DNA from: an uncultured Verrucomicrobiae bacterium | Lineage (GTDB): Bacteria; Verrucomicrobiota; Verrucomicrobiia; Limisphaerales; Palsa-1400 | DNA length: 64,000 nt | Assembly (NCBI GenBank): GCA_963764165.1 | Contig: CAVXRD010000002.1 | Span: 2,624,001-2,688,000, forward strand | Direction: 5' to 3' | Translations under genes and position numbers: made by a program | In this document: positions 1-64,000 of the stretch, in pieces | How positions within the stretch are numbered: position 1 is the first letter of the stretch | Layout: each line of letters begins with the position of its first letter | Notes under the pieces: model-generated | The model's database searches: none | What the model was told of the DNA's origin: nothing | The model's input: only the letters and a program-made list of their open reading frames with translations

Positions 1-2
1 CG

Positions 3-227
3 GGCGATGCGGCGCGCGCGGTCAAGGAATTCCAGACCGCCGCGCAGTTGATGCCGCAAGTCATCGAAGCGCAGTTGAATCTCGGCATTGCGCTTTACCA
101 AAGCGGCAGGCTGAGTGATGCCCGCGAGCTGTTCGACCGCATTCGGAAGCAGGATCCCAAGAACACCATGGCGGCGCGCTATCTTGATCTCATCCGCCGA
201 AAGACGGATCCCGAGGCTGGCAAATGA
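3..227 (+). CDS. TPR-repeat protein, 3' end (truncated by window edge)
   Basis: Frame from nt 3 reads GDAARAVKEFQTAAQLMPQVIEAQLNLGIALYQSGRLSDARELFDRIRKQDPKN...; TPR pattern; stop overlaps next start (ATGA at 224-227). Confidence 0.8.
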   Translation, partial: GDAARAVKEFQTAAQLMPQVIEAQLNLGIALYQSGRLSDARELFDRIRKQDPKNTMAARYLDLIRRKTDPEAGK

Positions 228-1342
228 AAGCGGCCATGAGATGGCGAGCTGGCATGCTGATGGCGCAGCTCTCATGGCTGGCGCACACAGGGAACGGCGC
301 CCCTCCCGGCGCAAATTATTTCCCGCTGTGGCGTGATGGAAAAACGAACGCCATTGATATGGCGCTCATTTATCAAGGCGGCGTCCATCGTCCGCAATGG
401 GCGACAAACCGCTTCGCGCCTTATGTGACTTTCCGCGACACTCAGGCAGGCAAAGAAGAATGGCTTTTTGACACGTTTCTTTTCATCGAATTCAAAGACG
501 GAAAAGGCCATGCCTACGCAGCCGACTCCGGAAAGAATCCGGCCGGAAAATCAGAATGGCAATTCCTCCTCGACCGGAATTTCGCCGCCAACGACGGCAT
601 CCCAATGCTTGAGAAAACGTGCGAGGCCGCGAGATCGCGAATCGGCTCCCCGCTTCGCAAGCGAAAGGTTGCCATCACTCTGCCGGAGCCTGTATTCGCC
701 AAAACAAATTGGGGCGAATTGAACGGGCGGGCGCTGGATTTCAACAAGGCCGATGACCAAATCTCGGCCTGCGAATGGTTCATGGACACCGCGGAAGAAA
801 AGTGGCGGGAGCTCGCGCCGCGAAATCTCGATTTGGCCGGATTCTATTGGCTGGACGAAACGGCGCCCACCAATGCCGAATTTATTCAAGCCGTGGCGCG
901 AAGAGTCCATGCCCGCGGCAAACAATTCTATTGGATTCCGTTTTGGCAGCCGTCGCATTGGAAGGGGCAATGGCAGTCATACGGCTTCGACATCGCATGG
1001 CAGCAGCCGAATCATTTCTTCCACCCCGAACTGCCCGATTCGCGCCTGCGCGATGCCTGCTATTTTGCCGACAGCCACGGCATGGGATTGGAAATGGAAT
1101 TCGATCCGCGCATGATCAGCCAGCCGAACATTTTCATGCCGCGATTTGAGGCGTATTTTAAGGCGTTCGATCAGTTCGGCGTGAGCCAAAATGCCAGCAT
1201 GGCCTGGTACGAAGGCGGCGTCGCCATTTACGAATTGGCCACCTCGGAAAACCCGGAGCTTCGCGCGCGTTACAACAGCATCGGAAAATTTGTCCTCCGC
1301 CGGCAGCACATCGCGGACGAGAAATTCGCCAAGGAGCGCTGA
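224..1342 (+). CDS. DUF4855-like exported protein (putative glycoside hydrolase-like fold)
   Basis: Motifs LIYQGG, WLFDTFLF, LAGFYWLDE, YWIPF, QQPNHFF, GLEMEFD, YEGG; N-terminal signal-like segment. Confidence 0.7.
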   Translation: MKAAMRWRAGMLMAQLSWLAHTGNGAPPGANYFPLWRDGKTNAIDMALIYQGGVHRPQWATNRFAPYVTFRDTQAGKEEWLFDTFLFIEFKDGKGHAYAADSGKNPAGKSEWQFLLDRNFAANDGIPMLEKTCEAARSRIGSPLRKRKVAITLPEPVFAKTNWGELNGRALDFNKADDQISACEWFMDTAEEKWRELAPRNLDLAGFYWLDETAPTNAEFIQAVARRVHARGKQFYWIPFWQPSHWKGQWQSYGFDIAWQQPNHFFHPELPDSRLRDACYFADSHGMGLEMEFDPRMISQPNIFMPRFEAYFKAFDQFGVSQNASMAWYEGGVAIYELATSENPELRARYNSIGKFVLRRQHIADEKFAKER

Positions 1343-1382
1343 GACAGCGCGGCCTGCAGCGACCACAAATTACACTGCCAGA

Positions 1383-1577
1383 ATGAAAACGGAAACCGTT
1401 GAAATTCCCGCCGCCGTTCTCGCGTCCGTCGAAACTCTCGACGAGCTTCAGGACTGGCTCACGGCACAGCATCCCGGCGTCATCGCCGAATGGCGGGCGG
1501 CGCGGCGCGAAGATGTGGCTGGTAAATTCAAACCTTGGAAACCCCGCCATCAGGCGTGTCCTGCCAAGTCGAAATAG
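1383..1577 (+). CDS. Small putative type II antitoxin
   Basis: 64 aa (MKTETVEIP...LDELQDWL...ARRED..GK) directly upstream of and overlapping a RelE-like remnant. Confidence 0.6.
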   Translation: MKTETVEIPAAVLASVETLDELQDWLTAQHPGVIAEWRAARREDVAGKFKPWKPRHQACPAKSK

Positions 1578-1691
1578 GCGGCAAAGCTTCGGGTGGGCGA
1601 TTATCGCGTCCTCCATTGGATTTATCCCGCAAAAAAGATTGTCCGCATCTGCCGCATCCAGCACCGCTCCGAAGCTTATCGTCATCTCTGA
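1556..1691 (+). pseudogene. RelE/ParE-family toxin remnant (internal deletion plus frameshift)
   Basis: GTG frame VSCQVEIGGKA then, in another frame from 1584, KLRVGDYRVLHWIYPAKKIVRICRIQHRSEAYRHL*, the RelE C-terminal signature; middle of the protein is missing. Confidence 0.8.
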
Positions 1692-1749
1692 TTGCCGCCT
1701 TGGGACGGCGTGCCACCGTCCGCAGACGCCGCGGCCCCAGCAAACCGCT

Positions 1750-1814
1750 TGGCACTTTACCCCCGTTGTTTTGGCACGCGCATCTCTGGACAACCGATTC
1801 GGCTGATTTAAACT
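1750..1814 (+). promoter_or_regulatory. Direct-repeat operator plus promoter, copy 1
   Basis: TGGCAC (1750) / TGGCAC (1772), 9 nt, TGGACA (1787), 16 nt, TAAACT (1809); same architecture at 9625-9667 (-) and 15395-15437. Confidence 0.75.
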
Positions 1815-1927
1815 CGGTCATCACATGCATTTGCGAATTTCGTTGACGGCTTGTATTCTCAGCTCGGAACTCCTAGCGTCAACGCAGTGCAATTTCCTGT
1901 CCTCCAGCCAATAGAAATCGCCTCCCC

Positions 1928-2281
1928 GTGAAACCGCTTTGTTTAACCGCCGCTTGCTGCCTGCTGATCTCCCCCAGCCCGGCGGGCGCCCATCAAAGCG
2001 GCGCTCTTGTTGACAAGATCAACCCATTCATCGGCGCCAGCACCAGCACTGATCTTGGCGAGGGCAAACCGTTCACGGTTCGCGCGCGTGAAAATTCCGC
2101 GGAGAACGATTATATCCAGTCCGCCAAGCTCAGCGGCAAGCTGCTCGGGCGCGCGTGGCTGCGGCACGGCGAAGTCGTGGCGGGCGGAACACTCGATCTG
2201 CTCTGGGCTCCGAAGCCGAATCAAGCGTGGGGATCGTCCCCGGATGTCTTGCCGCCGCGCAATTTTCCGCCGCACAATTAA
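1928..2281 (+). pseudogene. GH92 alpha-mannosidase remnant: signal peptide and N-terminus fused in frame to the extreme C-terminus
   Basis: LVDKINPFIGAS..GEGK joined to PFTVRARENSAENDYIQSAKL.GK...RAWLRHGEVVAGGTL; the latter aligns with the C-terminus of the intact GH92 at 7299-9593. Confidence 0.85.
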
Positions 2282-2288
2282 GACCCAT

Positions 2289-4842
2289 ATGGCCAATATG
2301 ACTCTGCGATGCGTGCCGGCAATCATTTGCTTGTGCGCAGGCTCCGCCATGTCGCAGACGGCCTATTTCGCGGATGGCTTCCACGGCGGATTTTACGGCC
2401 ATTATCCAGCGAACTTCACGCAGTTCATGGTGGACTCGATGCGGAAGAATCCGAATTGGAAATTGAACTTGGAGATCGAGCCGGAGACATGGGATTTTGC
2501 GAGCACCAACACGCCGGATGATCTGGCGGCCTTCAAGGCGCTGGCGGCGGATCAATCCGTGAATGGGCGTGTCGAGTTCGTCAATCCGGCTTACGGGCAG
2601 AGTTATCTTTGGAATATTTCCGGCGAGAGCGTGATTCAGCAATTGGATCGCGGCATGAAGAAAATTCGCGAGCAATTTCCAAACGCGGATTTCTCGACCT
2701 ATTCGAGCGAGGAGCCGTGCTTTACCAGTGCGCTGCCGGGGATTTTGCGCTCGTTTGGATTCAGCCACGCCGTCCTGAAAAATCCAAATACGTGCTGGGG
2801 CGGATACACGCGGGCTTATGGGAAGGAATTGGTGAATTGGATCGGATCCGATGGAACGGCGATTTCGAACTGTGCCGCGCTACGAAATCGAATCGCTCAA
2901 ACCGAACTCCACTTGGGAAACCATCGCGGCCGCCAACGGATCGAATTACGTCACCGCCGCGCTCAAAGACGGAATAGAGCATCCGGTTGGAATGTGCCTG
3001 CAAGATGCTGGGTGGCGATGGGGGCCGTGGCTGAGCCACGGCAAAACCGCGTATCGGCCCACGGAATCAGTGACGTGGCGCGAGTACTTCGACAAGATAA
3101 CGACAAACGCGCCCGCGCCGGATTGGGCGTTCGATCAGGAAGACGTGCGCGTAAGTTTGGTTTGGGGTTCACAAATTTTGCAGCACGTCGCACAAAATGT
3201 GCGGCAGGCGGAGAATCGGATTGTGATGGCGGAAAAAATGGCGACGCTCTCAAGCGCCCTGCTCGACACTCCGTGGCCGAAAGCGCCGCTGGACGAGGCA
3301 TGGCGAACTCTCCTTCTCTCGCAGCATCACGACTGCTGGATTGTTCCTTATAATCGCCGCTTTGATCGCACATGGGCGGAAAACGTCGCGCTTTGGACTG
3401 AATCCACGCGGAAAACAAGCGACGACGTCATTGCCGATTCCTCCAAGAACTTTTGCTCGCATTCGCAAATTGGCGGAGCGCAAACAATTACGGTCTTCAA
3501 CACGACAGCCTTCGCGCGCGCTGAATGCGCAGCGGTCGAATTGCCTTCGGGGTGGTCATCCGCGAAAATGCTCGACTCAAGCCATCACGAAGTCATCTCC
3601 CAATTGATTGTCGAAAATTCGAAAACGAATATCCTGTTCCGTGCGCTAACGCCCCCTCTTGGATTCAATACATATCAATTGCAAAAAGGCTCCGTGCAAC
3701 TGCAGGTTGGAGCCACTGCCACCATCGACGGAAACGGGATGGCGCGAATGGAATCGGATTTTTATTCGATGCTCCTTGATCCGAAGAAAGGTGGAACCAT
3801 CGTGGAATTAACCGCAAAGAAGCTGGGTGGTAAAAATCTCGTGGCGGATGGCGTTGGCGCCGTGCTGAACGAGGCGCGTGGTTTTTTTCCGAAACAAGCG
3901 CGTTTTTATTCCACAACAAATGCCGCGGCGGAGATTCAAATTATTGAAACGGGCCCGTTGGAAATCTCGGTTAAAATTTCCGGGCAAATTGCGGACAATC
4001 ACGTCGATCAATGGATCATAATGCACGAAGGCGAGCCTCGCATTGATTTCAAAACGCGCATGGATTGGAAGGGCGAACAGGAAATCGGCGCGAAGCCGGC
4101 GCCGGGAGGATTCCAGGCGACCGATGATCGCAAAGCGTTTTATGACGACCGCTGCAAGCTTCGCGTGCTTTTTCCCTTCGCGTTGAAGAATGAGAAAATC
4201 TTCAAGGATGCGCCCTTCGCGGTGACGGAAAGCCATTTGACCAACACGTTTTTCGACCGCTGGTCGGAAATAAAAAATAACATCGTCCTTCATTGGGTGG
4301 ACGCGTGCGACGCCTCCAGCGGAATCGGTATCGCGCTTTTCACCGATCAAACCACGAGTTATTCGAGCGCTCCTGGCGAGCCGCTCGGGTTAACCGCGCA
4401 ATACAGCGGCACCGCTTTGTGGGGGCGGAACTACAGTTTGAACGGCCCGACCGAACTTCGTTACGCGTTGCTTCCGCACGCTGGCGATTGGCAGCGGGCG
4501 CGCATTTGGGCCGCCGCCGATGAATGGAACGAGCCGCTCTTCGCATTAACTAATGCAGTCGAGGCTGGCGGACAGTCATTGCTCTCCATCGATGGCGACG
4601 CGCTGGAAGTCCCAACCATGCGAGTCGTTGACGGCAAAGTCGTAGTGCGGCTGTTCAATCCATCGCGCGAAGCGGTCTCGGCGACTCTTTATTACAACGG
4701 AAAAATTCAGAGGGCGGAAATGGTTCAACTCAACGGCGAGGCGATCCATTCGCTCACTTTGCAGAAGGATTCCAGCGGTCACGCGATGTTCACCGCGAGT
4801 TTGCCAAAATTTGGCGTCGGCACGATTCGCATCACCCCGTGA
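2289..4842 (+). CDS. GH38-like glycoside hydrolase, split by a +1 frameshift at 2863-2865 (pseudogene or sequencing error)
   Basis: DGFHGG, LEIEPETW, WIGSDGTAI | RTVPRY, LLLSQHHDCW, IETGPL, PRIDF; removing one T from gatttcga restores one ~850-aa ORF. Confidence 0.75.
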
Positions 4843-4849
4843 TCTTCCA

Positions 4850-7177
4850 ATGGTTCGCCAGATCAAATATGTTCTCTTGATGGGATTGGTTTTCGCGCTG
4901 TTCCTGCTTGGGTGCGCCAGGCCGGCTTGCGCGCAAATTCTTTCCAACGGTGGATTCGAGGCAGGCTTGAGCAATTGGAGCGCCCGGCTCGCGGTCGGCG
5001 GCGCCGCCGTGTTTGCAAATACGACCTCCGACATCCATTCCGGCACCAATGCCTGCCTGATCTCTGTCTCCGATGCCGGCACTTCTCCGAACTCGGTGCG
5101 CCTCGTCAGCAGCACGTTTACGGCGAGCGCGGCGGATACGTACGTTTTGAGATTTTGGGCCAGCGCGAGCGTGGATTTCGCCAATTTGGGAATTAATATT
5201 ATCGGAGCCATGCCGACCGCTCCATTGATTCCGTTCGAGATTTCCACCAACGAGGACAACTATCAGGAATACCTGTTCGCCTTCAAAGCGAGCGGGCAGG
5301 CATCGATTGCCTTCAATTTTCAAACGGCCGGAAATTACTGGCTCGATGACGTCGAAGTGTTGGATCTTACCAACAACGACGGATGGGACATCCCGATGAC
5401 GTATCTCTGGCAATGGGGGCAGGAACGATATTCGCTCACGAACTCAGTGGGATGGGGCGGAGGCGACAACGACAAATCGGTCCTTCTGCCGGACGGCAGT
5501 GTGGCTTGGATTTTCAACGACACATGGACGGAGACCTTCAACTTTTATTCCAACATTCACGGCGGCGGCGACCTCCCGCGCAACAGTGTCGTGCATCAAG
5601 TGGGCACCAATCTTTACATGCTGAAAACGAGCACTGTTTTCGTTCCGACGAACACGAACGATCTTTATTGGATCGGCGGGCCAGTGGTGGAAAGCAACAA
5701 GCTGCTCGTCCTGGTCAGCGAAGTGAATGCCACGGCGATCACGCGCGTCGGAACTTCTATCGCGCAGCTATCATTGCCCGCTCTCACGCTTGACAGCATC
5801 ACGACGGTGGCGTCACCGGCTTCGGACGATTACAACCCCGTGCTTAATGGCCAGGACGGATACTACTACATTTACTGGGCATCGAACAATTTTGTCCGCG
5901 TTGCGCGAACGCCCGTCGGCCAGCTCGCCGTCAGTTCGGCGTGGAATTATTGGACGCCCGGCGCGTGGGTCACGAACCACTCGCAGGCCGTCCCGCTGCC
6001 GTATTTGCAGGGCGCATGGTCTTGCGCGCAGCTTGGCGTGAGCAATTTCGCGATGGTTTACATGCCGGATTTGGATTGGAATATCGTGGCGCAATTCGCT
6101 CCGACCCCACTGGGCCCGTGGAGCGCTCCCATTAATGTAGTTGACACACCGTATCAATGGGGCGAGCTGAATTACATGCCGAACATCTGCGCCGGAACCG
6201 GCAGCAACGGGCTTTACACCATCGGCTATTCCGACAACGGATCGCCGGACGGGCTGGCCAAAGTCGCCGCAGACAAGTCGTATTACAATCCGCATTTCGT
6301 CACCGCCAACTTGCTGGCGCTCTCGCCATTTTCGGCCATCGCGGGCGCAGGCGGCCCCGGTTCGCGCATCTCGATCAAGTTCGCCGCCGACCAGGATTAC
6401 GGGAACGATCTCGTGAACGTCACCCAGCCGGCGGGAGTTCTCAGCTCGAGCAACTGGTTTAATTTTTTCGGGCCGGACAGCGCCAGCAAAGGCGCGACTA
6501 ACGTTCCGTTTTACTCCTCGCAAGGCCAGCGTTATCAATCCTCCGCGGTGCTTGTTTATGATTGGGCGGGCGAAATCAACCTCATCGGAAACAACGCGCC
6601 TTTGAGCAACAACGTGGCGCTGATGAACAGCTTCATCAATGTGCAGAACAACGGCTGGTATCTGTCCGTCACCAATCTCGATGCGCCGTTCACAAATGGA
6701 TATTCGGTTTATTTTTACTATCAAGGTGGAGAGGTTGGTCGCGGCGGCCAAAATTATCTGCGCTATTACAGCGGCAAGACGACGAATGGAGCGTCCACCG
6801 GGCTTGAGCGCTGGGATTTGTACTCGACAGCGGCGACCAACAACGGCGTGTTTGTGCAGGGCCTGACGCCGTTGTCCACGAGCGCGGCCAACGAAACGCC
6901 GAACGCCAATTACTGTGTGTTTACAAACCTCTATGGCGGCGCTTTCAGCTTGATGATCACCAATGGAAATTACGGCGGCATCAGCGCCATTGAAATTGTG
7001 GCCAGCAGCCCGCCGCTCTCCGCGCAATTTGTGAACGGAAATATCGTATTGACGTGGTATCAAGGCACGCTCCAGCAAACAAGCGACCTCACTGCTCCGT
7101 GGTCAGATGTCGTCGCCACGTCGCCTTATTCGCTCCCGGCGACTGCGCCTCAGCAATTTTTCCGGATCGCGCCGTAA
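4850..7177 (+). CDS. Secreted modular protein: CBM4/9-like domain, DUF5005/DUF4185-like propeller, beta-sandwich, ~55-aa C-terminal domain
   Basis: Signal peptide; ILSNGGFEAGLSNW...YWLDDVEV; GWGGGD..SVLLPDG..WIFNDTW, PRNS, YW, GPWS, YSDN, YNPHF. Confidence 0.7.
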   Translation: MVRQIKYVLLMGLVFALFLLGCARPACAQILSNGGFEAGLSNWSARLAVGGAAVFANTTSDIHSGTNACLISVSDAGTSPNSVRLVSSTFTASAADTYVLRFWASASVDFANLGINIIGAMPTAPLIPFEISTNEDNYQEYLFAFKASGQASIAFNFQTAGNYWLDDVEVLDLTNNDGWDIPMTYLWQWGQERYSLTNSVGWGGGDNDKSVLLPDGSVAWIFNDTWTETFNFYSNIHGGGDLPRNSVVHQVGTNLYMLKTSTVFVPTNTNDLYWIGGPVVESNKLLVLVSEVNATAITRVGTSIAQLSLPALTLDSITTVASPASDDYNPVLNGQDGYYYIYWASNNFVRVARTPVGQLAVSSAWNYWTPGAWVTNHSQAVPLPYLQGAWSCAQLGVSNFAMVYMPDLDWNIVAQFAPTPLGPWSAPINVVDTPYQWGELNYMPNICAGTGSNGLYTIGYSDNGSPDGLAKVAADKSYYNPHFVTANLLALSPFSAIAGAGGPGSRISIKFAADQDYGNDLVNVTQPAGVLSSSNWFNFFGPDSASKGATNVPFYSSQGQRYQSSAVLVYDWAGEINLIGNNAPLSNNVALMNSFINVQNNGWYLSVTNLDAPFTNGYSVYFYYQGGEVGRGGQNYLRYYSGKTTNGASTGLERWDLYSTAATNNGVFVQGLTPLSTSAANETPNANYCVFTNLYGGAFSLMITNGNYGGISAIEIVASSPPLSAQFVNGNIVLTWYQGTLQQTSDLTAPWSDVVATSPYSLPATAPQQFFRIAP

Positions 7178-7203
7178 CCGAGGTGTAATTGAAAGTGGGG
7201 CAA

Positions 7204-7305
7204 GAGGTAGGGACGCCTCGCCGAGGCGTCCGAGGACTCTCGCGATTCCGAACGCGGTCGAAAAGCGCCACAGCCCCGGACGCCTCGGCGAGGCGTCCCT
7301 ACCTC
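7204..7305. repeat. Inverted pair of GTAG-type REP elements
   Basis: Perfect 29-bp inverted repeat GAGGTAGGGACGCCTCGCCGAGGCGTCCG (7204-7232 / 7277-7305), each with an internal 9-bp hairpin; between convergent genes. Confidence 0.9.
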
Positions 7306-9593
7306 AACTGCGAGATGGCGGCGGGCGGGCGGGCGTCGCTTCCGGTGGCCCATTTGTAATCGGGGCCGGAGTCCATTTCGAACTTCACTTCGCCGCCAGC
7401 GGTGATCTGTCCGTGCGTCAAATAGATTTTATCCAGCGGCGAGCTGTTGAGCGACGCGCCATGAATGTACGGACGCTGCGGTCCGTTGTTCCGGGCGTTG
7501 ATCACGAAATGCTGGTTGGTGGCGACCGTGAGCGTGGCCTTGTCAAATATCGGGCTGCCAATGGCGTATTGGTCCGTCCCCGGGCAGACCGGGTAAATTC
7601 CCAAGGCGCTGAATACATACCAGGCGGACATTTGCCCGTTGTCCTCATCGCCGCTCAATCCATCTGGCGTGGATTGATAAAGCTCGTTCATCACCTGGCG
7701 AATGCGAATCTGTGTTTTCCACGGCTGGCCAGCGTAATCGTAGAGGTAAATAACGTGATGAACAGGCTCGTTGCCGTGGGCGTATTGGCCGAGGTTTTGC
7801 GCCACCATCTCATTCATTTCATGAATCATTCCGTGATAGGTGCCGGTTTTCACCTCGGAGCCCGCCGCGAACATGGCGTCGAGCTTTGCCGCAAACTTTT
7901 TGTCGCCGCCCATCAATTCAATCAAGGCGGGGATATCCTGCATCACGCTCCAGCTCCATTGCCACGCGTTCCCTTCGACAAACGGGCCGCCCCACTCGAT
8001 GGGATCGAACGGCTCGCTCCATTTGCCGTCCTCCTGGCGGCCGCGCATGAAGCCAACCGACGCGTCAAATACATTTGTAAAATTCATGGCGGAGCGCGCG
8101 AATTGGCGGGCTTCTGCTTCGCGTCCAGCGGCTAGCGCAAGCGTGCCCGCGCAAAAATCGTCATAGGAGTACTCGAGCGTTTTCGCGGTGGTGTCGGAGG
8201 TCTTCGGATTTGGCAAATATCCCAGCGTGTCAAAATATTTGCATCCGCCGCGGCCCATTCCAAAGAAACCTTCGTTATGAGCATCGTGCATGACCGCGCC
8301 AGCCGCATCGGCCGGATTAAACGAGCGGACATTCTTCGCCCACGCATCGGCCAAAACGGAAAATGCGTGATTGCCGATCATCGCATTGCGGTTGCCGGGG
8401 CTCGACCATTGGGGAAGCCAGCCGCTTTCGCGATACGCGTTGAGAACGCCTTGCACGATCTCTGCGCTGAAATCGGGAAACAGCAGATTATAGAGAGGAT
8501 GGGCCGCGCGGAACGTGTCCCAATATCCGGTGTCCGTGTACATGTAACCGGAGTGAATTTTCCCGTCGTAAGGGCTGAAATACGTCGGCTTCCCGTCGGC
8601 CCCGATTTCATAAAATCGATGCGGAAACAAAACGCTGCGGTAAAGCGCGCTGTAAAACGTGCGCCGCTGCTCTTCAGACCCGCCTTCGACGGCGGCGCGG
8701 TTCAAAATGGAATTCCACCGCTCCTCGCCGCGCCGGCGAACCTTGTCAAATGAATCACTGCCGATCTCCTGATCCATCGTGCGCTGCGCCTGCTCAAGCC
8801 CGATGAAGGATGACGCCACCCGGCACTCCGCCACCGGCGTCTTGCCGGTGTCGAATTGCAGATACGCGCCGACGTGATGCCCTTCGATCTTCGATCCCGC
8901 TTGCGCGACATCGTTGGACCAAACGCCGCTCACTTGAAAGGGCTGGTCGAATGTGATTACGAAATAATTCCCGAAATTATCGGGCACCGCGCCGCGATTA
9001 TTTCGCGCCACGCCGATGATTTTATTTTCCTTGGGCAATATCTCGACCGACGAATCTTTTTCGCTAGGAAACAAATCGAGCACGACAAATCCGTCCCCCG
9101 ATTTGGAAAACGAGAAACGGAAGCGCGCGGCCCGTTCGGTGGCCGTCACCTCGGCGATCACGTTCCATTTATCGAGGAGGACTTTGTAGTAATTGGGCTG
9201 GGCCTGTTCGTTGGCGTGGGAAAATTCCGATTTTCGATCCTCCTCGTTGATGGCCAGCCTGCCAAAGACCGGCATGAACGCGAACGCGCCGTATTCTGGA
9301 ATCCACGCGCTCGGCTGATGGGTCTCGCGGATGCCGCGAATCTCGTGGTGCCGGTACTGGTAGTAGAACGAATCCTTTTGCGGCTGCGTATAGGGCGCCC
9401 ACGTATTCATTGGAAACGGCCACGCAATGGCGGGATATGTATTGCCGTGCGAGAACGTCCAGGAGGAGTCCGTCCCTTGAAGGGGATTGGCCAGAAACAC
9501 TGGCGGCAAATTCGATCCGCCCGCCTGCGCGGCATTCGCCGCCGATAGGATTGAGGCAATCCAAAACATCTTAATCGAGCGCAAAAGGGACAT
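7299..9593 (-). CDS. GH92 alpha-1,2-mannosidase family protein
   Basis: NPLQGT, GNTYP, THQPSAW, WDTFRAAHPL, GWLPQW, MIGNH, TLEYSYDD, FVEGNAWQW, QYAHGNEP, GDEDNGQMSAWYVFSALG. Confidence 0.95.
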   Translation of the reverse strand: MSLLRSIKMFWIASILSAANAAQAGGSNLPPVFLANPLQGTDSSWTFSHGNTYPAIAWPFPMNTWAPYTQPQKDSFYYQYRHHEIRGIRETHQPSAWIPEYGAFAFMPVFGRLAINEEDRKSEFSHANEQAQPNYYKVLLDKWNVIAEVTATERAARFRFSFSKSGDGFVVLDLFPSEKDSSVEILPKENKIIGVARNNRGAVPDNFGNYFVITFDQPFQVSGVWSNDVAQAGSKIEGHHVGAYLQFDTGKTPVAECRVASSFIGLEQAQRTMDQEIGSDSFDKVRRRGEERWNSILNRAAVEGGSEEQRRTFYSALYRSVLFPHRFYEIGADGKPTYFSPYDGKIHSGYMYTDTGYWDTFRAAHPLYNLLFPDFSAEIVQGVLNAYRESGWLPQWSSPGNRNAMIGNHAFSVLADAWAKNVRSFNPADAAGAVMHDAHNEGFFGMGRGGCKYFDTLGYLPNPKTSDTTAKTLEYSYDDFCAGTLALAAGREAEARQFARSAMNFTNVFDASVGFMRGRQEDGKWSEPFDPIEWGGPFVEGNAWQWSWSVMQDIPALIELMGGDKKFAAKLDAMFAAGSEVKTGTYHGMIHEMNEMVAQNLGQYAHGNEPVHHVIYLYDYAGQPWKTQIRIRQVMNELYQSTPDGLSGDEDNGQMSAWYVFSALGIYPVCPGTDQYAIGSPIFDKATLTVATNQHFVINARNNGPQRPYIHGASLNSSPLDKIYLTHGQITAGGEVKFEMDSGPDYKWATGSDARPPAAISQLR

Positions 9594-9624
9594 AGCTTTT
9601 AAACTTCCGTAACCGCCGGGGCTT

Positions 9625-9667
9625 TGTCGATGGGTTTGAGTGCCAAAGCTGCTGGCATTGCGTGCCA
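9625..9667 (-). promoter_or_regulatory. Direct-repeat operator plus -35, copy 2, upstream of GH92
   Basis: Minus strand TTTTGGCACGCAATGCCAGCAGCTTTGGCACtcaaacccaTCGACA: 22-bp repeat period, then TCGACA 9 nt later. Confidence 0.7.
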
Positions 9668-9696
9668 AAATCGGTCGCATACGATTTTAAGAAGGC

Positions 9697-9763
9697 CGGC
9701 GGTGCGAGGCTGCCGCCGAGCCGTTCCCTTCAATGATGGCTCGGCAGGAGCCTCGCCCTGCCG
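9697..9763. repeat. Degenerate inverted REP pair
   Basis: CGGCGGTGCGAGGCTGCCGCCGAGCC (9697-9722) versus reverse complement of 9738-9763 CGGCAGGGCGAGGCTCCTGCCGAGCC; 4 mismatches in 26. Confidence 0.7.
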
Positions 9764-9898
9764 TAATTCGCCAATTGTCGAGGGAAATTGACCATGCAGA
9801 ACTTGAGTTTCACTGGGGAGCGCCTGTAACCTTCGGCAAGAACTTCAGCCCTTTTCGCGCCCCCGCCTCTGACGGATGGGACGCCGAAGTTTACTGTA

Positions 9899-12800
9899 AT
9901 GCGCGTTGTCCGACATGAAAAAAGCTGGCTCGCCTCGCTCCTAATCGCGGGGATGTGCCTGCATGGCATCGCGGCGGCTCGCGCGGAAGCGGACGGCTCC
10001 CCCCCAATCATCACGAACATTTCGCAACTTTCTCAGGACTTCGAGAATCTCTCCGCGCGCGCCCGGATTCGCGCGGAACTCACCGGCACCGTTTTCATCG
10101 GCGGATCCAACGAGACGGTGGTTCTCATTGACGGCGATTCTCAACCGCATGTTGTCAAATCAAAAGATGGCCAGGCGTTGAATCGCGGCCAGCGGGTCCT
10201 GCTGGAAGGTTATTGCATCCGCGAGGGGACCAATTTGCTCACCGATTCGCTGCCGCTGATCGACAATGACGGGACGCACTCGATGTCCGCAAAATCAGCG
10301 GGCGCGTGGCTTGAGGCCGGCTGGCAGCCCATCGAAGTTCGCTACTTCAATCAACTGGGCGACCGTGGATTGGAGGTTTCCATCGAGGGGCCCGGCCTGC
10401 AGCCGCAAACGATTCCCAACTCGATGCTTTTTCATTCGGAGCGGGAGCCGGGCTTGCTCTATCAATGTTTCGAGGGCGAGTGGCTCGCCATGCCCGATTT
10501 CAATTCATTGAAACCTTTCAAGTCCGGTGTCATTTCCAATTTCAACATCGACGTGGCTGGCCGCGAAACAAATTACGGCGTCACTTTTTCCGGGAGCATC
10601 GCCATTCCGAGCCCTGGATTTTACACGTTCACCTGCCGTTCCGATGACGGCTCGCTGGTGTTTCTTGGGAATGATTTGTTGACAGCAAAAGCCACCGGCG
10701 CGACAAACCTGCCGCCGCTTCCGATTTGCGGCGCGGGCCAATCGCTGGGCGCAAATCCGGCCAGCGGAGAATTTTGCGCCGCGCTGGAGGGGGTGGTCAC
10801 CTTTGCGGCGGTGGACTCCGGACATCTCAATATTGAATTATCCGGTGGCCGCGAACACGCGCTCCTTCAGATGCCGAATGCGACGGGCGTTGTCCCGCCT
10901 GATTTGATGGGTTCGCGGATTCGGGCCGCCGGGATTTGCCGGGCGACGTTTACACCTGACGGAGATCATGTGGCGGGATTCTTGCGGGTTTCGGGCGAGG
11001 AGCAAATCCAGATTCTCCAAAGCTCTCAACACCTGCGTCCTTCGGCCCTGCCGGGAACGGAAGGCGGACTGCCAATCCTCACCACCATTGAGCAAGCAAA
11101 GCAAATGAGCCGCGAGGAAGCAAAGCGCGGTTATCCCGTCCGCGTGCGCGGAGTGATTACGTTTGTGTGGCCCGACGCCGGATTTTTTCTCCAGGACGCG
11201 ACGTGGTCGATTGAGGTCCAAATGACCCCGCAGATTTCGCGGGACAAACCGCGCATTGGGGACTATTGGGAAGTCGAAGGACAAACGCTGGCGGGATTCG
11301 CGCCGGACATTCGCGCCACGCGCGCGGCGCGGCTGGGGCTTGGAGTTTTGCCTGAACCCGTCCGCCCGAATTGGGGCCAATGGCTGGATGGCAGCCTTGA
11401 CACCGAATATGTGGAACTGGAGGGCATCGCTTCGTCCTCGGACGAATCCTCGCTTTCATTGTTGACGCGCGGCGGACGGCTGACGGTGCAATTGCCGGAA
11501 TTGCCGCAAAAAAAATTGGCCGAAGTGCAAGGGGCGCTGGTAAGAATTCGAGGCTGCCTCATTCCGGGCCGCGATCCCGCAACGCAGCAGGTGAAGCTCG
11601 GCTCGTTCGCCCTTCGCAACGCATCCCTCGCCATTGAGGAGGCGGCCCCGGCGGATCCGTTTGCGATGCCATCGGAGCGGACGGCGGATTTGCTGTTATT
11701 CGAATCGCACGCGAGCCCCATCCGCCGCGTCCGGCTCCACGGCGTTTTTCTCCTGCAGCACGACGGCGTTTGCTACCTGATGGATGGCACGAACGGATTG
11801 CAAATTTCGCCCAAACACGCGGTGGACTTTCACGGCGGCGATTTGGTGGATGTGGTGGGTTTTCCCAATTTGGACGGCCCGTCGCCTCTGTTGCGGGATG
11901 CCGAAATGCGTGCCACCGCTTCCGGGCCGCTTCCGCCGCCGCGGACAGTTTCGCCGACAAATTTATTCGGCGAGGAATATGACTCAACACTCGCGCAGAT
12001 CGAGGCCGTCCTGGTGTCCTACCGGATCAGCGAGGCCGATCAAATTCTGCAACTGCGATCCGGCCAGCGCCTTTGGACGGCGCGCCTGCCGATCAGCGCC
12101 GGCAAACTGCCGAGCATCGAACCGGGCAGCGTCCTGCGCTTGACAGGCGTTTACACCGCGCAAGGCGGTGACCGCGCGGCCGGGCGACCGAGCGAATCGT
12201 TCGAATTGCTCTTGAGCAGCCGGGCTGGCGTGGTGGTGCTGCGGCAGCCGTCGTGGCTGACGGCGCGCCACGCGCTCGTGGTGGCGGGCGCGCTTCTGGC
12301 GACGCTGCTGCTGGCCTCGATTTGGATTTGGGCGCTCAAGCGCGAGGTGGATCAGCGCACGGTGGAGCTGAAAGTGGAAATCGAAGACCACAAGCGAACC
12401 GAATTGGAGCTGGAGGAAAAAACAAAAATGCTGACGCGCGAAATCGAGCAGCGCGCCAAGATGCAGGTGGAAATCGACCGGGGCCATCGCGAACTCCTGA
12501 TCACTTCGCGGCGCGCCGGGATGGCGGAAGTGGCGACGAGCGTGCTGCACAATGTCGGCAACGTTCTCACAAGCGTGAATCTTCTCGGAACGTCCATCAT
12601 GGATCGTGTCCGCGATTCAAAAATCGCCAGCGTCACCAAGCTTGGCGAATTGCTGAAAAGCAACAAGCCGCGCCTGAACGAATTCCTGACCTCGGACGAG
12701 CGCGGAAGAACGGTCCCCGGATTCGTCGAGCATCTCGGTGAGCGGCTGCAGCAGGAGCACACGGAATTGATCGGGCTGGTGAAGTCGCTCAACGATAGCA

Positions 12801-13348
12801 TTGACCACATCAACGAAATCGTTTCGACCCAGCAGGCTTACGCGAAGATTTCCGGCGTGCTGGAGACGGTGGCGCCGGCGGAAGTGGTCGAGGACGCGCT
12901 TCGCATGCACGGCGAGGCGCTGCACCGCCACGGAGTCGAGATCGTCCGCAAATTCACCCACACGCTGGCGGCCACGATGGATCGCCACAAAGTCCTGCAA
13001 ATCCTTTTCAACCTGCTCGAAAACGCCAAACATGCCTGCATGCAAACACCCGAACCGGACAAACGGGTGGTGATCACGGTTGAACCCGCGGCCATCAGCC
13101 GGATTCGCATTGTCGTGGCCGACAATGGAATTGGAATTCAGCCGGAGAACTTGCCGCGAATTTTCGACCAGGGATTCTCGACGCGCCGGGACGGCCACGG
13201 CTTCGGTCTTCACAGCAGCGTCCTGGCGGCGCAAGACATGGGCGGCAGTTTGTCAGCGCAGAGCGACGGGCCGGGAAAGGGCGCGACGTTCACGCTCGAA
13301 CTGCCGTTGACGCCGCCCGCCGCAAAACACACAGCGAACGGATCATGA
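9899..13348 (+). CDS. Membrane sensor histidine kinase with large periplasmic region (permuted PA14 plus OB-fold-like repeats)
   Basis: Signal peptide, PA14 motifs (SDDGS, IDNDG.H), repeated V.V.G.VT units, single TM helix, H-box ATSVLHNVGN, N-box NLLENA, DNGIGI, GHGFGL, GKGATF. Confidence 0.92.
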   Translation: MRVVRHEKSWLASLLIAGMCLHGIAAARAEADGSPPIITNISQLSQDFENLSARARIRAELTGTVFIGGSNETVVLIDGDSQPHVVKSKDGQALNRGQRVLLEGYCIREGTNLLTDSLPLIDNDGTHSMSAKSAGAWLEAGWQPIEVRYFNQLGDRGLEVSIEGPGLQPQTIPNSMLFHSEREPGLLYQCFEGEWLAMPDFNSLKPFKSGVISNFNIDVAGRETNYGVTFSGSIAIPSPGFYTFTCRSDDGSLVFLGNDLLTAKATGATNLPPLPICGAGQSLGANPASGEFCAALEGVVTFAAVDSGHLNIELSGGREHALLQMPNATGVVPPDLMGSRIRAAGICRATFTPDGDHVAGFLRVSGEEQIQILQSSQHLRPSALPGTEGGLPILTTIEQAKQMSREEAKRGYPVRVRGVITFVWPDAGFFLQDATWSIEVQMTPQISRDKPRIGDYWEVEGQTLAGFAPDIRATRAARLGLGVLPEPVRPNWGQWLDGSLDTEYVELEGIASSSDESSLSLLTRGGRLTVQLPELPQKKLAEVQGALVRIRGCLIPGRDPATQQVKLGSFALRNASLAIEEAAPADPFAMPSERTADLLLFESHASPIRRVRLHGVFLLQHDGVCYLMDGTNGLQISPKHAVDFHGGDLVDVVGFPNLDGPSPLLRDAEMRATASGPLPPPRTVSPTNLFGEEYDSTLAQIEAVLVSYRISEADQILQLRSGQRLWTARLPISAGKLPSIEPGSVLRLTGVYTAQGGDRAAGRPSESFELLLSSRAGVVVLRQPSWLTARHALVVAGALLATLLLASIWIWALKREVDQRTVELKVEIEDHKRTELELEEKTKMLTREIEQRAKMQVEIDRGHRELLITSRRAGMAEVATSVLHNVGNVLTSVNLLGTSIMDRVRDSKIASVTKLGELLKSNKPRLNEFLTSDERGRTVPGFVEHLGERLQQEHTELIGLVKSLNDSIDHINEIVSTQQAYAKISGVLETVAPAEVVEDALRMHGEALHRHGVEIVRKFTHTLAATMDRHKVLQILFNLLENAKHACMQTPEPDKRVVITVEPAAISRIRIVVADNGIGIQPENLPRIFDQGFSTRRDGHGFGLHSSVLAAQDMGGSLSAQSDGPGKGATFTLELPLTPPAAKHTANGS

Positions 13349-15384
13349 ATCAAAACCCCGCCATCGATTCGTCCGGCAAGCCTCGAATTTTAATCGTCGA
13401 TGACAATCCGTCCGTCCACGAGGCGTTCACCAGAATTCTCCGCAGCGACGCGCCGGACCAGGAATTGGAGAGCGAGGAAGCCCTCTTGTTCGGCGAGCCA
13501 GACGCTCCGGCAATCAAGAAGCTCGAATACTCCGTCGACCATGCCATGTCCGGCCAGGAAGCCGTCGACAAAGTGCGCATGGCGACGGAACAGAAGCGCC
13601 CGTTTCAAGTGGCTTTCGTGGACCTCCGCATGCCGGGCATTGACGGCGTCAAGACGATTGAATTGATTTGGGAGCTTGATGCGCAGATTCAGACGGTGAT
13701 TTGCACGGCCTACGCCGATTACCGCTGGCGCGATCTGGCCCGGCGTTTCGGCAAGACGGACCGATTGCTGGTGTTGAAAAAGCCGTTTCACGATATTGAA
13801 GTGATGCAGTTGGCGAGCACGCTCACGCAGAAATGGGCGCTTGGAAAACAAGCCGCGCTGAAGCTGGACCAGATGGAGTCGCTCGTCGCCAAGCGAACGC
13901 AGAAGCTCCTCGACCTGCAAAAGAGGGAGCACCAGCGCCAGCGGGATCTTGACCAGGCGAAGCTTCGCAACCTGCTGCAATTGGCGCAGGAATTCCGCAC
14001 GCCGCTGACGCTCATCCTGAATCCCATTGCGGACTTGATGAACGGTGTTCCCCTTGACCGCGCGAAACAGGAGGTCATTCATCGCAGCGCCCAAAACGTT
14101 CTGCGCTGGCTCGACGATGCGGCGCTGATTCGCAGGCTGGAGTCGGAGGACAAGCCTCTGGAACTGGCGGATTTGCATTTGATTCCGTTCCTGCGCGGTT
14201 TGGTTGAATCGTTCTCCGCGCGCGGCCAGGCCAGGGGCGTTCAAATTGATTTTGCCCCGGTTCAAACAGAAATGACGATTGCCACGGATGTGGCGGCGTT
14301 GGAAAAGGCGCTCTTCTCGCTTTTGGGATGGAGCGTCGAAGCTGCGCCAGACAAAGGCCGCGTTCTCATCCGCCTCGGCCTCGAAAACAATGCCGCGGCC
14401 ATCGAACTCACCGTCGCGAAACCGAGGGACCTCCCCTCGCCGCTGACAAAAGAGTCCGACACGGCGCAGCTTTTGGTGCGTGAAATTTTGCATCGCCTGA
14501 ATGGCACGATGGGCATCAGACATTCGGACGAGGCGCTCAAGATGGATATTGGCCTGGGCGAACTTCAACCGCCGGCCACGGCTGCCGCAGCCGCGCCCGC
14601 CGTGGAGCACGCGGAAGAGAAGGAATTGCCGTTATTATTGACGGTGGAGGTGAGTGACGATCTCCGCGCTTTTATTCGCGAGGGCCTGGGCGCGGAATAT
14701 CGATTCGTGGAAACGACGCGAGCCGGCGAAGCCCTCATTCAAGCGCGCGAAAACGTGCCGGATTTGATCATCATCGATTTCGACGCCGTCCCCTCCCACG
14801 CCATCAGCCTTTGCGCGGAGATCAAAAACGACCAACTGACCAGCCACATCCCGGTCATCTTGATTGGGGCGGACGCGTCCGACGCGACCCAGCTCAACGC
14901 CTTGAAAGCAGGGGCTGACGATTGCCTGGCCAAGCCGTTCCGGCTGGCGTTGCTCAAGGCCCGCGTCGGCAACCTGCTGGAAACACGCCGCAAGCTTCAC
15001 CAGCATTTCCAAGGCCCCACCCCGATCCAGCCCGCCGAGATGGCTGGGAACCAGATGGACGCGGAATTTCTCCGCCGAGTCGTGGATACGGTCGAGGCGA
15101 ACCTGGCCGATTACGAATTTGACGTAGAAACGCTTGGGCACCGGCTGGGCGTGAGCCGCAGGCAATTGTTCCGCAAATTCAAGGCCATTGCAGGTTGCAC
15201 GCCGAATGTTTTCATCCGCGAAGTCCGCCTTAAGCGCGCGGCCCGCTTGCTGGAAGAAGGGCGCCTGACGATTTCGGAAATCATTTACGCTGTGGGATTT
15301 TCCGATCCCAAGCATTTTCGGACGGTTTTCCGGGAGCGTTTCGGGGTGCTTCCGGGCGAATACGCCAAAAAGCCGGCCCCATGA
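13345..15384 (+). CDS. Response regulator: REC - degenerate HisKA/HATPase - REC - AraC HTH
   Basis: ILIVDD/FVDLRMPG/KPF; AQEFRTPLTLI; PDLIIID/GADDCLAKPF; LGVSRRQLFRKFK, YAVGFSDPKHFRTVFRERFGVLP; ATGA overlap with the kinase. Confidence 0.92.
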   Translation: MNQNPAIDSSGKPRILIVDDNPSVHEAFTRILRSDAPDQELESEEALLFGEPDAPAIKKLEYSVDHAMSGQEAVDKVRMATEQKRPFQVAFVDLRMPGIDGVKTIELIWELDAQIQTVICTAYADYRWRDLARRFGKTDRLLVLKKPFHDIEVMQLASTLTQKWALGKQAALKLDQMESLVAKRTQKLLDLQKREHQRQRDLDQAKLRNLLQLAQEFRTPLTLILNPIADLMNGVPLDRAKQEVIHRSAQNVLRWLDDAALIRRLESEDKPLELADLHLIPFLRGLVESFSARGQARGVQIDFAPVQTEMTIATDVAALEKALFSLLGWSVEAAPDKGRVLIRLGLENNAAAIELTVAKPRDLPSPLTKESDTAQLLVREILHRLNGTMGIRHSDEALKMDIGLGELQPPATAAAAAPAVEHAEEKELPLLLTVEVSDDLRAFIREGLGAEYRFVETTRAGEALIQARENVPDLIIIDFDAVPSHAISLCAEIKNDQLTSHIPVILIGADASDATQLNALKAGADDCLAKPFRLALLKARVGNLLETRRKLHQHFQGPTPIQPAEMAGNQMDAEFLRRVVDTVEANLADYEFDVETLGHRLGVSRRQLFRKFKAIAGCTPNVFIREVRLKRAARLLEEGRLTISEIIYAVGFSDPKHFRTVFRERFGVLPGEYAKKPAP

Positions 15385-15394
15385 CTTGAAGGGT

Positions 15395-15460
15395 TGGCAC
15401 TATACCCCCGGCATTTTGGCACATGGCGCCATCGACAACCGCGCTGGAACGTGTTAGAAC
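15395..15460 (+). promoter_or_regulatory. Direct-repeat operator plus promoter, copy 3
   Basis: TTGGCACTATACCCCCGGCATTTTGGCAC, 9 nt, TCGACA (15432), 17 nt, TAGAAC; spacer nearly identical to copy 1. Confidence 0.75.
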
Positions 15461-15596
15461 TCTCTTCAATGACCCATGAAGAACCGCTCCAAGCGTGGAC
15501 GCGCCATCTCCCGTTCGCGCCGTCGCATGTGCCTTGCGGCTCTTCTTTGCGCCGTTTCGGCCAGAAAACGGCTGCAATGCAAATGAAGCAACAATT

Positions 15597-17669
15597 ATGA
15601 AATCCTCACAGAAAAAATCCCTCACCATTGCCTCCGCCTCCGCCCTTGCCGCGAGCATGGCGCATGGCGATATTCTTTATACTCCCATAAACCAAACCAT
15701 TGTCGCGGGTGGCAATGACACCTACACGTTCGACCTTAACCAGGACGGCAGCGCTGACTTTTTGATTGAGTTCGACAACAATAACGCCCTTAAGCCCTAT
15801 ATAAATGATAGCGTCGGCACAACTGGCGCCACGCTGTCCTACGTGCTCTCCGACCCCAGCACGACTGGTTTGCCCTTGGCGACGAATGGCATGCTGATCG
15901 ATCAAAATTATGAATCGGCCCAATCGGTGGGATATTTCTATGAAAATACCGGTGATACCGTCGTCGGCGACTGGGACAGCGGCGGCACAAATATTGACGC
16001 CTATGTCGGGCTGGAGTTGATCGACACCAACGGCGTCACTCATTATGGCTGGGCTCAATTCATTTATAACTCCAAGACGGTCGATAACGGAGTCACCGGC
16101 ATATTGACGATTGTTGATTGCGCCATGAATACGGATACCAATGGAATTTATGCGGGACAAACGGCTCCGTTCGGTCCGCCTTCAATCGTCACGCCGCCCG
16201 CCTCAGAAACGAACGCCATCGGAGGTGTGGCCAATTTTGAAGTCATCGCCATAGGCTCCCCGGCACCAACATATCAATGGATGGCCGGCGCGGTCGGCAG
16301 CGGCATTTACACCAACCTGAGCGATTCCGCGACGGTTTCAGGTGTCACAAATAGCACGCTGACCATATCGAATCTGACCTCGGCAAATGCAGAAGACTAT
16401 ATTGTCCTGGTGTCGAATGTGGACGGCACTGTCTCCAATTCGCCGCCCGCGACGCTGACCGTGCTTCCGCTGCTCATCACTGGGCTGTCGCCGTCACCAG
16501 TAGAGTTGTATGCGGGAGGAACAGCGCATATCACAGCAAGCTGCCAAAGCGCTTCGTCCACCCAGTTTCAATGGTTGAAAAATGGAGCGCCACTGTCAGA
16601 CGGAGGCCGGGTCTCGGGCTCCCACGCTAGCACGCTCACTATTGATTCCCTGTCGCTGTCGGATTCGGGGAACTACTCCGTGATCGCCTCGAATAGCTAC
16701 GGCGCGGTCACGAGCAAGGTGGATGCCGTCACGGTCATCACGCCGCCCAGCCCCTACCAGCAAGCCGTGGCGCAGCTTTCGCCAGTTTGCTACTACAGCT
16801 TCAGCGAAACCAATGATCCGGCGATGACCAATGTCATCGCTTATGACTTCGTCGGAGGATTGAACGGCGTCTACGGTTACCAGGTTGAAAACGGGAATAG
16901 CAATTATAACATTGCCGGCCCGCAGCTTGCCGACGGTTATGCTGGGTTCCCGTCAAATAACACCGCGATGCTCGTCGGCCCGACATCTCACAGCCCGATT
17001 TCCTGGGTCGTGACACCCCCGCCCAATCTTGACACCAACACGGTGACTTACGTCTGTTGGCTGTATCCGACTGAGGCTCAAGCGGCCTGGAACGTGATTC
17101 TGAGCTACCGCTCCCAAGTGGCGGGCACCGCCAACGGAATGAACTTCAGCGGCACCGGGGACGGCGACCTGGCCTACCACTGGAACGACAACGAGTACGG
17201 CTATGACTCGGGACTCTATGTGCCCATATCCGAATGGTCGATGGCGGCGGAAGCCGTCTCGGCCACAAACGTTACGTTCTACCTGTTTAACACCAGCGAG
17301 ATGCTGTCGGCTACCAATGTCTACAATCAAGTCGTCCAGGCATTCAATACCGATGGCAATTTCGGCGGGGATAGCGTTGATGGCAACTTCGTGGGTGAAT
17401 TGGATGAAATTGCCATCTTCAATCAAACACTGTCGTCGAACCAGCTCGCCGGGCTTTTTAATGTCGCTGTCACTGGAATAAATCCGAATGCGCCCGTCAC
17501 GATCACGATTCAGCCCGCCGGAGCAGGCAATGTGACATTGACTTGGCCGCAGGGCACGCTGCTGCAAGCCCCGGCGCTCACTGGCCCTTGGACCACCAAT
17601 GCCGCCACTTCGCCTTATACGACGGCGACTTCGGGAACGCAGCAATTTTACAAGGTGATAGTGCAATAG
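15597..17669 (+). CDS. Secreted acidic surface protein: N-terminal beta domain, two Ig domains, LamG-like domain, ~55-aa C-terminal domain
   Basis: Signal peptide; PTYQW...LTISNLT...Y.V.VSN; FQWLKNG...DSGNYSV; FVGELDEIAIFNQTLS; C-terminus similar to that of 4850-7177. Confidence 0.8.
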   Translation: MKSSQKKSLTIASASALAASMAHGDILYTPINQTIVAGGNDTYTFDLNQDGSADFLIEFDNNNALKPYINDSVGTTGATLSYVLSDPSTTGLPLATNGMLIDQNYESAQSVGYFYENTGDTVVGDWDSGGTNIDAYVGLELIDTNGVTHYGWAQFIYNSKTVDNGVTGILTIVDCAMNTDTNGIYAGQTAPFGPPSIVTPPASETNAIGGVANFEVIAIGSPAPTYQWMAGAVGSGIYTNLSDSATVSGVTNSTLTISNLTSANAEDYIVLVSNVDGTVSNSPPATLTVLPLLITGLSPSPVELYAGGTAHITASCQSASSTQFQWLKNGAPLSDGGRVSGSHASTLTIDSLSLSDSGNYSVIASNSYGAVTSKVDAVTVITPPSPYQQAVAQLSPVCYYSFSETNDPAMTNVIAYDFVGGLNGVYGYQVENGNSNYNIAGPQLADGYAGFPSNNTAMLVGPTSHSPISWVVTPPPNLDTNTVTYVCWLYPTEAQAAWNVILSYRSQVAGTANGMNFSGTGDGDLAYHWNDNEYGYDSGLYVPISEWSMAAEAVSATNVTFYLFNTSEMLSATNVYNQVVQAFNTDGNFGGDSVDGNFVGELDEIAIFNQTLSSNQLAGLFNVAVTGINPNAPVTITIQPAGAGNVTLTWPQGTLLQAPALTGPWTTNAATSPYTTATSGTQQFYKVIVQ

Positions 17670-17670
17670 T

Positions 17671-17707
17671 GGAAAACGGGGTTCCTGTGTCGAACCCCGC
17701 ATTTTCC
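17671..17707. terminator. Hairpin, probable terminator between convergent genes
   Basis: GGAAAACGGGGTTC...GAACCCCGCATTTTCC immediately after the stop codon. Confidence 0.6.
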
Positions 17708-17776
17708 AAATTCCGGACATCATGAATCTGGCCGCGCGGCAGCTCCGTCCGGCCAGCTTCCCTATTTGCAGAAGTT

Positions 17777-18643
17777 CTAAATGAGCCGGACGTAGACCCG
17801 GCGCGGCGGGAGTTCCGAACCGCCCATGCGCAGAGCCAAATTCGCCGTTTCGCGGTGCTCATGTTCGCCGCCGCGAAATTGAAGCCATTTCACGGGTTGT
17901 GATGGATCGTAGACCTTCAAATTATGGTAGAGCAGGCAAAGGTTCCCCAATCCCCTCAATCGCGCATTTGGGTGTATGACCACGCGCACATCGTAAAATA
18001 GAACTTCACCTTGACGCCGGATCAGCAGCGTTCCGATTGGCTGGTCGCCATCGAAAAGGATGCTCGACATGTCCGGCTCAAATCCCGACGTCGCGGCCGA
18101 TCCCCAATATCGGAAGAGCTCGCTTTGCGTCATCAATTTGTAGCGGGCGACCAGGTCCAGGATAATTTGGGCGGGAAATTGGCGGATGGACTTTGTCTGC
18201 CACGTTGGAGGAATGTCCTCTTCGTAGCGCTCCATCATTTTGCCAACGCGCTTGGCGGCCACCAAGCCTTCGATGCGGAAGAATCGCTCGGTCCTCAGCA
18301 CGTCGAATCCGTTTGCCTTGAGGAAAGCAACGCGGGGATCGTCGTCCGCCAATAATTCGCCGTAGAGCAATTTGCCCATGTCCGCCACCCGGTATTTCAC
18401 CGCCGCCGCCTCAATGAGCCGCCGGGCAATATCATCGTGAGCGACTCCCGGCTGGCAGGCGAAAACGAAACGGACGAAGTCTGCTTCAACCCAACTGGCC
18501 AGCGCGCCTACGAACCTCTCCACCGGCACGGCCTTCACCGCCGCCAGAAATTCCGAATCGGAAGGATAACTGAAATTCCGCAGCAAATGCCGCACCCGCG
18601 GAACCTCGGAACTTTGCGGAGCGCGCATTAGCAAATCATTCAT
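17777..18643 (-). CDS. Hypothetical protein, probable tandem GNAT-like fold
   Basis: 288 aa; ..FLKANGF.. and ..RLRGLGNLCLL...ANLALRMGG resemble GNAT motifs A/B. Confidence 0.45.
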   Translation of the reverse strand: MNDLLMRAPQSSEVPRVRHLLRNFSYPSDSEFLAAVKAVPVERFVGALASWVEADFVRFVFACQPGVAHDDIARRLIEAAAVKYRVADMGKLLYGELLADDDPRVAFLKANGFDVLRTERFFRIEGLVAAKRVGKMMERYEEDIPPTWQTKSIRQFPAQIILDLVARYKLMTQSELFRYWGSAATSGFEPDMSSILFDGDQPIGTLLIRRQGEVLFYDVRVVIHPNARLRGLGNLCLLYHNLKVYDPSQPVKWLQFRGGEHEHRETANLALRMGGSELPPRRVYVRLI

Positions 18644-18700
18644 GTGTTCGCCGCCAATGATACTCGTCTTGACGCGTGATGGGAGAAAAAATGATGAGGC

Positions 18701-18730
18701 CGCAGACGAACACAGATCAACACAGATTTA
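18701..18730 (+). repeat. Three copies of a 10-bp C(A/G)CAGA(T/C)NNA tandem unit
   Basis: CGCAGACGAA CACAGATCAA CACAGATTTA. Confidence 0.65.
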
Positions 18731-18805
18731 TGATGAACCGCCCATCCGCCTCCCCGCAGAAGTTTTATCGTCTTATGGGTTATTAGCCGTAAAATGCAGT
18801 TAAAA

Positions 18806-18853
18806 GGTAGCGCCACCGTCTCGGTCGCCTCCAGTCGGCGTCCCGCCGACTGG
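18806..18853. repeat. GTAG-led REP-like element with perfect hairpin (possible terminator of the PQQ gene)
   Basis: GGTAGCGCCACCGTCTCGGTCGC followed by CCAGTCGGCG-TCC-CGCCGACTGG (10-bp stem). Confidence 0.55.
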
Positions 18854-18878
18854 CTTTGCGCAGGCCGTCGACCGGGGC

Positions 18879-20147
18879 TCAATTGCCACGAGCCGCTTTG
18901 ACGGCGTAGCACCAAAGGCTGGCGTGGTCGCGAATGTAGAGGCGTCCGTTGGCGATGACCGGGTAGGCCCAGGACTTTTCCATGGGATTCGAATGAGGCG
19001 CTTCTCCAATGGGATTGAAGCGGCCGCGTTCATGGTAACCTTCAGAAGTTGCGTCCACCAGGCCCACTTCTCCGTTTTCGCCATGCAAATACAGGTGTCC
19101 GTCCGCATAGCAAATAGATGCGGCTCCCACCGAACGCTCCTTCCATTTGGTCTCGCCAGTCAGATAATTCACACATAGCAAAGCGTCACCGGTCGCGCCG
19201 TAAAGAGAATCCCCAACTTTGACCACGCCGCCGATGGCGGCTGGGGCGCCGGCCGCAAAATAGATTTGCTCTGGCTCGACTGTGGACCCTGCGGCCTTGA
19301 GCTTGATAAGCCCGCCGCCTGTTCCAGTCGCGGAGCAGTAAATATAATTGCCGCTGGCGAGCGGGGTCTGAATGTTTGCCCCATAACGGCTGATGGGCTT
19401 GCTGTAACGCCATAAGAACCTCCCGGTCTTGGCGTCGATTCCGACAAGCCCCTTTTCAAGCAAGCAGACATACTGGCGCACGCCGGCCGCTTCCACAACA
19501 ATCGTCGAGGCGAAAGACGCATCGTCGCCCTCAGGCAGCGCGCACTTCCAAATCACCGCGCCAGAGTCCTTGCGCAGGGCCACGACTGTCGCATGGCTGC
19601 CGCCGGGTGCGCACACAACGGCTTCGCCATCAACCAACGGTGATTCAGCGTAGGCCCATTCGCCGGGTTTTCCGCCGAATTCAGCGCGCACGTTCTTTTG
19701 CCAGCGGATATGCCCGGTCTTGCGGTCGAGGCACGCCAAATCACCGTCGGAACCGAGAGCGTAAATTGCCTCGCCCTCGACGGTTGGGGTTGAGCGCGCG
19801 GCGGGGAAGTTGGGATCCTGTTTGGGATTGCCGACTTTGCCAATGCGGGCAGACCAAACGCGTTTGCCGTTGGCCGCGTCGAGCGCCTCGACAAATTCAT
19901 TGTCCAATCCCTCATTGGCCAGCAGGTAGAGGCGATCCCCGGCCACGGCGGGTGTTGAATAGCCGCGGCCGATGTCGTCGGACTTCCAGAGCATCTTTGG
20001 CCCCTCCTTGGGCCATTCCCCGAGCAGTCCCGTCTCGCGGGAAATCCCGTCCCGGCGCGGCCCGCGCCATTGCGGCCAGTCATCAGCTCGAACCAAACTC
20101 GGAATCAAAGCAACGACAGCAACCCAAAGAGCATAACGGAGTTTCAT
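18879..20147 (-). CDS. PQQ-like beta-propeller repeat exported protein (BamB-like family)
   Basis: Signal peptide then DWPQWRGPRRDG; repeated LDA..GK..W; SWAYPVIANGRLYIRD. Confidence 0.9.
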   Translation of the reverse strand: MKLRYALWVAVVALIPSLVRADDWPQWRGPRRDGISRETGLLGEWPKEGPKMLWKSDDIGRGYSTPAVAGDRLYLLANEGLDNEFVEALDAANGKRVWSARIGKVGNPKQDPNFPAARSTPTVEGEAIYALGSDGDLACLDRKTGHIRWQKNVRAEFGGKPGEWAYAESPLVDGEAVVCAPGGSHATVVALRKDSGAVIWKCALPEGDDASFASTIVVEAAGVRQYVCLLEKGLVGIDAKTGRFLWRYSKPISRYGANIQTPLASGNYIYCSATGTGGGLIKLKAAGSTVEPEQIYFAAGAPAAIGGVVKVGDSLYGATGDALLCVNYLTGETKWKERSVGAASICYADGHLYLHGENGEVGLVDATSEGYHERGRFNPIGEAPHSNPMEKSWAYPVIANGRLYIRDHASLWCYAVKAARGN

Positions 20148-20315
20148 AAGAACCAAAGCCTGCACCGATACTGGCCGACCTGGCGGGGCGAAGTCAAAGC
20201 GAATTGATTTTGCGAATTTGCGTCGCGAGGCGGTTTCCAATTGACAACCGCGGCGCGAGTTCCAAATATTGCGACCTTGCCTGCCCCTTCAGGCGGCGAG
20301 GTTCGATTTATCCAT

Positions 20316-21329
20316 ATGCAAAAAAAAGCCTTGATTACAGGCATCACCGGCCAGGATGGCTCATATCTGGCAGAACTGCTGCTGGGCAAAGGTTACGAAG
20401 TCCACGGCATCATCCGCCGCGCCAGCAGTTTCAATACGGGCCGGCTCGAATCCGTTTATTCCGATCCCCATGTCAGCCAGACCCGCCTCAAGCTGCATTA
20501 CGGCGATCTGAGCGATGGCAGCGGGTTGAGCCGGCTGCTGGAGCAAATCCAGCCTGACGAAATTTACAACCTGGCCGCGCAGAGCCATGTGCGGGTCAGC
20601 TTTGACGCCCCCGAATACACGACGGATGTGACCGCCACCGGCACAGTCCGGCTGCTGGAGGCCGTCCGGCAGGTCGGGCTTCATGCGCGCATTTACCAGG
20701 CGTCATCAAGCGAAATGTACGGCCGGGTGCAGGACATTCCGCAGACCGAGCAGACGCCCTTTTACCCGCGAAGCCCTTACGGGTGCTCCAAGGTGTATTC
20801 CTATTGGATCTCTGTCAATTACCGGGAATCCTACGGCATGCACGTCAGCAACGGGATTCTATTCAACCACGAATCCCCCCGCCGCGGAGCCACGTTTGTC
20901 ACCCGCAAGATCACGCGCGCGGTGGCGCACATCGCGGCCGGCCTGCAAAAGAAGCTTTACATGGGCAACCTGGACGCAAAACGCGACTGGGGCTACGCAA
21001 AGGAATACGTGGAAGCCATGTGGATCATGCTGCAGCAAGATCAGCCGGACGACTACGTTATTGCCACCAATGAAACGCATTCGGTTAGGGAGTTTTTGGA
21101 GCTGGCGTTTGCCAAAGTGAACCTGAACTGGCAGGAATTCGTGGAAATCGACGAGCGCTACTATCGGCCGGCGGAAGTTGATTTGTTGATTGGCGATTAC
21201 AGCAAAGCCAAACAGAAACTGGGATGGTCACCCAAAACAACCTTTGCGGAATTGGTCAAACTGATGGTGGAAGCGGATATCCAGCTCCTGGCCGACTACC
21301 GCGAAGGGAAGATCCCGGTGCCGGCCTAA
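20316..21329 (+). CDS. gmd: GDP-mannose 4,6-dehydratase
   Basis: [55 protein letters not shown]. Confidence 0.97.
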
Positions 21330-21382
21330 TCCGCTTTTGACCAGGGGAATGCCGACAGGAGGCCGAAAATTCAGCCTGTGAT

Positions 21383-21997
21383 TTAGCGAACGGGGAGGAC
21401 AACCTGTGGGCCGCTTAATTCCCACGATTTGACTTTCATGAAATGATCAAGCCATGCATGAAGGAGCACTTGATGGGCGCACTCAACAATCCCGTAAGTC
21501 CAGGCAGGCACGTAAAAATTCAGGTCGCCGAGCTTCCTCGAAGCATTGTCCGGCTTCATGCCGGAAAGGGTAACCACGCGCATACCTGCCTGCCTGGCGG
21601 TTGCGATTGCCTTAAGGACGTTGGGAGAATTTCCTGAACTGCTGATGGTAGCCAGGAGATCACCTTTTTTCCCAAACCACCCCAAAGGCTGCGCAAAAAT
21701 CTGCTCATAGCCCAAGTCATTGCCGATGGCGGTGAGAAAAGAGATATCGTTGTAAGCCATCGCTTTGACCCCGGCGTTCTTGACCCAATCCACCGCCATG
21801 TGGCTCGCCATGCAGGCGCTTGCGCCGTTGCCGACGAAATGCATGAGCCGGTCTTCCTCACGAACAGAGTGCGACCACGCGCAAAGAGCAGCCAGCGACT
21901 GGTCGCCCTGAACCTCCTTGCCGTCAACTGAAGTCACGCTGACCCGCTCCAGCGAACTGCTCATGCTGGCGCGGTAATTCAACCAATAATCGGTCAT
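21383..21997 (-). CDS. SIS-domain phosphoheptose isomerase (GmhA-like)
   Basis: GNGASA.MASH, TAIGNDLGYE.IF, ISSSGNSPNV, YGIVECAH. Confidence 0.85.
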   Translation of the reverse strand: MTDYWLNYRASMSSSLERVSVTSVDGKEVQGDQSLAALCAWSHSVREEDRLMHFVGNGASACMASHMAVDWVKNAGVKAMAYNDISFLTAIGNDLGYEQIFAQPLGWFGKKGDLLATISSSGNSPNVLKAIATARQAGMRVVTLSGMKPDNASRKLGDLNFYVPAWTYGIVECAHQVLLHAWLDHFMKVKSWELSGPQVVLPVR

Positions 21998-22026
21998 AAG
22001 GTTGCAACTTAAAATATCCAGCGCGC

Positions 22027-22055
22027 AGATTACCGGCGCAGCTAAATGCGGTCAA
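22027..22055 (-). promoter_or_regulatory. sigma70-type promoter for the SIS gene
   Basis: Minus strand TTGACC-17 nt-TAATCT, 30 nt upstream of the start codon. Confidence 0.55.
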
Positions 22056-22116
22056 TAGCGCGGGATGCCTGGCAGTGCGTTTGCTCCCGACAAAACCGGA
22101 CACGGCCAAAGGGTTC

Positions 22117-23181
22117 TCATTGCGCCTGCGCCGCGCGCTCACACCACGACTGGTGAATCTCTGAAAATGTGGTTTCCAAGTCCTTGGTAATTCCCCATCC
22201 CAAAAAGTGCGCCTTCATCTTCGTCAAGTCGGAGATGTAGCAAATATGGTCACCCTGGCGGTTTTGATCCACATACTCATACTTCATGGGTTTGCCAGAG
22301 ATGCGGGAAATCAAGTCGAAAGCTTCGAGGATCGAAACTGAATTGCCGCGGCCGCCGCCCAGGTTGTAGACCTCGCCGCAACGCGGGGCGCTGATGAACC
22401 GCTTCATGAACTCAACGACATCATAGCTGTGGATGTTGTCGCGCACCTGCTTGCCTTTGTATCCGAAAATCTTGTATGTGCGGCCTTCCAGGTTGCACTT
22501 GACGAGGAAGCTCAGGAACCCATGCAATTCGACGCCGCTGTGATTGGGACCTGTCAAACATCCGCCACGAAGACAGCAGGTGGGCAGCCCGAAATAGCGG
22601 CCATATTCCTGAACCATGATGTCGGCGGCGACCTTTGAGGCGCCAAACACCGAGTGTTTGCTCTGGTCAATTCGGAATGATTCAGCAATGCCCCCGGCGT
22701 AGGTGGGATCATCGTAGTCCCAGCGTTTCTCCAGTTCCTTTAGCCGGATTTCATTGGGCGCATCGCCATACACTTTGTTTGTGCTCATATGCACAAAGGG
22801 CGATTCCGGACACGACTGCCTGGCGGCCTCCAGCATATTGACAGTCCCCACTGCGTTGACATCAAAATCATCCCAAGGCCGGCTTGCGGCCAGGTCGTGG
22901 CTCGGCTGGGCGGCGGCATGGACGATCGCCTGCGGCTTGAGGGTCTTCAGCAAATCGAGAATGGCGGGGCGATTGCGGATATCGAGTTCGTGGTGGTGAA
23001 AATCCGGGTGGCGGTCCTTCAGCCGCTGCAAATTCCAGCGCGTATCGCCTTGGGGGCCGAAAAAATCGCTGCGCATGTTGTTATCCACGCCATGCACGAC
23101 CCACCCACTGGTCGAGAACGCAGCGACCACTTCCGATCCGATGAGACCGGACGAGCCTGTGACAAGAAGTTTAGCAGCCAT
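22117..23181 (-). CDS. NAD-dependent nucleotide-sugar epimerase (CDP-paratose 2-epimerase-like)
   Basis: [47 protein letters not shown]. Confidence 0.85.
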
Positions 23182-23466
23182 TTGGCTTTTCGTAAATAAG
23201 CCTTCCTAAGTTCAAAAGCAACGTATTTTCTCGGAAAGATTGATTTTGAGATTTCGCGGCCCGGTCATTTGGGGGATCGGCATTGCGTTCGTCGGTCCAT
23301 CGCCGGTCAACGCATGTGGCAATTGTGATTGACTTGCGAGGCCCGTTTGGCTGCAATGGAGCGATAGTTGTGGTGTTGGCCGCAGCGTGAAAGTGGGTGA
23401 GGGGGGGAACGCAGGCTCGAGAGCTTTGAAGACGGATTCTTCGCTTCGATCACATTCGACGTTGCA

Positions 23467-24177
23467 ATGGAATCAAATTGCCAGTCTGTAAATTCAAGCG
23501 CCAAGAAATTGGATGCCTGCGAATTGACCAGCACGGAGTGTGCCCAGGCGAAACGGACCTCGCGCTTGCGGTTTATTGCATGGCTGCTGGTGTCCGCAAG
23601 CGCCTTATTTCTGGTTGGTTATCTCTATCGCGCTCCACTGCTCTCCGGCATGGCACGGGCGTGGGTGGTCAACGAGCCGACAACGCATGCCGATGCGATA
23701 GTGATACTGGGCGGCGGACTGGAAAGCCGGCCGTTCGCGGCCGCGAAATTATTTCATGCCAACGTTGCCTCGCGCATTCTTTACATGGACGTCAGGCGCA
23801 GCCCGTCCGAGGAGATGGGCATAACCTTGCCGGAGGTGGAGCAGACCCGCCGAATCTTGCTTAGCAATGGCGTGCCCGAGACCGCCATGACTGTGGTCGG
23901 CAGCAAAGTGACCAGCACATTTGACGAAGCGCGGGCGGTCAAAGGATGGGTTGAGAAGAACGGAGCCCAATCGATCATCATCCCGACCGACGCCTTTCAC
24001 ACACGCCGGGCGCGGTGGATTTTTCGCAAGGAACTTCGCGTTGCGAAGGCGGAAATCCACGTCGTTCCCATCGACCCCATTCGCTACAAGCTGAGCGATT
24101 GGTGGACTCATGAGGAAGGTTTGATTTTTTTTCAGAACGAAGTCGTCAAGTCGCTTTATTACCGGCTTCACTATTAA
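23467..24177 (+). CDS. YdcF/ElyC (DUF218) family protein
   Basis: N-terminal TM, ADAIVILGGG, STFDEA, PTDAFHTRRA, terminal E.VK..YY. Confidence 0.88.
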   Translation: MESNCQSVNSSAKKLDACELTSTECAQAKRTSRLRFIAWLLVSASALFLVGYLYRAPLLSGMARAWVVNEPTTHADAIVILGGGLESRPFAAAKLFHANVASRILYMDVRRSPSEEMGITLPEVEQTRRILLSNGVPETAMTVVGSKVTSTFDEARAVKGWVEKNGAQSIIIPTDAFHTRRARWIFRKELRVAKAEIHVVPIDPIRYKLSDWWTHEEGLIFFQNEVVKSLYYRLHY

Positions 24178-24251
24178 AATCATTGTCGGGCAAAAGCGCG
24201 CGCACGGGCTTTTGACAATCACCGTAATTCAGCCGTTTTGCATTCCCAGAA

Positions 24252-25103
24252 ATGTCGAGTCTCTCCATCACAATTTATACGCCCGAATCGCCTTTGCGGC
24301 ATCCCGGGCGGCTATTGACCGGCATGCTTCGAGATCTGCTGGCGTCGCGCGAACTGGCTTGGCGCCTTTTTATGCGTGATTTGAGCGCCCAATATCGGCA
24401 GACGTTCCTGGGTTACATTTGGGCATTTCTGCCGCCGTTGGTTGCTTCCATCACTTTTATCTATTTAAATTCGCAGGGCATCGTGAGCATTCAAGGGACT
24501 GGCATTCCATACCCGGCGTTTGCGATAATCGGCACCTTGCTATGGCAGGTTTTTGTAGACGCGATCCAATGTCCGTCGCAAGCCGTCAATTCAGGCAAAC
24601 CAATGCTGGCGAAGATCAATTTCCCGCGTGAAGCTTTGGTGCTGGGCGGCCTTTATATGGTGATATTTAATCTAGGCATCCGGCTGGTGCTGGCTGCCGC
24701 TGTCATGGTGATCTGGAAGATCACGCCGGGCGCCGGGTTACTATTGTTTCCGGTGGCATTGGCCAGTCTTGTTGCTGCTGGACTTGCCATAGGCATGGCC
24801 ATTTTGCCTGTTGGAACATTGTACGGTGATATTACTCGCGGCATTCCGATTATCACTCAATTCTGGATGCTTCTGACGCCCGTCGTATATCCAGCCAAGA
24901 CCGGCGGATTGGCCGGGTTGCTGTCCGGCTGGAATCCCCTCTCTCCGCTCATAACGGTCGCCCGCGAAACTCTTTGCAACCAGCCCGTGACGTTGATTGT
25001 TCCGTTTATTGTTGTCGTCGCAATCTCGCTCGTGTTCGTCTTTTTAGGATTGCTCGCTTACCGGCTGGTCATGCCCTTGCTCATTGAGCGGATGGGCGGG
25101 TAG
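24252..25103 (+). CDS. wzm: Polysaccharide ABC transporter permease
   Basis: RDLSAQYRQTFLGYIWAFLPP, KINFPRE, TPVVYP, WNPL; multi-TM. Confidence 0.92.
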   Translation: MSSLSITIYTPESPLRHPGRLLTGMLRDLLASRELAWRLFMRDLSAQYRQTFLGYIWAFLPPLVASITFIYLNSQGIVSIQGTGIPYPAFAIIGTLLWQVFVDAIQCPSQAVNSGKPMLAKINFPREALVLGGLYMVIFNLGIRLVLAAAVMVIWKITPGAGLLLFPVALASLVAAGLAIGMAILPVGTLYGDITRGIPIITQFWMLLTPVVYPAKTGGLAGLLSGWNPLSPLITVARETLCNQPVTLIVPFIVVVAISLVFVFLGLLAYRLVMPLLIERMGG

Positions 25104-25166
25104 CGCACACACCTAGTCCAGTTCGCGCATGGGCAAACCAAACCCACTGCCTCACCTCCATAACGC

Positions 25167-26384
25167 ATGCCCGTGTCCACCGTCACCCATTTGCCATCGT
25201 CCGTTTCAGCGCGTTCGAATGACGAAAGCGATGTGCTAATCAAGGCCGAGAATGTATCCAAGAAATTCTGCCGCAGCTTAAAAAAATCGCTGTGGTACGG
25301 GATGAAGGATATGGCGGCTGAATTGGCCGGGGGAAGCCGCCAGCACAACCAATTGCGCAAGGACGAATTTTGGGCGGTGAACGATATTTCATTCGAGCTG
25401 AAGCGGGGCGAGTGCCTGGGCCTGCTGGGCCGGAATGGCGCAGGAAAGACTACTCTGCTGAAGATGCTTAACGGCTTGGTTAAGCCGGACAAGGGGCAAA
25501 TTACGATCCATGGGAGAGTGGGCGCGTTAATCGCCCTGGGCGCGGGCTTCAATCCCATCCTGACTGGCCGGGAAAATATTTACGTGAATGCTTCGGTGCT
25601 TGGACTTACCAAGAGGGAGATAGACGAAAAGGTCGAAGAAATCATCGAATTCTCCGGCATTCGCGCATTCATCGACACACCTGTGCAAAATTACAGTTCT
25701 GGAATGCAGGTGAGATTGGGATTCGCCGTCGCCACCGCCCTTGACCCGGACGTTCTGCTGTTGGATGAGGTATTGGCGGTGGGCGACGCGGAATTTCGCG
25801 CCAAGTGTTATAACCGCGTCGCAAAACTGATGCGGAGGTCGGCCGTGATATTTGTCACGCATAGCATGGAACATATTGGGCAGATTTGCACGGATGCCTT
25901 GTTTCTTGCGAATGGATCGATCGTAGCAAAGGGTGATCCAGTGGAATGCATAAGGGAGTATGAAAAAGCCAACACCTCACCGTTGTCGAATGAGAGTTTC
26001 ACCCGCATCGAACCGCCAGTCTGCTCGTTCGAGTTGGAAATCCCTCTCGAAATCAACTATGGCGAAGGATTGCTGATACGTTGCAGCGCTAATTTGGACG
26101 CCGATATCTTCGGATGCTTCGCACGCGTCTCCTTTTACGGGCCTTCCGGCGGCATCGCGGCTGAGTACAGCACCGCCTCCTCCAATCAAACATTTGACCT
26201 CAAACAAGGCATGAATCATCTGAAGGTTCAAGTGCCCGCCATTTTGTTGAGAGATGGCAGTTACTCAATTGCGTTCGTGCTTCACGACAACAGTGGTTTT
26301 GCGAGTTTGGCCTTTTCGCGAAATCAATATGCCGTCCGAATTTCAGGAAGTCCGCAAGGGTTTGCAGATTACCTAATCACTTAG
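25167..26384 (+). CDS. wzt: Polysaccharide ABC transporter ATPase with C-terminal extension (Wzt_C-like)
   Basis: GRNGAGKTT, YSSGMQVRLGF, LLLDEVLAVGD; ~140-aa beta-rich C-terminal domain. Confidence 0.93.
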   Translation: MPVSTVTHLPSSVSARSNDESDVLIKAENVSKKFCRSLKKSLWYGMKDMAAELAGGSRQHNQLRKDEFWAVNDISFELKRGECLGLLGRNGAGKTTLLKMLNGLVKPDKGQITIHGRVGALIALGAGFNPILTGRENIYVNASVLGLTKREIDEKVEEIIEFSGIRAFIDTPVQNYSSGMQVRLGFAVATALDPDVLLLDEVLAVGDAEFRAKCYNRVAKLMRRSAVIFVTHSMEHIGQICTDALFLANGSIVAKGDPVECIREYEKANTSPLSNESFTRIEPPVCSFELEIPLEINYGEGLLIRCSANLDADIFGCFARVSFYGPSGGIAAEYSTASSNQTFDLKQGMNHLKVQVPAILLRDGSYSIAFVLHDNSGFASLAFSRNQYAVRISGSPQGFADYLIT

Positions 26385-26449
26385 GGAAGAACGTTAAGGG
26401 CACGCTTTTGAAAACGACGCGGAGAGGGCGGAGATAGAAAATTTAACTT

Positions 26450-27232
26450 ATGGCTTTAAATTCATCAGGCAATAAAAACAGCGGCGCGCCAGCCATGTTG
26501 CGAGTTTACTCGGGCGATAAGAAGGGCGCCACGGCATTCTTTCGAAATCGATGCTTTGTGGATACCATTAATTCGTGCCTTTTGCGCCTGAATCAGCCAA
26601 AAATCCGGGTGATGTTCCATTCTTGCTCCGTCGGCGCGGAGCCTTACAGCTTCGCAATAACCTGGCAGAACCAAAAGCAGCAGCCCCTCCCGGAATTGCG
26701 CATCGATACTACTGATATAGAACCTAATTTTGTGGAAACGGCGAAAAAGGCGCTCTACCAAGACCACATCTTAGAGTCCATGAGCGCGGATGAGCAGCGC
26801 TCGTTCGAGCGCGTCGGCGGAGATCAAGTCCGGCCCATAAAAAGCATCAGGGATATTATCACTTTCCGGGAGCCGTCATCCTTGCTGGATTTCGCGGCGG
26901 GGGATCCTTACGACGCAGTCTTTGCAATGAACGTGCTGACTTATTTGACGGAAGCCCAGCAAACCGAGGCCATACAAAAAATGGCACAGTATGCGCGGCA
27001 CTATTTGTGCGTCACCGCATTTCATCCCGATCAAATTCAGGCGGACATCCGCAAGATTGGTTTCGCCCCGGTCACTGACAACCTTGCGGAAATTCACAAT
27101 GCCTGGGGCGACAGGCTCCGGCCCGGCGGAGCCAAGAAGGGAACTCCGGAATACTCGTGGGTCTTGCCCGAATTCGAAACGGTTTCCAAGGATTTTGAAT
27201 GGCGGTATTGTGCCATATTCAGGCGCGTTTAG
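26450..27232 (+). CDS. CheR-fold SAM-dependent methyltransferase lacking the N-terminal domain
   Basis: TAFFRN, HSCSVGAEPYS, TTDI, YDAVFAMNVLTY match the CheR catalytic domain. Confidence 0.75.
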   Translation: MALNSSGNKNSGAPAMLRVYSGDKKGATAFFRNRCFVDTINSCLLRLNQPKIRVMFHSCSVGAEPYSFAITWQNQKQQPLPELRIDTTDIEPNFVETAKKALYQDHILESMSADEQRSFERVGGDQVRPIKSIRDIITFREPSSLLDFAAGDPYDAVFAMNVLTYLTEAQQTEAIQKMAQYARHYLCVTAFHPDQIQADIRKIGFAPVTDNLAEIHNAWGDRLRPGGAKKGTPEYSWVLPEFETVSKDFEWRYCAIFRRV

Positions 27233-27262
27233 CCCGCCTGCCGCTGAATCAGCAATATTCTC

Positions 27263-28465
27263 TTGAAAACCGTTTTGGCCAACGATACGAGCGGCACCAG
27301 CAACCCGGGGTGCCAAGGGACGGTTTATTGTTTGACAGAAGCTGCGCATCGGCACGGCTTGGATATTGTTTCACGTTTGCCAATCGGGTACGGTTATGAG
27401 GCTTTTTCGGACTGCTTCAAGCGCCCTCCACCGCCTTCGTTGGGCCGGAGAGTTTCGCGCCGCTTGCGCAGAGCTTGTGGCATTGCGCAAGAAAATCGCT
27501 CCATTTCAACTGAATCTGTCCGCCAGATAGACACTTTGAGATGGCATGAAGCGATAGCCAGGATGCGCGAACGGCTGGCTCCGGCTTGGGCCGATGTCGA
27601 TTTGCTTTTGGTCAATGGAGAAGGAACCATCCATCACGACAGCATAGGAGCGCTTGCCTTGAGCGGGCTTTGTGCCGCAGCCAAAGGGTTGAGAAAGCGC
27701 GTCGCGCTTGTCAACTGTTCCATCCTCGCGCTAAGTGAACCGCTCCTGGACACATTGCGCCAGTCGGTGGATTATTTCAGTGTCCGGGAACCGGTCACAT
27801 TCCGCTACCTCCGTGACTGCGACATTCCCGCGACTCAGTCCGCGGATTGCTTATTTCTCGCCAGCCAGCTTCCTGAAACGCATCATCCTGCCCCGCCGAG
27901 GCTGCCCAGCGGCGGGTCCTACGTGGTTTATACGCCAGGAGTTTTAACGGCCTGCGGGCAAATTAACGGCCAGACTATCAACGCCGACATCAAGGCCATT
28001 AGAAGTCTAGGTCACGACGTCGTGTACTATGTTGTTGAAATCGAGGACGAGCGATTCTGTTTGGAGGCGGCCCAGGCTGGCGCGTCGATTCTGCCTTTAG
28101 GCGCGCTGCGATGGAACCACGTTCAACGGCTATTGAGCGGCGCGGAATGGGTCGTTTCAGGACGCTACCATATCAATATCTTCTCGTCTCTGGCTGGCAC
28201 TCCATTCGTGCCGTTGGAAACAAACACGTCTAAAATGGGTGGCTTGCTCGAGCTTCTTGGCGAGCACGGATCGAAATCCATCAGGAGTTGGAAGAATGCG
28301 GAGTCGTCAGCCGATCTCCCCAGCCTGATCGGTCCTGGCGCGGGCATCAAGGTTTCAAATGGCAAAGTCAGGGAATGCGCAACTATGGCTGAGTTATCCG
28401 CTAGCTTTGCCACGCGCCCTGCGTTTGCGAAAACAACACCCCTGGCGCCGGCGAATAAATCATAA
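27263..28465 (+). CDS. Polysaccharide pyruvyl-transferase-like protein
   Basis: NDTS...NPGC, LVNGEGTIHH, SVREP, SAD, VSGRYH, GTPF...K. Confidence 0.75.
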   Translation: MKTVLANDTSGTSNPGCQGTVYCLTEAAHRHGLDIVSRLPIGYGYEAFSDCFKRPPPPSLGRRVSRRLRRACGIAQENRSISTESVRQIDTLRWHEAIARMRERLAPAWADVDLLLVNGEGTIHHDSIGALALSGLCAAAKGLRKRVALVNCSILALSEPLLDTLRQSVDYFSVREPVTFRYLRDCDIPATQSADCLFLASQLPETHHPAPPRLPSGGSYVVYTPGVLTACGQINGQTINADIKAIRSLGHDVVYYVVEIEDERFCLEAAQAGASILPLGALRWNHVQRLLSGAEWVVSGRYHINIFSSLAGTPFVPLETNTSKMGGLLELLGEHGSKSIRSWKNAESSADLPSLIGPGAGIKVSNGKVRECATMAELSASFATRPAFAKTTPLAPANKS

Positions 28466-28489
28466 AGCCATGGGGTCAAGCCTTAGAGC

Positions 28490-29704
28490 GTGAAGATACG
28501 GCTCGCCACTCCCGAGAGCGCCGCGCGCTATCAGCACTATAAGACAGTGGTGGAGGCGCCGGAGTTTGAATGGCTTGGAACCATAGAAGCCCCATACTCA
28601 AGCTTCCGCGATGCCCAGGGAATCGTCATCAGCGATGAGTGGCACAATCCTACTCGCCTCGCCATTGCCGAATGCAAAAAGCAAAAGATTCCGGTATTTC
28701 ATATTATCGATGGCATTCTCGAATGGAGAAATCTCTTCGAACATTCGCGTTCCGTGGATCCAAAAAAGGGCAGCCCGCTTTTCCAGCCGGTCCTCGCGGA
28801 TCATACCTTCTGCATGGGAGCTTTCCAGAAATGGCAATTGGAATGGCTCGGCAACGCCTCGATTCATCCAAGCGGGCTGCCCCGGCTCGATGGCATAAAA
28901 GTGGCGCCTTGCCGATCAAGGGCGGCCTCGGATCCTCCCCGGCTGCTGGTCGCCACCGCCAACACCCCGTGGTTCGACGCCGCGCAGCATCGGCGGTTTA
29001 CTGTGGAGTTCTCGCATTTGGCCGAGCTTTGCCTTAGAGAGACAGCGCGTCCAAGGCCTGATTTCCAATGCACATGGCGCATCGCTGCGGATGCGGCGTC
29101 CCCGTTGGGGCTGTCGCCGGATAGTTCCGGTACCGCCGCCGCCGCTCTTGCGGCATGCGATGGGCTCCTGACAACTCCCTCCACCCTTGCGGTCGAAGCC
29201 ATGCTCGCTGGAGTGCCGACTTTGATATTTGATCCATTTGCCTGTCCGGGATTTATCCCATCGGCATGGCATGCGACCTCCGCTGAAACCGCCTTTGGGC
29301 TGATCCCCTCGCTGCTTCGCCCCGCTGAGGAGCGATGCCGCCTCCAAGATTCTCTGCGAAGCCTGATGACGCCTTCGGACCAAGCGGCATCCGAACGCGT
29401 TCGCAACTGCATTCTTCAAGTCGTTCGCAATGGATGCGCTCCCCCGCCCGCCGCGGCAGAACCGATGTTCGCGGGAAAAGGCAGCCCATTGCACGATTTC
29501 GCCTCGAAAGGCTTTCCTCCGCATTTTTCTCCGGCTGACATTCACGGCTTGCTGGCAAGTCTTCCCTCGCTGGATGCGAAAATTGCGAGTCAACAGCAGC
29601 GCATTGAAGAACTTCAGCGGCAGCTTTACACGCCAAGTTTAAAGGATGGCGTTCGCGCTCTGTTGCGCGGATTTGCGAATACGTTTAGGACACCCGGCAA
29701 GTGA
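28490..29704 (+). CDS. Putative GT-B-fold transferase with C-terminal coiled coil
   Basis: SGLPRLD, LLTTPSTLAVEAMLAGVPT; tail LDAKIASQQQRIEELQRQL. Confidence 0.55.
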   Translation: MKIRLATPESAARYQHYKTVVEAPEFEWLGTIEAPYSSFRDAQGIVISDEWHNPTRLAIAECKKQKIPVFHIIDGILEWRNLFEHSRSVDPKKGSPLFQPVLADHTFCMGAFQKWQLEWLGNASIHPSGLPRLDGIKVAPCRSRAASDPPRLLVATANTPWFDAAQHRRFTVEFSHLAELCLRETARPRPDFQCTWRIAADAASPLGLSPDSSGTAAAALAACDGLLTTPSTLAVEAMLAGVPTLIFDPFACPGFIPSAWHATSAETAFGLIPSLLRPAEERCRLQDSLRSLMTPSDQAASERVRNCILQVVRNGCAPPPAAAEPMFAGKGSPLHDFASKGFPPHFSPADIHGLLASLPSLDAKIASQQQRIEELQRQLYTPSLKDGVRALLRGFANTFRTPGK

Positions 29705-30951
29705 AGATTTGCCATGTGTCATCGGCTCCGTTCAATGGAGGTGCTCAAAGGGCTGGTTTGCGCCTTCACCAGGGACTATGCCGCACCGACGGCATCGAGT
29801 CGCTCTGGCTGGATGCGGGTGGTTTGCCAGACGCGCCCTGTGCAAAGCATCTGGACGCTCCCAGCGAACCAGCCCCCTTGGGGACTCGAATCCGACGCTT
29901 GAATTGGCGTCGCAATCTTCTTCGAAGATTTGCCGGAACAAAAACCCCTTTTAGTAATCCGTTCGGCTGGGGCAATCCATCCATTCTCAAGAACATCCCG
30001 GTGCCGGAGGTATGGAACCTTCACTGGGTATCGCATTTTCTCGATTGGGAGCACCTGCTGCCGTGGATGGCGGAACAGGCGCCGATTGTCTGGACTCTGC
30101 ACGACATGAATCCGCTGATGGGTGTCTGGCACTATGTTCCATTCGACGAGGAATGGACCGCGCAACGCAGGCAAATGGAGCAAGAGGCCGTCGAATTTAA
30201 GAGAAACGCGATTTCCCGCATTCCAAAGGATCGATTGACCTTTGTCGGACCTTCGGTGTGGATGGCTGAATTGTGTCGTCAAAGTCCGGTTACGCAAGGG
30301 TTTCCAGCGATCCATATCCCCTATGGGCTTGATACCAAAGTTTTCACGCCAAAAGACAAAATGGTGGTTCGGTCCATGTTCGGCATTCCCAGCGAAATGC
30401 CTGTCATCGGCTTCGTCGCCGACATCGTCACCGATCCGAGAAAGGGCATGCCGCAACTGGAATCGGCCATTCGCGCGCTGCCTTCATCCTTGCCTGTGCA
30501 TGTGCTCACGGTTGGCCATGGCCACGCGCCCGCATTCAGTGTTCCTCATAATCATTTGGGCCCGCTCCAAAGTGACGTCCTTCTTTCCTTTTTCTACTCG
30601 GCGTGCGACGCATTCATCTGCCCGTCCCTGCAAGACAATCTTCCCAACACGGTGCTGGAGTCCATGGCCTGCGGAACGCCGGTAATCGCTTATCAAACAG
30701 GGGGATTGCCCGACATGGTGAGAAATGGCCAATCAGGCGCGGTCGTGAAGCCAGTGGCGGACAGCGAAGCGCTTGCGACAGCCATTTCCAATCTTCTGTC
30801 CAACCCAAAGTTGGGGCAAGAACTCCGGGGAAGAGCCCGGGCCATAGCAGTGGCGGAATATGAGCTTGGAGTCCAAAGCCGGTGTTACATGGAACTTTAC
30901 GAAAGCATGCGTGGTCGTGTTCTTGCTTCATCCGGCGGCCGGGCCAAGTGA
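29701..30951 (+). CDS. GT4 glycosyltransferase (WcaC-like)
   Basis: GGAQRA, NLHW, VWTLHD, PRKG, PSLQDNLPNTVLESMACGTP. Confidence 0.9.
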   Translation: MKICHVSSAPFNGGAQRAGLRLHQGLCRTDGIESLWLDAGGLPDAPCAKHLDAPSEPAPLGTRIRRLNWRRNLLRRFAGTKTPFSNPFGWGNPSILKNIPVPEVWNLHWVSHFLDWEHLLPWMAEQAPIVWTLHDMNPLMGVWHYVPFDEEWTAQRRQMEQEAVEFKRNAISRIPKDRLTFVGPSVWMAELCRQSPVTQGFPAIHIPYGLDTKVFTPKDKMVVRSMFGIPSEMPVIGFVADIVTDPRKGMPQLESAIRALPSSLPVHVLTVGHGHAPAFSVPHNHLGPLQSDVLLSFFYSACDAFICPSLQDNLPNTVLESMACGTPVIAYQTGGLPDMVRNGQSGAVVKPVADSEALATAISNLLSNPKLGQELRGRARAIAVAEYELGVQSRCYMELYESMRGRVLASSGGRAK

Positions 30952-30961
30952 AGACACTCAT

Positions 30962-32167
30962 ATGACTGCGGGCTTCATTTCTGAGATGTCGGCGAATCCA
31001 GTTCATGGAGGAGGCATCACTTTGCATCGCGTGCTGGGAGAAGACTTGGAACGGTTCGATTGGTTCGCGATGACCCTCCATTACCCGGCGCAAAAGCGGC
31101 CTGAATACAAGGCGCGCCAGCGGAATCATTGTTATCCGTGGTGGGACATTCAGTCATTTCTGCGTCCGATCACCGGATCCAGCCTGGCAAATCGCGTCTC
31201 GTTTCATCCGCTGATGCGGGCAGCTTTCGCCCGCATTGTTGCGCGTCGTTTGCTTCGCGCGCAGCCCGGAATTCTTGGATCTCGCATGCTAGTCTGCCCC
31301 CAGGCGGACATCACGATTCCGGTGTTGGAGGAGTTGAGGCGGCTGGCCCGGATTAGTTATGTGACATGGGTGATGGATGACCACTTGCTCAAGTGGAAGG
31401 GGGGCGAATGGGTTTATCCCAATGGCTTTGAGGGGAAAATGGGACGGCATCTGCGTGAAGCGGAAAAGGTGTATGTGATCAGCCCCGCCATGCGGGAGTT
31501 TTACAAAACCCGCTTTGGCGTCGACTCAACCGTTTTGTGCGGGCCCGCCAGCCCGGGAATCCCGCCGCAACCGCCTATTCAATCCGGCGGAATTCTCCGG
31601 CTAGCCTATTTTGGAAGCCTGGGGCCATGGCAAAATGACGCGATGGAACTGCTTGCCCCCGCGCTTAACCGCCGCGAAATTGCATTGGATGTCTTCTGTC
31701 ATAACCCAGAGGCAATGCCGCCGGCGATTAAAACCGCCGGCGCCCAACTGCGCTCCGGCGTTGCCGCAAAAGACGTTTTGGCCCTGTGCGGCAGCTACGA
31801 CGGAGTCGTCCTTCCCATTAGCTTCAAGGATGAACTGCGGAACATGAGCTACTTTAACATTGCCACGAAGTTTTCGGAGTGCCTGGCATCAGGAGTGCCG
31901 ACCGTGATTATTGGGCCGTCCGATGCCGTCATGGTGAAGATCGCCGCAGCCGGCCAAGCCGCCGTGATCGTCGACACCTACAGTCCCGACGCCGTCACGC
32001 ATGCCCTCGGCGTGCTGCGCGATCCGTCCAAGCGGAAAAATATTCTGCACGCAGCCCGGGAGCTGTTGGATTCTGAATTTTCAACTGAAGTGATGCAATC
32101 CCGATGGGAATCGAGCGCTGCGTTTCTATTTGGCAAGCATCAACCCAGTTTTTCGCAAGCCTGCTGA
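30962..32167 (+). CDS. Glycosyltransferase, GT4-like
   Basis: GGGITLHR, VMDD, VISPAM, YFGSL, TKFSECLASGVP. Confidence 0.75.
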   Translation: MTAGFISEMSANPVHGGGITLHRVLGEDLERFDWFAMTLHYPAQKRPEYKARQRNHCYPWWDIQSFLRPITGSSLANRVSFHPLMRAAFARIVARRLLRAQPGILGSRMLVCPQADITIPVLEELRRLARISYVTWVMDDHLLKWKGGEWVYPNGFEGKMGRHLREAEKVYVISPAMREFYKTRFGVDSTVLCGPASPGIPPQPPIQSGGILRLAYFGSLGPWQNDAMELLAPALNRREIALDVFCHNPEAMPPAIKTAGAQLRSGVAAKDVLALCGSYDGVVLPISFKDELRNMSYFNIATKFSECLASGVPTVIIGPSDAVMVKIAAAGQAAVIVDTYSPDAVTHALGVLRDPSKRKNILHAARELLDSEFSTEVMQSRWESSAAFLFGKHQPSFSQAC

Positions 32168-32222
32168 CATTTAGCCTGGCGCGCCGTGAGCTTTACATAT
32201 CTCCAATGGTGACGGTTGAAAA

Positions 32223-33407
32223 ATGACAGTGAGATTAGGCAAAGAGCAATCTATTCGCGCTATTGTCATTTCTTCCGTCCGCCCAGAGCCCACGAGCGCG
32301 GGACAAATCCTCCTGCACCGGCACCTTGTGAATCAGCCGGGCTTGGAGTGGGAGAGCTTTGGTTCGGAGCCTCCCCGCTTGACGGCCTCGGTCGCCGTCC
32401 GCCGCATGGCTGGGCGTCTGGCGCAAACCCGGTGGCGCCGTTTCGCCCACGACTTCTGGGCGTGGCGGGACGGCCGATGGCTGGATCCCTGGCTGCCAAA
32501 GGCGCCCCCGGCCGGAGAACAAGTGGTTGTGGTGACCGTCGCGCAAGGAGACGCATTTGGGGCGGCTCTGCGCTTCGCCAAAAAACATCGGTTGCCGCTG
32601 GTGACTTTTTTTCATGATTGGGGGCCCGACATGCCTCCTGTCCACTCTCTCTGTCGTGATATGTTAGACCGTCAATTTCGGGACCTTTATCACAAATCGA
32701 CAGTTCCGCTATGCATCAGCGAAGGGATGCTTCAGGCGCTGGGCTCAAATGCCGGAGCCCAAGTGCTTCTTCCAATTCCCGAAAAGCGGACGGCAGATTC
32801 GCCTGCGCCTCGCAGCCCCCAGCGGCCATTCCGCCTGCTTTATTTGGGGAACCTATTCGAGTATGGGCCGATGCTCGGAGGGGCGTTGGAGACCCTGGCT
32901 GATAACCCCAATGTGCGGCTGGAGGTGCGCGGCAGGAACCCGCAGTGGCCGGATGAACTCAAGAAGCAGACAGCGGCATCTGGGACCTGGCTTGAATTTG
33001 CGCCACGAACAGAACTGGATGGCTGGCTGGAAACTGGCGATGCTTTCCTGGTGGCGATGACATTTGAACCGGCGATGCGCAGACGCATGGAAACGTGTTT
33101 TCCCTCGAAAATGCCGGAAATGGCGCAGTTTGAAAAGCCGCTGGTGGTCTGGGGGCCGGACTACTGCTCGGCGGTGCGTTGGGCGCAAATGGGAAACCGG
33201 GCGTTATGCGTCACGGATCCAAGCCCGGCCGCCTTGCGTCAAGCTCTCGAAAAATTGGCGGCTGCGAGGGGCGAACAGCAGCGCCTGGCAGATGCCGCCC
33301 GCAAGGCGGCGCAAACGGATTTCAACCCGGACAAAATCCAGGCGCAATTCATGCAAGGATTGCACAGCGCCGTCAGCCGGCATCTGAGAAATCCGCAGGC
33401 GGGGTGA
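32223..33407 (+). CDS. Glycosyltransferase, GT4-like (similar to the preceding gene)
   Basis: AGQILLHR, FFHD, CISEGM, YLGNL, FPSKMPE. Confidence 0.75.
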   Translation: MTVRLGKEQSIRAIVISSVRPEPTSAGQILLHRHLVNQPGLEWESFGSEPPRLTASVAVRRMAGRLAQTRWRRFAHDFWAWRDGRWLDPWLPKAPPAGEQVVVVTVAQGDAFGAALRFAKKHRLPLVTFFHDWGPDMPPVHSLCRDMLDRQFRDLYHKSTVPLCISEGMLQALGSNAGAQVLLPIPEKRTADSPAPRSPQRPFRLLYLGNLFEYGPMLGGALETLADNPNVRLEVRGRNPQWPDELKKQTAASGTWLEFAPRTELDGWLETGDAFLVAMTFEPAMRRRMETCFPSKMPEMAQFEKPLVVWGPDYCSAVRWAQMGNRALCVTDPSPAALRQALEKLAAARGEQQRLADAARKAAQTDFNPDKIQAQFMQGLHSAVSRHLRNPQAG

Positions 33408-33448
33408 GGCAAGCCGCTGGTGGTTTATTGCGCCCGAATTTTAATTCC

Positions 33449-34687
33449 ATGATCGCACACTTTTCAACGACCATCTCCGGCGGGGCAGGGATTGCGGCGC
33501 AACGCTTGCATCTGGCCTTGTGCGAAGCGGGGGTCAAGAGCCGCTACTTTTACAGCTCGGGTGATCCGGTGGATTCCACCATGACTCCCGCTTTCCAGAA
33601 CCGCTCCTTTTTTTGGCGGAACGCAGCCGCCGTGGCCACGAGTTGGAATAACCGCCGAACTGCGGAGGGCGGGCTTGTCCTCAGTCCTCGTTGGATTAGG
33701 AAAACGCCGATACAGGCATTGGCGCCGACACCTCGGATCGTGAATTTCCATTGGGTGGCGCGATGGATGGATCAGCCCAGTTTTTTCGGTTCATTGCCGC
33801 CAGGTCTTCCTCTAGTGTCATCCATTCACGACTTGATTCCGATTACGGGAGGCTGTCATTACCCCGGACAATGCGATGGGTTCACCAAGGGGTGCGGCAA
33901 CTGTCCCCAGTTAAAAAAGCCAGGAATGCGGGATGACAGCTATAAATTCTATCGCATCAAAGACCATTTGTATGGCGGGCGAAATCTCCATTTCGTCGGG
34001 AACAGTGAGTGGACCACTGCGCAAATAAAGCGCTCGGGACTCGCCAAACATAGCAAATCAATCAGGACTATTCATCTGGGCTTGGATGCGGAGCAGTACA
34101 AGCCTGTCGACAAGGCCACCGCCCGCCGCGCGCTGGCGCTGCCGGACGCGCCGTTTGTCATCGGTTTTTCTTGCATGGATTTTGTGGAAAAGCGAAAGGG
34201 AGCGTCCCGTTTGCTGGAAGCGCTTAAGGCGATCCCAGAGCAAAAGTTTCTTGTTGTGACGCTCGGAGCAGGGAAGTGGCCCGAATCGCCAGGCATTAAA
34301 ACCGTCCAGTTAGGGGCGTTGAACAGTCCGAGATTGCAGAGTCTATTTTATTCCGCCTTGGACGTGTTTGCCACCCCCAGTTTGATTGAGACCTTTGGAA
34401 ACACGGCCATGGAGGCGATGGCTTGTGAAACACCGGTTGTAGCCTACGCGGCTGGCGGCCTGACCGATGTGATTGAAGACGGGGTGACCGGACTCATGGA
34501 AAAGGAAATTGGAAGCGTGCCGGGTCTGGTTCGCATGCTCCAGTGGATGTGGAATCATCCGGCAGAACGGGCCGCCATGGGGATTGCAGGCCGGCAGCGC
34601 GTGCTCAAAATGTTCTCAGCTTCATTGATGGCCAGCCGTTACATGGATCTCTATCGTGAATTGATTTCACCGGGCGAAAGCCTTTAA
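33449..34687 (+). CDS. GT4 glycosyltransferase (WcaC-like)
   Basis: GGAGIAA, NFHW, IHD..PITGGCHY..C......CGNCPQL, RKG, ETFGNTAMEAMACETP. Confidence 0.9.
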   Translation: MIAHFSTTISGGAGIAAQRLHLALCEAGVKSRYFYSSGDPVDSTMTPAFQNRSFFWRNAAAVATSWNNRRTAEGGLVLSPRWIRKTPIQALAPTPRIVNFHWVARWMDQPSFFGSLPPGLPLVSSIHDLIPITGGCHYPGQCDGFTKGCGNCPQLKKPGMRDDSYKFYRIKDHLYGGRNLHFVGNSEWTTAQIKRSGLAKHSKSIRTIHLGLDAEQYKPVDKATARRALALPDAPFVIGFSCMDFVEKRKGASRLLEALKAIPEQKFLVVTLGAGKWPESPGIKTVQLGALNSPRLQSLFYSALDVFATPSLIETFGNTAMEAMACETPVVAYAAGGLTDVIEDGVTGLMEKEIGSVPGLVRMLQWMWNHPAERAAMGIAGRQRVLKMFSASLMASRYMDLYRELISPGESL

Positions 34688-34741
34688 TCCTCTTGTTTAT
34701 GGCAGAAATACGAAACCGCTGAGATTTACCCGGACATAAGT

Positions 34742-36769
34742 ATGCTCCCCGACAACAATGCGTTGAAACGCGCCGCAGCCAGCCGCACAATCGGAAGTCC
34801 CGCCGATTCTGTTTCCGAGAGCCTGCCGCATGCCCTTGGCAGCTACCGGCCCGATATAGACGGATTGCGGGCGATCGCTGTAAGCGCGGTTCTTCTTTAT
34901 CACGCTCACTTGGGGCTGCCGGGTGGGTTTATTGGAGTCGATGTATTCTTTGTCATCTCGGGATTCCTAATCACATCGCTCATCTTGAAGGACGCGGAAT
35001 CTTCCAAAGGTTTCGGAATTTTAAATTTTTGGGAGCGGCGAATCCGTCGAATTCTGCCGGCGCTGCTGGTGGTGATTTTAGCTACAATCGCGGGCGGCTG
35101 GTTCGTGCTTCTACCTTCCGACTTCAGCGATCTGGGGAGATCGGTGCTCGCACAAGCGGTATTCGGGGGGAATTTTTACTTCTGGCTCACCGGGGGCTAT
35201 TTTACCGCGCCCGCCGGCCTGAAGCCGCTGCTGCACACGTGGTCCCTCGCCGTCGAAGAACAGTATTATCTTTTTTTCCCGTTGTTATTTCTCCTTGGGG
35301 CATGGAAACGCGCCGCGCTGCGCCTTGTTGTTGGGCTGGCGGCGCTGGCTTCATTTTTCTTGTGTGTTTCCCTGACGCGATCGTCGCCGGAGGCTGGATT
35401 TTATTTATTGCCGTCTCGCGCATGGGAGCTGTTTGGCGGCGCGCTGCTGGCGATGGCGCCTCAAGGCTTCAAACTTGCGGGATGGGCTCGTGAAGCTTTG
35501 GGGTGGGGAGGGCTTCTGGCGGTCGGGTGCTGCCTTTTTCTTTACCACGATACAACTCCATTTCCAGGAGTGGCAGCCTTGCCTCCGTGCCTTGGCACGC
35601 TAATGATGATTTACGCCAATGGCGGCCCGGCGTCATGGCTGGGCCGCGCGCTCTCAGTTCGGCCGCTTGTATTTTTAGGCAAGATTTCTTATTCGCTTTA
35701 CCTTTGGCATTGGCCAATTCTGGTTTATGCGGTGTACTGGCAGGACAGTAACATTCTTCGCTGGTATTACAGGATAGCCTTGCTGGTTCTAAGCGTCATC
35801 CTGGCCACCATCTCGTGCAAATTCGTCGAGATGCCTTTCCGAAGCCGCCGGGTATTTCCGCGCCGCTGGCAAATTTTAACGCTTGGTGTCGCCTCTCCCT
35901 GCTGCCTGGCTTTGCTGGGGGTGGCCCTGGCGGCCTCCCACGGATTCCCTTCGCGATTTCCGGAGTCGGTCCTGCGTTGCGATTTTGGCAAGTCCGCCGC
36001 CTTGGAAATTCCGAAACCTTCGCTCGATTTGAATTCTTCCTTGGAAACCGCCCAAAGCGGGGCTTTTCCGTGCGCAGGCAAGTCCAATTCTCCTGTCCAA
36101 TGCCTGGTCTGGGGAGACAGCCACGCCATGGCCATCTTTCCCGCCTTCGATAAACTTGCCATGGATTCCGGAACGAGGGTCGCATTTGCGGCCCACGTTG
36201 CCACATGCCCGGTGTTGGATTACCTAAGCCGCGATCCCAACAGCATGCGAACCGCTTCAGCCAAGTGGTCGGAGGCCATAGTGAACGATGTTCAAAGGGA
36301 CCGCATCCCCAATGTTGTCTTGGCCGCAAATTGGCTGATGTATTTTGGGCAATTCGAGACTCACGATCCAGCCGCGGTTCAAAGAGGCCGTGAAGTATCC
36401 AAGGACTTGGCGGCTACGGTCGTCGCTTTGCGCAAAGCGGGCGCAAAGGTTTGGATTCTAAAGACTGTTCCTCCGCAGCCGGTGGATGTGCATATGGCGC
36501 TGGCCAAGGCGGCTTTGAGAAACACCTCGACAGACATCGGTGTCACAAAATCAAACTATATGACTTTTTCCCGGGCGGAAGACGCGTTGTTTGCGCCAGC
36601 CGTTTCAAGCGGGGCGGAAATCCTGGATCCTTCCCGGTTCTTTTTTGAAGGCCGGCAGACATGCCTCCTGGTGTCGTCAGACCGTCTGCTTTACAAAGAT
36701 AGCAATCACGTCACCATAAGCGGCGCCCTGGCTCTCTTGGATCTGTTCCGGCCCACTGTTGCAAGATGA
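34742..36769 (+). CDS. Acyltransferase-3 plus SGNH O-acyltransferase (OafA/OatA-like)
   Basis: YRPDIDGLRAIAV, GVDVFFVISG, HTWSLAVEEQYY, SYSLYLWHWP, WGDSHA, DSNH. Confidence 0.93.
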   Translation: MLPDNNALKRAAASRTIGSPADSVSESLPHALGSYRPDIDGLRAIAVSAVLLYHAHLGLPGGFIGVDVFFVISGFLITSLILKDAESSKGFGILNFWERRIRRILPALLVVILATIAGGWFVLLPSDFSDLGRSVLAQAVFGGNFYFWLTGGYFTAPAGLKPLLHTWSLAVEEQYYLFFPLLFLLGAWKRAALRLVVGLAALASFFLCVSLTRSSPEAGFYLLPSRAWELFGGALLAMAPQGFKLAGWAREALGWGGLLAVGCCLFLYHDTTPFPGVAALPPCLGTLMMIYANGGPASWLGRALSVRPLVFLGKISYSLYLWHWPILVYAVYWQDSNILRWYYRIALLVLSVILATISCKFVEMPFRSRRVFPRRWQILTLGVASPCCLALLGVALAASHGFPSRFPESVLRCDFGKSAALEIPKPSLDLNSSLETAQSGAFPCAGKSNSPVQCLVWGDSHAMAIFPAFDKLAMDSGTRVAFAAHVATCPVLDYLSRDPNSMRTASAKWSEAIVNDVQRDRIPNVVLAANWLMYFGQFETHDPAAVQRGREVSKDLAATVVALRKAGAKVWILKTVPPQPVDVHMALAKAALRNTSTDIGVTKSNYMTFSRAEDALFAPAVSSGAEILDPSRFFFEGRQTCLLVSSDRLLYKDSNHVTISGALALLDLFRPTVAR

Positions 36770-36883
36770 CACCGGCCCATGATATCCGGGGGATGAGCGC
36801 AGCCGGACCCATGTCCTTTCCTAGTCACTCGCGATGAATGCCTGGTTTCAATTTCTGAGTCGAACCGACACCGCTCCAGCCTG

Positions 36884-37834
36884 ATGAATATTGTGTTTTG
36901 CGTCGACCGCGGAGTGCTGCCTGGGTTGCATGTGGCCGCGTTTTCCGCTCTGGAAAGAATTCGATTCAGCCCAGAATGCGCGGAAATATCCTTCCATGTA
37001 TTTAGCAATGATCTGGACGAAGCCGACATGGCTCTTCTGCGGCAGACGCTTCGGCCCCTCGACAAGAAATTCACCCTTGCCCTCCGCAGGGTGGATGCCG
37101 CGCAACTGGAGGGTTTCCCACCGCTGAACGCCAGCCTGGCTGCCTATTACCGGCTTTTGGCGGCCCAATTGATCGAGGCGGAGAATTTTCTTTATCTCGA
37201 TGCCGACATTTTATGTGATGCGGACGTGAGCGAATTGAGCCGGCTTGACATTGGCAGCGCGCCAGCCGGGATGGTTGCCGAAGCGCCGATGGCGACTGCC
37301 GTGGACCGGTTTGTGGCCCGGCAATTGGGCGACAGCTCCGCGGAGCCGTACTTCAATTCGGGCGTCATCTGGGTCAATGTGGCCGAATGGCGCCGCCAGC
37401 GAGTCACAGAACGGGCCATGCAATACATCGCGGAGCATCGCCCTCCGTTTTGGGACCAGTCTGCCCTCAACGTCGTTCTCCATCGCAGCGCCTTTCCATT
37501 AAACGAGCGCTTTAACTGCATCACCAACATGAGAAGACATTGGCCTGACCTAAGAAAGCGCGATGGCGCGACGGGCCGGGTCATTCATTTTGTGGATTAT
37601 CCCAAGCCCTGGGGGCTGTTCGGCGAGTTTGTGCATCCGCAATACCGGCGGTGGCGTTCGGTGCTCGATAAAACAGCCATGCGCGGTTTTCGTTCCTGGC
37701 ATGCAACACCGTGCCGCCGGTTTCCCGGAACCCGCAAAGACTGGATTGGATATCGCAAGGCGCTCAAAGACCGCGTCTTGTTTGCGGGCTATTCAAACGG
37801 CTGGTTCAAGCAGGTCAAAGGCGTGGGAAAGTAG
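36884..37834 (+). CDS. GT8 glycosyltransferase
   Basis: YYRL, LYLDAD, YFNSGV, DQSALN, IHF...KPW. Confidence 0.92.
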   Translation: MNIVFCVDRGVLPGLHVAAFSALERIRFSPECAEISFHVFSNDLDEADMALLRQTLRPLDKKFTLALRRVDAAQLEGFPPLNASLAAYYRLLAAQLIEAENFLYLDADILCDADVSELSRLDIGSAPAGMVAEAPMATAVDRFVARQLGDSSAEPYFNSGVIWVNVAEWRRQRVTERAMQYIAEHRPPFWDQSALNVVLHRSAFPLNERFNCITNMRRHWPDLRKRDGATGRVIHFVDYPKPWGLFGEFVHPQYRRWRSVLDKTAMRGFRSWHATPCRRFPGTRKDWIGYRKALKDRVLFAGYSNGWFKQVKGVGK

Positions 37835-37859
37835 ATGAGCCCATTCATCCGGAAAACAA

Positions 37860-38714
37860 ATGAACGTCTCGGTGATGATCACAACTAGGAATCGTGTCGA
37901 AGATTTAAAGCGAACATGCCGCGTATTGCAGCGGCTGAGCCCTCCGCCGCTTGAAATTTTGATCACCGCCGACGGCTGCACCGATGGCACCGCGCAAATG
38001 GTCCCGGCTGAATTGCCTGGCGCAAAATTAATTGTCAACGAGCCGGCGCGGGGATCGGTTGCCTCGCGTGATCGGATGATGCGGGAGGCGCGGGGAGATT
38101 TGGTGCTGGCGCTTGATGACGACAGCTACCCTGAGCAGATTGACTGCATAACTCGCTTTGAGCATTTGTTTGAACAAAATCCAAGGCTCGCGATAGCGCA
38201 TTTTCCGCAGCGAACCGATGAATATCCAGAAACGCTGGCGCAAACGGATTTCGGCCCGGACCGGAAGACGCGTTCGTTTCCCAATTCAGGAGCGGTGCTG
38301 AGGCGCTCGACCTATTTGGAATTGCCCGGCTTCGAGCCGAGCTTTTTCCACGCCTACGAGGAGCCGGATTACGCGCTCCAATGCGTTGCCGCCGGGCATG
38401 AGGTCTGGTTTACTTCGGTCATTAGCATCCGGCACCATTACTCCGGGCAGGGCCGCAGCGAGATGCGCACACACCACAGGCACGCCCGCAACGAGTTCTG
38501 GAGCACGCTCCTGCGGTGCCCTTTGCCGCAAATGCCATTTGTGGCCGCTTATCGGATTCTTTCGCAATTTCGTTACGCTTGCAAGCGCGGCTGGTCCTGG
38601 GCCTTTCGCGAGCCGGCGTGGTGGTGGCAGGCATGGAAGGGCATTCCGCGCTGCCTCAAAAAGCGCAACTCCGTTCCATGGCCGCGATACAAGGCATGGC
38701 TTCAACTCAACTAA
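37860..38714 (+). CDS. GT2 glycosyltransferase
   Basis: SVMITTRNR, DGCTDGT, LDDDS, YEEPDY. Confidence 0.9.
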   Translation: MNVSVMITTRNRVEDLKRTCRVLQRLSPPPLEILITADGCTDGTAQMVPAELPGAKLIVNEPARGSVASRDRMMREARGDLVLALDDDSYPEQIDCITRFEHLFEQNPRLAIAHFPQRTDEYPETLAQTDFGPDRKTRSFPNSGAVLRRSTYLELPGFEPSFFHAYEEPDYALQCVAAGHEVWFTSVISIRHHYSGQGRSEMRTHHRHARNEFWSTLLRCPLPQMPFVAAYRILSQFRYACKRGWSWAFREPAWWWQAWKGIPRCLKKRNSVPWPRYKAWLQLN

Positions 38715-38944
38715 GAGCGTGTTTTGAAAATGGCTTGGGCGGTCTTGCGGCGGGGCGGGCGGCTGGCTTCCTCCTTCGCCATGGCTACGGAGGACAGGTC
38801 GTTGCTCCTCGGTCGAAGATCCACAAGGGATATTCTCCTTCGTCGAGTCAGAACAAATTAATAGCTGCCCGCTCTGCGGGCTGCCTCGCCATCCGCCCCG
38901 CCGCACTCGCAATCCCTTACCCAGGCTATTTTCAAAACACGCTC
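38715..38944. mobile_element. 230-bp non-autonomous MITE with IS5-family-like ends and TAA target duplication; nested REP
   Basis: TIR GAGCGTGTTTTGAAAAT(G/A)GC(T/C)TGGG (25 bp, 2 mismatches); TAA at 38712-38714 and 38945-38947; no transposase ORF. Confidence 0.85.
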
Positions 38945-38990
38945 TAAACCCAATTCGGCAGAAGAATTGCTTGCAATGGAAAAATGGAAT

Positions 38991-40889
38991 ATGAAAAAAA
39001 CTGAAATCCTCCAGTCAACAACAGCGCGCCGTTCGTGGCTTGCCGCCCCGGTGGCGGCGCTTGCCGTCCTGGCCGCATGGGATCCCTCCCTGCGGGCGCA
39101 GTCAACCAATTTAAATGTAGCGAATTTTGGCGCGGTTGGGGACGCTGTCCAACTTTGGGTCAATGCGACCAGCAACTCGACGGTCATCACAACCACCAAC
39201 CAAATCCCCAGCACCGCCGTTGGCGATGCGATTGAGGTGTTTTGCGCGGGCACGCCCACCGGGCCGACAAACAATCAAGATTTGATTGCCACGATAACCC
39301 AGGTGGCTGAAGGCACAAATATCACCATTTCGCTGCCGGCGTGCGCTTCGCTCACCAACGCGTTTGCCACCTACGGGCACAATAACGAAACAAACTTCGC
39401 CAACGCCATCGCCGCCTGCGGGGCGTCCACCAACGCCGTCATCAACATCCCCGCGGGCAAATACCTCTTTCTGACAACTTATTATCCATCCGTTATCTTC
39501 GGAAGCGCCGCCATCGTCCTGCACGCAGGGGGCATTCACTTTGTGGGGGCCGGAAGCAACAACACGACTCTCTTAAGCCAGGGCGCGTGGACAATGCAGG
39601 CAGGGTCAGCGTGGCGGGGCTTCCTTTTTTGCATCAATCCACCCATTACAAACGATTATCCGGTCAGCATCGAGAATCTTACCCTGGATGGCGGTGTGTG
39701 GCAGGGCAACACCAGCAGCCACGGCTTCCCCGCCAGCATTACCAATGGCATGGGCTGGGACGAGACTCACGACGCCATCGTGATTCGGGGCGGCAATGGC
39801 ACACAGAGGGTATTCACCCAGCAAACGTGGACCAACGTCGTGTTCCAGCATTGGCGGGGAGAGATGGTGAAAAGCAATGAAGAAAGCACCAATGGCAATC
39901 TCAACATTTTCAATTGCATCTTCAACGACGGCAATGCGACAGCCATCAACATCTATCCATCGTTGAACATCTCCAACAGTGTTTTCGAGAACCTGTTTCA
40001 AGTGGCGGAGTATTACCAGGCGTACTCGACCAACACCTGCTATTTTCAAAACAACTATGTGACTAACATCACGGGCAATGGTTTTGCCATTAACGGCGGA
40101 AAGGGCACGAATCCGCCGTTTATCATACAGAATAACACCCTGTGTTTTCCCTCCTCCGGTTACAATGGAGTGGAGACAACGCCGGGAGACAATCTATTCA
40201 TCATCAGCAACCACTTTTACTGCCAGCCCCATGGCACAGTTGTCACCATGGGATGCCCCGGCTATCAGGGAACATGGTGCAACAGCAACATCGTGATCGC
40301 CGGGAATATTGTTGAAAATCCGTACGTTTTCGCCGCAATAGCCGGAGGAGGCAGTTCAACAGATCCGAACCGGACGGACACCGTTTCCATATACAACAAT
40401 GTCCTTACAAATGCGTCAAATGCCTTCACCCTGTTTAACTCCTACGGATGGGCGACAAACGTTCATGTCTTCAGCAATGATTGCAGCTCGATCGCCATGG
40501 CAATCACGGCCTCATCCGGCGCCAATGGAAGTCCCTTCGCGCTGGTTGACCTGAACAATTCGTATTATACCTATGTGAATAGTTCCTCGGCCACCACAAA
40601 TTATATCAGTTATAGCAAGGGCTCGCGGTATAAAATAAACTTTAACTACGTGGCTGGCGCTTCGTATGTGCTGACGGCGACGAACTCAAGCCAGATTCCT
40701 GAGGGCGCGCAGATCATGGTTCAAAATGCCACCGCGCAATCCGCCACAGTGCCTCTTTATCTAAACTCTCTCCAGGCAGGAGGCCCATTTTCTCTTGCCA
40801 ACGGGCAATCTGTCACTTTTCAGTGGCAGAATGGGGCCTGGCTGCCATATGTGATGCCGCCCACCGGGTTGCATGTGGTGGGCAATTGA
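38991..40889 (+). CDS. Secreted right-handed beta-helix (pectin-lyase-like) protein
   Basis: Signal peptide; NVANFGAVGD, INIPAGKY, FVGAG..T.L, IENLTLDG, Asn-ladder repeats; ends PPTGLHVVGN. Confidence 0.75.
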   Translation: MKKTEILQSTTARRSWLAAPVAALAVLAAWDPSLRAQSTNLNVANFGAVGDAVQLWVNATSNSTVITTTNQIPSTAVGDAIEVFCAGTPTGPTNNQDLIATITQVAEGTNITISLPACASLTNAFATYGHNNETNFANAIAACGASTNAVINIPAGKYLFLTTYYPSVIFGSAAIVLHAGGIHFVGAGSNNTTLLSQGAWTMQAGSAWRGFLFCINPPITNDYPVSIENLTLDGGVWQGNTSSHGFPASITNGMGWDETHDAIVIRGGNGTQRVFTQQTWTNVVFQHWRGEMVKSNEESTNGNLNIFNCIFNDGNATAINIYPSLNISNSVFENLFQVAEYYQAYSTNTCYFQNNYVTNITGNGFAINGGKGTNPPFIIQNNTLCFPSSGYNGVETTPGDNLFIISNHFYCQPHGTVVTMGCPGYQGTWCNSNIVIAGNIVENPYVFAAIAGGGSSTDPNRTDTVSIYNNVLTNASNAFTLFNSYGWATNVHVFSNDCSSIAMAITASSGANGSPFALVDLNNSYYTYVNSSSATTNYISYSKGSRYKINFNYVAGASYVLTATNSSQIPEGAQIMVQNATAQSATVPLYLNSLQAGGPFSLANGQSVTFQWQNGAWLPYVMPPTGLHVVGN

Positions 40890-40975
40890 CAACACGCCTG
40901 ATTTCAATCCCGGCGCTGGGCAAATAGCGGATGGAACTCCCACATCTTGTTCGCGCTGGAATTTGACCCCTAAAC

Positions 40976-42230
40976 ATGGCCCAGGCACCGATTGCCCCTG
41001 CTTTGTTCCAGCCTCAAACGCGGCAGGAAAACTGGATCTGCTGTCAAATTGGCAGGCGCGAGCATTACGCGGTGCCGCGGGCATTGAACCAGAGTCGCAG
41101 GCTGGCCACCCTTTACACTGATTTTTGGGCCGGGCCCGCCGTTCGCCTCCTTGCGGGAAAGAAGCTGCGCCCGCTGGCCACGAGGTTTCACGCCGATTTG
41201 CCTGATGCGCGAGTGCATTCCTGGAACGCCCGCACATTGGCAGGGCAGGCCATCCGCCCCGGAAGAAGCGAAGGCGCAGGCCCATACCACAGCTTCATTA
41301 AAACGGGCCAGCGTTTTGCGGAGCGCGTTCGCGGCGCGCTTCGAAGCCGGTCTGACTTGGGGCCCGGCTCGATCTTGTTTGCATACGACACCGGGGCTTT
41401 GGAGGCGCTGGAATGGGGCCGCGAGCATGGCATCAAGTGCATTCTGAACCAAATGGATCCCAACCGGATTGAGGTCGCCCAGGTCCGGGAAGAGGAGACG
41501 CGCTGGCCCTCTTGGGCGTTGCGCCCGACATCGGTGCCGGAGGAAATATTTCAGGCGGCGCGAGAAAGAATGGGAGCTGGCGGATCGAATCGTGGTCAAC
41601 TCAGAGTTTTGCCGCCAGGCCATGCTAACCCAGGGAGTGCCATCTGAAAAGCTAGCCGTGGTGCCCTTGAGCTACGAAGCTCCCACCCTTCCGCAAGGGC
41701 GCCCAAACAACCCTTCGCTTCGCGTGCTCTTTCTAGGCCAGGTTATTCTGCGCAAGGGAGTTCAATACTTGCTGGGCGCCGCGCGGCTGCTCGAACGCGA
41801 GAGCATTCGGTTTGATGTCGTCGGGCAGATCGGCATTTCGGAGGCGGCTATTCGCGAAGCGCCATCCAACGTGGCCTTTCACGGCCAGGCCACCCGTGAT
41901 CAAGCGGAAAACTGGTATCGCCAGGCCGATGTTTTTGTTCTGCCGACACTTTCTGACGGGTTCGCCATAACGCAACTGGAGGCCATGGCGCACGGTTTGC
42001 CAGTGATAACAACCCCTTGCTGCGGCGACGTCGTCACAGATGGGGTGGATGGGTTCATTGTTCCACCCCGAAATAAAATCGCGCTGGCCGAAACGCTCCT
42101 GCGCTACCAAAGGGAATCAAGCCTGCTGGCCTCTCAACAACACGCGGCCGTGGCGAAGGCAAAACAATTCACCCAGGCGCGCCTGTCCATGAATTTAATT
42201 GCGCTGGAACAATCACTTTTAGGCAATTGA
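40976..42230 (+). CDS. GT4 glycosyltransferase split by a +1 frameshift at 41544-41546
   Basis: QIGRREHYAVP...VPEE | YFRRREKEWELAD...RKG...PTLSDGFAITQLEAMAHGLP; removing one A from gaggaaatatt restores the frame. Confidence 0.85.
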
Positions 42231-42261
42231 AATGAGCTCTGCTGGCTGGTAGGCTCGCGCC

Positions 42262-43233
42262 ATGGATCATCTCGCGAAAGCGCGCCAAGTTCTCGAAATT
42301 GAAATCGCAGGCCTCAAAGCGGTGTGCGGACAATTGGACGACTCCTTTACGCGGGCCGTCGATGTCGTGCTGGATACATTGCGCCAGCGCGGCAAAATCG
42401 TCGTCGTCGGCATTGGCAAATCGGGCAACGTCGGCCAGAAGATAGCAGCCACACTGACCAGCACTGGTTCCACCAGCGTATTTCTCCACGGCGCGGATGC
42501 GCTGCATGGCGATTTGGGGGTTGTTTCTGATGGCGATGTCGTTCTCGCCCTTAGCTATTCCGGGGAATCCGAGGAATTGCTGAACCTTCTGGGAGCGTTA
42601 AAGCGCTTTTCGGTCAAGATTATTTCCATAACCGGCGGCGCCAAGTCATCGCTGGCCCGTTACAGTGATATCGTCCTCAACGTCAAAGTGCCCAAGGAGG
42701 CGTGCCCATTCAATCTGGCCCCGACGGCCAGCACCACCGCAACGCTCGCGCTCGGAGACGCGCTGGCGATGACAATCTTGCAGGCGCGCGGCTTCAAGGA
42801 AAAGGACTACGCGCGGCACCATCCTTCAGGAGCCATCGGACGCGCCTTGCTGATGAAGGTTTGTGATATCATGCGCACCGGCAAGCGGAACGCAGTGGCC
42901 TCGGAGGCCGTCACCGTCAAAGAAGCGCTCCTCCTGATGTGCCAGGCCAAATCCGGCAGTGTAAGCATCGTCAATGGCAAGGGGAAGCTGATCGGCGTCT
43001 TCACCGACGGAGATTTCCGACGCCGGGCTGCTGACGGCCAGGACATCCTGTCGAAGCCGCTCTCCACTGTGATAACCCGCGGCCCCATCAGCATCCGAGA
43101 TGAGGCCCTGGCCGTGGAAGCGCTCAAGATTTTCAACGAACGAAACATTGACGATCTGATTGTGGTCAATTCCCGCGGCGAGCCGGTCGGTTTGATCGAC
43201 TTGCAGGATTTGCCGAAATTAAAATTAATGTGA
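42262..43233 (+). CDS. kdsD: Arabinose-5-phosphate isomerase (KpsF/GutQ family)
   Basis: GIGKSG, HGDLG, SYSGES, EACPFNLAPT, HPSGAIG, CBS pair. Confidence 0.95.
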   Translation: MDHLAKARQVLEIEIAGLKAVCGQLDDSFTRAVDVVLDTLRQRGKIVVVGIGKSGNVGQKIAATLTSTGSTSVFLHGADALHGDLGVVSDGDVVLALSYSGESEELLNLLGALKRFSVKIISITGGAKSSLARYSDIVLNVKVPKEACPFNLAPTASTTATLALGDALAMTILQARGFKEKDYARHHPSGAIGRALLMKVCDIMRTGKRNAVASEAVTVKEALLLMCQAKSGSVSIVNGKGKLIGVFTDGDFRRRAADGQDILSKPLSTVITRGPISIRDEALAVEALKIFNERNIDDLIVVNSRGEPVGLIDLQDLPKLKLM

Positions 43234-43270
43234 CCATTTCCAGACGCGTATAACCAATGAAATCAAAAAC

Positions 43271-44098
43271 GTGTTAACCACCGCTGCCATTTGGGCCCAA
43301 CTCCGGAACCCCAAACAATTGACCCTGATCGCCGGACCCTGCGTGATTGAAAACGAAGCGCTCTGCATGCACGTAGCCAAGTCGCTGCGGAAAACGTGTC
43401 ATTTGCTCGGAATCAATTATGTTTTCAAGGCCAGCTTTGATAAAGCCAATCGATCGTCTTCGCGAACGTTTCGGGGGCCGGGCGCGGCAGATGGCCTGCA
43501 AATTCTTAAGAAAGTGAAGTGCGAACTGGACGTGCCGATTCTAACGGACGTCCACACCGAAGATCAGGTGGCGCTGGCCGCCCCGGTCGTGGACGTGCTG
43601 CAAATTCCGGCCTTTTTGTGCCGCCAGACGGATTTGATTGCAGCGGCGGCGCGCACCGGGAAGATTCTTAATTTGAAAAAAGGCCAATTTCTTTCCCCGC
43701 CCGAAATGGGCAGGGTCGTTGCCAAAGCGGCTGAAGCGGGCAACCGCAAATTGCTAATCACTGAGCGTGGCACCACTTTTGGGTATAACAACCTCGTCGC
43801 TGACATGCGCTCAATACCCATCATGCGCCAATTCGGCCACCCAGTGATATTTGACGCCACTCATTCGGTTCAATTGCCCGGCGCGGGCGGCGACCGTTCG
43901 GGCGGACAGCGCGAAATGGCGCCGGTGCTTGCTCGTTGCGCCGTTGCCGCAGGAGCTGATGGATTATTTATCGAAACCCATCCGAAGCCTGATGAAGCGC
44001 TGAGTGACGGCCCAAATATGATTCCACTCGCCGAAATGGCGCGCCTGCTGGCCGGTCTTGTGAAGTTGCATTCTTTGGCCCGCACGTGGGCCAAATGA
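43271..44098 (+). CDS. kdsA: KDO-8-phosphate synthase
   Basis: AGPCVIE, KASFDKANRSS, QIPAFLCRQT, KKGQF, ERG..FGYNNL, DATHSVQ. Confidence 0.97.
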   Translation: MLTTAAIWAQLRNPKQLTLIAGPCVIENEALCMHVAKSLRKTCHLLGINYVFKASFDKANRSSSRTFRGPGAADGLQILKKVKCELDVPILTDVHTEDQVALAAPVVDVLQIPAFLCRQTDLIAAAARTGKILNLKKGQFLSPPEMGRVVAKAAEAGNRKLLITERGTTFGYNNLVADMRSIPIMRQFGHPVIFDATHSVQLPGAGGDRSGGQREMAPVLARCAVAAGADGLFIETHPKPDEALSDGPNMIPLAEMARLLAGLVKLHSLARTWAK

Positions 44099-44140
44099 CA
44101 GGCTGAGTGATCAGGGAAGAACGGCTTTCAGAAGACAAAC

Positions 44141-44173
44141 AAAAGAGGGCGATTTTAACAATCGCCCTCTTTT
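44141..44173. terminator. Bidirectional intrinsic terminator
   Basis: AAAAGAGGGCGATT-ttaac-AATCGCCCTCTTTT between convergent genes. Confidence 0.85.
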
Positions 44174-44201
44174 TCGTTGAATGATGGGTAAAATCCCAGG
44201 C

Positions 44202-45041
44202 TTATGCCATGCGGGAAAGTGCTTTTCTGCGCAAGATCCGAATCGTGCTTGCGCCCAGCGGAAGCACCAGCAAAGCCCCGGAGATAATCGTGCCGGGTTC
44301 GGGCAAAGCAGCGTAGATCGTGGCGCTGCCCAAGGAAATACCACCCAAGAATGCCGCTCCTCCAGGTTGTGTATACGGGTCAGTGGTGTAGACATAAAAC
44401 ACTGCGGTTGCGTTAGATGCAAGCTCGCCGTTCGGTCCGTTAAAGTTCAATTCCAAGGTGTTGTCTGTCGGCACATTATCCTGAACACCGGAAATATTCG
44501 CGGTCCCAAAACCAACAGCATTTGAGCTGGCTTGGAAGAAGGTCAGACCTGCGCTTGCCGGCCCCCCGTCGACATGGTTTGTAGTATACGTGTAACTGGT
44601 CGTGTAGCTCGTGTATACATTAGTGTGATACACGGTATGAATGCCGCTGCCGGTGTGCGTAATATTAGTCGTATAAACGGGAGTCTCAACGGTATTGGTT
44701 GTCCGATATGTCGCAAGGTCCGTGTTGTGGATCGTGTACTCGAATAACAACGGGGCTCCAAGAGTCGCCGAGCCAACGCGAAACACTTCGGTCGTTATGG
44801 TTCCGCTGTCAGTGACCTCCCAAGGATACAAGCCACTGTAGCTGGTGTAGGCGCTTGTATAATCAATGATCTGGGTCAGTGGCAGGTTCAGACCGGTCGT
44901 TGAAAGGGTGGTCAGGCCGCCGGTGTTTGAAACGTTCTGCCCTGGCGTAATCTGAACCAGATTCGCCTGTGCAGTCGCCGCAGTTCCCAGAACGCCGGCC
45001 AGCAAAATCGCTTTTTGAAAGATTCCCATGTTGTTTTTCAT
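44202..45041 (-). CDS. PEP-CTERM surface protein with Thr/Tyr-rich insert
   Basis: Signal peptide; C-terminus LPEPGTIISGALLVLPLGASTIRILRRK (PEP, TM, basic tail). Confidence 0.9.
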   Translation of the reverse strand: MKNNMGIFQKAILLAGVLGTAATAQANLVQITPGQNVSNTGGLTTLSTTGLNLPLTQIIDYTSAYTSYSGLYPWEVTDSGTITTEVFRVGSATLGAPLLFEYTIHNTDLATYRTTNTVETPVYTTNITHTGSGIHTVYHTNVYTSYTTSYTYTTNHVDGGPASAGLTFFQASSNAVGFGTANISGVQDNVPTDNTLELNFNGPNGELASNATAVFYVYTTDPYTQPGGAAFLGGISLGSATIYAALPEPGTIISGALLVLPLGASTIRILRRKALSRMA

Positions 45042-45539
45042 ATCTCGGTTCCGTTTAATCAATTCTCAATTTCTTTATCTCAGTTTCAGTTTCCATACTC
45101 AATTATGGCGTGGCATATTCCTAAGACATGTTGACTTTGCCGTCCTGCGCCTTTTTTCGCTATCCCATAAGAGGACATCGTTGCACATATTTGGGACATT
45201 CCCCTTGTTCGGAAAAAGTTCAGGCTGGAGATGAACCATCGTTACGCAAGTCGTTGCGGTGAAACGCGCTCGGCGCTGCGGGCGGAATTTCATGGGTCAA
45301 ATGCGCCTTGGACCGGCGAAATTAGGTTCGATCCGGGGGTGAAATGCCCCTTTCACGTGTCCGCAGGCCGAATGGCAACCACCGTCATAAAGACAGCTCT
45401 TGGGCTCGGCGGAACAAAAGAAAAAAGACGGACGCCAGGAGAGTTTTGGGCGCGAAAATTGCTTAATCCGAGGGACTGTAATCCAAATACTTGAACTTCA
45501 TTCGCTAATCAATTAACGTCTTTGCAACCCAGCGCCAAA

Positions 45540-46106
45540 ATGAAAAACATGAGCCATCGCAAGATGAACGTGCTAGTGGCCCGATGCGGCAACGCAACGG
45601 GCGCAGATCTCGAATTTACCTATTGGCGCGACGGAATGGCGTTTTTCCATAGCGAGTCGGTCCAGTGGCTTGATATTGCGCGCGCGGTGCTCTCGGTTTG
45701 CGCGCCAGACGTGATTGTTTTCGAGGGGAGTTCGCTTAACGGCGCCGTATTTGACGCCGCGAAACAAATGCGGTCGGCAAGTCCGGGCACAAAACTGCTG
45801 TTTGTTTGCGAAAAGGCAGACCAATTTGCGGCCTACCGCGCCCTGGCGGCTGGGGGAGATGGAATTTTAATCGGACGACAAAATCGCGAGGAACTTGCGT
45901 ATGCGATCTCCGAGATATTGTCGGGAGCCGCTTATATTGGAACCGGCATTTTCACCTCGAACCGCTTTCGTCGGCGGTTTCCCCGCCGAAATTACCTCCG
46001 GGACGAGAAAGCTCGCGCTTTTGGTGTCAAATGTGCGGAAAGGGCAAGAACCAACCCGTGCGGCCGTTTCGGGTCTTTGGCGGCGGAGAATATTGCCACC
46101 GAATAA
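45540..46106 (+). CDS. Atypical NarL-like receiver domain without an HTH
   Basis: APDVIVFE (Glu at the usual phospho-Asp), PGTKLLFV, ALAAGGDGIL, EELAYAI..I.SG..Y. Confidence 0.55.
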   Translation: MKNMSHRKMNVLVARCGNATGADLEFTYWRDGMAFFHSESVQWLDIARAVLSVCAPDVIVFEGSSLNGAVFDAAKQMRSASPGTKLLFVCEKADQFAAYRALAAGGDGILIGRQNREELAYAISEILSGAAYIGTGIFTSNRFRRRFPRRNYLRDEKARAFGVKCAERARTNPCGRFGSLAAENIATE

Positions 46107-46477
46107 CGGTCGAGCCGGGCGCTTCGGTCGTTTTCACGGTCGAGGAGAGGCGGCGGCAATTCCCGCCATTTTGCCGGAAAATGGTTTCATAAGCCGGGCA
46201 TTGTTTCGATTCGTTGGCTTAATTTCGGGAAGGCTCTCCACAGGATGAATGTAATCTTGGAGCGGGGCGCAAATCCTCTCGCCTTTTCCCATTCACGTGG
46301 ATCCGCCGCCCGCCGAGTGCCATATCTGTCGGCGGGCAATTCTGCATTTTCAATTTTCAACTCATGCCTTGGCGGCTGAAAATGGAAATGTCCAGATGCC
46401 GATTCATGATGTCCAAAATGTGCATAGACGGTTTCTGCCGCATGAATGTAGCCTATAGACATCACAGGGAATAGCGC

Positions 46478-46885
46478 ATGATGCAATCAATCTTGAAGGC
46501 CGAAACGGATGTCGGCTCTGGAACTCCAACCCCATCAACCATATTGTGCGTCGATGTGAATCACAGGACACGGCTGCTGACCAAATGGTTTTTATCAAGC
46601 ATCGGTTACGCTGTTGATGCCGCCTCAACTGCGGCGGAAGCGCTGGCAATTTTCGACGCCGCAACGCACGATTTGGTCATCGCAGACGATGATCTCGGCG
46701 GGATGACGGGCGAGGAGATGGCTCATGTGATCAAAATCAGGTCGTGCGCCACGCGAGTGATGTTGATCTGCAAAAAGCCGGCACGAAGTCTGGCCTGTGT
46801 CGATTTGGTGGTGCAGAAGCCCATCTCGCTTCCTTTATTGAGGGATAAACTGGAATGGTTGCGGTCAAAGCATGTTACTGCATGA
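46478..46885 (+). CDS. Single-domain response regulator (receiver)
   Basis: ILCVD, DLVIAD..LGGMTG, QKP. Confidence 0.8.
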   Translation: MMQSILKAETDVGSGTPTPSTILCVDVNHRTRLLTKWFLSSIGYAVDAASTAAEALAIFDAATHDLVIADDDLGGMTGEEMAHVIKIRSCATRVMLICKKPARSLACVDLVVQKPISLPLLRDKLEWLRSKHVTA

Positions 46886-47052
46886 GCTGGGCTGCGCGGA
46901 AGTGATGGGGCGGGTTAAGGCAGAAAGGGCAGAAATAAAAAGTCCGTTTGCCGCCAATCTATATTGACAGCAAACGGATGAAATTCTAATAAGCCAACGC
47001 GGGCGGGAAAAATCGAGTTGGCCCTGAAACGGCCCAATCCCAATCCGAAACA

Positions 47053-47874
47053 CTAGGCGTTCGAAGAACCTTTTCGAAACTTGCGAACCGCGCCGACACC
47101 GAGCGGAACCAACATCATGGCTCCCGCGACGATCGTGCTGGGTTCAGGGGTGGGCTCACCCAGAAGGAAGAATTCCTGGTCATCTCCCCCATTAGGGCCA
47201 TCGCCAGGGGCGCCAGTCCCTTGAAGAATGCTGCCATTATAAATGGGCATGTTGGGACCTGCATTCAACAAGGCGTTAATGTAAGCGTTGTAATCCTGCT
47301 GCTCGCTGGCATCAAATTGAGCAAATGGCGCCGAATACCCCGCTGAACTGAAAGACGACTGGCCGTAGGCGGTGCTGTTGTATAATACATTCCAGATCGC
47401 AAATTGCAGGGCGCAACCCTCTTCGCTCGCATTGCCGGCAAGATGCAAACCCGAGGTGGTTTGATCGACAATGTTCATGCCAAAGGTATGCCACAAGTAG
47501 GCCGCGTTGCAAATCCCCCAATCCTGAGTTTGTCCATGAACAACCCCCGATGCCCATTGCGAAGGGAAAATTCCTGGACTCGCTTGCGCAAAGGTCTCCT
47601 GATTGTAGGTATGCGTGTTTCCGTCGAGCAAACCCAGCGGGCTCAGACAAACGCTGTAAATCGTGTTTGGCAAGGTTATCCCAGTGGTTCCGGCCGTGTT
47701 GAATGCATAGATTCCAATGGCATCATCCGATTGAGCATCCCCGCCGGTAAAACCATCCTCCCAGACGCTGCCACTCCATTGGAACGTAAGGGTGATGTCC
47801 GCATGTGCTGTGCACATTCCCGCAACCCCGGCAGCAAGCGTCAGCGCCAGTTTTCCGATTGATTTCAATGACAT
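47053..47874 (-). CDS. PEP-CTERM surface protein with thioester-domain-like motifs
   Basis: Signal peptide; YSVCLSP and ALQFAIW; C-terminus TPEPSTIVAGAMMLVPLGVGAVRKFRK. Confidence 0.9.
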   Translation of the reverse strand: MSLKSIGKLALTLAAGVAGMCTAHADITLTFQWSGSVWEDGFTGGDAQSDDAIGIYAFNTAGTTGITLPNTIYSVCLSPLGLLDGNTHTYNQETFAQASPGIFPSQWASGVVHGQTQDWGICNAAYLWHTFGMNIVDQTTSGLHLAGNASEEGCALQFAIWNVLYNSTAYGQSSFSSAGYSAPFAQFDASEQQDYNAYINALLNAGPNMPIYNGSILQGTGAPGDGPNGGDDQEFFLLGEPTPEPSTIVAGAMMLVPLGVGAVRKFRKGSSNA

Positions 47875-48051
47875 ATCGCAGATGATTATGATTTAACGGC
47901 CCGAACTATCTATGCGAGTTTAGGACAAGCGAGGTTACTTTTAGGACACTGGCGTGCAACCCCCGGTCATCAGCTTGGGATGAGACGTGTTCAGATGTTT
48001 CCTTAGATGCTGCCATTAAGCAACTTGTGCGCTTCACGGTTGCAGTGCGCC

Positions 48052-49716
48052 TTATTGTCGCGCCAACTCAAATAGCCGCTTTTCTTCGGGAAGGTGGCGG
48101 GTCTTCTCGGCAATTTTTAGATACTTTTGTGCCTTTGCAGAGTCCCCGTTCGCTTTCAAGATGATACCGTAATATCCCGCGACGCTCGGATTTTCCAATT
48201 CGCCTTCATTTAATTTCTCCATGACGCGCAGCGCGTCTGGATTTTTCTTCTGAAGGAAGAGCGAGAAGGCATATGTCGAGGCGAAGGAAGAGTTTGTCGG
48301 GCTGCTTTGGTAAACCTCGCGCGCCATATCGTCCGGCTTAAGGTCCTTCTGCCCAAGCAAGAGCGCCGTCATCGCCAAGTTGTTCTTGTACAACAGGTCT
48401 GAAGGCTGTGACTTAACCTCGGCGCGAAAGAGGTTAAGGAGGGATGTTGTGCGGGAATCAAGGAAGAAAATAGTCGCCAGGGCTTGCACCGCCCACCTCT
48501 CGTCCGGGTGCTGCCTGATAATGGTCCACAACAACTCTTCCGTCTCCTTCTGCCAGCCCCACGACGCGGCAAGCTTAAGAAGCATGGTTTGGTTCATTTT
48601 TTGGCCCGCCGCAGCGGCCAGAGCTTGATCCCACTGGCCTTTGGAGGACTCAGTCAAGTCCAACTGCTTGAGGGCAAACGACAGAAACGCGTGCCGAACG
48701 AAGTCCGAGCCCGCCCAATTCTGCTTTTCGAGCGCCTTTTGCATCCCTGACCAGTCCTTGGCAATGATTTGGAATTCCGCCGAAAGCAAAGCCGCTGGCT
48801 GGTTGGTGCGGGTTGCCGGAGGAAGGCTGGTCAGCCAGGCAAGACCGTCGCCAATCTCACCGTGGGTTTGCTGCCACGTCGCCAATTGATACAGTTTGGT
48901 GGGGTTGCTGGAGGCCTCATGCTCGCAATTCGTCATAAACGGTTTGTATTCAGAATTGTGAGCGGCGCGAAGCACTTCCAATCGCGCCATGCGATCGCTG
49001 AAGTCCGCGTTGGTGGCATCCACGAGGTCCTTGGATAGGCTCAGCGCCGCGGAATCGTTGGTAAACCGCACCGCATCCCCGATCAACTCACGCATCGCCT
49101 GGTGGCGAAGCACCGCATTGGTGGCGTTCACGCTCAAGCTCTGCAGGGTGATGCGCGCTTTCGCAATGGCCTCTTTATTGGTTCCGCGGATATCGACCAT
49201 GGACAGATCAAGGAGAGGCATGGGATTTTGGGGATCGAGCCGCGAAGCCTCCGCAAAATGCTCTTTGGCCGTTGAGAACATATTCATCGCGGCGAAAACG
49301 CTTCCCGCCACAGTTTGATATTCGACGGATTGCTTCCCTTCCTCGGTCACGCCCTCCAAGGCGTTTGTTGCCGTGGGCAAATCCCGGAAAATGACAGCTG
49401 CCTTGGCCAAAGCCAGCCGATCCTCGGTGGATTTTGGATTTAGTTCAACCGCCAGCGAGCGCCAAAGCATTGCTTCCGGAGAGCGGCTCGATTCAAGCAC
49501 TTCCGCAGCCAGGCGAGCGCCTTCGAGATTTCGGGGATTGGTGGCCAATGCCATTCGCAGGCTCAAAATAGCGTTCCGATTGTCTGAATTGGCATAAAAT
49601 TGCCGGGCCATGGAAAGAAGATGCTGCTGCTTCCACACCAAATAAGCACGATACCCAGCGTAAAGAACAAGAATGGTTAAAGAACACGATATTAGCAGGA
49701 CGAATAACTTTCGCAT
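48052..49716 (-). CDS. Membrane-anchored periplasmic TPR protein (PEP-CTERM/EPS system associated)
   Basis: N-terminal TM; helical repeats (A..LNP, LDPQN, KNNLA, STYAFSL). Confidence 0.75.
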   Translation of the reverse strand: MRKLFVLLISCSLTILVLYAGYRAYLVWKQQHLLSMARQFYANSDNRNAILSLRMALATNPRNLEGARLAAEVLESSRSPEAMLWRSLAVELNPKSTEDRLALAKAAVIFRDLPTATNALEGVTEEGKQSVEYQTVAGSVFAAMNMFSTAKEHFAEASRLDPQNPMPLLDLSMVDIRGTNKEAIAKARITLQSLSVNATNAVLRHQAMRELIGDAVRFTNDSAALSLSKDLVDATNADFSDRMARLEVLRAAHNSEYKPFMTNCEHEASSNPTKLYQLATWQQTHGEIGDGLAWLTSLPPATRTNQPAALLSAEFQIIAKDWSGMQKALEKQNWAGSDFVRHAFLSFALKQLDLTESSKGQWDQALAAAAGQKMNQTMLLKLAASWGWQKETEELLWTIIRQHPDERWAVQALATIFFLDSRTTSLLNLFRAEVKSQPSDLLYKNNLAMTALLLGQKDLKPDDMAREVYQSSPTNSSFASTYAFSLFLQKKNPDALRVMEKLNEGELENPSVAGYYGIILKANGDSAKAQKYLKIAEKTRHLPEEKRLFELARQ

Positions 49717-49734
49717 AAGTAGCTCAAATTGCGA

Positions 49735-51717
49735 CTAAACAGGGTTCTGGAGAGTGCCCGAAAACGGCGGAACTCCCGTCTCCGGGGCTGTCGACGGGGC
49801 TGGTAAAATGCTGTCCTCCGCGGCGGGCGTCACAGGCGGATGCGAGTTCAGCAGCAAATGATTTTGAAATCGCCATTCGGTAAGGGTTAATCCTCGTTCA
49901 GTGGCCAATCCCCGAAGTTTGGCCATGGCCTCTTCGCGCAACGCGGTCGTAATGACGATGCCGTTGATTTTATGCCGGCCAATCAACAGCGGCAGCTCAT
50001 CCAGTCCACCGAGCACCATGACGCCGTAGACCCACTGGAAATGCAGCGACGGCTCGTCGTCGATCAACCCAACGACATGCCTCCCATCAAAGCTGCTGGA
50101 ATTGTTGAAGCCGCGCTCCCGCAAAAACAACTGGCACCGGCCGCCAGCGCCATACAGGAGAATGCGGTCGCTCTCCTTGCCGATATCGGGTTTCATTCGC
50201 AGATAATCCAGCATCTCCTCGACGCACCGATACGCCACCCGAACCGCCAAGATTCCCGTATTGGCGAAAGCGCCAATAATGACGGCCCTGATAAACGCGG
50301 TGGATGTCCGCGTGGGATCGATCATCAAAGTGATTCCCACGCTGATGACAAGACCAACCAAGAGCGTTAATTCCAACGTGAGAATGTCGAACAGGCGCGC
50401 GCGCTGCCACACAATGACGTAGGTGCGGGACATCGCCAGCAGCGAGATGGTCGGCGTCACCCAGATTGGCAAATCAACAAACCACGTATGCCAGAAGTTT
50501 GCGGTCGGCGGGTCGCAATACCTCATGGCCAGCGCGCGGGCGGCGCCCAGGCAAATGACGTCCCACACAGGCACCAGAAGGGCGCGCAGCGTCGATTGGG
50601 AGGGCCGCTTCAACCCTGTCAATAATACTCTGCCCGTTTCGCGCAGCTCAATGACGGCCATGCGGCGCAGGAGCACGTAAGCGACAACCAAGACTGTAAT
50701 CAGAAAAATGCCGGTCGTGCGGGCATGAAAGGTCGTCAGCAGCAAACCAAAGAAAACCAGCATCGCATTGGTGAAAAAAAGCGTGGACGCGACTCGAGGC
50801 GTGCTCAATCCGGTCTTGGCAAGACGGTGATGCAGATGATCCAAATCAGGCTGCATAATCCCTGGACGCTTCTTGCTTCCGCCAGCGACAGCGGAAGCCA
50901 GGATGCCACGCATGGTGCGGCGCCATATGGCCAGCAAAGCATCATAAATAGGAACGCCAAGCACCATCATCGGGATTCCCAACGAGAGGGCAAAGGTGTT
51001 TTTGTTGTAGGTCTGGAGCGCCACCGAGCCCAGGATAAAACCGAGAAACATGCTCCCGGTGTCGCCAAGAAAAATTGTGGCCGGATGAAAATTATACCGA
51101 AGGAATGCCAGGCATGCGCCGATCAACCCCAGCAACACCAGGACGTTTCCGGGAGAATGATTGATGGCGAAAATTCCGCCCAGCCCAATCGCTGAGATCA
51201 CGGCCAGCCCCGAGGCCAGCCCGTCCAGGCCGTCGATTAAATTAAACGCGTTAATGGTCCCCAAAAGCCACAATTCCACCATGAGGAAGTCCAGCCAGAC
51301 CGGCAGCGGGCATCCGAAAATTTCACCGAACCGGGCGCCATTCAAAAACATGATCGCGGCGGCGGCAGCTTGCCCGGCCAGCTTCACGAGAGGCTTCATC
51401 CCCCGAACATCGTCCACCAAGCCGACAACCAATAACACCAGAGACGCTGGCAGGAAGCCTTGCCACCAATGGAAATCAAGATCGGCGGAAAATTTCGGCC
51501 ACGGGAAGAATAATCCGACCGCGCAAGCTGCGTAGACGCCCAGAACAACGGCCACCCCGCCGGCCCGCGGCGTCACGCGTTTGTGCGGCCGCCGCGCGTC
51601 CGGCTTGTCCACCACACCGAATCGAATCGCCAGAGCGCGGACCAGCGGCGTCAGGACGTAGGTGACGACAACTCCGCAGAGGAATACCGTTATATACTTA
51701 TCGAGGTAGCCAAACAT
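49735..51717 (-). CDS. WecA/MraY-family initiating phosphoglycosyl transferase fused to a CapD-like TM and Rossmann-fold region
   Basis: GLVDD, NAFNLIDGLDGLA, YNFHPA.IFLGDTGS, HLHH; C-terminal LLYGAGG, VGLIDD, VLGG. Confidence 0.88.
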   Translation of the reverse strand: MFGYLDKYITVFLCGVVVTYVLTPLVRALAIRFGVVDKPDARRPHKRVTPRAGGVAVVLGVYAACAVGLFFPWPKFSADLDFHWWQGFLPASLVLLVVGLVDDVRGMKPLVKLAGQAAAAAIMFLNGARFGEIFGCPLPVWLDFLMVELWLLGTINAFNLIDGLDGLASGLAVISAIGLGGIFAINHSPGNVLVLLGLIGACLAFLRYNFHPATIFLGDTGSMFLGFILGSVALQTYNKNTFALSLGIPMMVLGVPIYDALLAIWRRTMRGILASAVAGGSKKRPGIMQPDLDHLHHRLAKTGLSTPRVASTLFFTNAMLVFFGLLLTTFHARTTGIFLITVLVVAYVLLRRMAVIELRETGRVLLTGLKRPSQSTLRALLVPVWDVICLGAARALAMRYCDPPTANFWHTWFVDLPIWVTPTISLLAMSRTYVIVWQRARLFDILTLELTLLVGLVISVGITLMIDPTRTSTAFIRAVIIGAFANTGILAVRVAYRCVEEMLDYLRMKPDIGKESDRILLYGAGGRCQLFLRERGFNNSSSFDGRHVVGLIDDEPSLHFQWVYGVMVLGGLDELPLLIGRHKINGIVITTALREEAMAKLRGLATERGLTLTEWRFQNHLLLNSHPPVTPAAEDSILPAPSTAPETGVPPFSGTLQNPV

Positions 51718-51771
51718 GAATGGTTTTCGTTTTAAGTGGCGAGCCTGCAGTTCGCCTGCCTGACCCGGACT

Positions 51772-52968
51772 TCAACCGCATCGTTCTAACATGTTGGCAA
51801 TCATGTCGCAAGTGGCGTTCATGTGAAACCGCGCGCGCGCGAAGTTCAAGGCGGCTTCGCCCCGGCGCGCGCATTCGGCGCGGTCAGACGCCTGTTTTAC
51901 CGCCTCGAGCAATGCCACCTCGTCATTTTGTTCGACAACCCAGCCTCCCCCGGATTGCATAATCCATTCCGCGGTTTCACACTTTGTGCCCCCGACATAG
52001 AGCACCGGGCGGCCGACCGCAAAACTCCCCTGCAGCTTGCTCGGAACAATCGTGCCTTGCCAATTGGCGTCGAGGCTTACCAGATGCACATCGGCGGAGC
52101 ACAGGTGCGCGCGCAGCTTGGCCGCTGGAACGTAACCCAGCATCTCGATGTTCGCGCCAGGATGGGATTTCGCGAACGATTCCACTTCGCTCCGGCGTTT
52201 CCCGCCACCGCTGAAAACCCAGCGGGGGCCGGATGAACCGAGGTGCGCCGCCGCGGCGAGGAACTCGCCAAAGCGATGTCCCAGCCCCATATTTCCTGAA
52301 TAAAGAAAAATCGTCTCGCGATTCGCCCATCGGCGCTCGGCGCGCAACGCATCCACCGCTTCTGGAGCAGCCGGACCGAGGCTTGGGTCACTCCAAAGTG
52401 GCGCCCATTGAACCGCTGGAGCATACAACGACACGCGTTCCGCCATGCGCGGCCCCAAGGCAAGCACCAGCTTTGCGTTCCTGAGTTGAGCCTTCGTCAT
52501 CTGTTGGAGAAATCGGTAAAGCAGCGATTTATTCGAAGTCATTCCGTGAGAAGCCATCACGTCTGGATACAGGTCCATAATCCAATGAGCATGGCCGCAC
52601 CGCCGTGTCCAAGCCGCGAACCTGGCCAGGACTCCAGCGTAGGGTGGCGTTGTCAATGAGAGGATTAAATCCGGCTTGAATTTATCCAATGTTACCGCGC
52701 CGGCTAAAGACGTGTAGAATGTGGCGTAATCGCTCATTTTTCCAACGAAGTTCTTTCTCCCCAAGCCAGTGGCGAACAGCCGCCGCACTTCCACACCATC
52801 CCGGACCTCCCGCGGCGCAAAAGATTGCGTCCCGTCATACGAATTTCGGGAGCACAGAACTTTGATCGCATGGCCGCGCTTGGCGAGCGATTTTGCCAGA
52901 TCATGAAGGTAGACGCCGGTCGGCGCGACGTCCGGGGGATAAAATTGATTTATGAAAAGCAGGCGCAT
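51772..52968 (-). CDS. GT4 glycosyltransferase (WcaI/WbuB-like)
   Basis: INQFYPPD, TTPP, MDLYPD, YSGNMGLGH, VPSKL. Confidence 0.9.
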   Translation of the reverse strand: MRLLFINQFYPPDVAPTGVYLHDLAKSLAKRGHAIKVLCSRNSYDGTQSFAPREVRDGVEVRRLFATGLGRKNFVGKMSDYATFYTSLAGAVTLDKFKPDLILSLTTPPYAGVLARFAAWTRRCGHAHWIMDLYPDVMASHGMTSNKSLLYRFLQQMTKAQLRNAKLVLALGPRMAERVSLYAPAVQWAPLWSDPSLGPAAPEAVDALRAERRWANRETIFLYSGNMGLGHRFGEFLAAAAHLGSSGPRWVFSGGGKRRSEVESFAKSHPGANIEMLGYVPAAKLRAHLCSADVHLVSLDANWQGTIVPSKLQGSFAVGRPVLYVGGTKCETAEWIMQSGGGWVVEQNDEVALLEAVKQASDRAECARRGEAALNFARARFHMNATCDMIANMLERCG

Positions 52969-53020
52969 GCATGACGAACAGCTTAAAATTCACGCAAAGG
53001 AATCCGAGTGGTCATTTCGA

Positions 53021-54661
53021 CTAAAGCCGAGCTTGTGCCGCCGGCTGCTTGACTACAATGAATTTCTCCAATTCACGCTTGAGGGCCAATTCCGCCTGGT
53101 CCGCGTCGGGGCATCCTTGGATCATGAATTCAATGACCTTTTGCCCATGTTTTCCACGCCCGTTCCAGATGGCGCGAATCAAATTGAAACGCGCGGAGTC
53201 CTGCGCCACATACTTATCGTCGTCAACGCCAGCCTCCCAGCGGCAATGGTAAACATACATCGGCCCGAGGGCTGTTTTGAAAAGATAACTGCGCACAGGA
53301 AGCACAATGCCTTTGACGCGCACAAGCGAAAGGGTCGGCCCCGATACCAGGCGATTGCCGACCGCTGTCATGCAAATCTCGGGCGTGTGCCGCTTGGCAA
53401 GGTAGCCGGCCACGCGGCCTGCGTCCCAATTAAAATAAAAGCCGTTCCAGTAATTCCCATCGGAGTCCTTCCACTCTCCTTGCTCTCCGTCGTCGAATTG
53501 CAGGAGTTTGCGGGTTTTATCTGTCATCGCAATCTCCTTGAAGGTTGGGTTATCCTTCGGAAAATTGAGGCTCCAATCGGGGCCCGGCTTGATGCGCGCC
53601 TCACGGCTCCGGAACCATGTTTCCACTCCCACATCCGCCATGGCAATCCAAATGCAAACAGCGCAGGAGGCGAAAATAAATTGCCGGGAGCCCACTCCGG
53701 GAATCGGCTCAGGGCTGGACGCGCACTCCGGTGCCGCCTCAAGTTTTTTTCGCGACATAAGCCATGCCAGCAGCCACAGCATAGCCGTGCAGACGAACGT
53801 AATGCTCAACCCTGCCTCGTCATGATATTCGCCGACCGCCGAGACCCCCTTTTTCGCCGCCGCGACAGTGAGGATCGTCACGCGGCCAATATTGCACGCC
53901 ATCGCGACGGCGAATCCAAACGGAACGAGCAACAGCCTGCGCAAGACTTTCATGCGGTAGTATTCGCCGAAGAAGAGGGAAATCATGAAGCTGGTTTGGA
54001 AAGAGCGGATGCCGCTGCAAGCCTCCTCGACTCCAACCATCCCTTTGCCAACTTCAATGACGTTTCCGTGCTGCAACGCTGGAATGCTGATGCACCCCAT
54101 CAATTCCACCACCACTCGCGACGTCAAGCTGGTCAATCCCTGGATCAGGGGACCTTCAATCATCGACACCCATGGCACGGCCACCAGAAAGAAGCCAATC
54201 GGGAAGGCGAGTTCCTTCAGCCATTTTGGACCCATGAGAAGATAAATCGCGCAGAGAGTCAGCCCGACTGATTCCACTCCAAGCATCCACTGGATGGGGC
54301 GCCACTCAGGCGTCGCGCCTTGAATCAGGTGCGTGGGCAGGTATAAAAACGCCAGCAATAATCCAGGCGCAAGAACTGGAAAAGACATCCTCTGTTGGAT
54401 GCGCGGGCAGCCGGCATTGATCATCTGAACGCGGCGGAGAATCAGGCCCGCGCACAGAATCGGGACGACCCACCCGTAGCTGTATTGCGGATTCGTGCTC
54501 CACTCTGGCGCGACGCTGTCGATAAACTGATACCACAAAAAGCTGATCGGAAGAAAGGTGACAATCCAAATGAAGAGGGAATTTCCGCTCGCTTTCGGTG
54601 TGTCGCCGCTCGAAACGCCGCGGGCCGCGGTCAAATTTTGGGGGGCACTCATGAAATTCAA
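53021..54661 (-). CDS. Exosortase fused to an EpsI-like periplasmic domain
   Basis: YSYGWVVP, VEEACSGIRS (Cys), NIGRV (Arg), YHD (His); C-terminal HTPEICM. Confidence 0.92.
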   Translation of the reverse strand: MNFMSAPQNLTAARGVSSGDTPKASGNSLFIWIVTFLPISFLWYQFIDSVAPEWSTNPQYSYGWVVPILCAGLILRRVQMINAGCPRIQQRMSFPVLAPGLLLAFLYLPTHLIQGATPEWRPIQWMLGVESVGLTLCAIYLLMGPKWLKELAFPIGFFLVAVPWVSMIEGPLIQGLTSLTSRVVVELMGCISIPALQHGNVIEVGKGMVGVEEACSGIRSFQTSFMISLFFGEYYRMKVLRRLLLVPFGFAVAMACNIGRVTILTVAAAKKGVSAVGEYHDEAGLSITFVCTAMLWLLAWLMSRKKLEAAPECASSPEPIPGVGSRQFIFASCAVCIWIAMADVGVETWFRSREARIKPGPDWSLNFPKDNPTFKEIAMTDKTRKLLQFDDGEQGEWKDSDGNYWNGFYFNWDAGRVAGYLAKRHTPEICMTAVGNRLVSGPTLSLVRVKGIVLPVRSYLFKTALGPMYVYHCRWEAGVDDDKYVAQDSARFNLIRAIWNGRGKHGQKVIEFMIQGCPDADQAELALKRELEKFIVVKQPAAQARL

Positions 54662-55230
54662 TTGGCCAGAGCCGGACTGCGCTCAACAAGGTCACGGCGG
54701 CGAACAAAGACTGCCGGATTGCCCTGGCAGATGGCCCAGGGTTCGAGATCCTTGGTGGCAACGGAGCCGGCCGTCAACACGGCGTGTGTTCCGACATTGA
54801 CACCCGGCGCGACCCAGCTTCCCGCCCCCAGCCACGCGCCTTCCTGAACTGTTATCGGGCGCACGATCAGATCAAATGCGGGCTGTTTGTAGTCATGGCT
54901 TCCAGTGCAGAGGAAGGCCCGCTGGGAAATGCACACGTGGCTTCCAATGGTGATGCTGCCGAGGTTCAACAACCAGCATTCCTCGCCAAGCCAGACGTGA
55001 TCGCCAACCCGGAGCTTCCACGGAAATGTTATTTTGACGCGAGGCTTGATCACGACTCCCTTGCCGATCTCTCCGCCAAAGGCGCGCAGAACAGCGCATT
55101 TCAGCGCGGAAAGACTTACGGGGCACAACTCGAACAGAACAAAACTGCATAGCAGCCAGGCGGTTTCCTTCAACCTGCCAGCGCCGCGGTCAAATTGCGG
55201 ATTTGAAAACTTGGAAAGGTCTACTGGCAT
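54658..55230 (-). CDS. wcaF: WcaF-family hexapeptide acetyltransferase
   Basis: LRAFGGEIG, FPWKL, CISQ..FLCTGSHD, GNPA. Confidence 0.9.
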   Translation of the reverse strand: MPVDLSKFSNPQFDRGAGRLKETAWLLCSFVLFELCPVSLSALKCAVLRAFGGEIGKGVVIKPRVKITFPWKLRVGDHVWLGEECWLLNLGSITIGSHVCISQRAFLCTGSHDYKQPAFDLIVRPITVQEGAWLGAGSWVAPGVNVGTHAVLTAGSVATKDLEPWAICQGNPAVFVRRRDLVERSPALAN

Positions 55231-56405
55231 TGGACAAAATCTGGCGCTGGCGAGCTTCCAAGCAGCCATTCGTAAACATTGCCCAAACGATCCACGATGC
55301 GGCTCCACGTGTATTCGCGCGCGATCAAATCACGCCCATGGCCGCCCATCTCGCGCCGTTCGGCATCCGTCATGGCCAGCAAGCAGCGCACCCCGATTTC
55401 ACAATCGGTGGCATTGGGCGCGAATTCGATGGCCGCATGCGCGGCTTTCAACTCGGGAAAATTGCATGCCGAGGTCATCAGCACCGGCAATCCGCAGGCG
55501 GCGGCTTCCAAAACCGCGACGCTGAACCCTTCGCTCAATGAAGGCAGAACAAAGGCATCCGCGCCCGCCAGCGTTTTCATCTTCATTTCGCCAAACACCG
55601 GCCCGAGAAATTTCACCGATGGCGCCACCCCGAGCTCCTCCGCCAGCAACTCCATTTCGTGGCGATGCCCCCCTTGGTCATTGCCGCCGATGATCAGCAT
55701 CCACTGAGGGTATTGCGCCGAGACCCGGCTCCACGCCCGGATCAAGTGAGGGAGCCCTTTCTTTGGATGAATTCTGGAAAGAAAGAGCAAGCGCTTCCGT
55801 CCATTCAATTCAGGAAAACTGGATTCAATCGCGTTGCGACCCGGCAGCGAAGCGTACTCTTCCATCGCAATTCCGTTCGGCACGATCGCGATTGGATTTT
55901 TCAGCCCATAGTCGCGAATCTGGCGGGCTTCGGCATCGCACAAGGCCAGGATGCAGTCTGCGGCGCGCAGATTTCCGTCTTCAAAAAGCCGGGCGGCGAT
56001 GCGCTTCTTCCAGCCGGAATTTTTTAGCGCCCAAGGCTCGAGCATTCCGTGAGGCGACACGACCAGCGGCGAGGAAGTGCGCTGGGCCAGGCTGCGCGCC
56101 AGGCGTCCCGGATACATCCACAAGCCGTGGCTGTGGATGACCCCTCCTTGAACGGCATTCTGGACCAGCTTCCCGCGCAGGGATGGGGAAAAACCAAATG
56201 CGCGCGGCCCCACGATGCCGCCAGTAAAATAGGGAACGCCCCAGCCCTCGCAATCTCCCTGGACAAATTCATCGCTCAAGCCGGCGACAGACGAAGGCAC
56301 CCCGCGGCGCTTCAACTCGCGCGCCTGAGACCAGACCACAGGGGGAATCCCGCCTCCCGCGCGCGAAATCCAGGAAGTCAAATGCAGAACGTTTTGCACC
56401 CGCAT
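55221..56405 (-). CDS. GT4 glycosyltransferase
   Basis: HSHGLW, SPHGML, FLSRIHPKKG, PSLSEGF..AVLEA. Confidence 0.9.
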   Translation of the reverse strand: MRVQNVLHLTSWISRAGGGIPPVVWSQARELKRRGVPSSVAGLSDEFVQGDCEGWGVPYFTGGIVGPRAFGFSPSLRGKLVQNAVQGGVIHSHGLWMYPGRLARSLAQRTSSPLVVSPHGMLEPWALKNSGWKKRIAARLFEDGNLRAADCILALCDAEARQIRDYGLKNPIAIVPNGIAMEEYASLPGRNAIESSFPELNGRKRLLFLSRIHPKKGLPHLIRAWSRVSAQYPQWMLIIGGNDQGGHRHEMELLAEELGVAPSVKFLGPVFGEMKMKTLAGADAFVLPSLSEGFSVAVLEAAACGLPVLMTSACNFPELKAAHAAIEFAPNATDCEIGVRCLLAMTDAERREMGGHGRDLIAREYTWSRIVDRLGNVYEWLLGSSPAPDFVQCQ

Positions 56406-56413
56406 AGCCGCTC

Positions 56414-57685
56414 TTAGCCGGGGCTCCGCATCGACAATGCCTTTAGCAATGCCCTGTCCACCGGGTTCGACCGGCGAAGGGGCGCGCTTTTGGCGGCCTC
56501 CATCGCCGTGCGCATCCCTTGCGCGAATTGGCCGGGCCCCCACGCAGCGATAATTTTCTGGCTGGCTTTTCCCATCTCGTCCAGAGCCGGAGGCGCCAGC
56601 GAGCTTAGCTTCGTCATAAGTTCCGCTGCGCGCCCAACATCAAATGGATCGAAGGTGAATCCGTTGCGCCCTTCGCGGACCAAGTCCGAGGCGCAGCCGC
56701 ATTTCTCAGACACCAGGACGGGAAGGCCCGAGGCCATCGCTTCGTTGACGACCAAGCCCCATTGCTCCACGGTGCTCGGATGAACAAATGCGCTGGCGAG
56801 CCCATAGTAAGTTGGCAGTTCGTGGTACTGCTTGAAGCCCGGAAAATGAACGGCATGGGTCAATCCCAATGATGCCACCGCTTGCTTCAATTCGTTATTG
56901 AGCGGGCCGTCCCCGAGGATCACCAAATCCCAAGCCTGTGAGGCTGGCGGCGCCGATTGGCGGCATTGCGCGAATGCTTGCAGCAAACGTGGAGCGTTCT
57001 TCTTCTCGACAAAGCGCATTGAGGCGAGAAAGAACTTTTCCGGCAGGCCGAGACTTTTCCTCAAGTCCCGCTCTTGCCGCCGCGCTTCCGCGGCGCCTCG
57101 CGAAAAATACTCATTGTCCACCGCATCGTAGCCGAGGGCAATGCTTCCGCGAGGCATTCCGAGCGCCGCCAGATAATCCGCATGAGGCGCTCCGCCAGCC
57201 AGCGCTGCTGAACACAGTCCCACCGTCCGGGACTTGGCCCACTCTTTCCACCAAGTGCGCCTGCCGTCCCATTGAGTGCTCTCGGACATCACTACGGCCG
57301 GCACGCCTGACTCCACGCACCAGTCGAGCGCGGCCAGGGCGCCAGCGTCCGCCCAGCCCGGAATCGCCACCACCTCGGGCTGGCAGGAACACAACGTTTG
57401 CCGCATCCGTTCGGCTATCATTCGGGCGGTGGGAGCGATCTCGTGTGATTCGAACAGCGTCAGCCGCTCAAAACTGTCACTTCCTGAAACCAAGTCCCAA
57501 GCGTAAGTGCTGTCGGTGCGGCACAATTCGATGGCCATCAGCCCGGAAATCAAACGACCGGCGGCCCGTAATCTGGCGAAGTGGTATGGGCCGATGCGAT
57601 GAAAAATCACCGCCAAGGCTGGCGAAGCTTTTTTCCCGCGCGCGGGCTCCCTTTGTGGCGCCGTTTGTCTGGCATAGGCTGTCAT
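56414..57685 (-). CDS. GT4 glycosyltransferase
   Basis: GPYHFAR, MSES, RFVEKKN, EQWGLVVNEAMASGLP. Confidence 0.9.
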   Translation of the reverse strand: MTAYARQTAPQREPARGKKASPALAVIFHRIGPYHFARLRAAGRLISGLMAIELCRTDSTYAWDLVSGSDSFERLTLFESHEIAPTARMIAERMRQTLCSCQPEVVAIPGWADAGALAALDWCVESGVPAVVMSESTQWDGRRTWWKEWAKSRTVGLCSAALAGGAPHADYLAALGMPRGSIALGYDAVDNEYFSRGAAEARRQERDLRKSLGLPEKFFLASMRFVEKKNAPRLLQAFAQCRQSAPPASQAWDLVILGDGPLNNELKQAVASLGLTHAVHFPGFKQYHELPTYYGLASAFVHPSTVEQWGLVVNEAMASGLPVLVSEKCGCASDLVREGRNGFTFDPFDVGRAAELMTKLSSLAPPALDEMGKASQKIIAAWGPGQFAQGMRTAMEAAKSAPLRRSNPVDRALLKALSMRSPG

Positions 57686-57687
57686 GC

Positions 57688-59178
57688 TCAGCGCCTGAAG
57701 ATTGGACGGCGTTGAATTGGCCTCAATCCGGAGAATTTTCGCGCTTGCGCCGGCCGCCAGTCAGAAGAATCGTCGGGCGCGGACGAACGGGACGGCGCGG
57801 GCGGAGGCAAGGCATGGCCGGGTTTGTGTTGAGACCGCGTCATCCACCAAGTCATGGCCAAGCCGAACAAAAACGGATAAATGGTGAGCAAGGTAATGTC
57901 GCGTCCGAGATTAAAAGTCAGGATCAATCCCATGGAATAAAGAGAGACGCGCCCCAGCTCTTCCAAGTGCAAGTCCATTCGCGCCAGCATGGCCACCCAA
58001 ACGGACATGAGCAGAGCCGCCGCCGCGGGCCCCAGGATCGTCCCGAAATTGACGACACCTTGCCCGATCAGGCCAGTTGAAATGGTGGCATGAACCCCAG
58101 CCGCATCGTCCTCCCCGCCGCCCTGGCCGCGCGCAATCGCATAGTCAATTCCAATTTCCGGCTTGCCGTGCCAGAGGGCTCGAGGGACGAAATTGACCGC
58201 TTCGGCGAAATACCGTGCGCCCAAAGTGGGATTGTAGGTGCCGTCTTTCATGAAGGTGTTAATCCAGCACAATTCCTCGTACATGTTCAGGCCTTCGTGC
58301 TTGGCTTTTTCAGTCTCGGCCAGATCAAGCCCGTTGCCATGCAGGGCCTCCGTGACGGAGGTATGGGAACGGTTTGCAATGACAAATTTCATCCACGCAT
58401 TCACCGTAAGAAAGCAAAGCGCAAGCACGCCAAGGCGCTTCAACATCGAACCGCGCAGGCGGAAGAAAATCCAGCACAGCACGGCGGGAATCACCACAGC
58501 GAGCATGAAGTTGCGCGTGCGGCCAAAAATATAATACGGCCACGAAAGCAGGCAGAACACCAAGGCCATGCGCCGGACCGCCGGTTTTTGGGCTGTCGCC
58601 GCGACCACTCCGAAGGTCGAGGCGACAAGCAATTGCAGATAAGCTGCCAGCGATAAGATTGCGTCCAATCCGTGCCCAATCCGGTCACGTTCCCACGGCT
58701 CGGCAACAAACCCAAGAAAAGGGAAAAAGTAAAAGACGATTAACTCTTTGAGGCGGATTACCGCGACCACAGTCAATACCACCCACACCACCACGCAGCC
58801 GCCATACAGAACATTCATTTGCTTCTGGAACGCCGGCTGGCCAACGCCGTTCCGAAAGATAAACAGCACTCCACTGCCGCAGGGAATGTCCCGCCCGTTC
58901 AGCCGGCGGTGAACAGCAGGAGCCGCCGCCAGAAACACGATCAGAAACACCGCAACCTGGCACCATGCATTCGAGAGCGTAGCCGGATCGAAATCGACCA
59001 TGTACTGGCCAGCGTAGTCGTTATAAAAGGCGTCCCCCACGTACCATACGCACACCGTCGCCAGAACAGCCGCCATGGGCAGCCCAATGCCATCGCGCAT
59101 CCTGCCAGCGCAAAAGGCAAGGCCCCCGAGCAACAGGGCGATCACCACCCAAAACGACAGCGGAAAAATTGAAAACAT
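57688..59178 (-). CDS. Polytopic membrane protein, probable Wzy-like polymerase
   Basis: About 11 TM helices, periplasmic loop with NFVPRALW..KP, located among EPS genes. Confidence 0.65.
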   Translation of the reverse strand: MFSIFPLSFWVVIALLLGGLAFCAGRMRDGIGLPMAAVLATVCVWYVGDAFYNDYAGQYMVDFDPATLSNAWCQVAVFLIVFLAAAPAVHRRLNGRDIPCGSGVLFIFRNGVGQPAFQKQMNVLYGGCVVVWVVLTVVAVIRLKELIVFYFFPFLGFVAEPWERDRIGHGLDAILSLAAYLQLLVASTFGVVAATAQKPAVRRMALVFCLLSWPYYIFGRTRNFMLAVVIPAVLCWIFFRLRGSMLKRLGVLALCFLTVNAWMKFVIANRSHTSVTEALHGNGLDLAETEKAKHEGLNMYEELCWINTFMKDGTYNPTLGARYFAEAVNFVPRALWHGKPEIGIDYAIARGQGGGEDDAAGVHATISTGLIGQGVVNFGTILGPAAAALLMSVWVAMLARMDLHLEELGRVSLYSMGLILTFNLGRDITLLTIYPFLFGLAMTWWMTRSQHKPGHALPPPAPSRSSAPDDSSDWRPAQARKFSGLRPIQRRPIFRR

Positions 59179-59410
59179 TTTCTAGCAACAACCAGACCAG
59201 CAGGCGCCCACGCGCTGGAATCTTGACCCGCGCAGCTTTTACGATGGCCCGGATTCGGGCACACTCCGTGCCCGTCAGTTCGCAGGCGCGTCCCCGCTTG
59301 GCGCAAATCCAAGCGCGTCATCCCCATTTTCTTGAAAAAACGAAGACGCGAACGATCTCGGGGCATCCGCGGAAACGATCCGCTCAGGCACACGCGCCCA
59401 TTATTGCCTG

Positions 59411-61609
59411 CTACTCTGCCTCAGCATTATTGCTGGCCTGATAGTCTTCGTGCTTGTAGTAGTAGTACGAGCGGTTCTCGGCGTCCGCGCCATTGAACAC
59501 AAGCCCGATAACCTTGACTTGCCGTTGAGCAAGCAGATCCAGGGCTTCTTTCACCACACCCGCCGAAGAAAAGCGGTTTCGAACGACGAAAAGTGTGGCA
59601 TCCGCCTGAGGAGCCAGTGTCGGCGAATCATCCGCGGCAAACACAGGACTCGTGTCCACAAGCACATAATCGAATTCCTCCCGGAATTTGGCAAAAGCAA
59701 CACTGAGTGTTGGGCCAATAAAAAGATCGCCGGGGTTTGAGGTGGGATTGCCATGGGAAATGAAGTAAAAGGAGGAGAAACCGTCGCGCTGGAGAACTTC
59801 ATTAAACTCCGCTTTTCCTTCCAGGTATTCCGCAAAGCCCGGGCCGGAGCGCATCGAGAGCACCTTGTGCAGATAGCCTTTTCGAAAATCCGCATCGACA
59901 AGCAAAACGCGTGAACCGCCCTGAGCCAGAGTTCGCGCGAGATTTGAAACTACAGTTGACTTTCCTTCTCCTGGTATCGCACTTGTGACAACCAATATTT
60001 TCGGACGCTTCTCCTCCGCTGGCATGAAAAATATCGCAGAGCGAAGATTCCGGTACGATTCGGCGGACATATGACTGGCGTCCTTGAAGACCTCCATGCC
60101 GCCGGATGGGCCTTTAAGAAGCGGCACCTCAGGCACCTGCCCCACGATCACGTCGCCGAAGCGATCATTTACCTCGGAAATTGAATTAAATCGGTCGTCC
60201 CTGATGGTGATCAAATAAACCAGGCCAAAGCCGACCGCCAATCCCGCAAAAACTGAGATCTGAATCGCAAGAATCTCTTTGGCCAGACTCCGCCTGGCCA
60301 AAGAGGCCGATCCAAGCACGGACATCGTGTCTTGTTCAATGTTCCGGCTTATATCCACATTTTGCAGCATTTGCGTCAGGCGATCGTAAACGGTCTGTGT
60401 GCGAGCCACATCCAGTTTCAGCTTGTCCGCCTCAGCAACACGCCGATTGGCGTCTGTTACCTTTTGTTCCCATTCCTTGATCGAAGTGATTACGCTTGAA
60501 GCTTTGCTCTGGTTCGATCGAATAGAAGCCAAAAGCAGCCATTTTGCCGATTCGTAAGAGGCGTTCATCTGCTTGAGGTTCCGCGACCTCGCAAGCTCAA
60601 CAAGCTTTTCGTCGGTGGCAATCTGCTCATCGAGCTTCACAATCTTCGGGTGCTTCGGGCGCAGGTTCTTGCTTAGTTTTGCGCGCTGGAGCCTGAGCAT
60701 TTCAATTTCCTCCTCCGGAGACAACTGATTCGGAGCGCCCATCAGCGCCATGCGGGATCCCTCGAGGCCGCGGGAACCATTCGTGCTCGCAGCATCGTTT
60801 GTTGCGCTCGAGGCAGAGGCAGTGTTAGTGCGGGCAGCCTCTTCCATCACCTGTTTTTCGGAGGCGGCAAGCATTTCAGAGTCAAGACGGAGGTCGGACA
60901 ATTCCGTTTGCAGCTTGGCAAGGTAAGCTCCCGCCACCCTCCCCTCCTCTTCGAGAACCGCAAGATTATTGCTTTGTTCATAGCTTGTCAGCGCCGCCTG
61001 TTCTTGCTTCAGCTCGCTTTCCATTCTCAGCACTTGTTCCGAAATCGAGGCGAGCGTGTCTCCCGAGACGGTCTTGCGAATGTTCTTCTTGTAATCAAGG
61101 TACACATTCAAAAGAGCATCCAAATAGGCTTGGGAATAGGCGGGGATCGGGCTCGTCGCCTCGATCTGAAATATCTTGCTTTTGGGAACTTCCTTCACGC
61201 CGATTGCCACCACCGGCGGTCTGCCGTCTTTGCCAAGAGGAATGCTCTTTGGGTTGAGCGATTGTATGCGGGCCAGGGTTCTCTGGGCCATCTCTCCGCT
61301 GCGAAGCAATTCGATTTGGGTGCCAAGATAGGTGACGGAATTATCGTTAAATGAAGCCCCTCCCGGCAACGTGAGTTTTTCCGGCTCCCACATTGTCGCG
61401 GTTGATGTATATTGCGGTTCCACCCAGTGGAACGCGGCCCAGGCGCCGGCAAGGCCAAGAAGAAGCGTAATGGAAGGGATCCACCAATAGCGGCGGAGGA
61501 ACAGCACGTAACGGCCGAGTCTTCCACTGGATCCGGCGCCCGCCGCGGGCGGCTCTGGCGCTCGAACTGGATACCGATTGTCCTCGTAGGGAACTGGCGA
61601 GTAAGTCAC
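59411..61609 (-). CDS. wzc: Polysaccharide co-polymerase / tyrosine autokinase
   Basis: Two TM, coiled coil with PKHP, ESYRNLRS, GEGKS, VDAD.R, VDTSP, C-terminal YYYY. Confidence 0.93.
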   Translation of the reverse strand: MTYSPVPYEDNRYPVRAPEPPAAGAGSSGRLGRYVLFLRRYWWIPSITLLLGLAGAWAAFHWVEPQYTSTATMWEPEKLTLPGGASFNDNSVTYLGTQIELLRSGEMAQRTLARIQSLNPKSIPLGKDGRPPVVAIGVKEVPKSKIFQIEATSPIPAYSQAYLDALLNVYLDYKKNIRKTVSGDTLASISEQVLRMESELKQEQAALTSYEQSNNLAVLEEEGRVAGAYLAKLQTELSDLRLDSEMLAASEKQVMEEAARTNTASASSATNDAASTNGSRGLEGSRMALMGAPNQLSPEEEIEMLRLQRAKLSKNLRPKHPKIVKLDEQIATDEKLVELARSRNLKQMNASYESAKWLLLASIRSNQSKASSVITSIKEWEQKVTDANRRVAEADKLKLDVARTQTVYDRLTQMLQNVDISRNIEQDTMSVLGSASLARRSLAKEILAIQISVFAGLAVGFGLVYLITIRDDRFNSISEVNDRFGDVIVGQVPEVPLLKGPSGGMEVFKDASHMSAESYRNLRSAIFFMPAEEKRPKILVVTSAIPGEGKSTVVSNLARTLAQGGSRVLLVDADFRKGYLHKVLSMRSGPGFAEYLEGKAEFNEVLQRDGFSSFYFISHGNPTSNPGDLFIGPTLSVAFAKFREEFDYVLVDTSPVFAADDSPTLAPQADATLFVVRNRFSSAGVVKEALDLLAQRQVKVIGLVFNGADAENRSYYYYKHEDYQASNNAEAE

Positions 61610-61622
61610 AAATCTCCTTAGG

Positions 61623-62402
61623 TTAAAAGTGGACCAGCCGCTCCGGGATGAAAATCAAGTCGCCGTCCTGCAGCTGCAGATCCGCCGCCCGATCTCCCCG
61701 CTTGAGCACTTCTTCGACGTCCACGGTGAACACTTGGTCCTTTTCGCCTAGGTTGACTGGCTTGCGAGTCACTCGAACCTTTTTGCGATCAGCGTATTCG
61801 GTGAATCCGCCAGCCCGCAGAATGGCTTTGCTCAACGTAAGGGTCTCGTCGCTTGGAATATCCTGGCCGCCCGGCACACCCACAGGCCCGACGATGTAAA
61901 CTTTTCCCTGGGTCCGAGCCCACTGTTGCACGGCAACTATGACGGTGGCGTGGTAATAATAATCCTTCTCCAATTCGCCCTGGAGCGCGCGCGCCAATTC
62001 CTTGCAGGTCTTCCCCGTTGCGGCATAGAGTCCAATATAGGGAAGCTCGAGCTCCCCGGAATCATTGACTGTTAACTGCAATGACGGCTCGTCATCTTCC
62101 ACGATTCTAAAGCTTACCTTGTCGCCCTTGGTCAGCTTATACTTGTCGTCAAGCACCTCCATGTTATCAATTCGTCCGGTGGCCGCCGGCTTGGAGGCTT
62201 CGGTTTGCGGCGGGGCTGGCAGCCTCAAGGAGCCACCGATGTCATTCGTCTTGACCCGATTCGGGGGACTCCAATTTGTTCCATAATCGACCGTCATTGG
62301 CACATTGCCCTGGCCGCGCAACTGCCATGCCGGAAGAACGATCATCATCGCAAGGCAGATGACGCGCGAGATTATATTGCCATGTATGCGAGATTGTTTC
62401 AT
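61623..62402 (-). CDS. Polysaccharide export protein (Wza/SLBB-like)
   Basis: YKL..GD, G.LELPYIG, VYIVGPV..PG, AILRAGGFT, LQDGDLIFIP. Confidence 0.88.
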   Translation of the reverse strand: MKQSRIHGNIISRVICLAMMIVLPAWQLRGQGNVPMTVDYGTNWSPPNRVKTNDIGGSLRLPAPPQTEASKPAATGRIDNMEVLDDKYKLTKGDKVSFRIVEDDEPSLQLTVNDSGELELPYIGLYAATGKTCKELARALQGELEKDYYYHATVIVAVQQWARTQGKVYIVGPVGVPGGQDIPSDETLTLSKAILRAGGFTEYADRKKVRVTRKPVNLGEKDQVFTVDVEEVLKRGDRAADLQLQDGDLIFIPERLVHF

Positions 62403-63754
62403 GAGGCATGATAGGTAAGTCGAATACCGAAGACATCCTGGCTGTAATCGCGGCCCCCTTGCGAGGAAGAGCGCACTGAACTGCGCACATTTACTCCGGC
62501 GTCGAACCGTTTGGTAATGCTATAGGAGGTGGAGAAGCTCGCGCCAACCCAATCGTAGCTTTCGGTCAAATTGCCGCGCACATTGCCGACGCCCTGCGTT
62601 CCATAATTATAAGATATTCCGGTCGAAAAATTAAGCTTCCCCAAGATTGCCCACCTGACAGTTGCATCCACAAACCATTCTTCAACCGCGTCCGACTGGA
62701 GACCCGCGCTTATGTCGTGGCCGGCTTTTAAAGTATAGCCAATGGATTTCGTCACCTGATGGGTCAGGGACAAGTTCGCATACCACGAACTCAGTCCGGA
62801 GGTCTGGATCGGCATGCTCGACGGGACCGCCACCGGGTTGACATTTCCCTGGGACTCATTCGGCACGAATGAGGATCTGCTTGTGTTTTGAAAGTCATAA
62901 ACAGCATAGCCAACCCGCGGCTGCAATTGAAACGCGGGATCGGGTTTCCAGTCGGCAAAAACACCGGCGTTGTAACTCTCGTTGTTGTTCAAGATCGGCT
63001 GGTCGTATTCCAGGAAGGACGCGCCGAGTTCAGCGCCCGACTTGAAGCTGGACGAAAACGCATAGGAAAGCTGGTCTATCAAGCTCTCTGTCCCCGAGTC
63101 CTGCGAATTAAATTCGCCAGTGGTTGATTCATTTAGAATATAGTCAAAACCCAAGCTGTCGGACAGCCTTCCAAAATCATGAGACACAATGATGCCGGAG
63201 CGGTTCCTCAGGGTGCCGAACTCGCCGGTGCCGGCAATCAACGGATTCTGGCTTGAGTCCTGGATGTAACTGATTGAATCGTGGATGTTGAACATGAACG
63301 GGCCGACGCCGAAATTGAACGAAGGGCCGCTTCCGGCGGTTATATTAAGCGTGCTCAGTTCGCTATGGTGCAGGTACTCGATATATCCAATTCCCAGGCT
63401 CAATTTCAATAAATTGCGGTCCGTTAATGCGTAGCTGCCTGTCAAGTCAAGTTCCGGCCTGAGTATGAAATCGCCACTCGATCCTGACTGTGCCAAAGTC
63501 ACGTTGTCGCTCCAGTCCGCCTCAATCGAACCGGTCGCGAGCATTTGAAAGTCCCCATATTTCCAAGTGTATGGGCCTCGCGCAAGTTGGTTGTTTTTGT
63601 AGTTGTCCAGTGCTAAAAAGCTGGATAACGCCTGTTGCGCGGGCGCCGGGAAAATGGGTGCTAAGAAGGCCAATGCCCCAAGGACGAAAACGGCGCCGCG
63701 TGCGTTCCAGCCACGTTGGTTTCGATGCATAACAGTCATTCGCAGAGTCTTCAC
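62399..63754 (-). CDS. Outer-membrane beta-barrel protein of the EPS locus
   Basis: Signal-like segment, SDNV...DFILRP, amphipathic beta strands, terminal VFGIRLTY. Confidence 0.8.
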   Translation of the reverse strand: MKTLRMTVMHRNQRGWNARGAVFVLGALAFLAPIFPAPAQQALSSFLALDNYKNNQLARGPYTWKYGDFQMLATGSIEADWSDNVTLAQSGSSGDFILRPELDLTGSYALTDRNLLKLSLGIGYIEYLHHSELSTLNITAGSGPSFNFGVGPFMFNIHDSISYIQDSSQNPLIAGTGEFGTLRNRSGIIVSHDFGRLSDSLGFDYILNESTTGEFNSQDSGTESLIDQLSYAFSSSFKSGAELGASFLEYDQPILNNNESYNAGVFADWKPDPAFQLQPRVGYAVYDFQNTSRSSFVPNESQGNVNPVAVPSSMPIQTSGLSSWYANLSLTHQVTKSIGYTLKAGHDISAGLQSDAVEEWFVDATVRWAILGKLNFSTGISYNYGTQGVGNVRGNLTESYDWVGASFSTSYSITKRFDAGVNVRSSVRSSSQGGRDYSQDVFGIRLTYHAS

Positions 63755-64000
63755 ACCCCATAAGCGGGGCAGAGAAGCGTCCCCGGGGATCGTTTTTCCG
63801 CGCCTGCCTTCGGCGTCAAGTGCGCCGATACTGCTGAATTTTCATTGTCACCATCGTCGGCCCGCAGTATTTGGCTTACTTTCTCCTCCACGGCAAATGA
63901 CACCTTCCTCGCGGTTCCCTGAGTGGCGCTTGCTTCAAGGATGCGCGGACCCGCTTGGTTCGCGGCGCGAGGCGCCGGAGCGACCAGGCTAGCGGTCCGT

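Follow-up and report, generated by a model that had tools for sequence, protein, structure and literature searches.

A strong, lineage-specific Thr-Asn excess in predicted Sec-exported proteins of an uncultured Verrucomicrobiae bacterium, and a TMEM260-like candidate for a modifying enzyme

Background

Among the closest described systems are the general O-glycosylation of Bacteroidota and the human enzyme TMEM260. The Bacteroidota system acts at the motif (D)(S/T)(A/I/L/V/M/T/S/C/G/F) (PMC8698959). Human TMEM260 is a protein O-mannosyltransferase of CAZy family GT117 (PMC10214176; PDB 9RQL/9RQM/9RQN), which serves IPT domains only, has a 20-residue signature and uses Dol-P-Man as donor (PMC10214176; bioRxiv 10.64898/2026.03.17.711096). 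It is reported to transfer to Thr or Ser of extended peptides with D441 as the base, and residues D52, H67, R264, Y267 and D441 are reported as essential (bioRxiv 10.64898/2026.03.17.711096). The family GT117 was defined in PMC10214176, where distant bacterial homologues are mentioned.

A search of the open-access literature turned up no account of a Thr-Asn motif, none of protein glycosylation in the group studied here and none of what bacterial DUF2723 proteins do. Neither Verrucomicrobia nor TMEM260 is named in the available portion of PMC12645811, and that of PMC5148204 mentions glycoproteins purely as food.

The locus described here lies in a window of 64,000 nucleotides (G000:C2:2624001-2688000; the window is the whole stretch of DNA that was analysed) from a genome of 7.0 Mb that is 97% complete, hereafter G000. 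The names attached to its homologues put it in Verrucomicrobiia, presumably in Limisphaerales/Pedosphaerales to judge by the many families of the order. A sequence-only reading of this window had proposed that the dipeptide Thr-Asn (TN) marks extracytoplasmic segments and is the acceptor of a general modification system.

Methods

Genes were called with a dicodon ORF caller (5,050 in G000). Signal peptides and TM helices were assigned by simple hydropathy rules, and the resulting protein classes are noisy. In all observed/expected ratios (O/E) the expectation was taken from each protein's own composition. The relatives comprised 50 genomes, namely 20 of the same order, 14 of other orders of the class and 16 of other classes, each represented by two 20-kb stretches.

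Results

The TPR protein at the end of the exosortase/EPS cluster (554 aa) contains 31 Thr and 28 Asn, which form nine TN and no NT. Only 1.6 TN are expected, and nine or more were reached by 2 of 200,000 shuffles. The window features with TN are the following.

48052..49716, minus strand: all-helical TPR protein, N-terminally anchored, PrsT-like, at the end of the exosortase/EPS cluster
4850..7177, plus strand: secreted DUF5005/DUF4185 protein, 15 TN against 4.8 expected
9953..13348, plus strand: sensor histidine kinase, 6 TN, each N-terminal of its TM helix
15597..17669, plus strand: secreted Ig/LamG protein, 13 TN against 6.1 expected
38976..40889, plus strand: secreted protein with no Pfam match, 18 TN against 7.4 expected
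59411..61609, minus strand: Wzc-like protein, 3 TN in one cluster ahead of the detected TM helix, the kinase domain having none

The hand counts of the sequence-only reading were reproduced for all of these genes and for its cytoplasmic controls, among which the KdsD-like protein, the KdsA-like protein and the AraC regulator have no TN and Gmd has one. Four of the window's exported proteins lack a TN excess and had been omitted from that reading.

Gene at 7299: GH92, exported, 2 TN against 1.8 expected
Gene at 44202: PEP-CTERM-like, 4 TN and 4 NT
Gene at 47053: PEP-CTERM-like, 0 TN and 3 NT
Gene at 62399: barrel, 0 TN

The TPR protein scores 64 bits against PrsT (TIGR02917), below the family cut-off of 312, and its structure model has a pLDDT of 91.8. 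In this model seven of the nine TN are found in loops or where a helix ends, and five have Asn immediately ahead of a helix start. Across 120 sequences of the family 789 TN were counted against 179 expected, six sites being retained in 98-118 of the 120, and at variable sites Thr and Asn occur together (21 vs 5.8; 55 vs 31). Conservation is 0.83 for Thr preceding Asn and 0.42 for other Thr, and 0.88 for Asn of TN and 0.58 for other Asn, in counts that are inflated by kinship. The nine sites, all on the minus strand, are listed with the number of family members that retain them.

49537..49542, minus strand: TN 59-60, helix end, TN in merely 5/120
49363..49368, minus strand: TN 117-118, within a helix, 114/120
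49177..49182, minus strand: TN 179-180, loop, TN in 98/120 and SN in 21/120
49117..49122, minus strand: TN 199-200, loop, 99/120
49057..49062, minus strand: TN 219-220, loop, column not conserved
49009..49014, minus strand: TN 235-236, loop, 118/120
48928..48933, minus strand: TN 262-263, within a helix, column not conserved
48802..48807, minus strand: TN 304-305, loop, 118/120
48292..48297, minus strand: TN 474-475, P-x-N turn of a TPR, 114/120

The same preference extends over the genome. TN ranks first of the 400 dipeptides both in secreted soluble proteins (n=1,117; 4,694 observed, 2,206 expected, O/E 2.13) and in secreted single-TM proteins (n=169; 1,456 observed, 661 expected, O/E 2.20). 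The second rank in secreted proteins is held by CH, which reflects the known CxxCH haem-attachment motif and serves as an internal positive control. The control pairs stay low in secreted proteins (NT 0.81, SN 0.94, gapped T..N 0.98-0.99), and against baselines SN reaches 1.04-1.08, which is no enrichment. Proteins without signal and without TM helix (n=2,314) gave an O/E of 1.20, and this value can be largely explained by misclassified secreted proteins, since the O/E is 1.01-1.04 for those shorter than 400 aa and 2.10 for the 61 that have secreted homologues. Split by predicted topology, the proteome therefore has TN at the top in secreted proteins and near 1 in short cytoplasmic ones. An excess equal in cytoplasmic proteins, which the sequence-only reading had named as refuting its proposal, did not occur.

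Nor did the excess disappear after composition correction, the other outcome named there, whether the correction was made per protein, locally or within four content quartiles. Local shuffles of secreted proteins gave 2,937-3,183 TN against 6,150 observed, and in the quartiles of Thr plus Asn content the O/E was 1.9-2.2 in all four. Repeats are not the source, as 5,997 of the 6,150 TN contexts are unique, and TN lies above expectation in 497 of 645 testable proteins. When the 256 TN-richest proteins were removed the O/E was still 1.55 (1,571 against 1,016). Moreover, the excess is confined to the reading frame (off-frame O/E 0.76-1.27) and each of the eight TN codon pairs occurs at 1.4-2.8 times its cytoplasmic rate, with uneven usage among them. 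In the predicted Sec-exported proteins of this lineage, selection for TN acts on the protein sequence.

The residues that follow Asn matter as well. The rule is T-N-[not P]-[not K/R], the excess being gone before Pro or with Lys or Arg two residues past Asn: in secreted proteins of G000 the O/E is 1.06 for TNP, 0.67 for TNx[KR] and 2.29 for TN[^P][^KR]. It was repeated in the 20 genomes of the order (1.07, 0.71 and 1.69, respectively), and TN[^P][^KR] reaches 1.70 in 92 independent loci of family A, the candidate enzyme described below. In genomes without this enzyme TN[^P][^KR] falls to 0.67 and TNP is favoured (1.9). Two known motifs were not enriched in G000, namely the Bacteroidota motif D[ST][AILVMT] in exported proteins (1,638 sites, O/E 0.88) and N-X-S/T, counted as N[^P][ST] (O/E 1.06). 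Thr occupies the middle position of P-x-N turns in 18.6% of cases in secreted proteins, against 5.8% in cytoplasmic proteins and 5.6% in enzyme-less genomes. Because this preference is limited to secreted proteins, Thr in turns is not explained by structure alone.

Within membrane proteins the excess follows topology in kinases. Ser/Thr kinases have 42 TN against 17 expected outside and 6 against 7 inside, and histidine kinases have 24 against 9 in inter-TM loops and 12 against 25 in catalytic cores; a first, cruder kinase split had given an O/E of 1.59 for the cytoplasmic part. Loops of multi-TM proteins showed no contrast between inside and outside (1.71 vs 1.55). No TN excess was found in the 60 Tat substrates of G000 (26 against 43 expected, a contrast that is not family-matched, with just 3 Tat/Sec homologue pairs), in 16 Tat proteins of relatives (9 against 10), in outer-membrane barrels (28 against 27.5) or in PEP-CTERM proteins (34 against 30). 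BamA, an exception to the TN rule, was dropped as an orthologue probe because it has no excess in the order and is uninformative for the profile: 30 loci of the order gave 25 TN against 47 expected, about 8 of these loci being wrong-frame ORFs, and 30 outgroup loci gave 55 against 54. The proposal that TN marks extracytoplasmic segments consequently holds for Sec-exported proteins and the outer parts of kinases and does not extend to Tat substrates, barrels and PEP-CTERM proteins. This pattern would fit an enzyme acting on chains that are exported unfolded. The absence of an excess from Tat substrates, together with the mechanism reported for TMEM260, suggests that any modification occurs after Sec export, on chains that are still extended.

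Among the relatives, the two 20-kb stretches per genome gave a TN O/E in secreted proteins of 1.67 for the 20 genomes of the order and 0.83 for the 14 of other orders of the class, with a split among the 16 of other classes (pooled 1.2). The cross-genome figures as a whole draw on 40-80 kb from each genome, with expectations of 3-67 TN sites. As a gauge of sampling noise, 40-kb samples of G000 range from 1.03 to 2.46 over all genes. The profile PF11028 (TMEM260-like, DUF2723) matches G000, all 20 genomes of the order, 1 of the 14 other same-class genomes and 12 of the 16 other-class genomes. Genome G006, which has a weak PF11028 match on a shorter PMT_2-type ORF, was counted as enzyme-less. 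Among 14 control genomes the profile was found only in Bacteroides thetaiotaomicron. With a line at 1.25, set after the data were seen, a TN O/E of at least this value in non-cytoplasmic proteins was found in 14/20 genomes of the order, 6/12 other carriers and 0/18 non-carriers. TN exceeded NT in 18/20, 9/12 and 1/18, respectively. A rank test on the carrier profile has no valid p-value because there are few independent clades. In the non-cytoplasmic proteins of the 18 enzyme-less genomes TN ranks 372 of 400 (175 against 223 expected).

Not every carrier has the excess. G023 (4 against 13), G119 (23 against 32) and G005 (18 against 16) carry family A without it, G089 stands at 1.01, six of the 20 order genomes lie below 1.25, and in G003 the excess is mostly due to one protein (15 of 27 TN). 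After 40 kb were added for four discordant carriers G104 rose (59 against 36), and G023, G119 and G005 did not. In 92 further loci the secreted neighbours of family A contained 256 TN against 154 expected and the cytoplasmic neighbours gave 0.89. A search with family A at E<=1e-30, a cut-off that misses some true carriers, matched 0/50 same-class genomes of other orders and 32/100 other-class genomes, and for the other-class enzyme Kiritimatiellia are among the relatives that carry names. Phylogenetic profiling against candidate transferases thus found the excess, among the sampled relatives, only in GT117 carriers. The remaining computable outcome named as refuting, an excess in outgroups, was not seen, as all 18 relatives without a long DUF2723/TMEM260 protein show none. 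From these few independent clades, the family A enzyme seems to be required for the excess, yet by itself does not seem to ensure it.

G000 carries four proteins that are relevant here.

G000:C4:588331-592245, outside the window: family A, TMEM260/DUF2723 (GT117) homologue, 1,304 aa
G000:C2:413416-416343: family B, about 980 aa, homologous to A
G000:C2:777917-779953: second copy of family B
G000: a short copy, 494 aa

Family A scores 77.7 bits against PF11028 (cut-off 24.2) and matches human TMEM260 (9RQL) with E values of 2e-15 to 4e-16. Its model has a GT-C fold with ArnT, Emb, STT3 and DPY19 as top fold matches, and TMEM260 is not among the matches listed. Residues D80, H95, R367 and Y370, equivalent to human D52, H67, R264 and Y267, are present in 31/31 aligned sequences. 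D656, present in 29/31, is probably the counterpart of the human catalytic base D441, judging from its place eight residues past the Asp that matches human D433, by a manual count next to a stretch with pLDDT below 50 (657-662). In G000 the residues NRI replace the EVY conserved in most aligned orthologues; among the 92 family A loci 50 have NRI, which is found in the clade of G000, 31 have EVY and 11 were unscored. The tails of family A are themselves rich in TN (58 tails, 191 against 88 expected), and in both families A and B TN sites are abundant yet not conserved in position. The 119 tails of the Kiritimatiellia type have 132 TN and 173 NT with 90 expected. A GT2 gene lies near family A in 14/92 loci and is a possible donor synthase.

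An hhalign comparison shows family B to be a homologue of A (probability 99.3), and it occurs in 20/20 genomes of the order. The donor-site motifs around D52 and H67 are absent from every family B row. It adjoins a GT4 gene in 16/20 order genomes, and in G000 a WecA/MraY-like gene then follows. B-like proteins were clear in 6/11 other-class carriers and weak in one. A search of G000 for STT3/PglB/AglB gave no match, with a control positive in 4 archaea.

Other candidates were rejected. The DUF1736/TMTC profile exceeded its cut-off in 0/151 genomes and PMT_2 matched 50/50, which gives no discrimination; G000 has 14 PMT_2 and 10 Wzy_C matches, part of them profiled. A PAP2-ArnT fusion (G000:C3:20877) tracked TN loosely inside the order, but it resembles a lipid A enzyme, and no TN-rich genome of another class has a clear counterpart. 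Seven other GT-C-type candidates were tested for presence in five genomes, and all fail. A Wzy_C+TPR protein and a 589-aa protein occur in the TN-poor G045 and were not found in G003, an Agl23-like protein occurs among the five solely in G045, and TMTC-like genes have 16 copies there. A YfhO-like protein had merely weak C-terminal matches in 4/5 and two further candidates had no match in any of the five. At E<=1e-40 the GT4 beside family B is missing from three TN-rich genomes (G184, G195 and G200), and five genomes that are TN-poor and enzyme-less have it.

Discussion

The TN signal is real: it is strong, lineage-specific and sequon-like, with a specific candidate enzyme. The proposal that TN is the acceptor of a general modification system gains from the excess, the context rule and this candidate, and the modification itself we infer. 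TN is quite probably a modification site. The modification is rather likely to be a glycan, and the chances that family A is the modifying enzyme are about even. Our preferred reading, in which TN is the acceptor signal of a general periplasmic O-glycosylation carried out by a TMEM260/DUF2723 (GT117) enzyme, has as a whole a probability of roughly 0.5.

In such a system the membrane module of family A would bind a polyprenyl-phosphate sugar and its periplasmic lobe would grip the Sec-exported chain while this is still extended. The sugar would then be passed to Thr when Asn follows, provided that no Pro or Lys/Arg at the next positions blocks the transfer. Thr rather than Asn is taken as the acceptor because TMEM260 is an O-transferase. 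We found no support for a supply from either of the window's two glycan pathways, as the sequence-only reading had suggested, since among the profiled candidates the sole one that fits the distribution lies elsewhere (G000:C4:588331-592245). The donor may be shared with these pathways.

Another glycosylating enzyme (family B alone, a TMTC-like one, a PglL-like one such as an 811-aa protein, or an unrecognised one) could be responsible, with family A merely co-distributed. The presence of family B throughout the order, its frequent GT4 neighbour (16/20) and the WecA/MraY-like gene in G000 would agree with this, as would the 14 PMT_2 and 10 Wzy_C matches of G000, of which part were profiled. However, the D52 and H67 motifs are missing from family B, a search with the family B query found no B-like protein in the TN-rich G003 and G104, and the GT4 beside family B does not track TN. 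The TMTC-like genes, in 16 copies in TN-poor G045, fail together with six further candidates, and we consider this explanation unlikely.

A non-glycan modification in the periplasm (for instance phosphoglycerol, phosphoethanolamine or an acyl group on Thr), or a short binding signal for a chaperone or for sorting, is unlikely too. The compartment, context and lineage results would suit any enzyme of the periplasm with a short recognition motif. Against it, the sole gene found to track the trait belongs to a glycosyltransferase family, a weak argument given that the profiling covered glycan-related candidates.

N-glycosylation is known to prefer N-X-T over N-X-S. The selection for Thr, not Ser, recalls this preference, and a sugar on the Asn amide, placed by a GT-C enzyme other than STT3 (possibly the A/B pair) at a non-canonical N-linked motif in which Thr takes position -1, has to be weighed. 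As in N-X-S/T, the excess is lost when Pro directly follows Asn, and at conserved sites Asn is kept too (0.88 vs 0.58 for other Asn). We nevertheless regard Asn linkage as improbable, given that G000 has no STT3 match, that the enzyme fitting the distribution comes from a family of O-transferases whose general base is an Asp, and that at site 179 of the TPR protein Thr swaps with Ser (21/120), which retains the hydroxyl.

A structural or mutational origin (Asn capping helices and turns, Thr being common in secreted beta-rich proteins, codon-pair bias) can point to the 7/9 TN of the TPR model in loops or helix ends, five with Asn ahead of a helix start, and to the uneven codon pairs, but it is largely refuted by P-x-N turns without Thr preference in cytoplasmic proteins or enzyme-less genomes, by the rank of TN in non-cytoplasmic proteins of the 18 enzyme-less genomes (372/400, 175 vs 223) and by an excess found in all composition quartiles, with all 8 codon pairs and in frame only.

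If GT117-dependent O-glycosylation at TN is true, a general protein glycosylation with a new two-residue sequon exists in abundant soil and sediment bacteria, affecting about 944 of the 1,286 predicted secreted proteins of G000 through about 3,300 excess sites. It would also be the first substrate rule found for a bacterial TMEM260 homologue in the literature searched, and the two-residue internal tag would be useful in glycoengineering. We know of no identified initiating transferase for Bacteroidota O-glycosylation. The role of the family, including as this initiating transferase, becomes directly testable. On a broader and doubtful view, bacterial GT117 enzymes might be proteome-scale protein O-glycosyltransferases whose sequon was switched between lineages. 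Bacteroidota would use D-S/T, and this order, like much of Kiritimatiellia, would use T-N with more than 900 exported substrates per genome. Family B, taken as an inactive paralogue, would then maybe be a partner subunit, and TMEM260 a narrowed descendant of a broad bacterial system.

Comparison with known systems

The exclusion of Pro right after Asn and the extracytoplasmic restriction are shared with STT3/PglB/AglB N-glycosylation. Unlike in those systems, N[^P][ST] stands at 1.06, G000 has no STT3 and the hydroxyl residue is ahead of Asn.

With PglL/PglS/TfpO/TfpM the proposed system would share a periplasmic O-linkage to Ser/Thr (PMC12645811). As described there, those are Wzy_C enzymes and have no such short internal sequon. 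The one Wzy_C+TPR protein tested does not follow the TN trait.

The likeness to Bacteroidota O-glycosylation is closer, with a very short motif, hundreds of extracytoplasmic proteins, an excess confined to such proteins and a PF11028 protein carried by B. thetaiotaomicron. In contrast to the Bacteroidota motif, the fixed residue of TN follows the hydroxyl residue and does not precede it, and D[ST][AILVMT] is at 0.88 here. Moreover Ser is not enriched in the TN system, whereas the Bacteroidota motif takes both Ser and Thr. The phylum is another one, and TN is known from sequence statistics.

Family A resembles human TMEM260 in its sequence match, GT-C core and conserved donor and base residues, the base being putative. 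Both appear to combine the GT-C core with a Rossmann-like and TPR lobe, and by analogy an action on extended chains is proposed for family A. It differs in having about double the length, additional TM helices and a degenerate paralogue, B. The human signature is long and unrelated, whereas family A would serve hundreds of proteins through a core of two residues.

Glycan clusters of the window

The window contains two clusters of genes related to glycan synthesis. The gene encoding the TPR protein and the gene encoding a PEP-CTERM-like protein come after the Wzx/Wzy-type cluster, and the latter protein contains no Thr-Asn (TN) dipeptide.

47053-63754: Wzx/Wzy-type polysaccharide cluster, with genes for an exosortase, a WecA-like protein, Wzc, Wza and a barrel protein
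53021-54661: exosortase, within this cluster
48052-49716 (-): TPR protein
47053-47874: PEP-CTERM-like protein
20316-44098: second glycan cluster, which besides several glycosyltransferases encodes Gmd, an epimerase, the ATPase of an ABC transporter, KdsD-like and KdsA-like proteins and an acyltransferase-SGNH fusion

Candidate glycosyltransferases and their relatives

The gene encoding family A, the TMEM260/DUF2723 homologue considered as the candidate TN glycosyltransferase, is often flanked on one side by an ECF sigma-like gene, in 49 of 92 loci, and on the other by grpE-dnaJ-rsmE-like genes, in 20-24 of them (region downstream of L212, and L261-L340), these labels having been read from the sequences and not from a family scan. 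Family A is also present, with 43-49% identity, in three records titled Bifidobacterium or Bifidobacteriaceae (L246, L247 and L250), and these titles are probably wrong. A further copy of 494 aa in the source genome (G000:C1:270709-272064) has Gln at both acidic positions.

The degenerate TMEM260-like family B lies in a conserved run (L211, G000:C2:411001-417600) with genes encoding an RNA methyltransferase, a GT4 glycosyltransferase and a WecA/MraY-like protein, and it adjoins GT4 in 16 of the 20 order genomes. This run may represent a separate lipid-linked glycan pathway. The match of a second family B copy (G000:C2:777917-779953) is split over three pieces, and the family B gene of the relative G182 is likewise split.

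TN and NT counts of BamA and of a very long protein

The BamA proteins of the order (30 loci, L031-L060, about eight with a wrong-frame ORF) present the opposite of the proteome trend, with a surplus of NT (80 versus 47 expected) and a deficit of TN (25). In the sample of the relative G016 (L151-L152) a single protein of 6,665 aa, with 74 NT and 34 TN, dominates the counts.

Other multi-TM proteins

At least nine proteins of the source genome (loci L162, L166, L168, L170, L172, L177 and L179) have a TMTC-like architecture, in which a multi-TM N-terminus is followed by a TPR tail; 15-16 relatives were found in G149 and in the TN-poor G045. L161:8877-11087 encodes an ArnT-like GT-C domain fused to a PAP2 phosphatase, and this fusion has relatives of 720-775 aa in 13 of the 20 order genomes.
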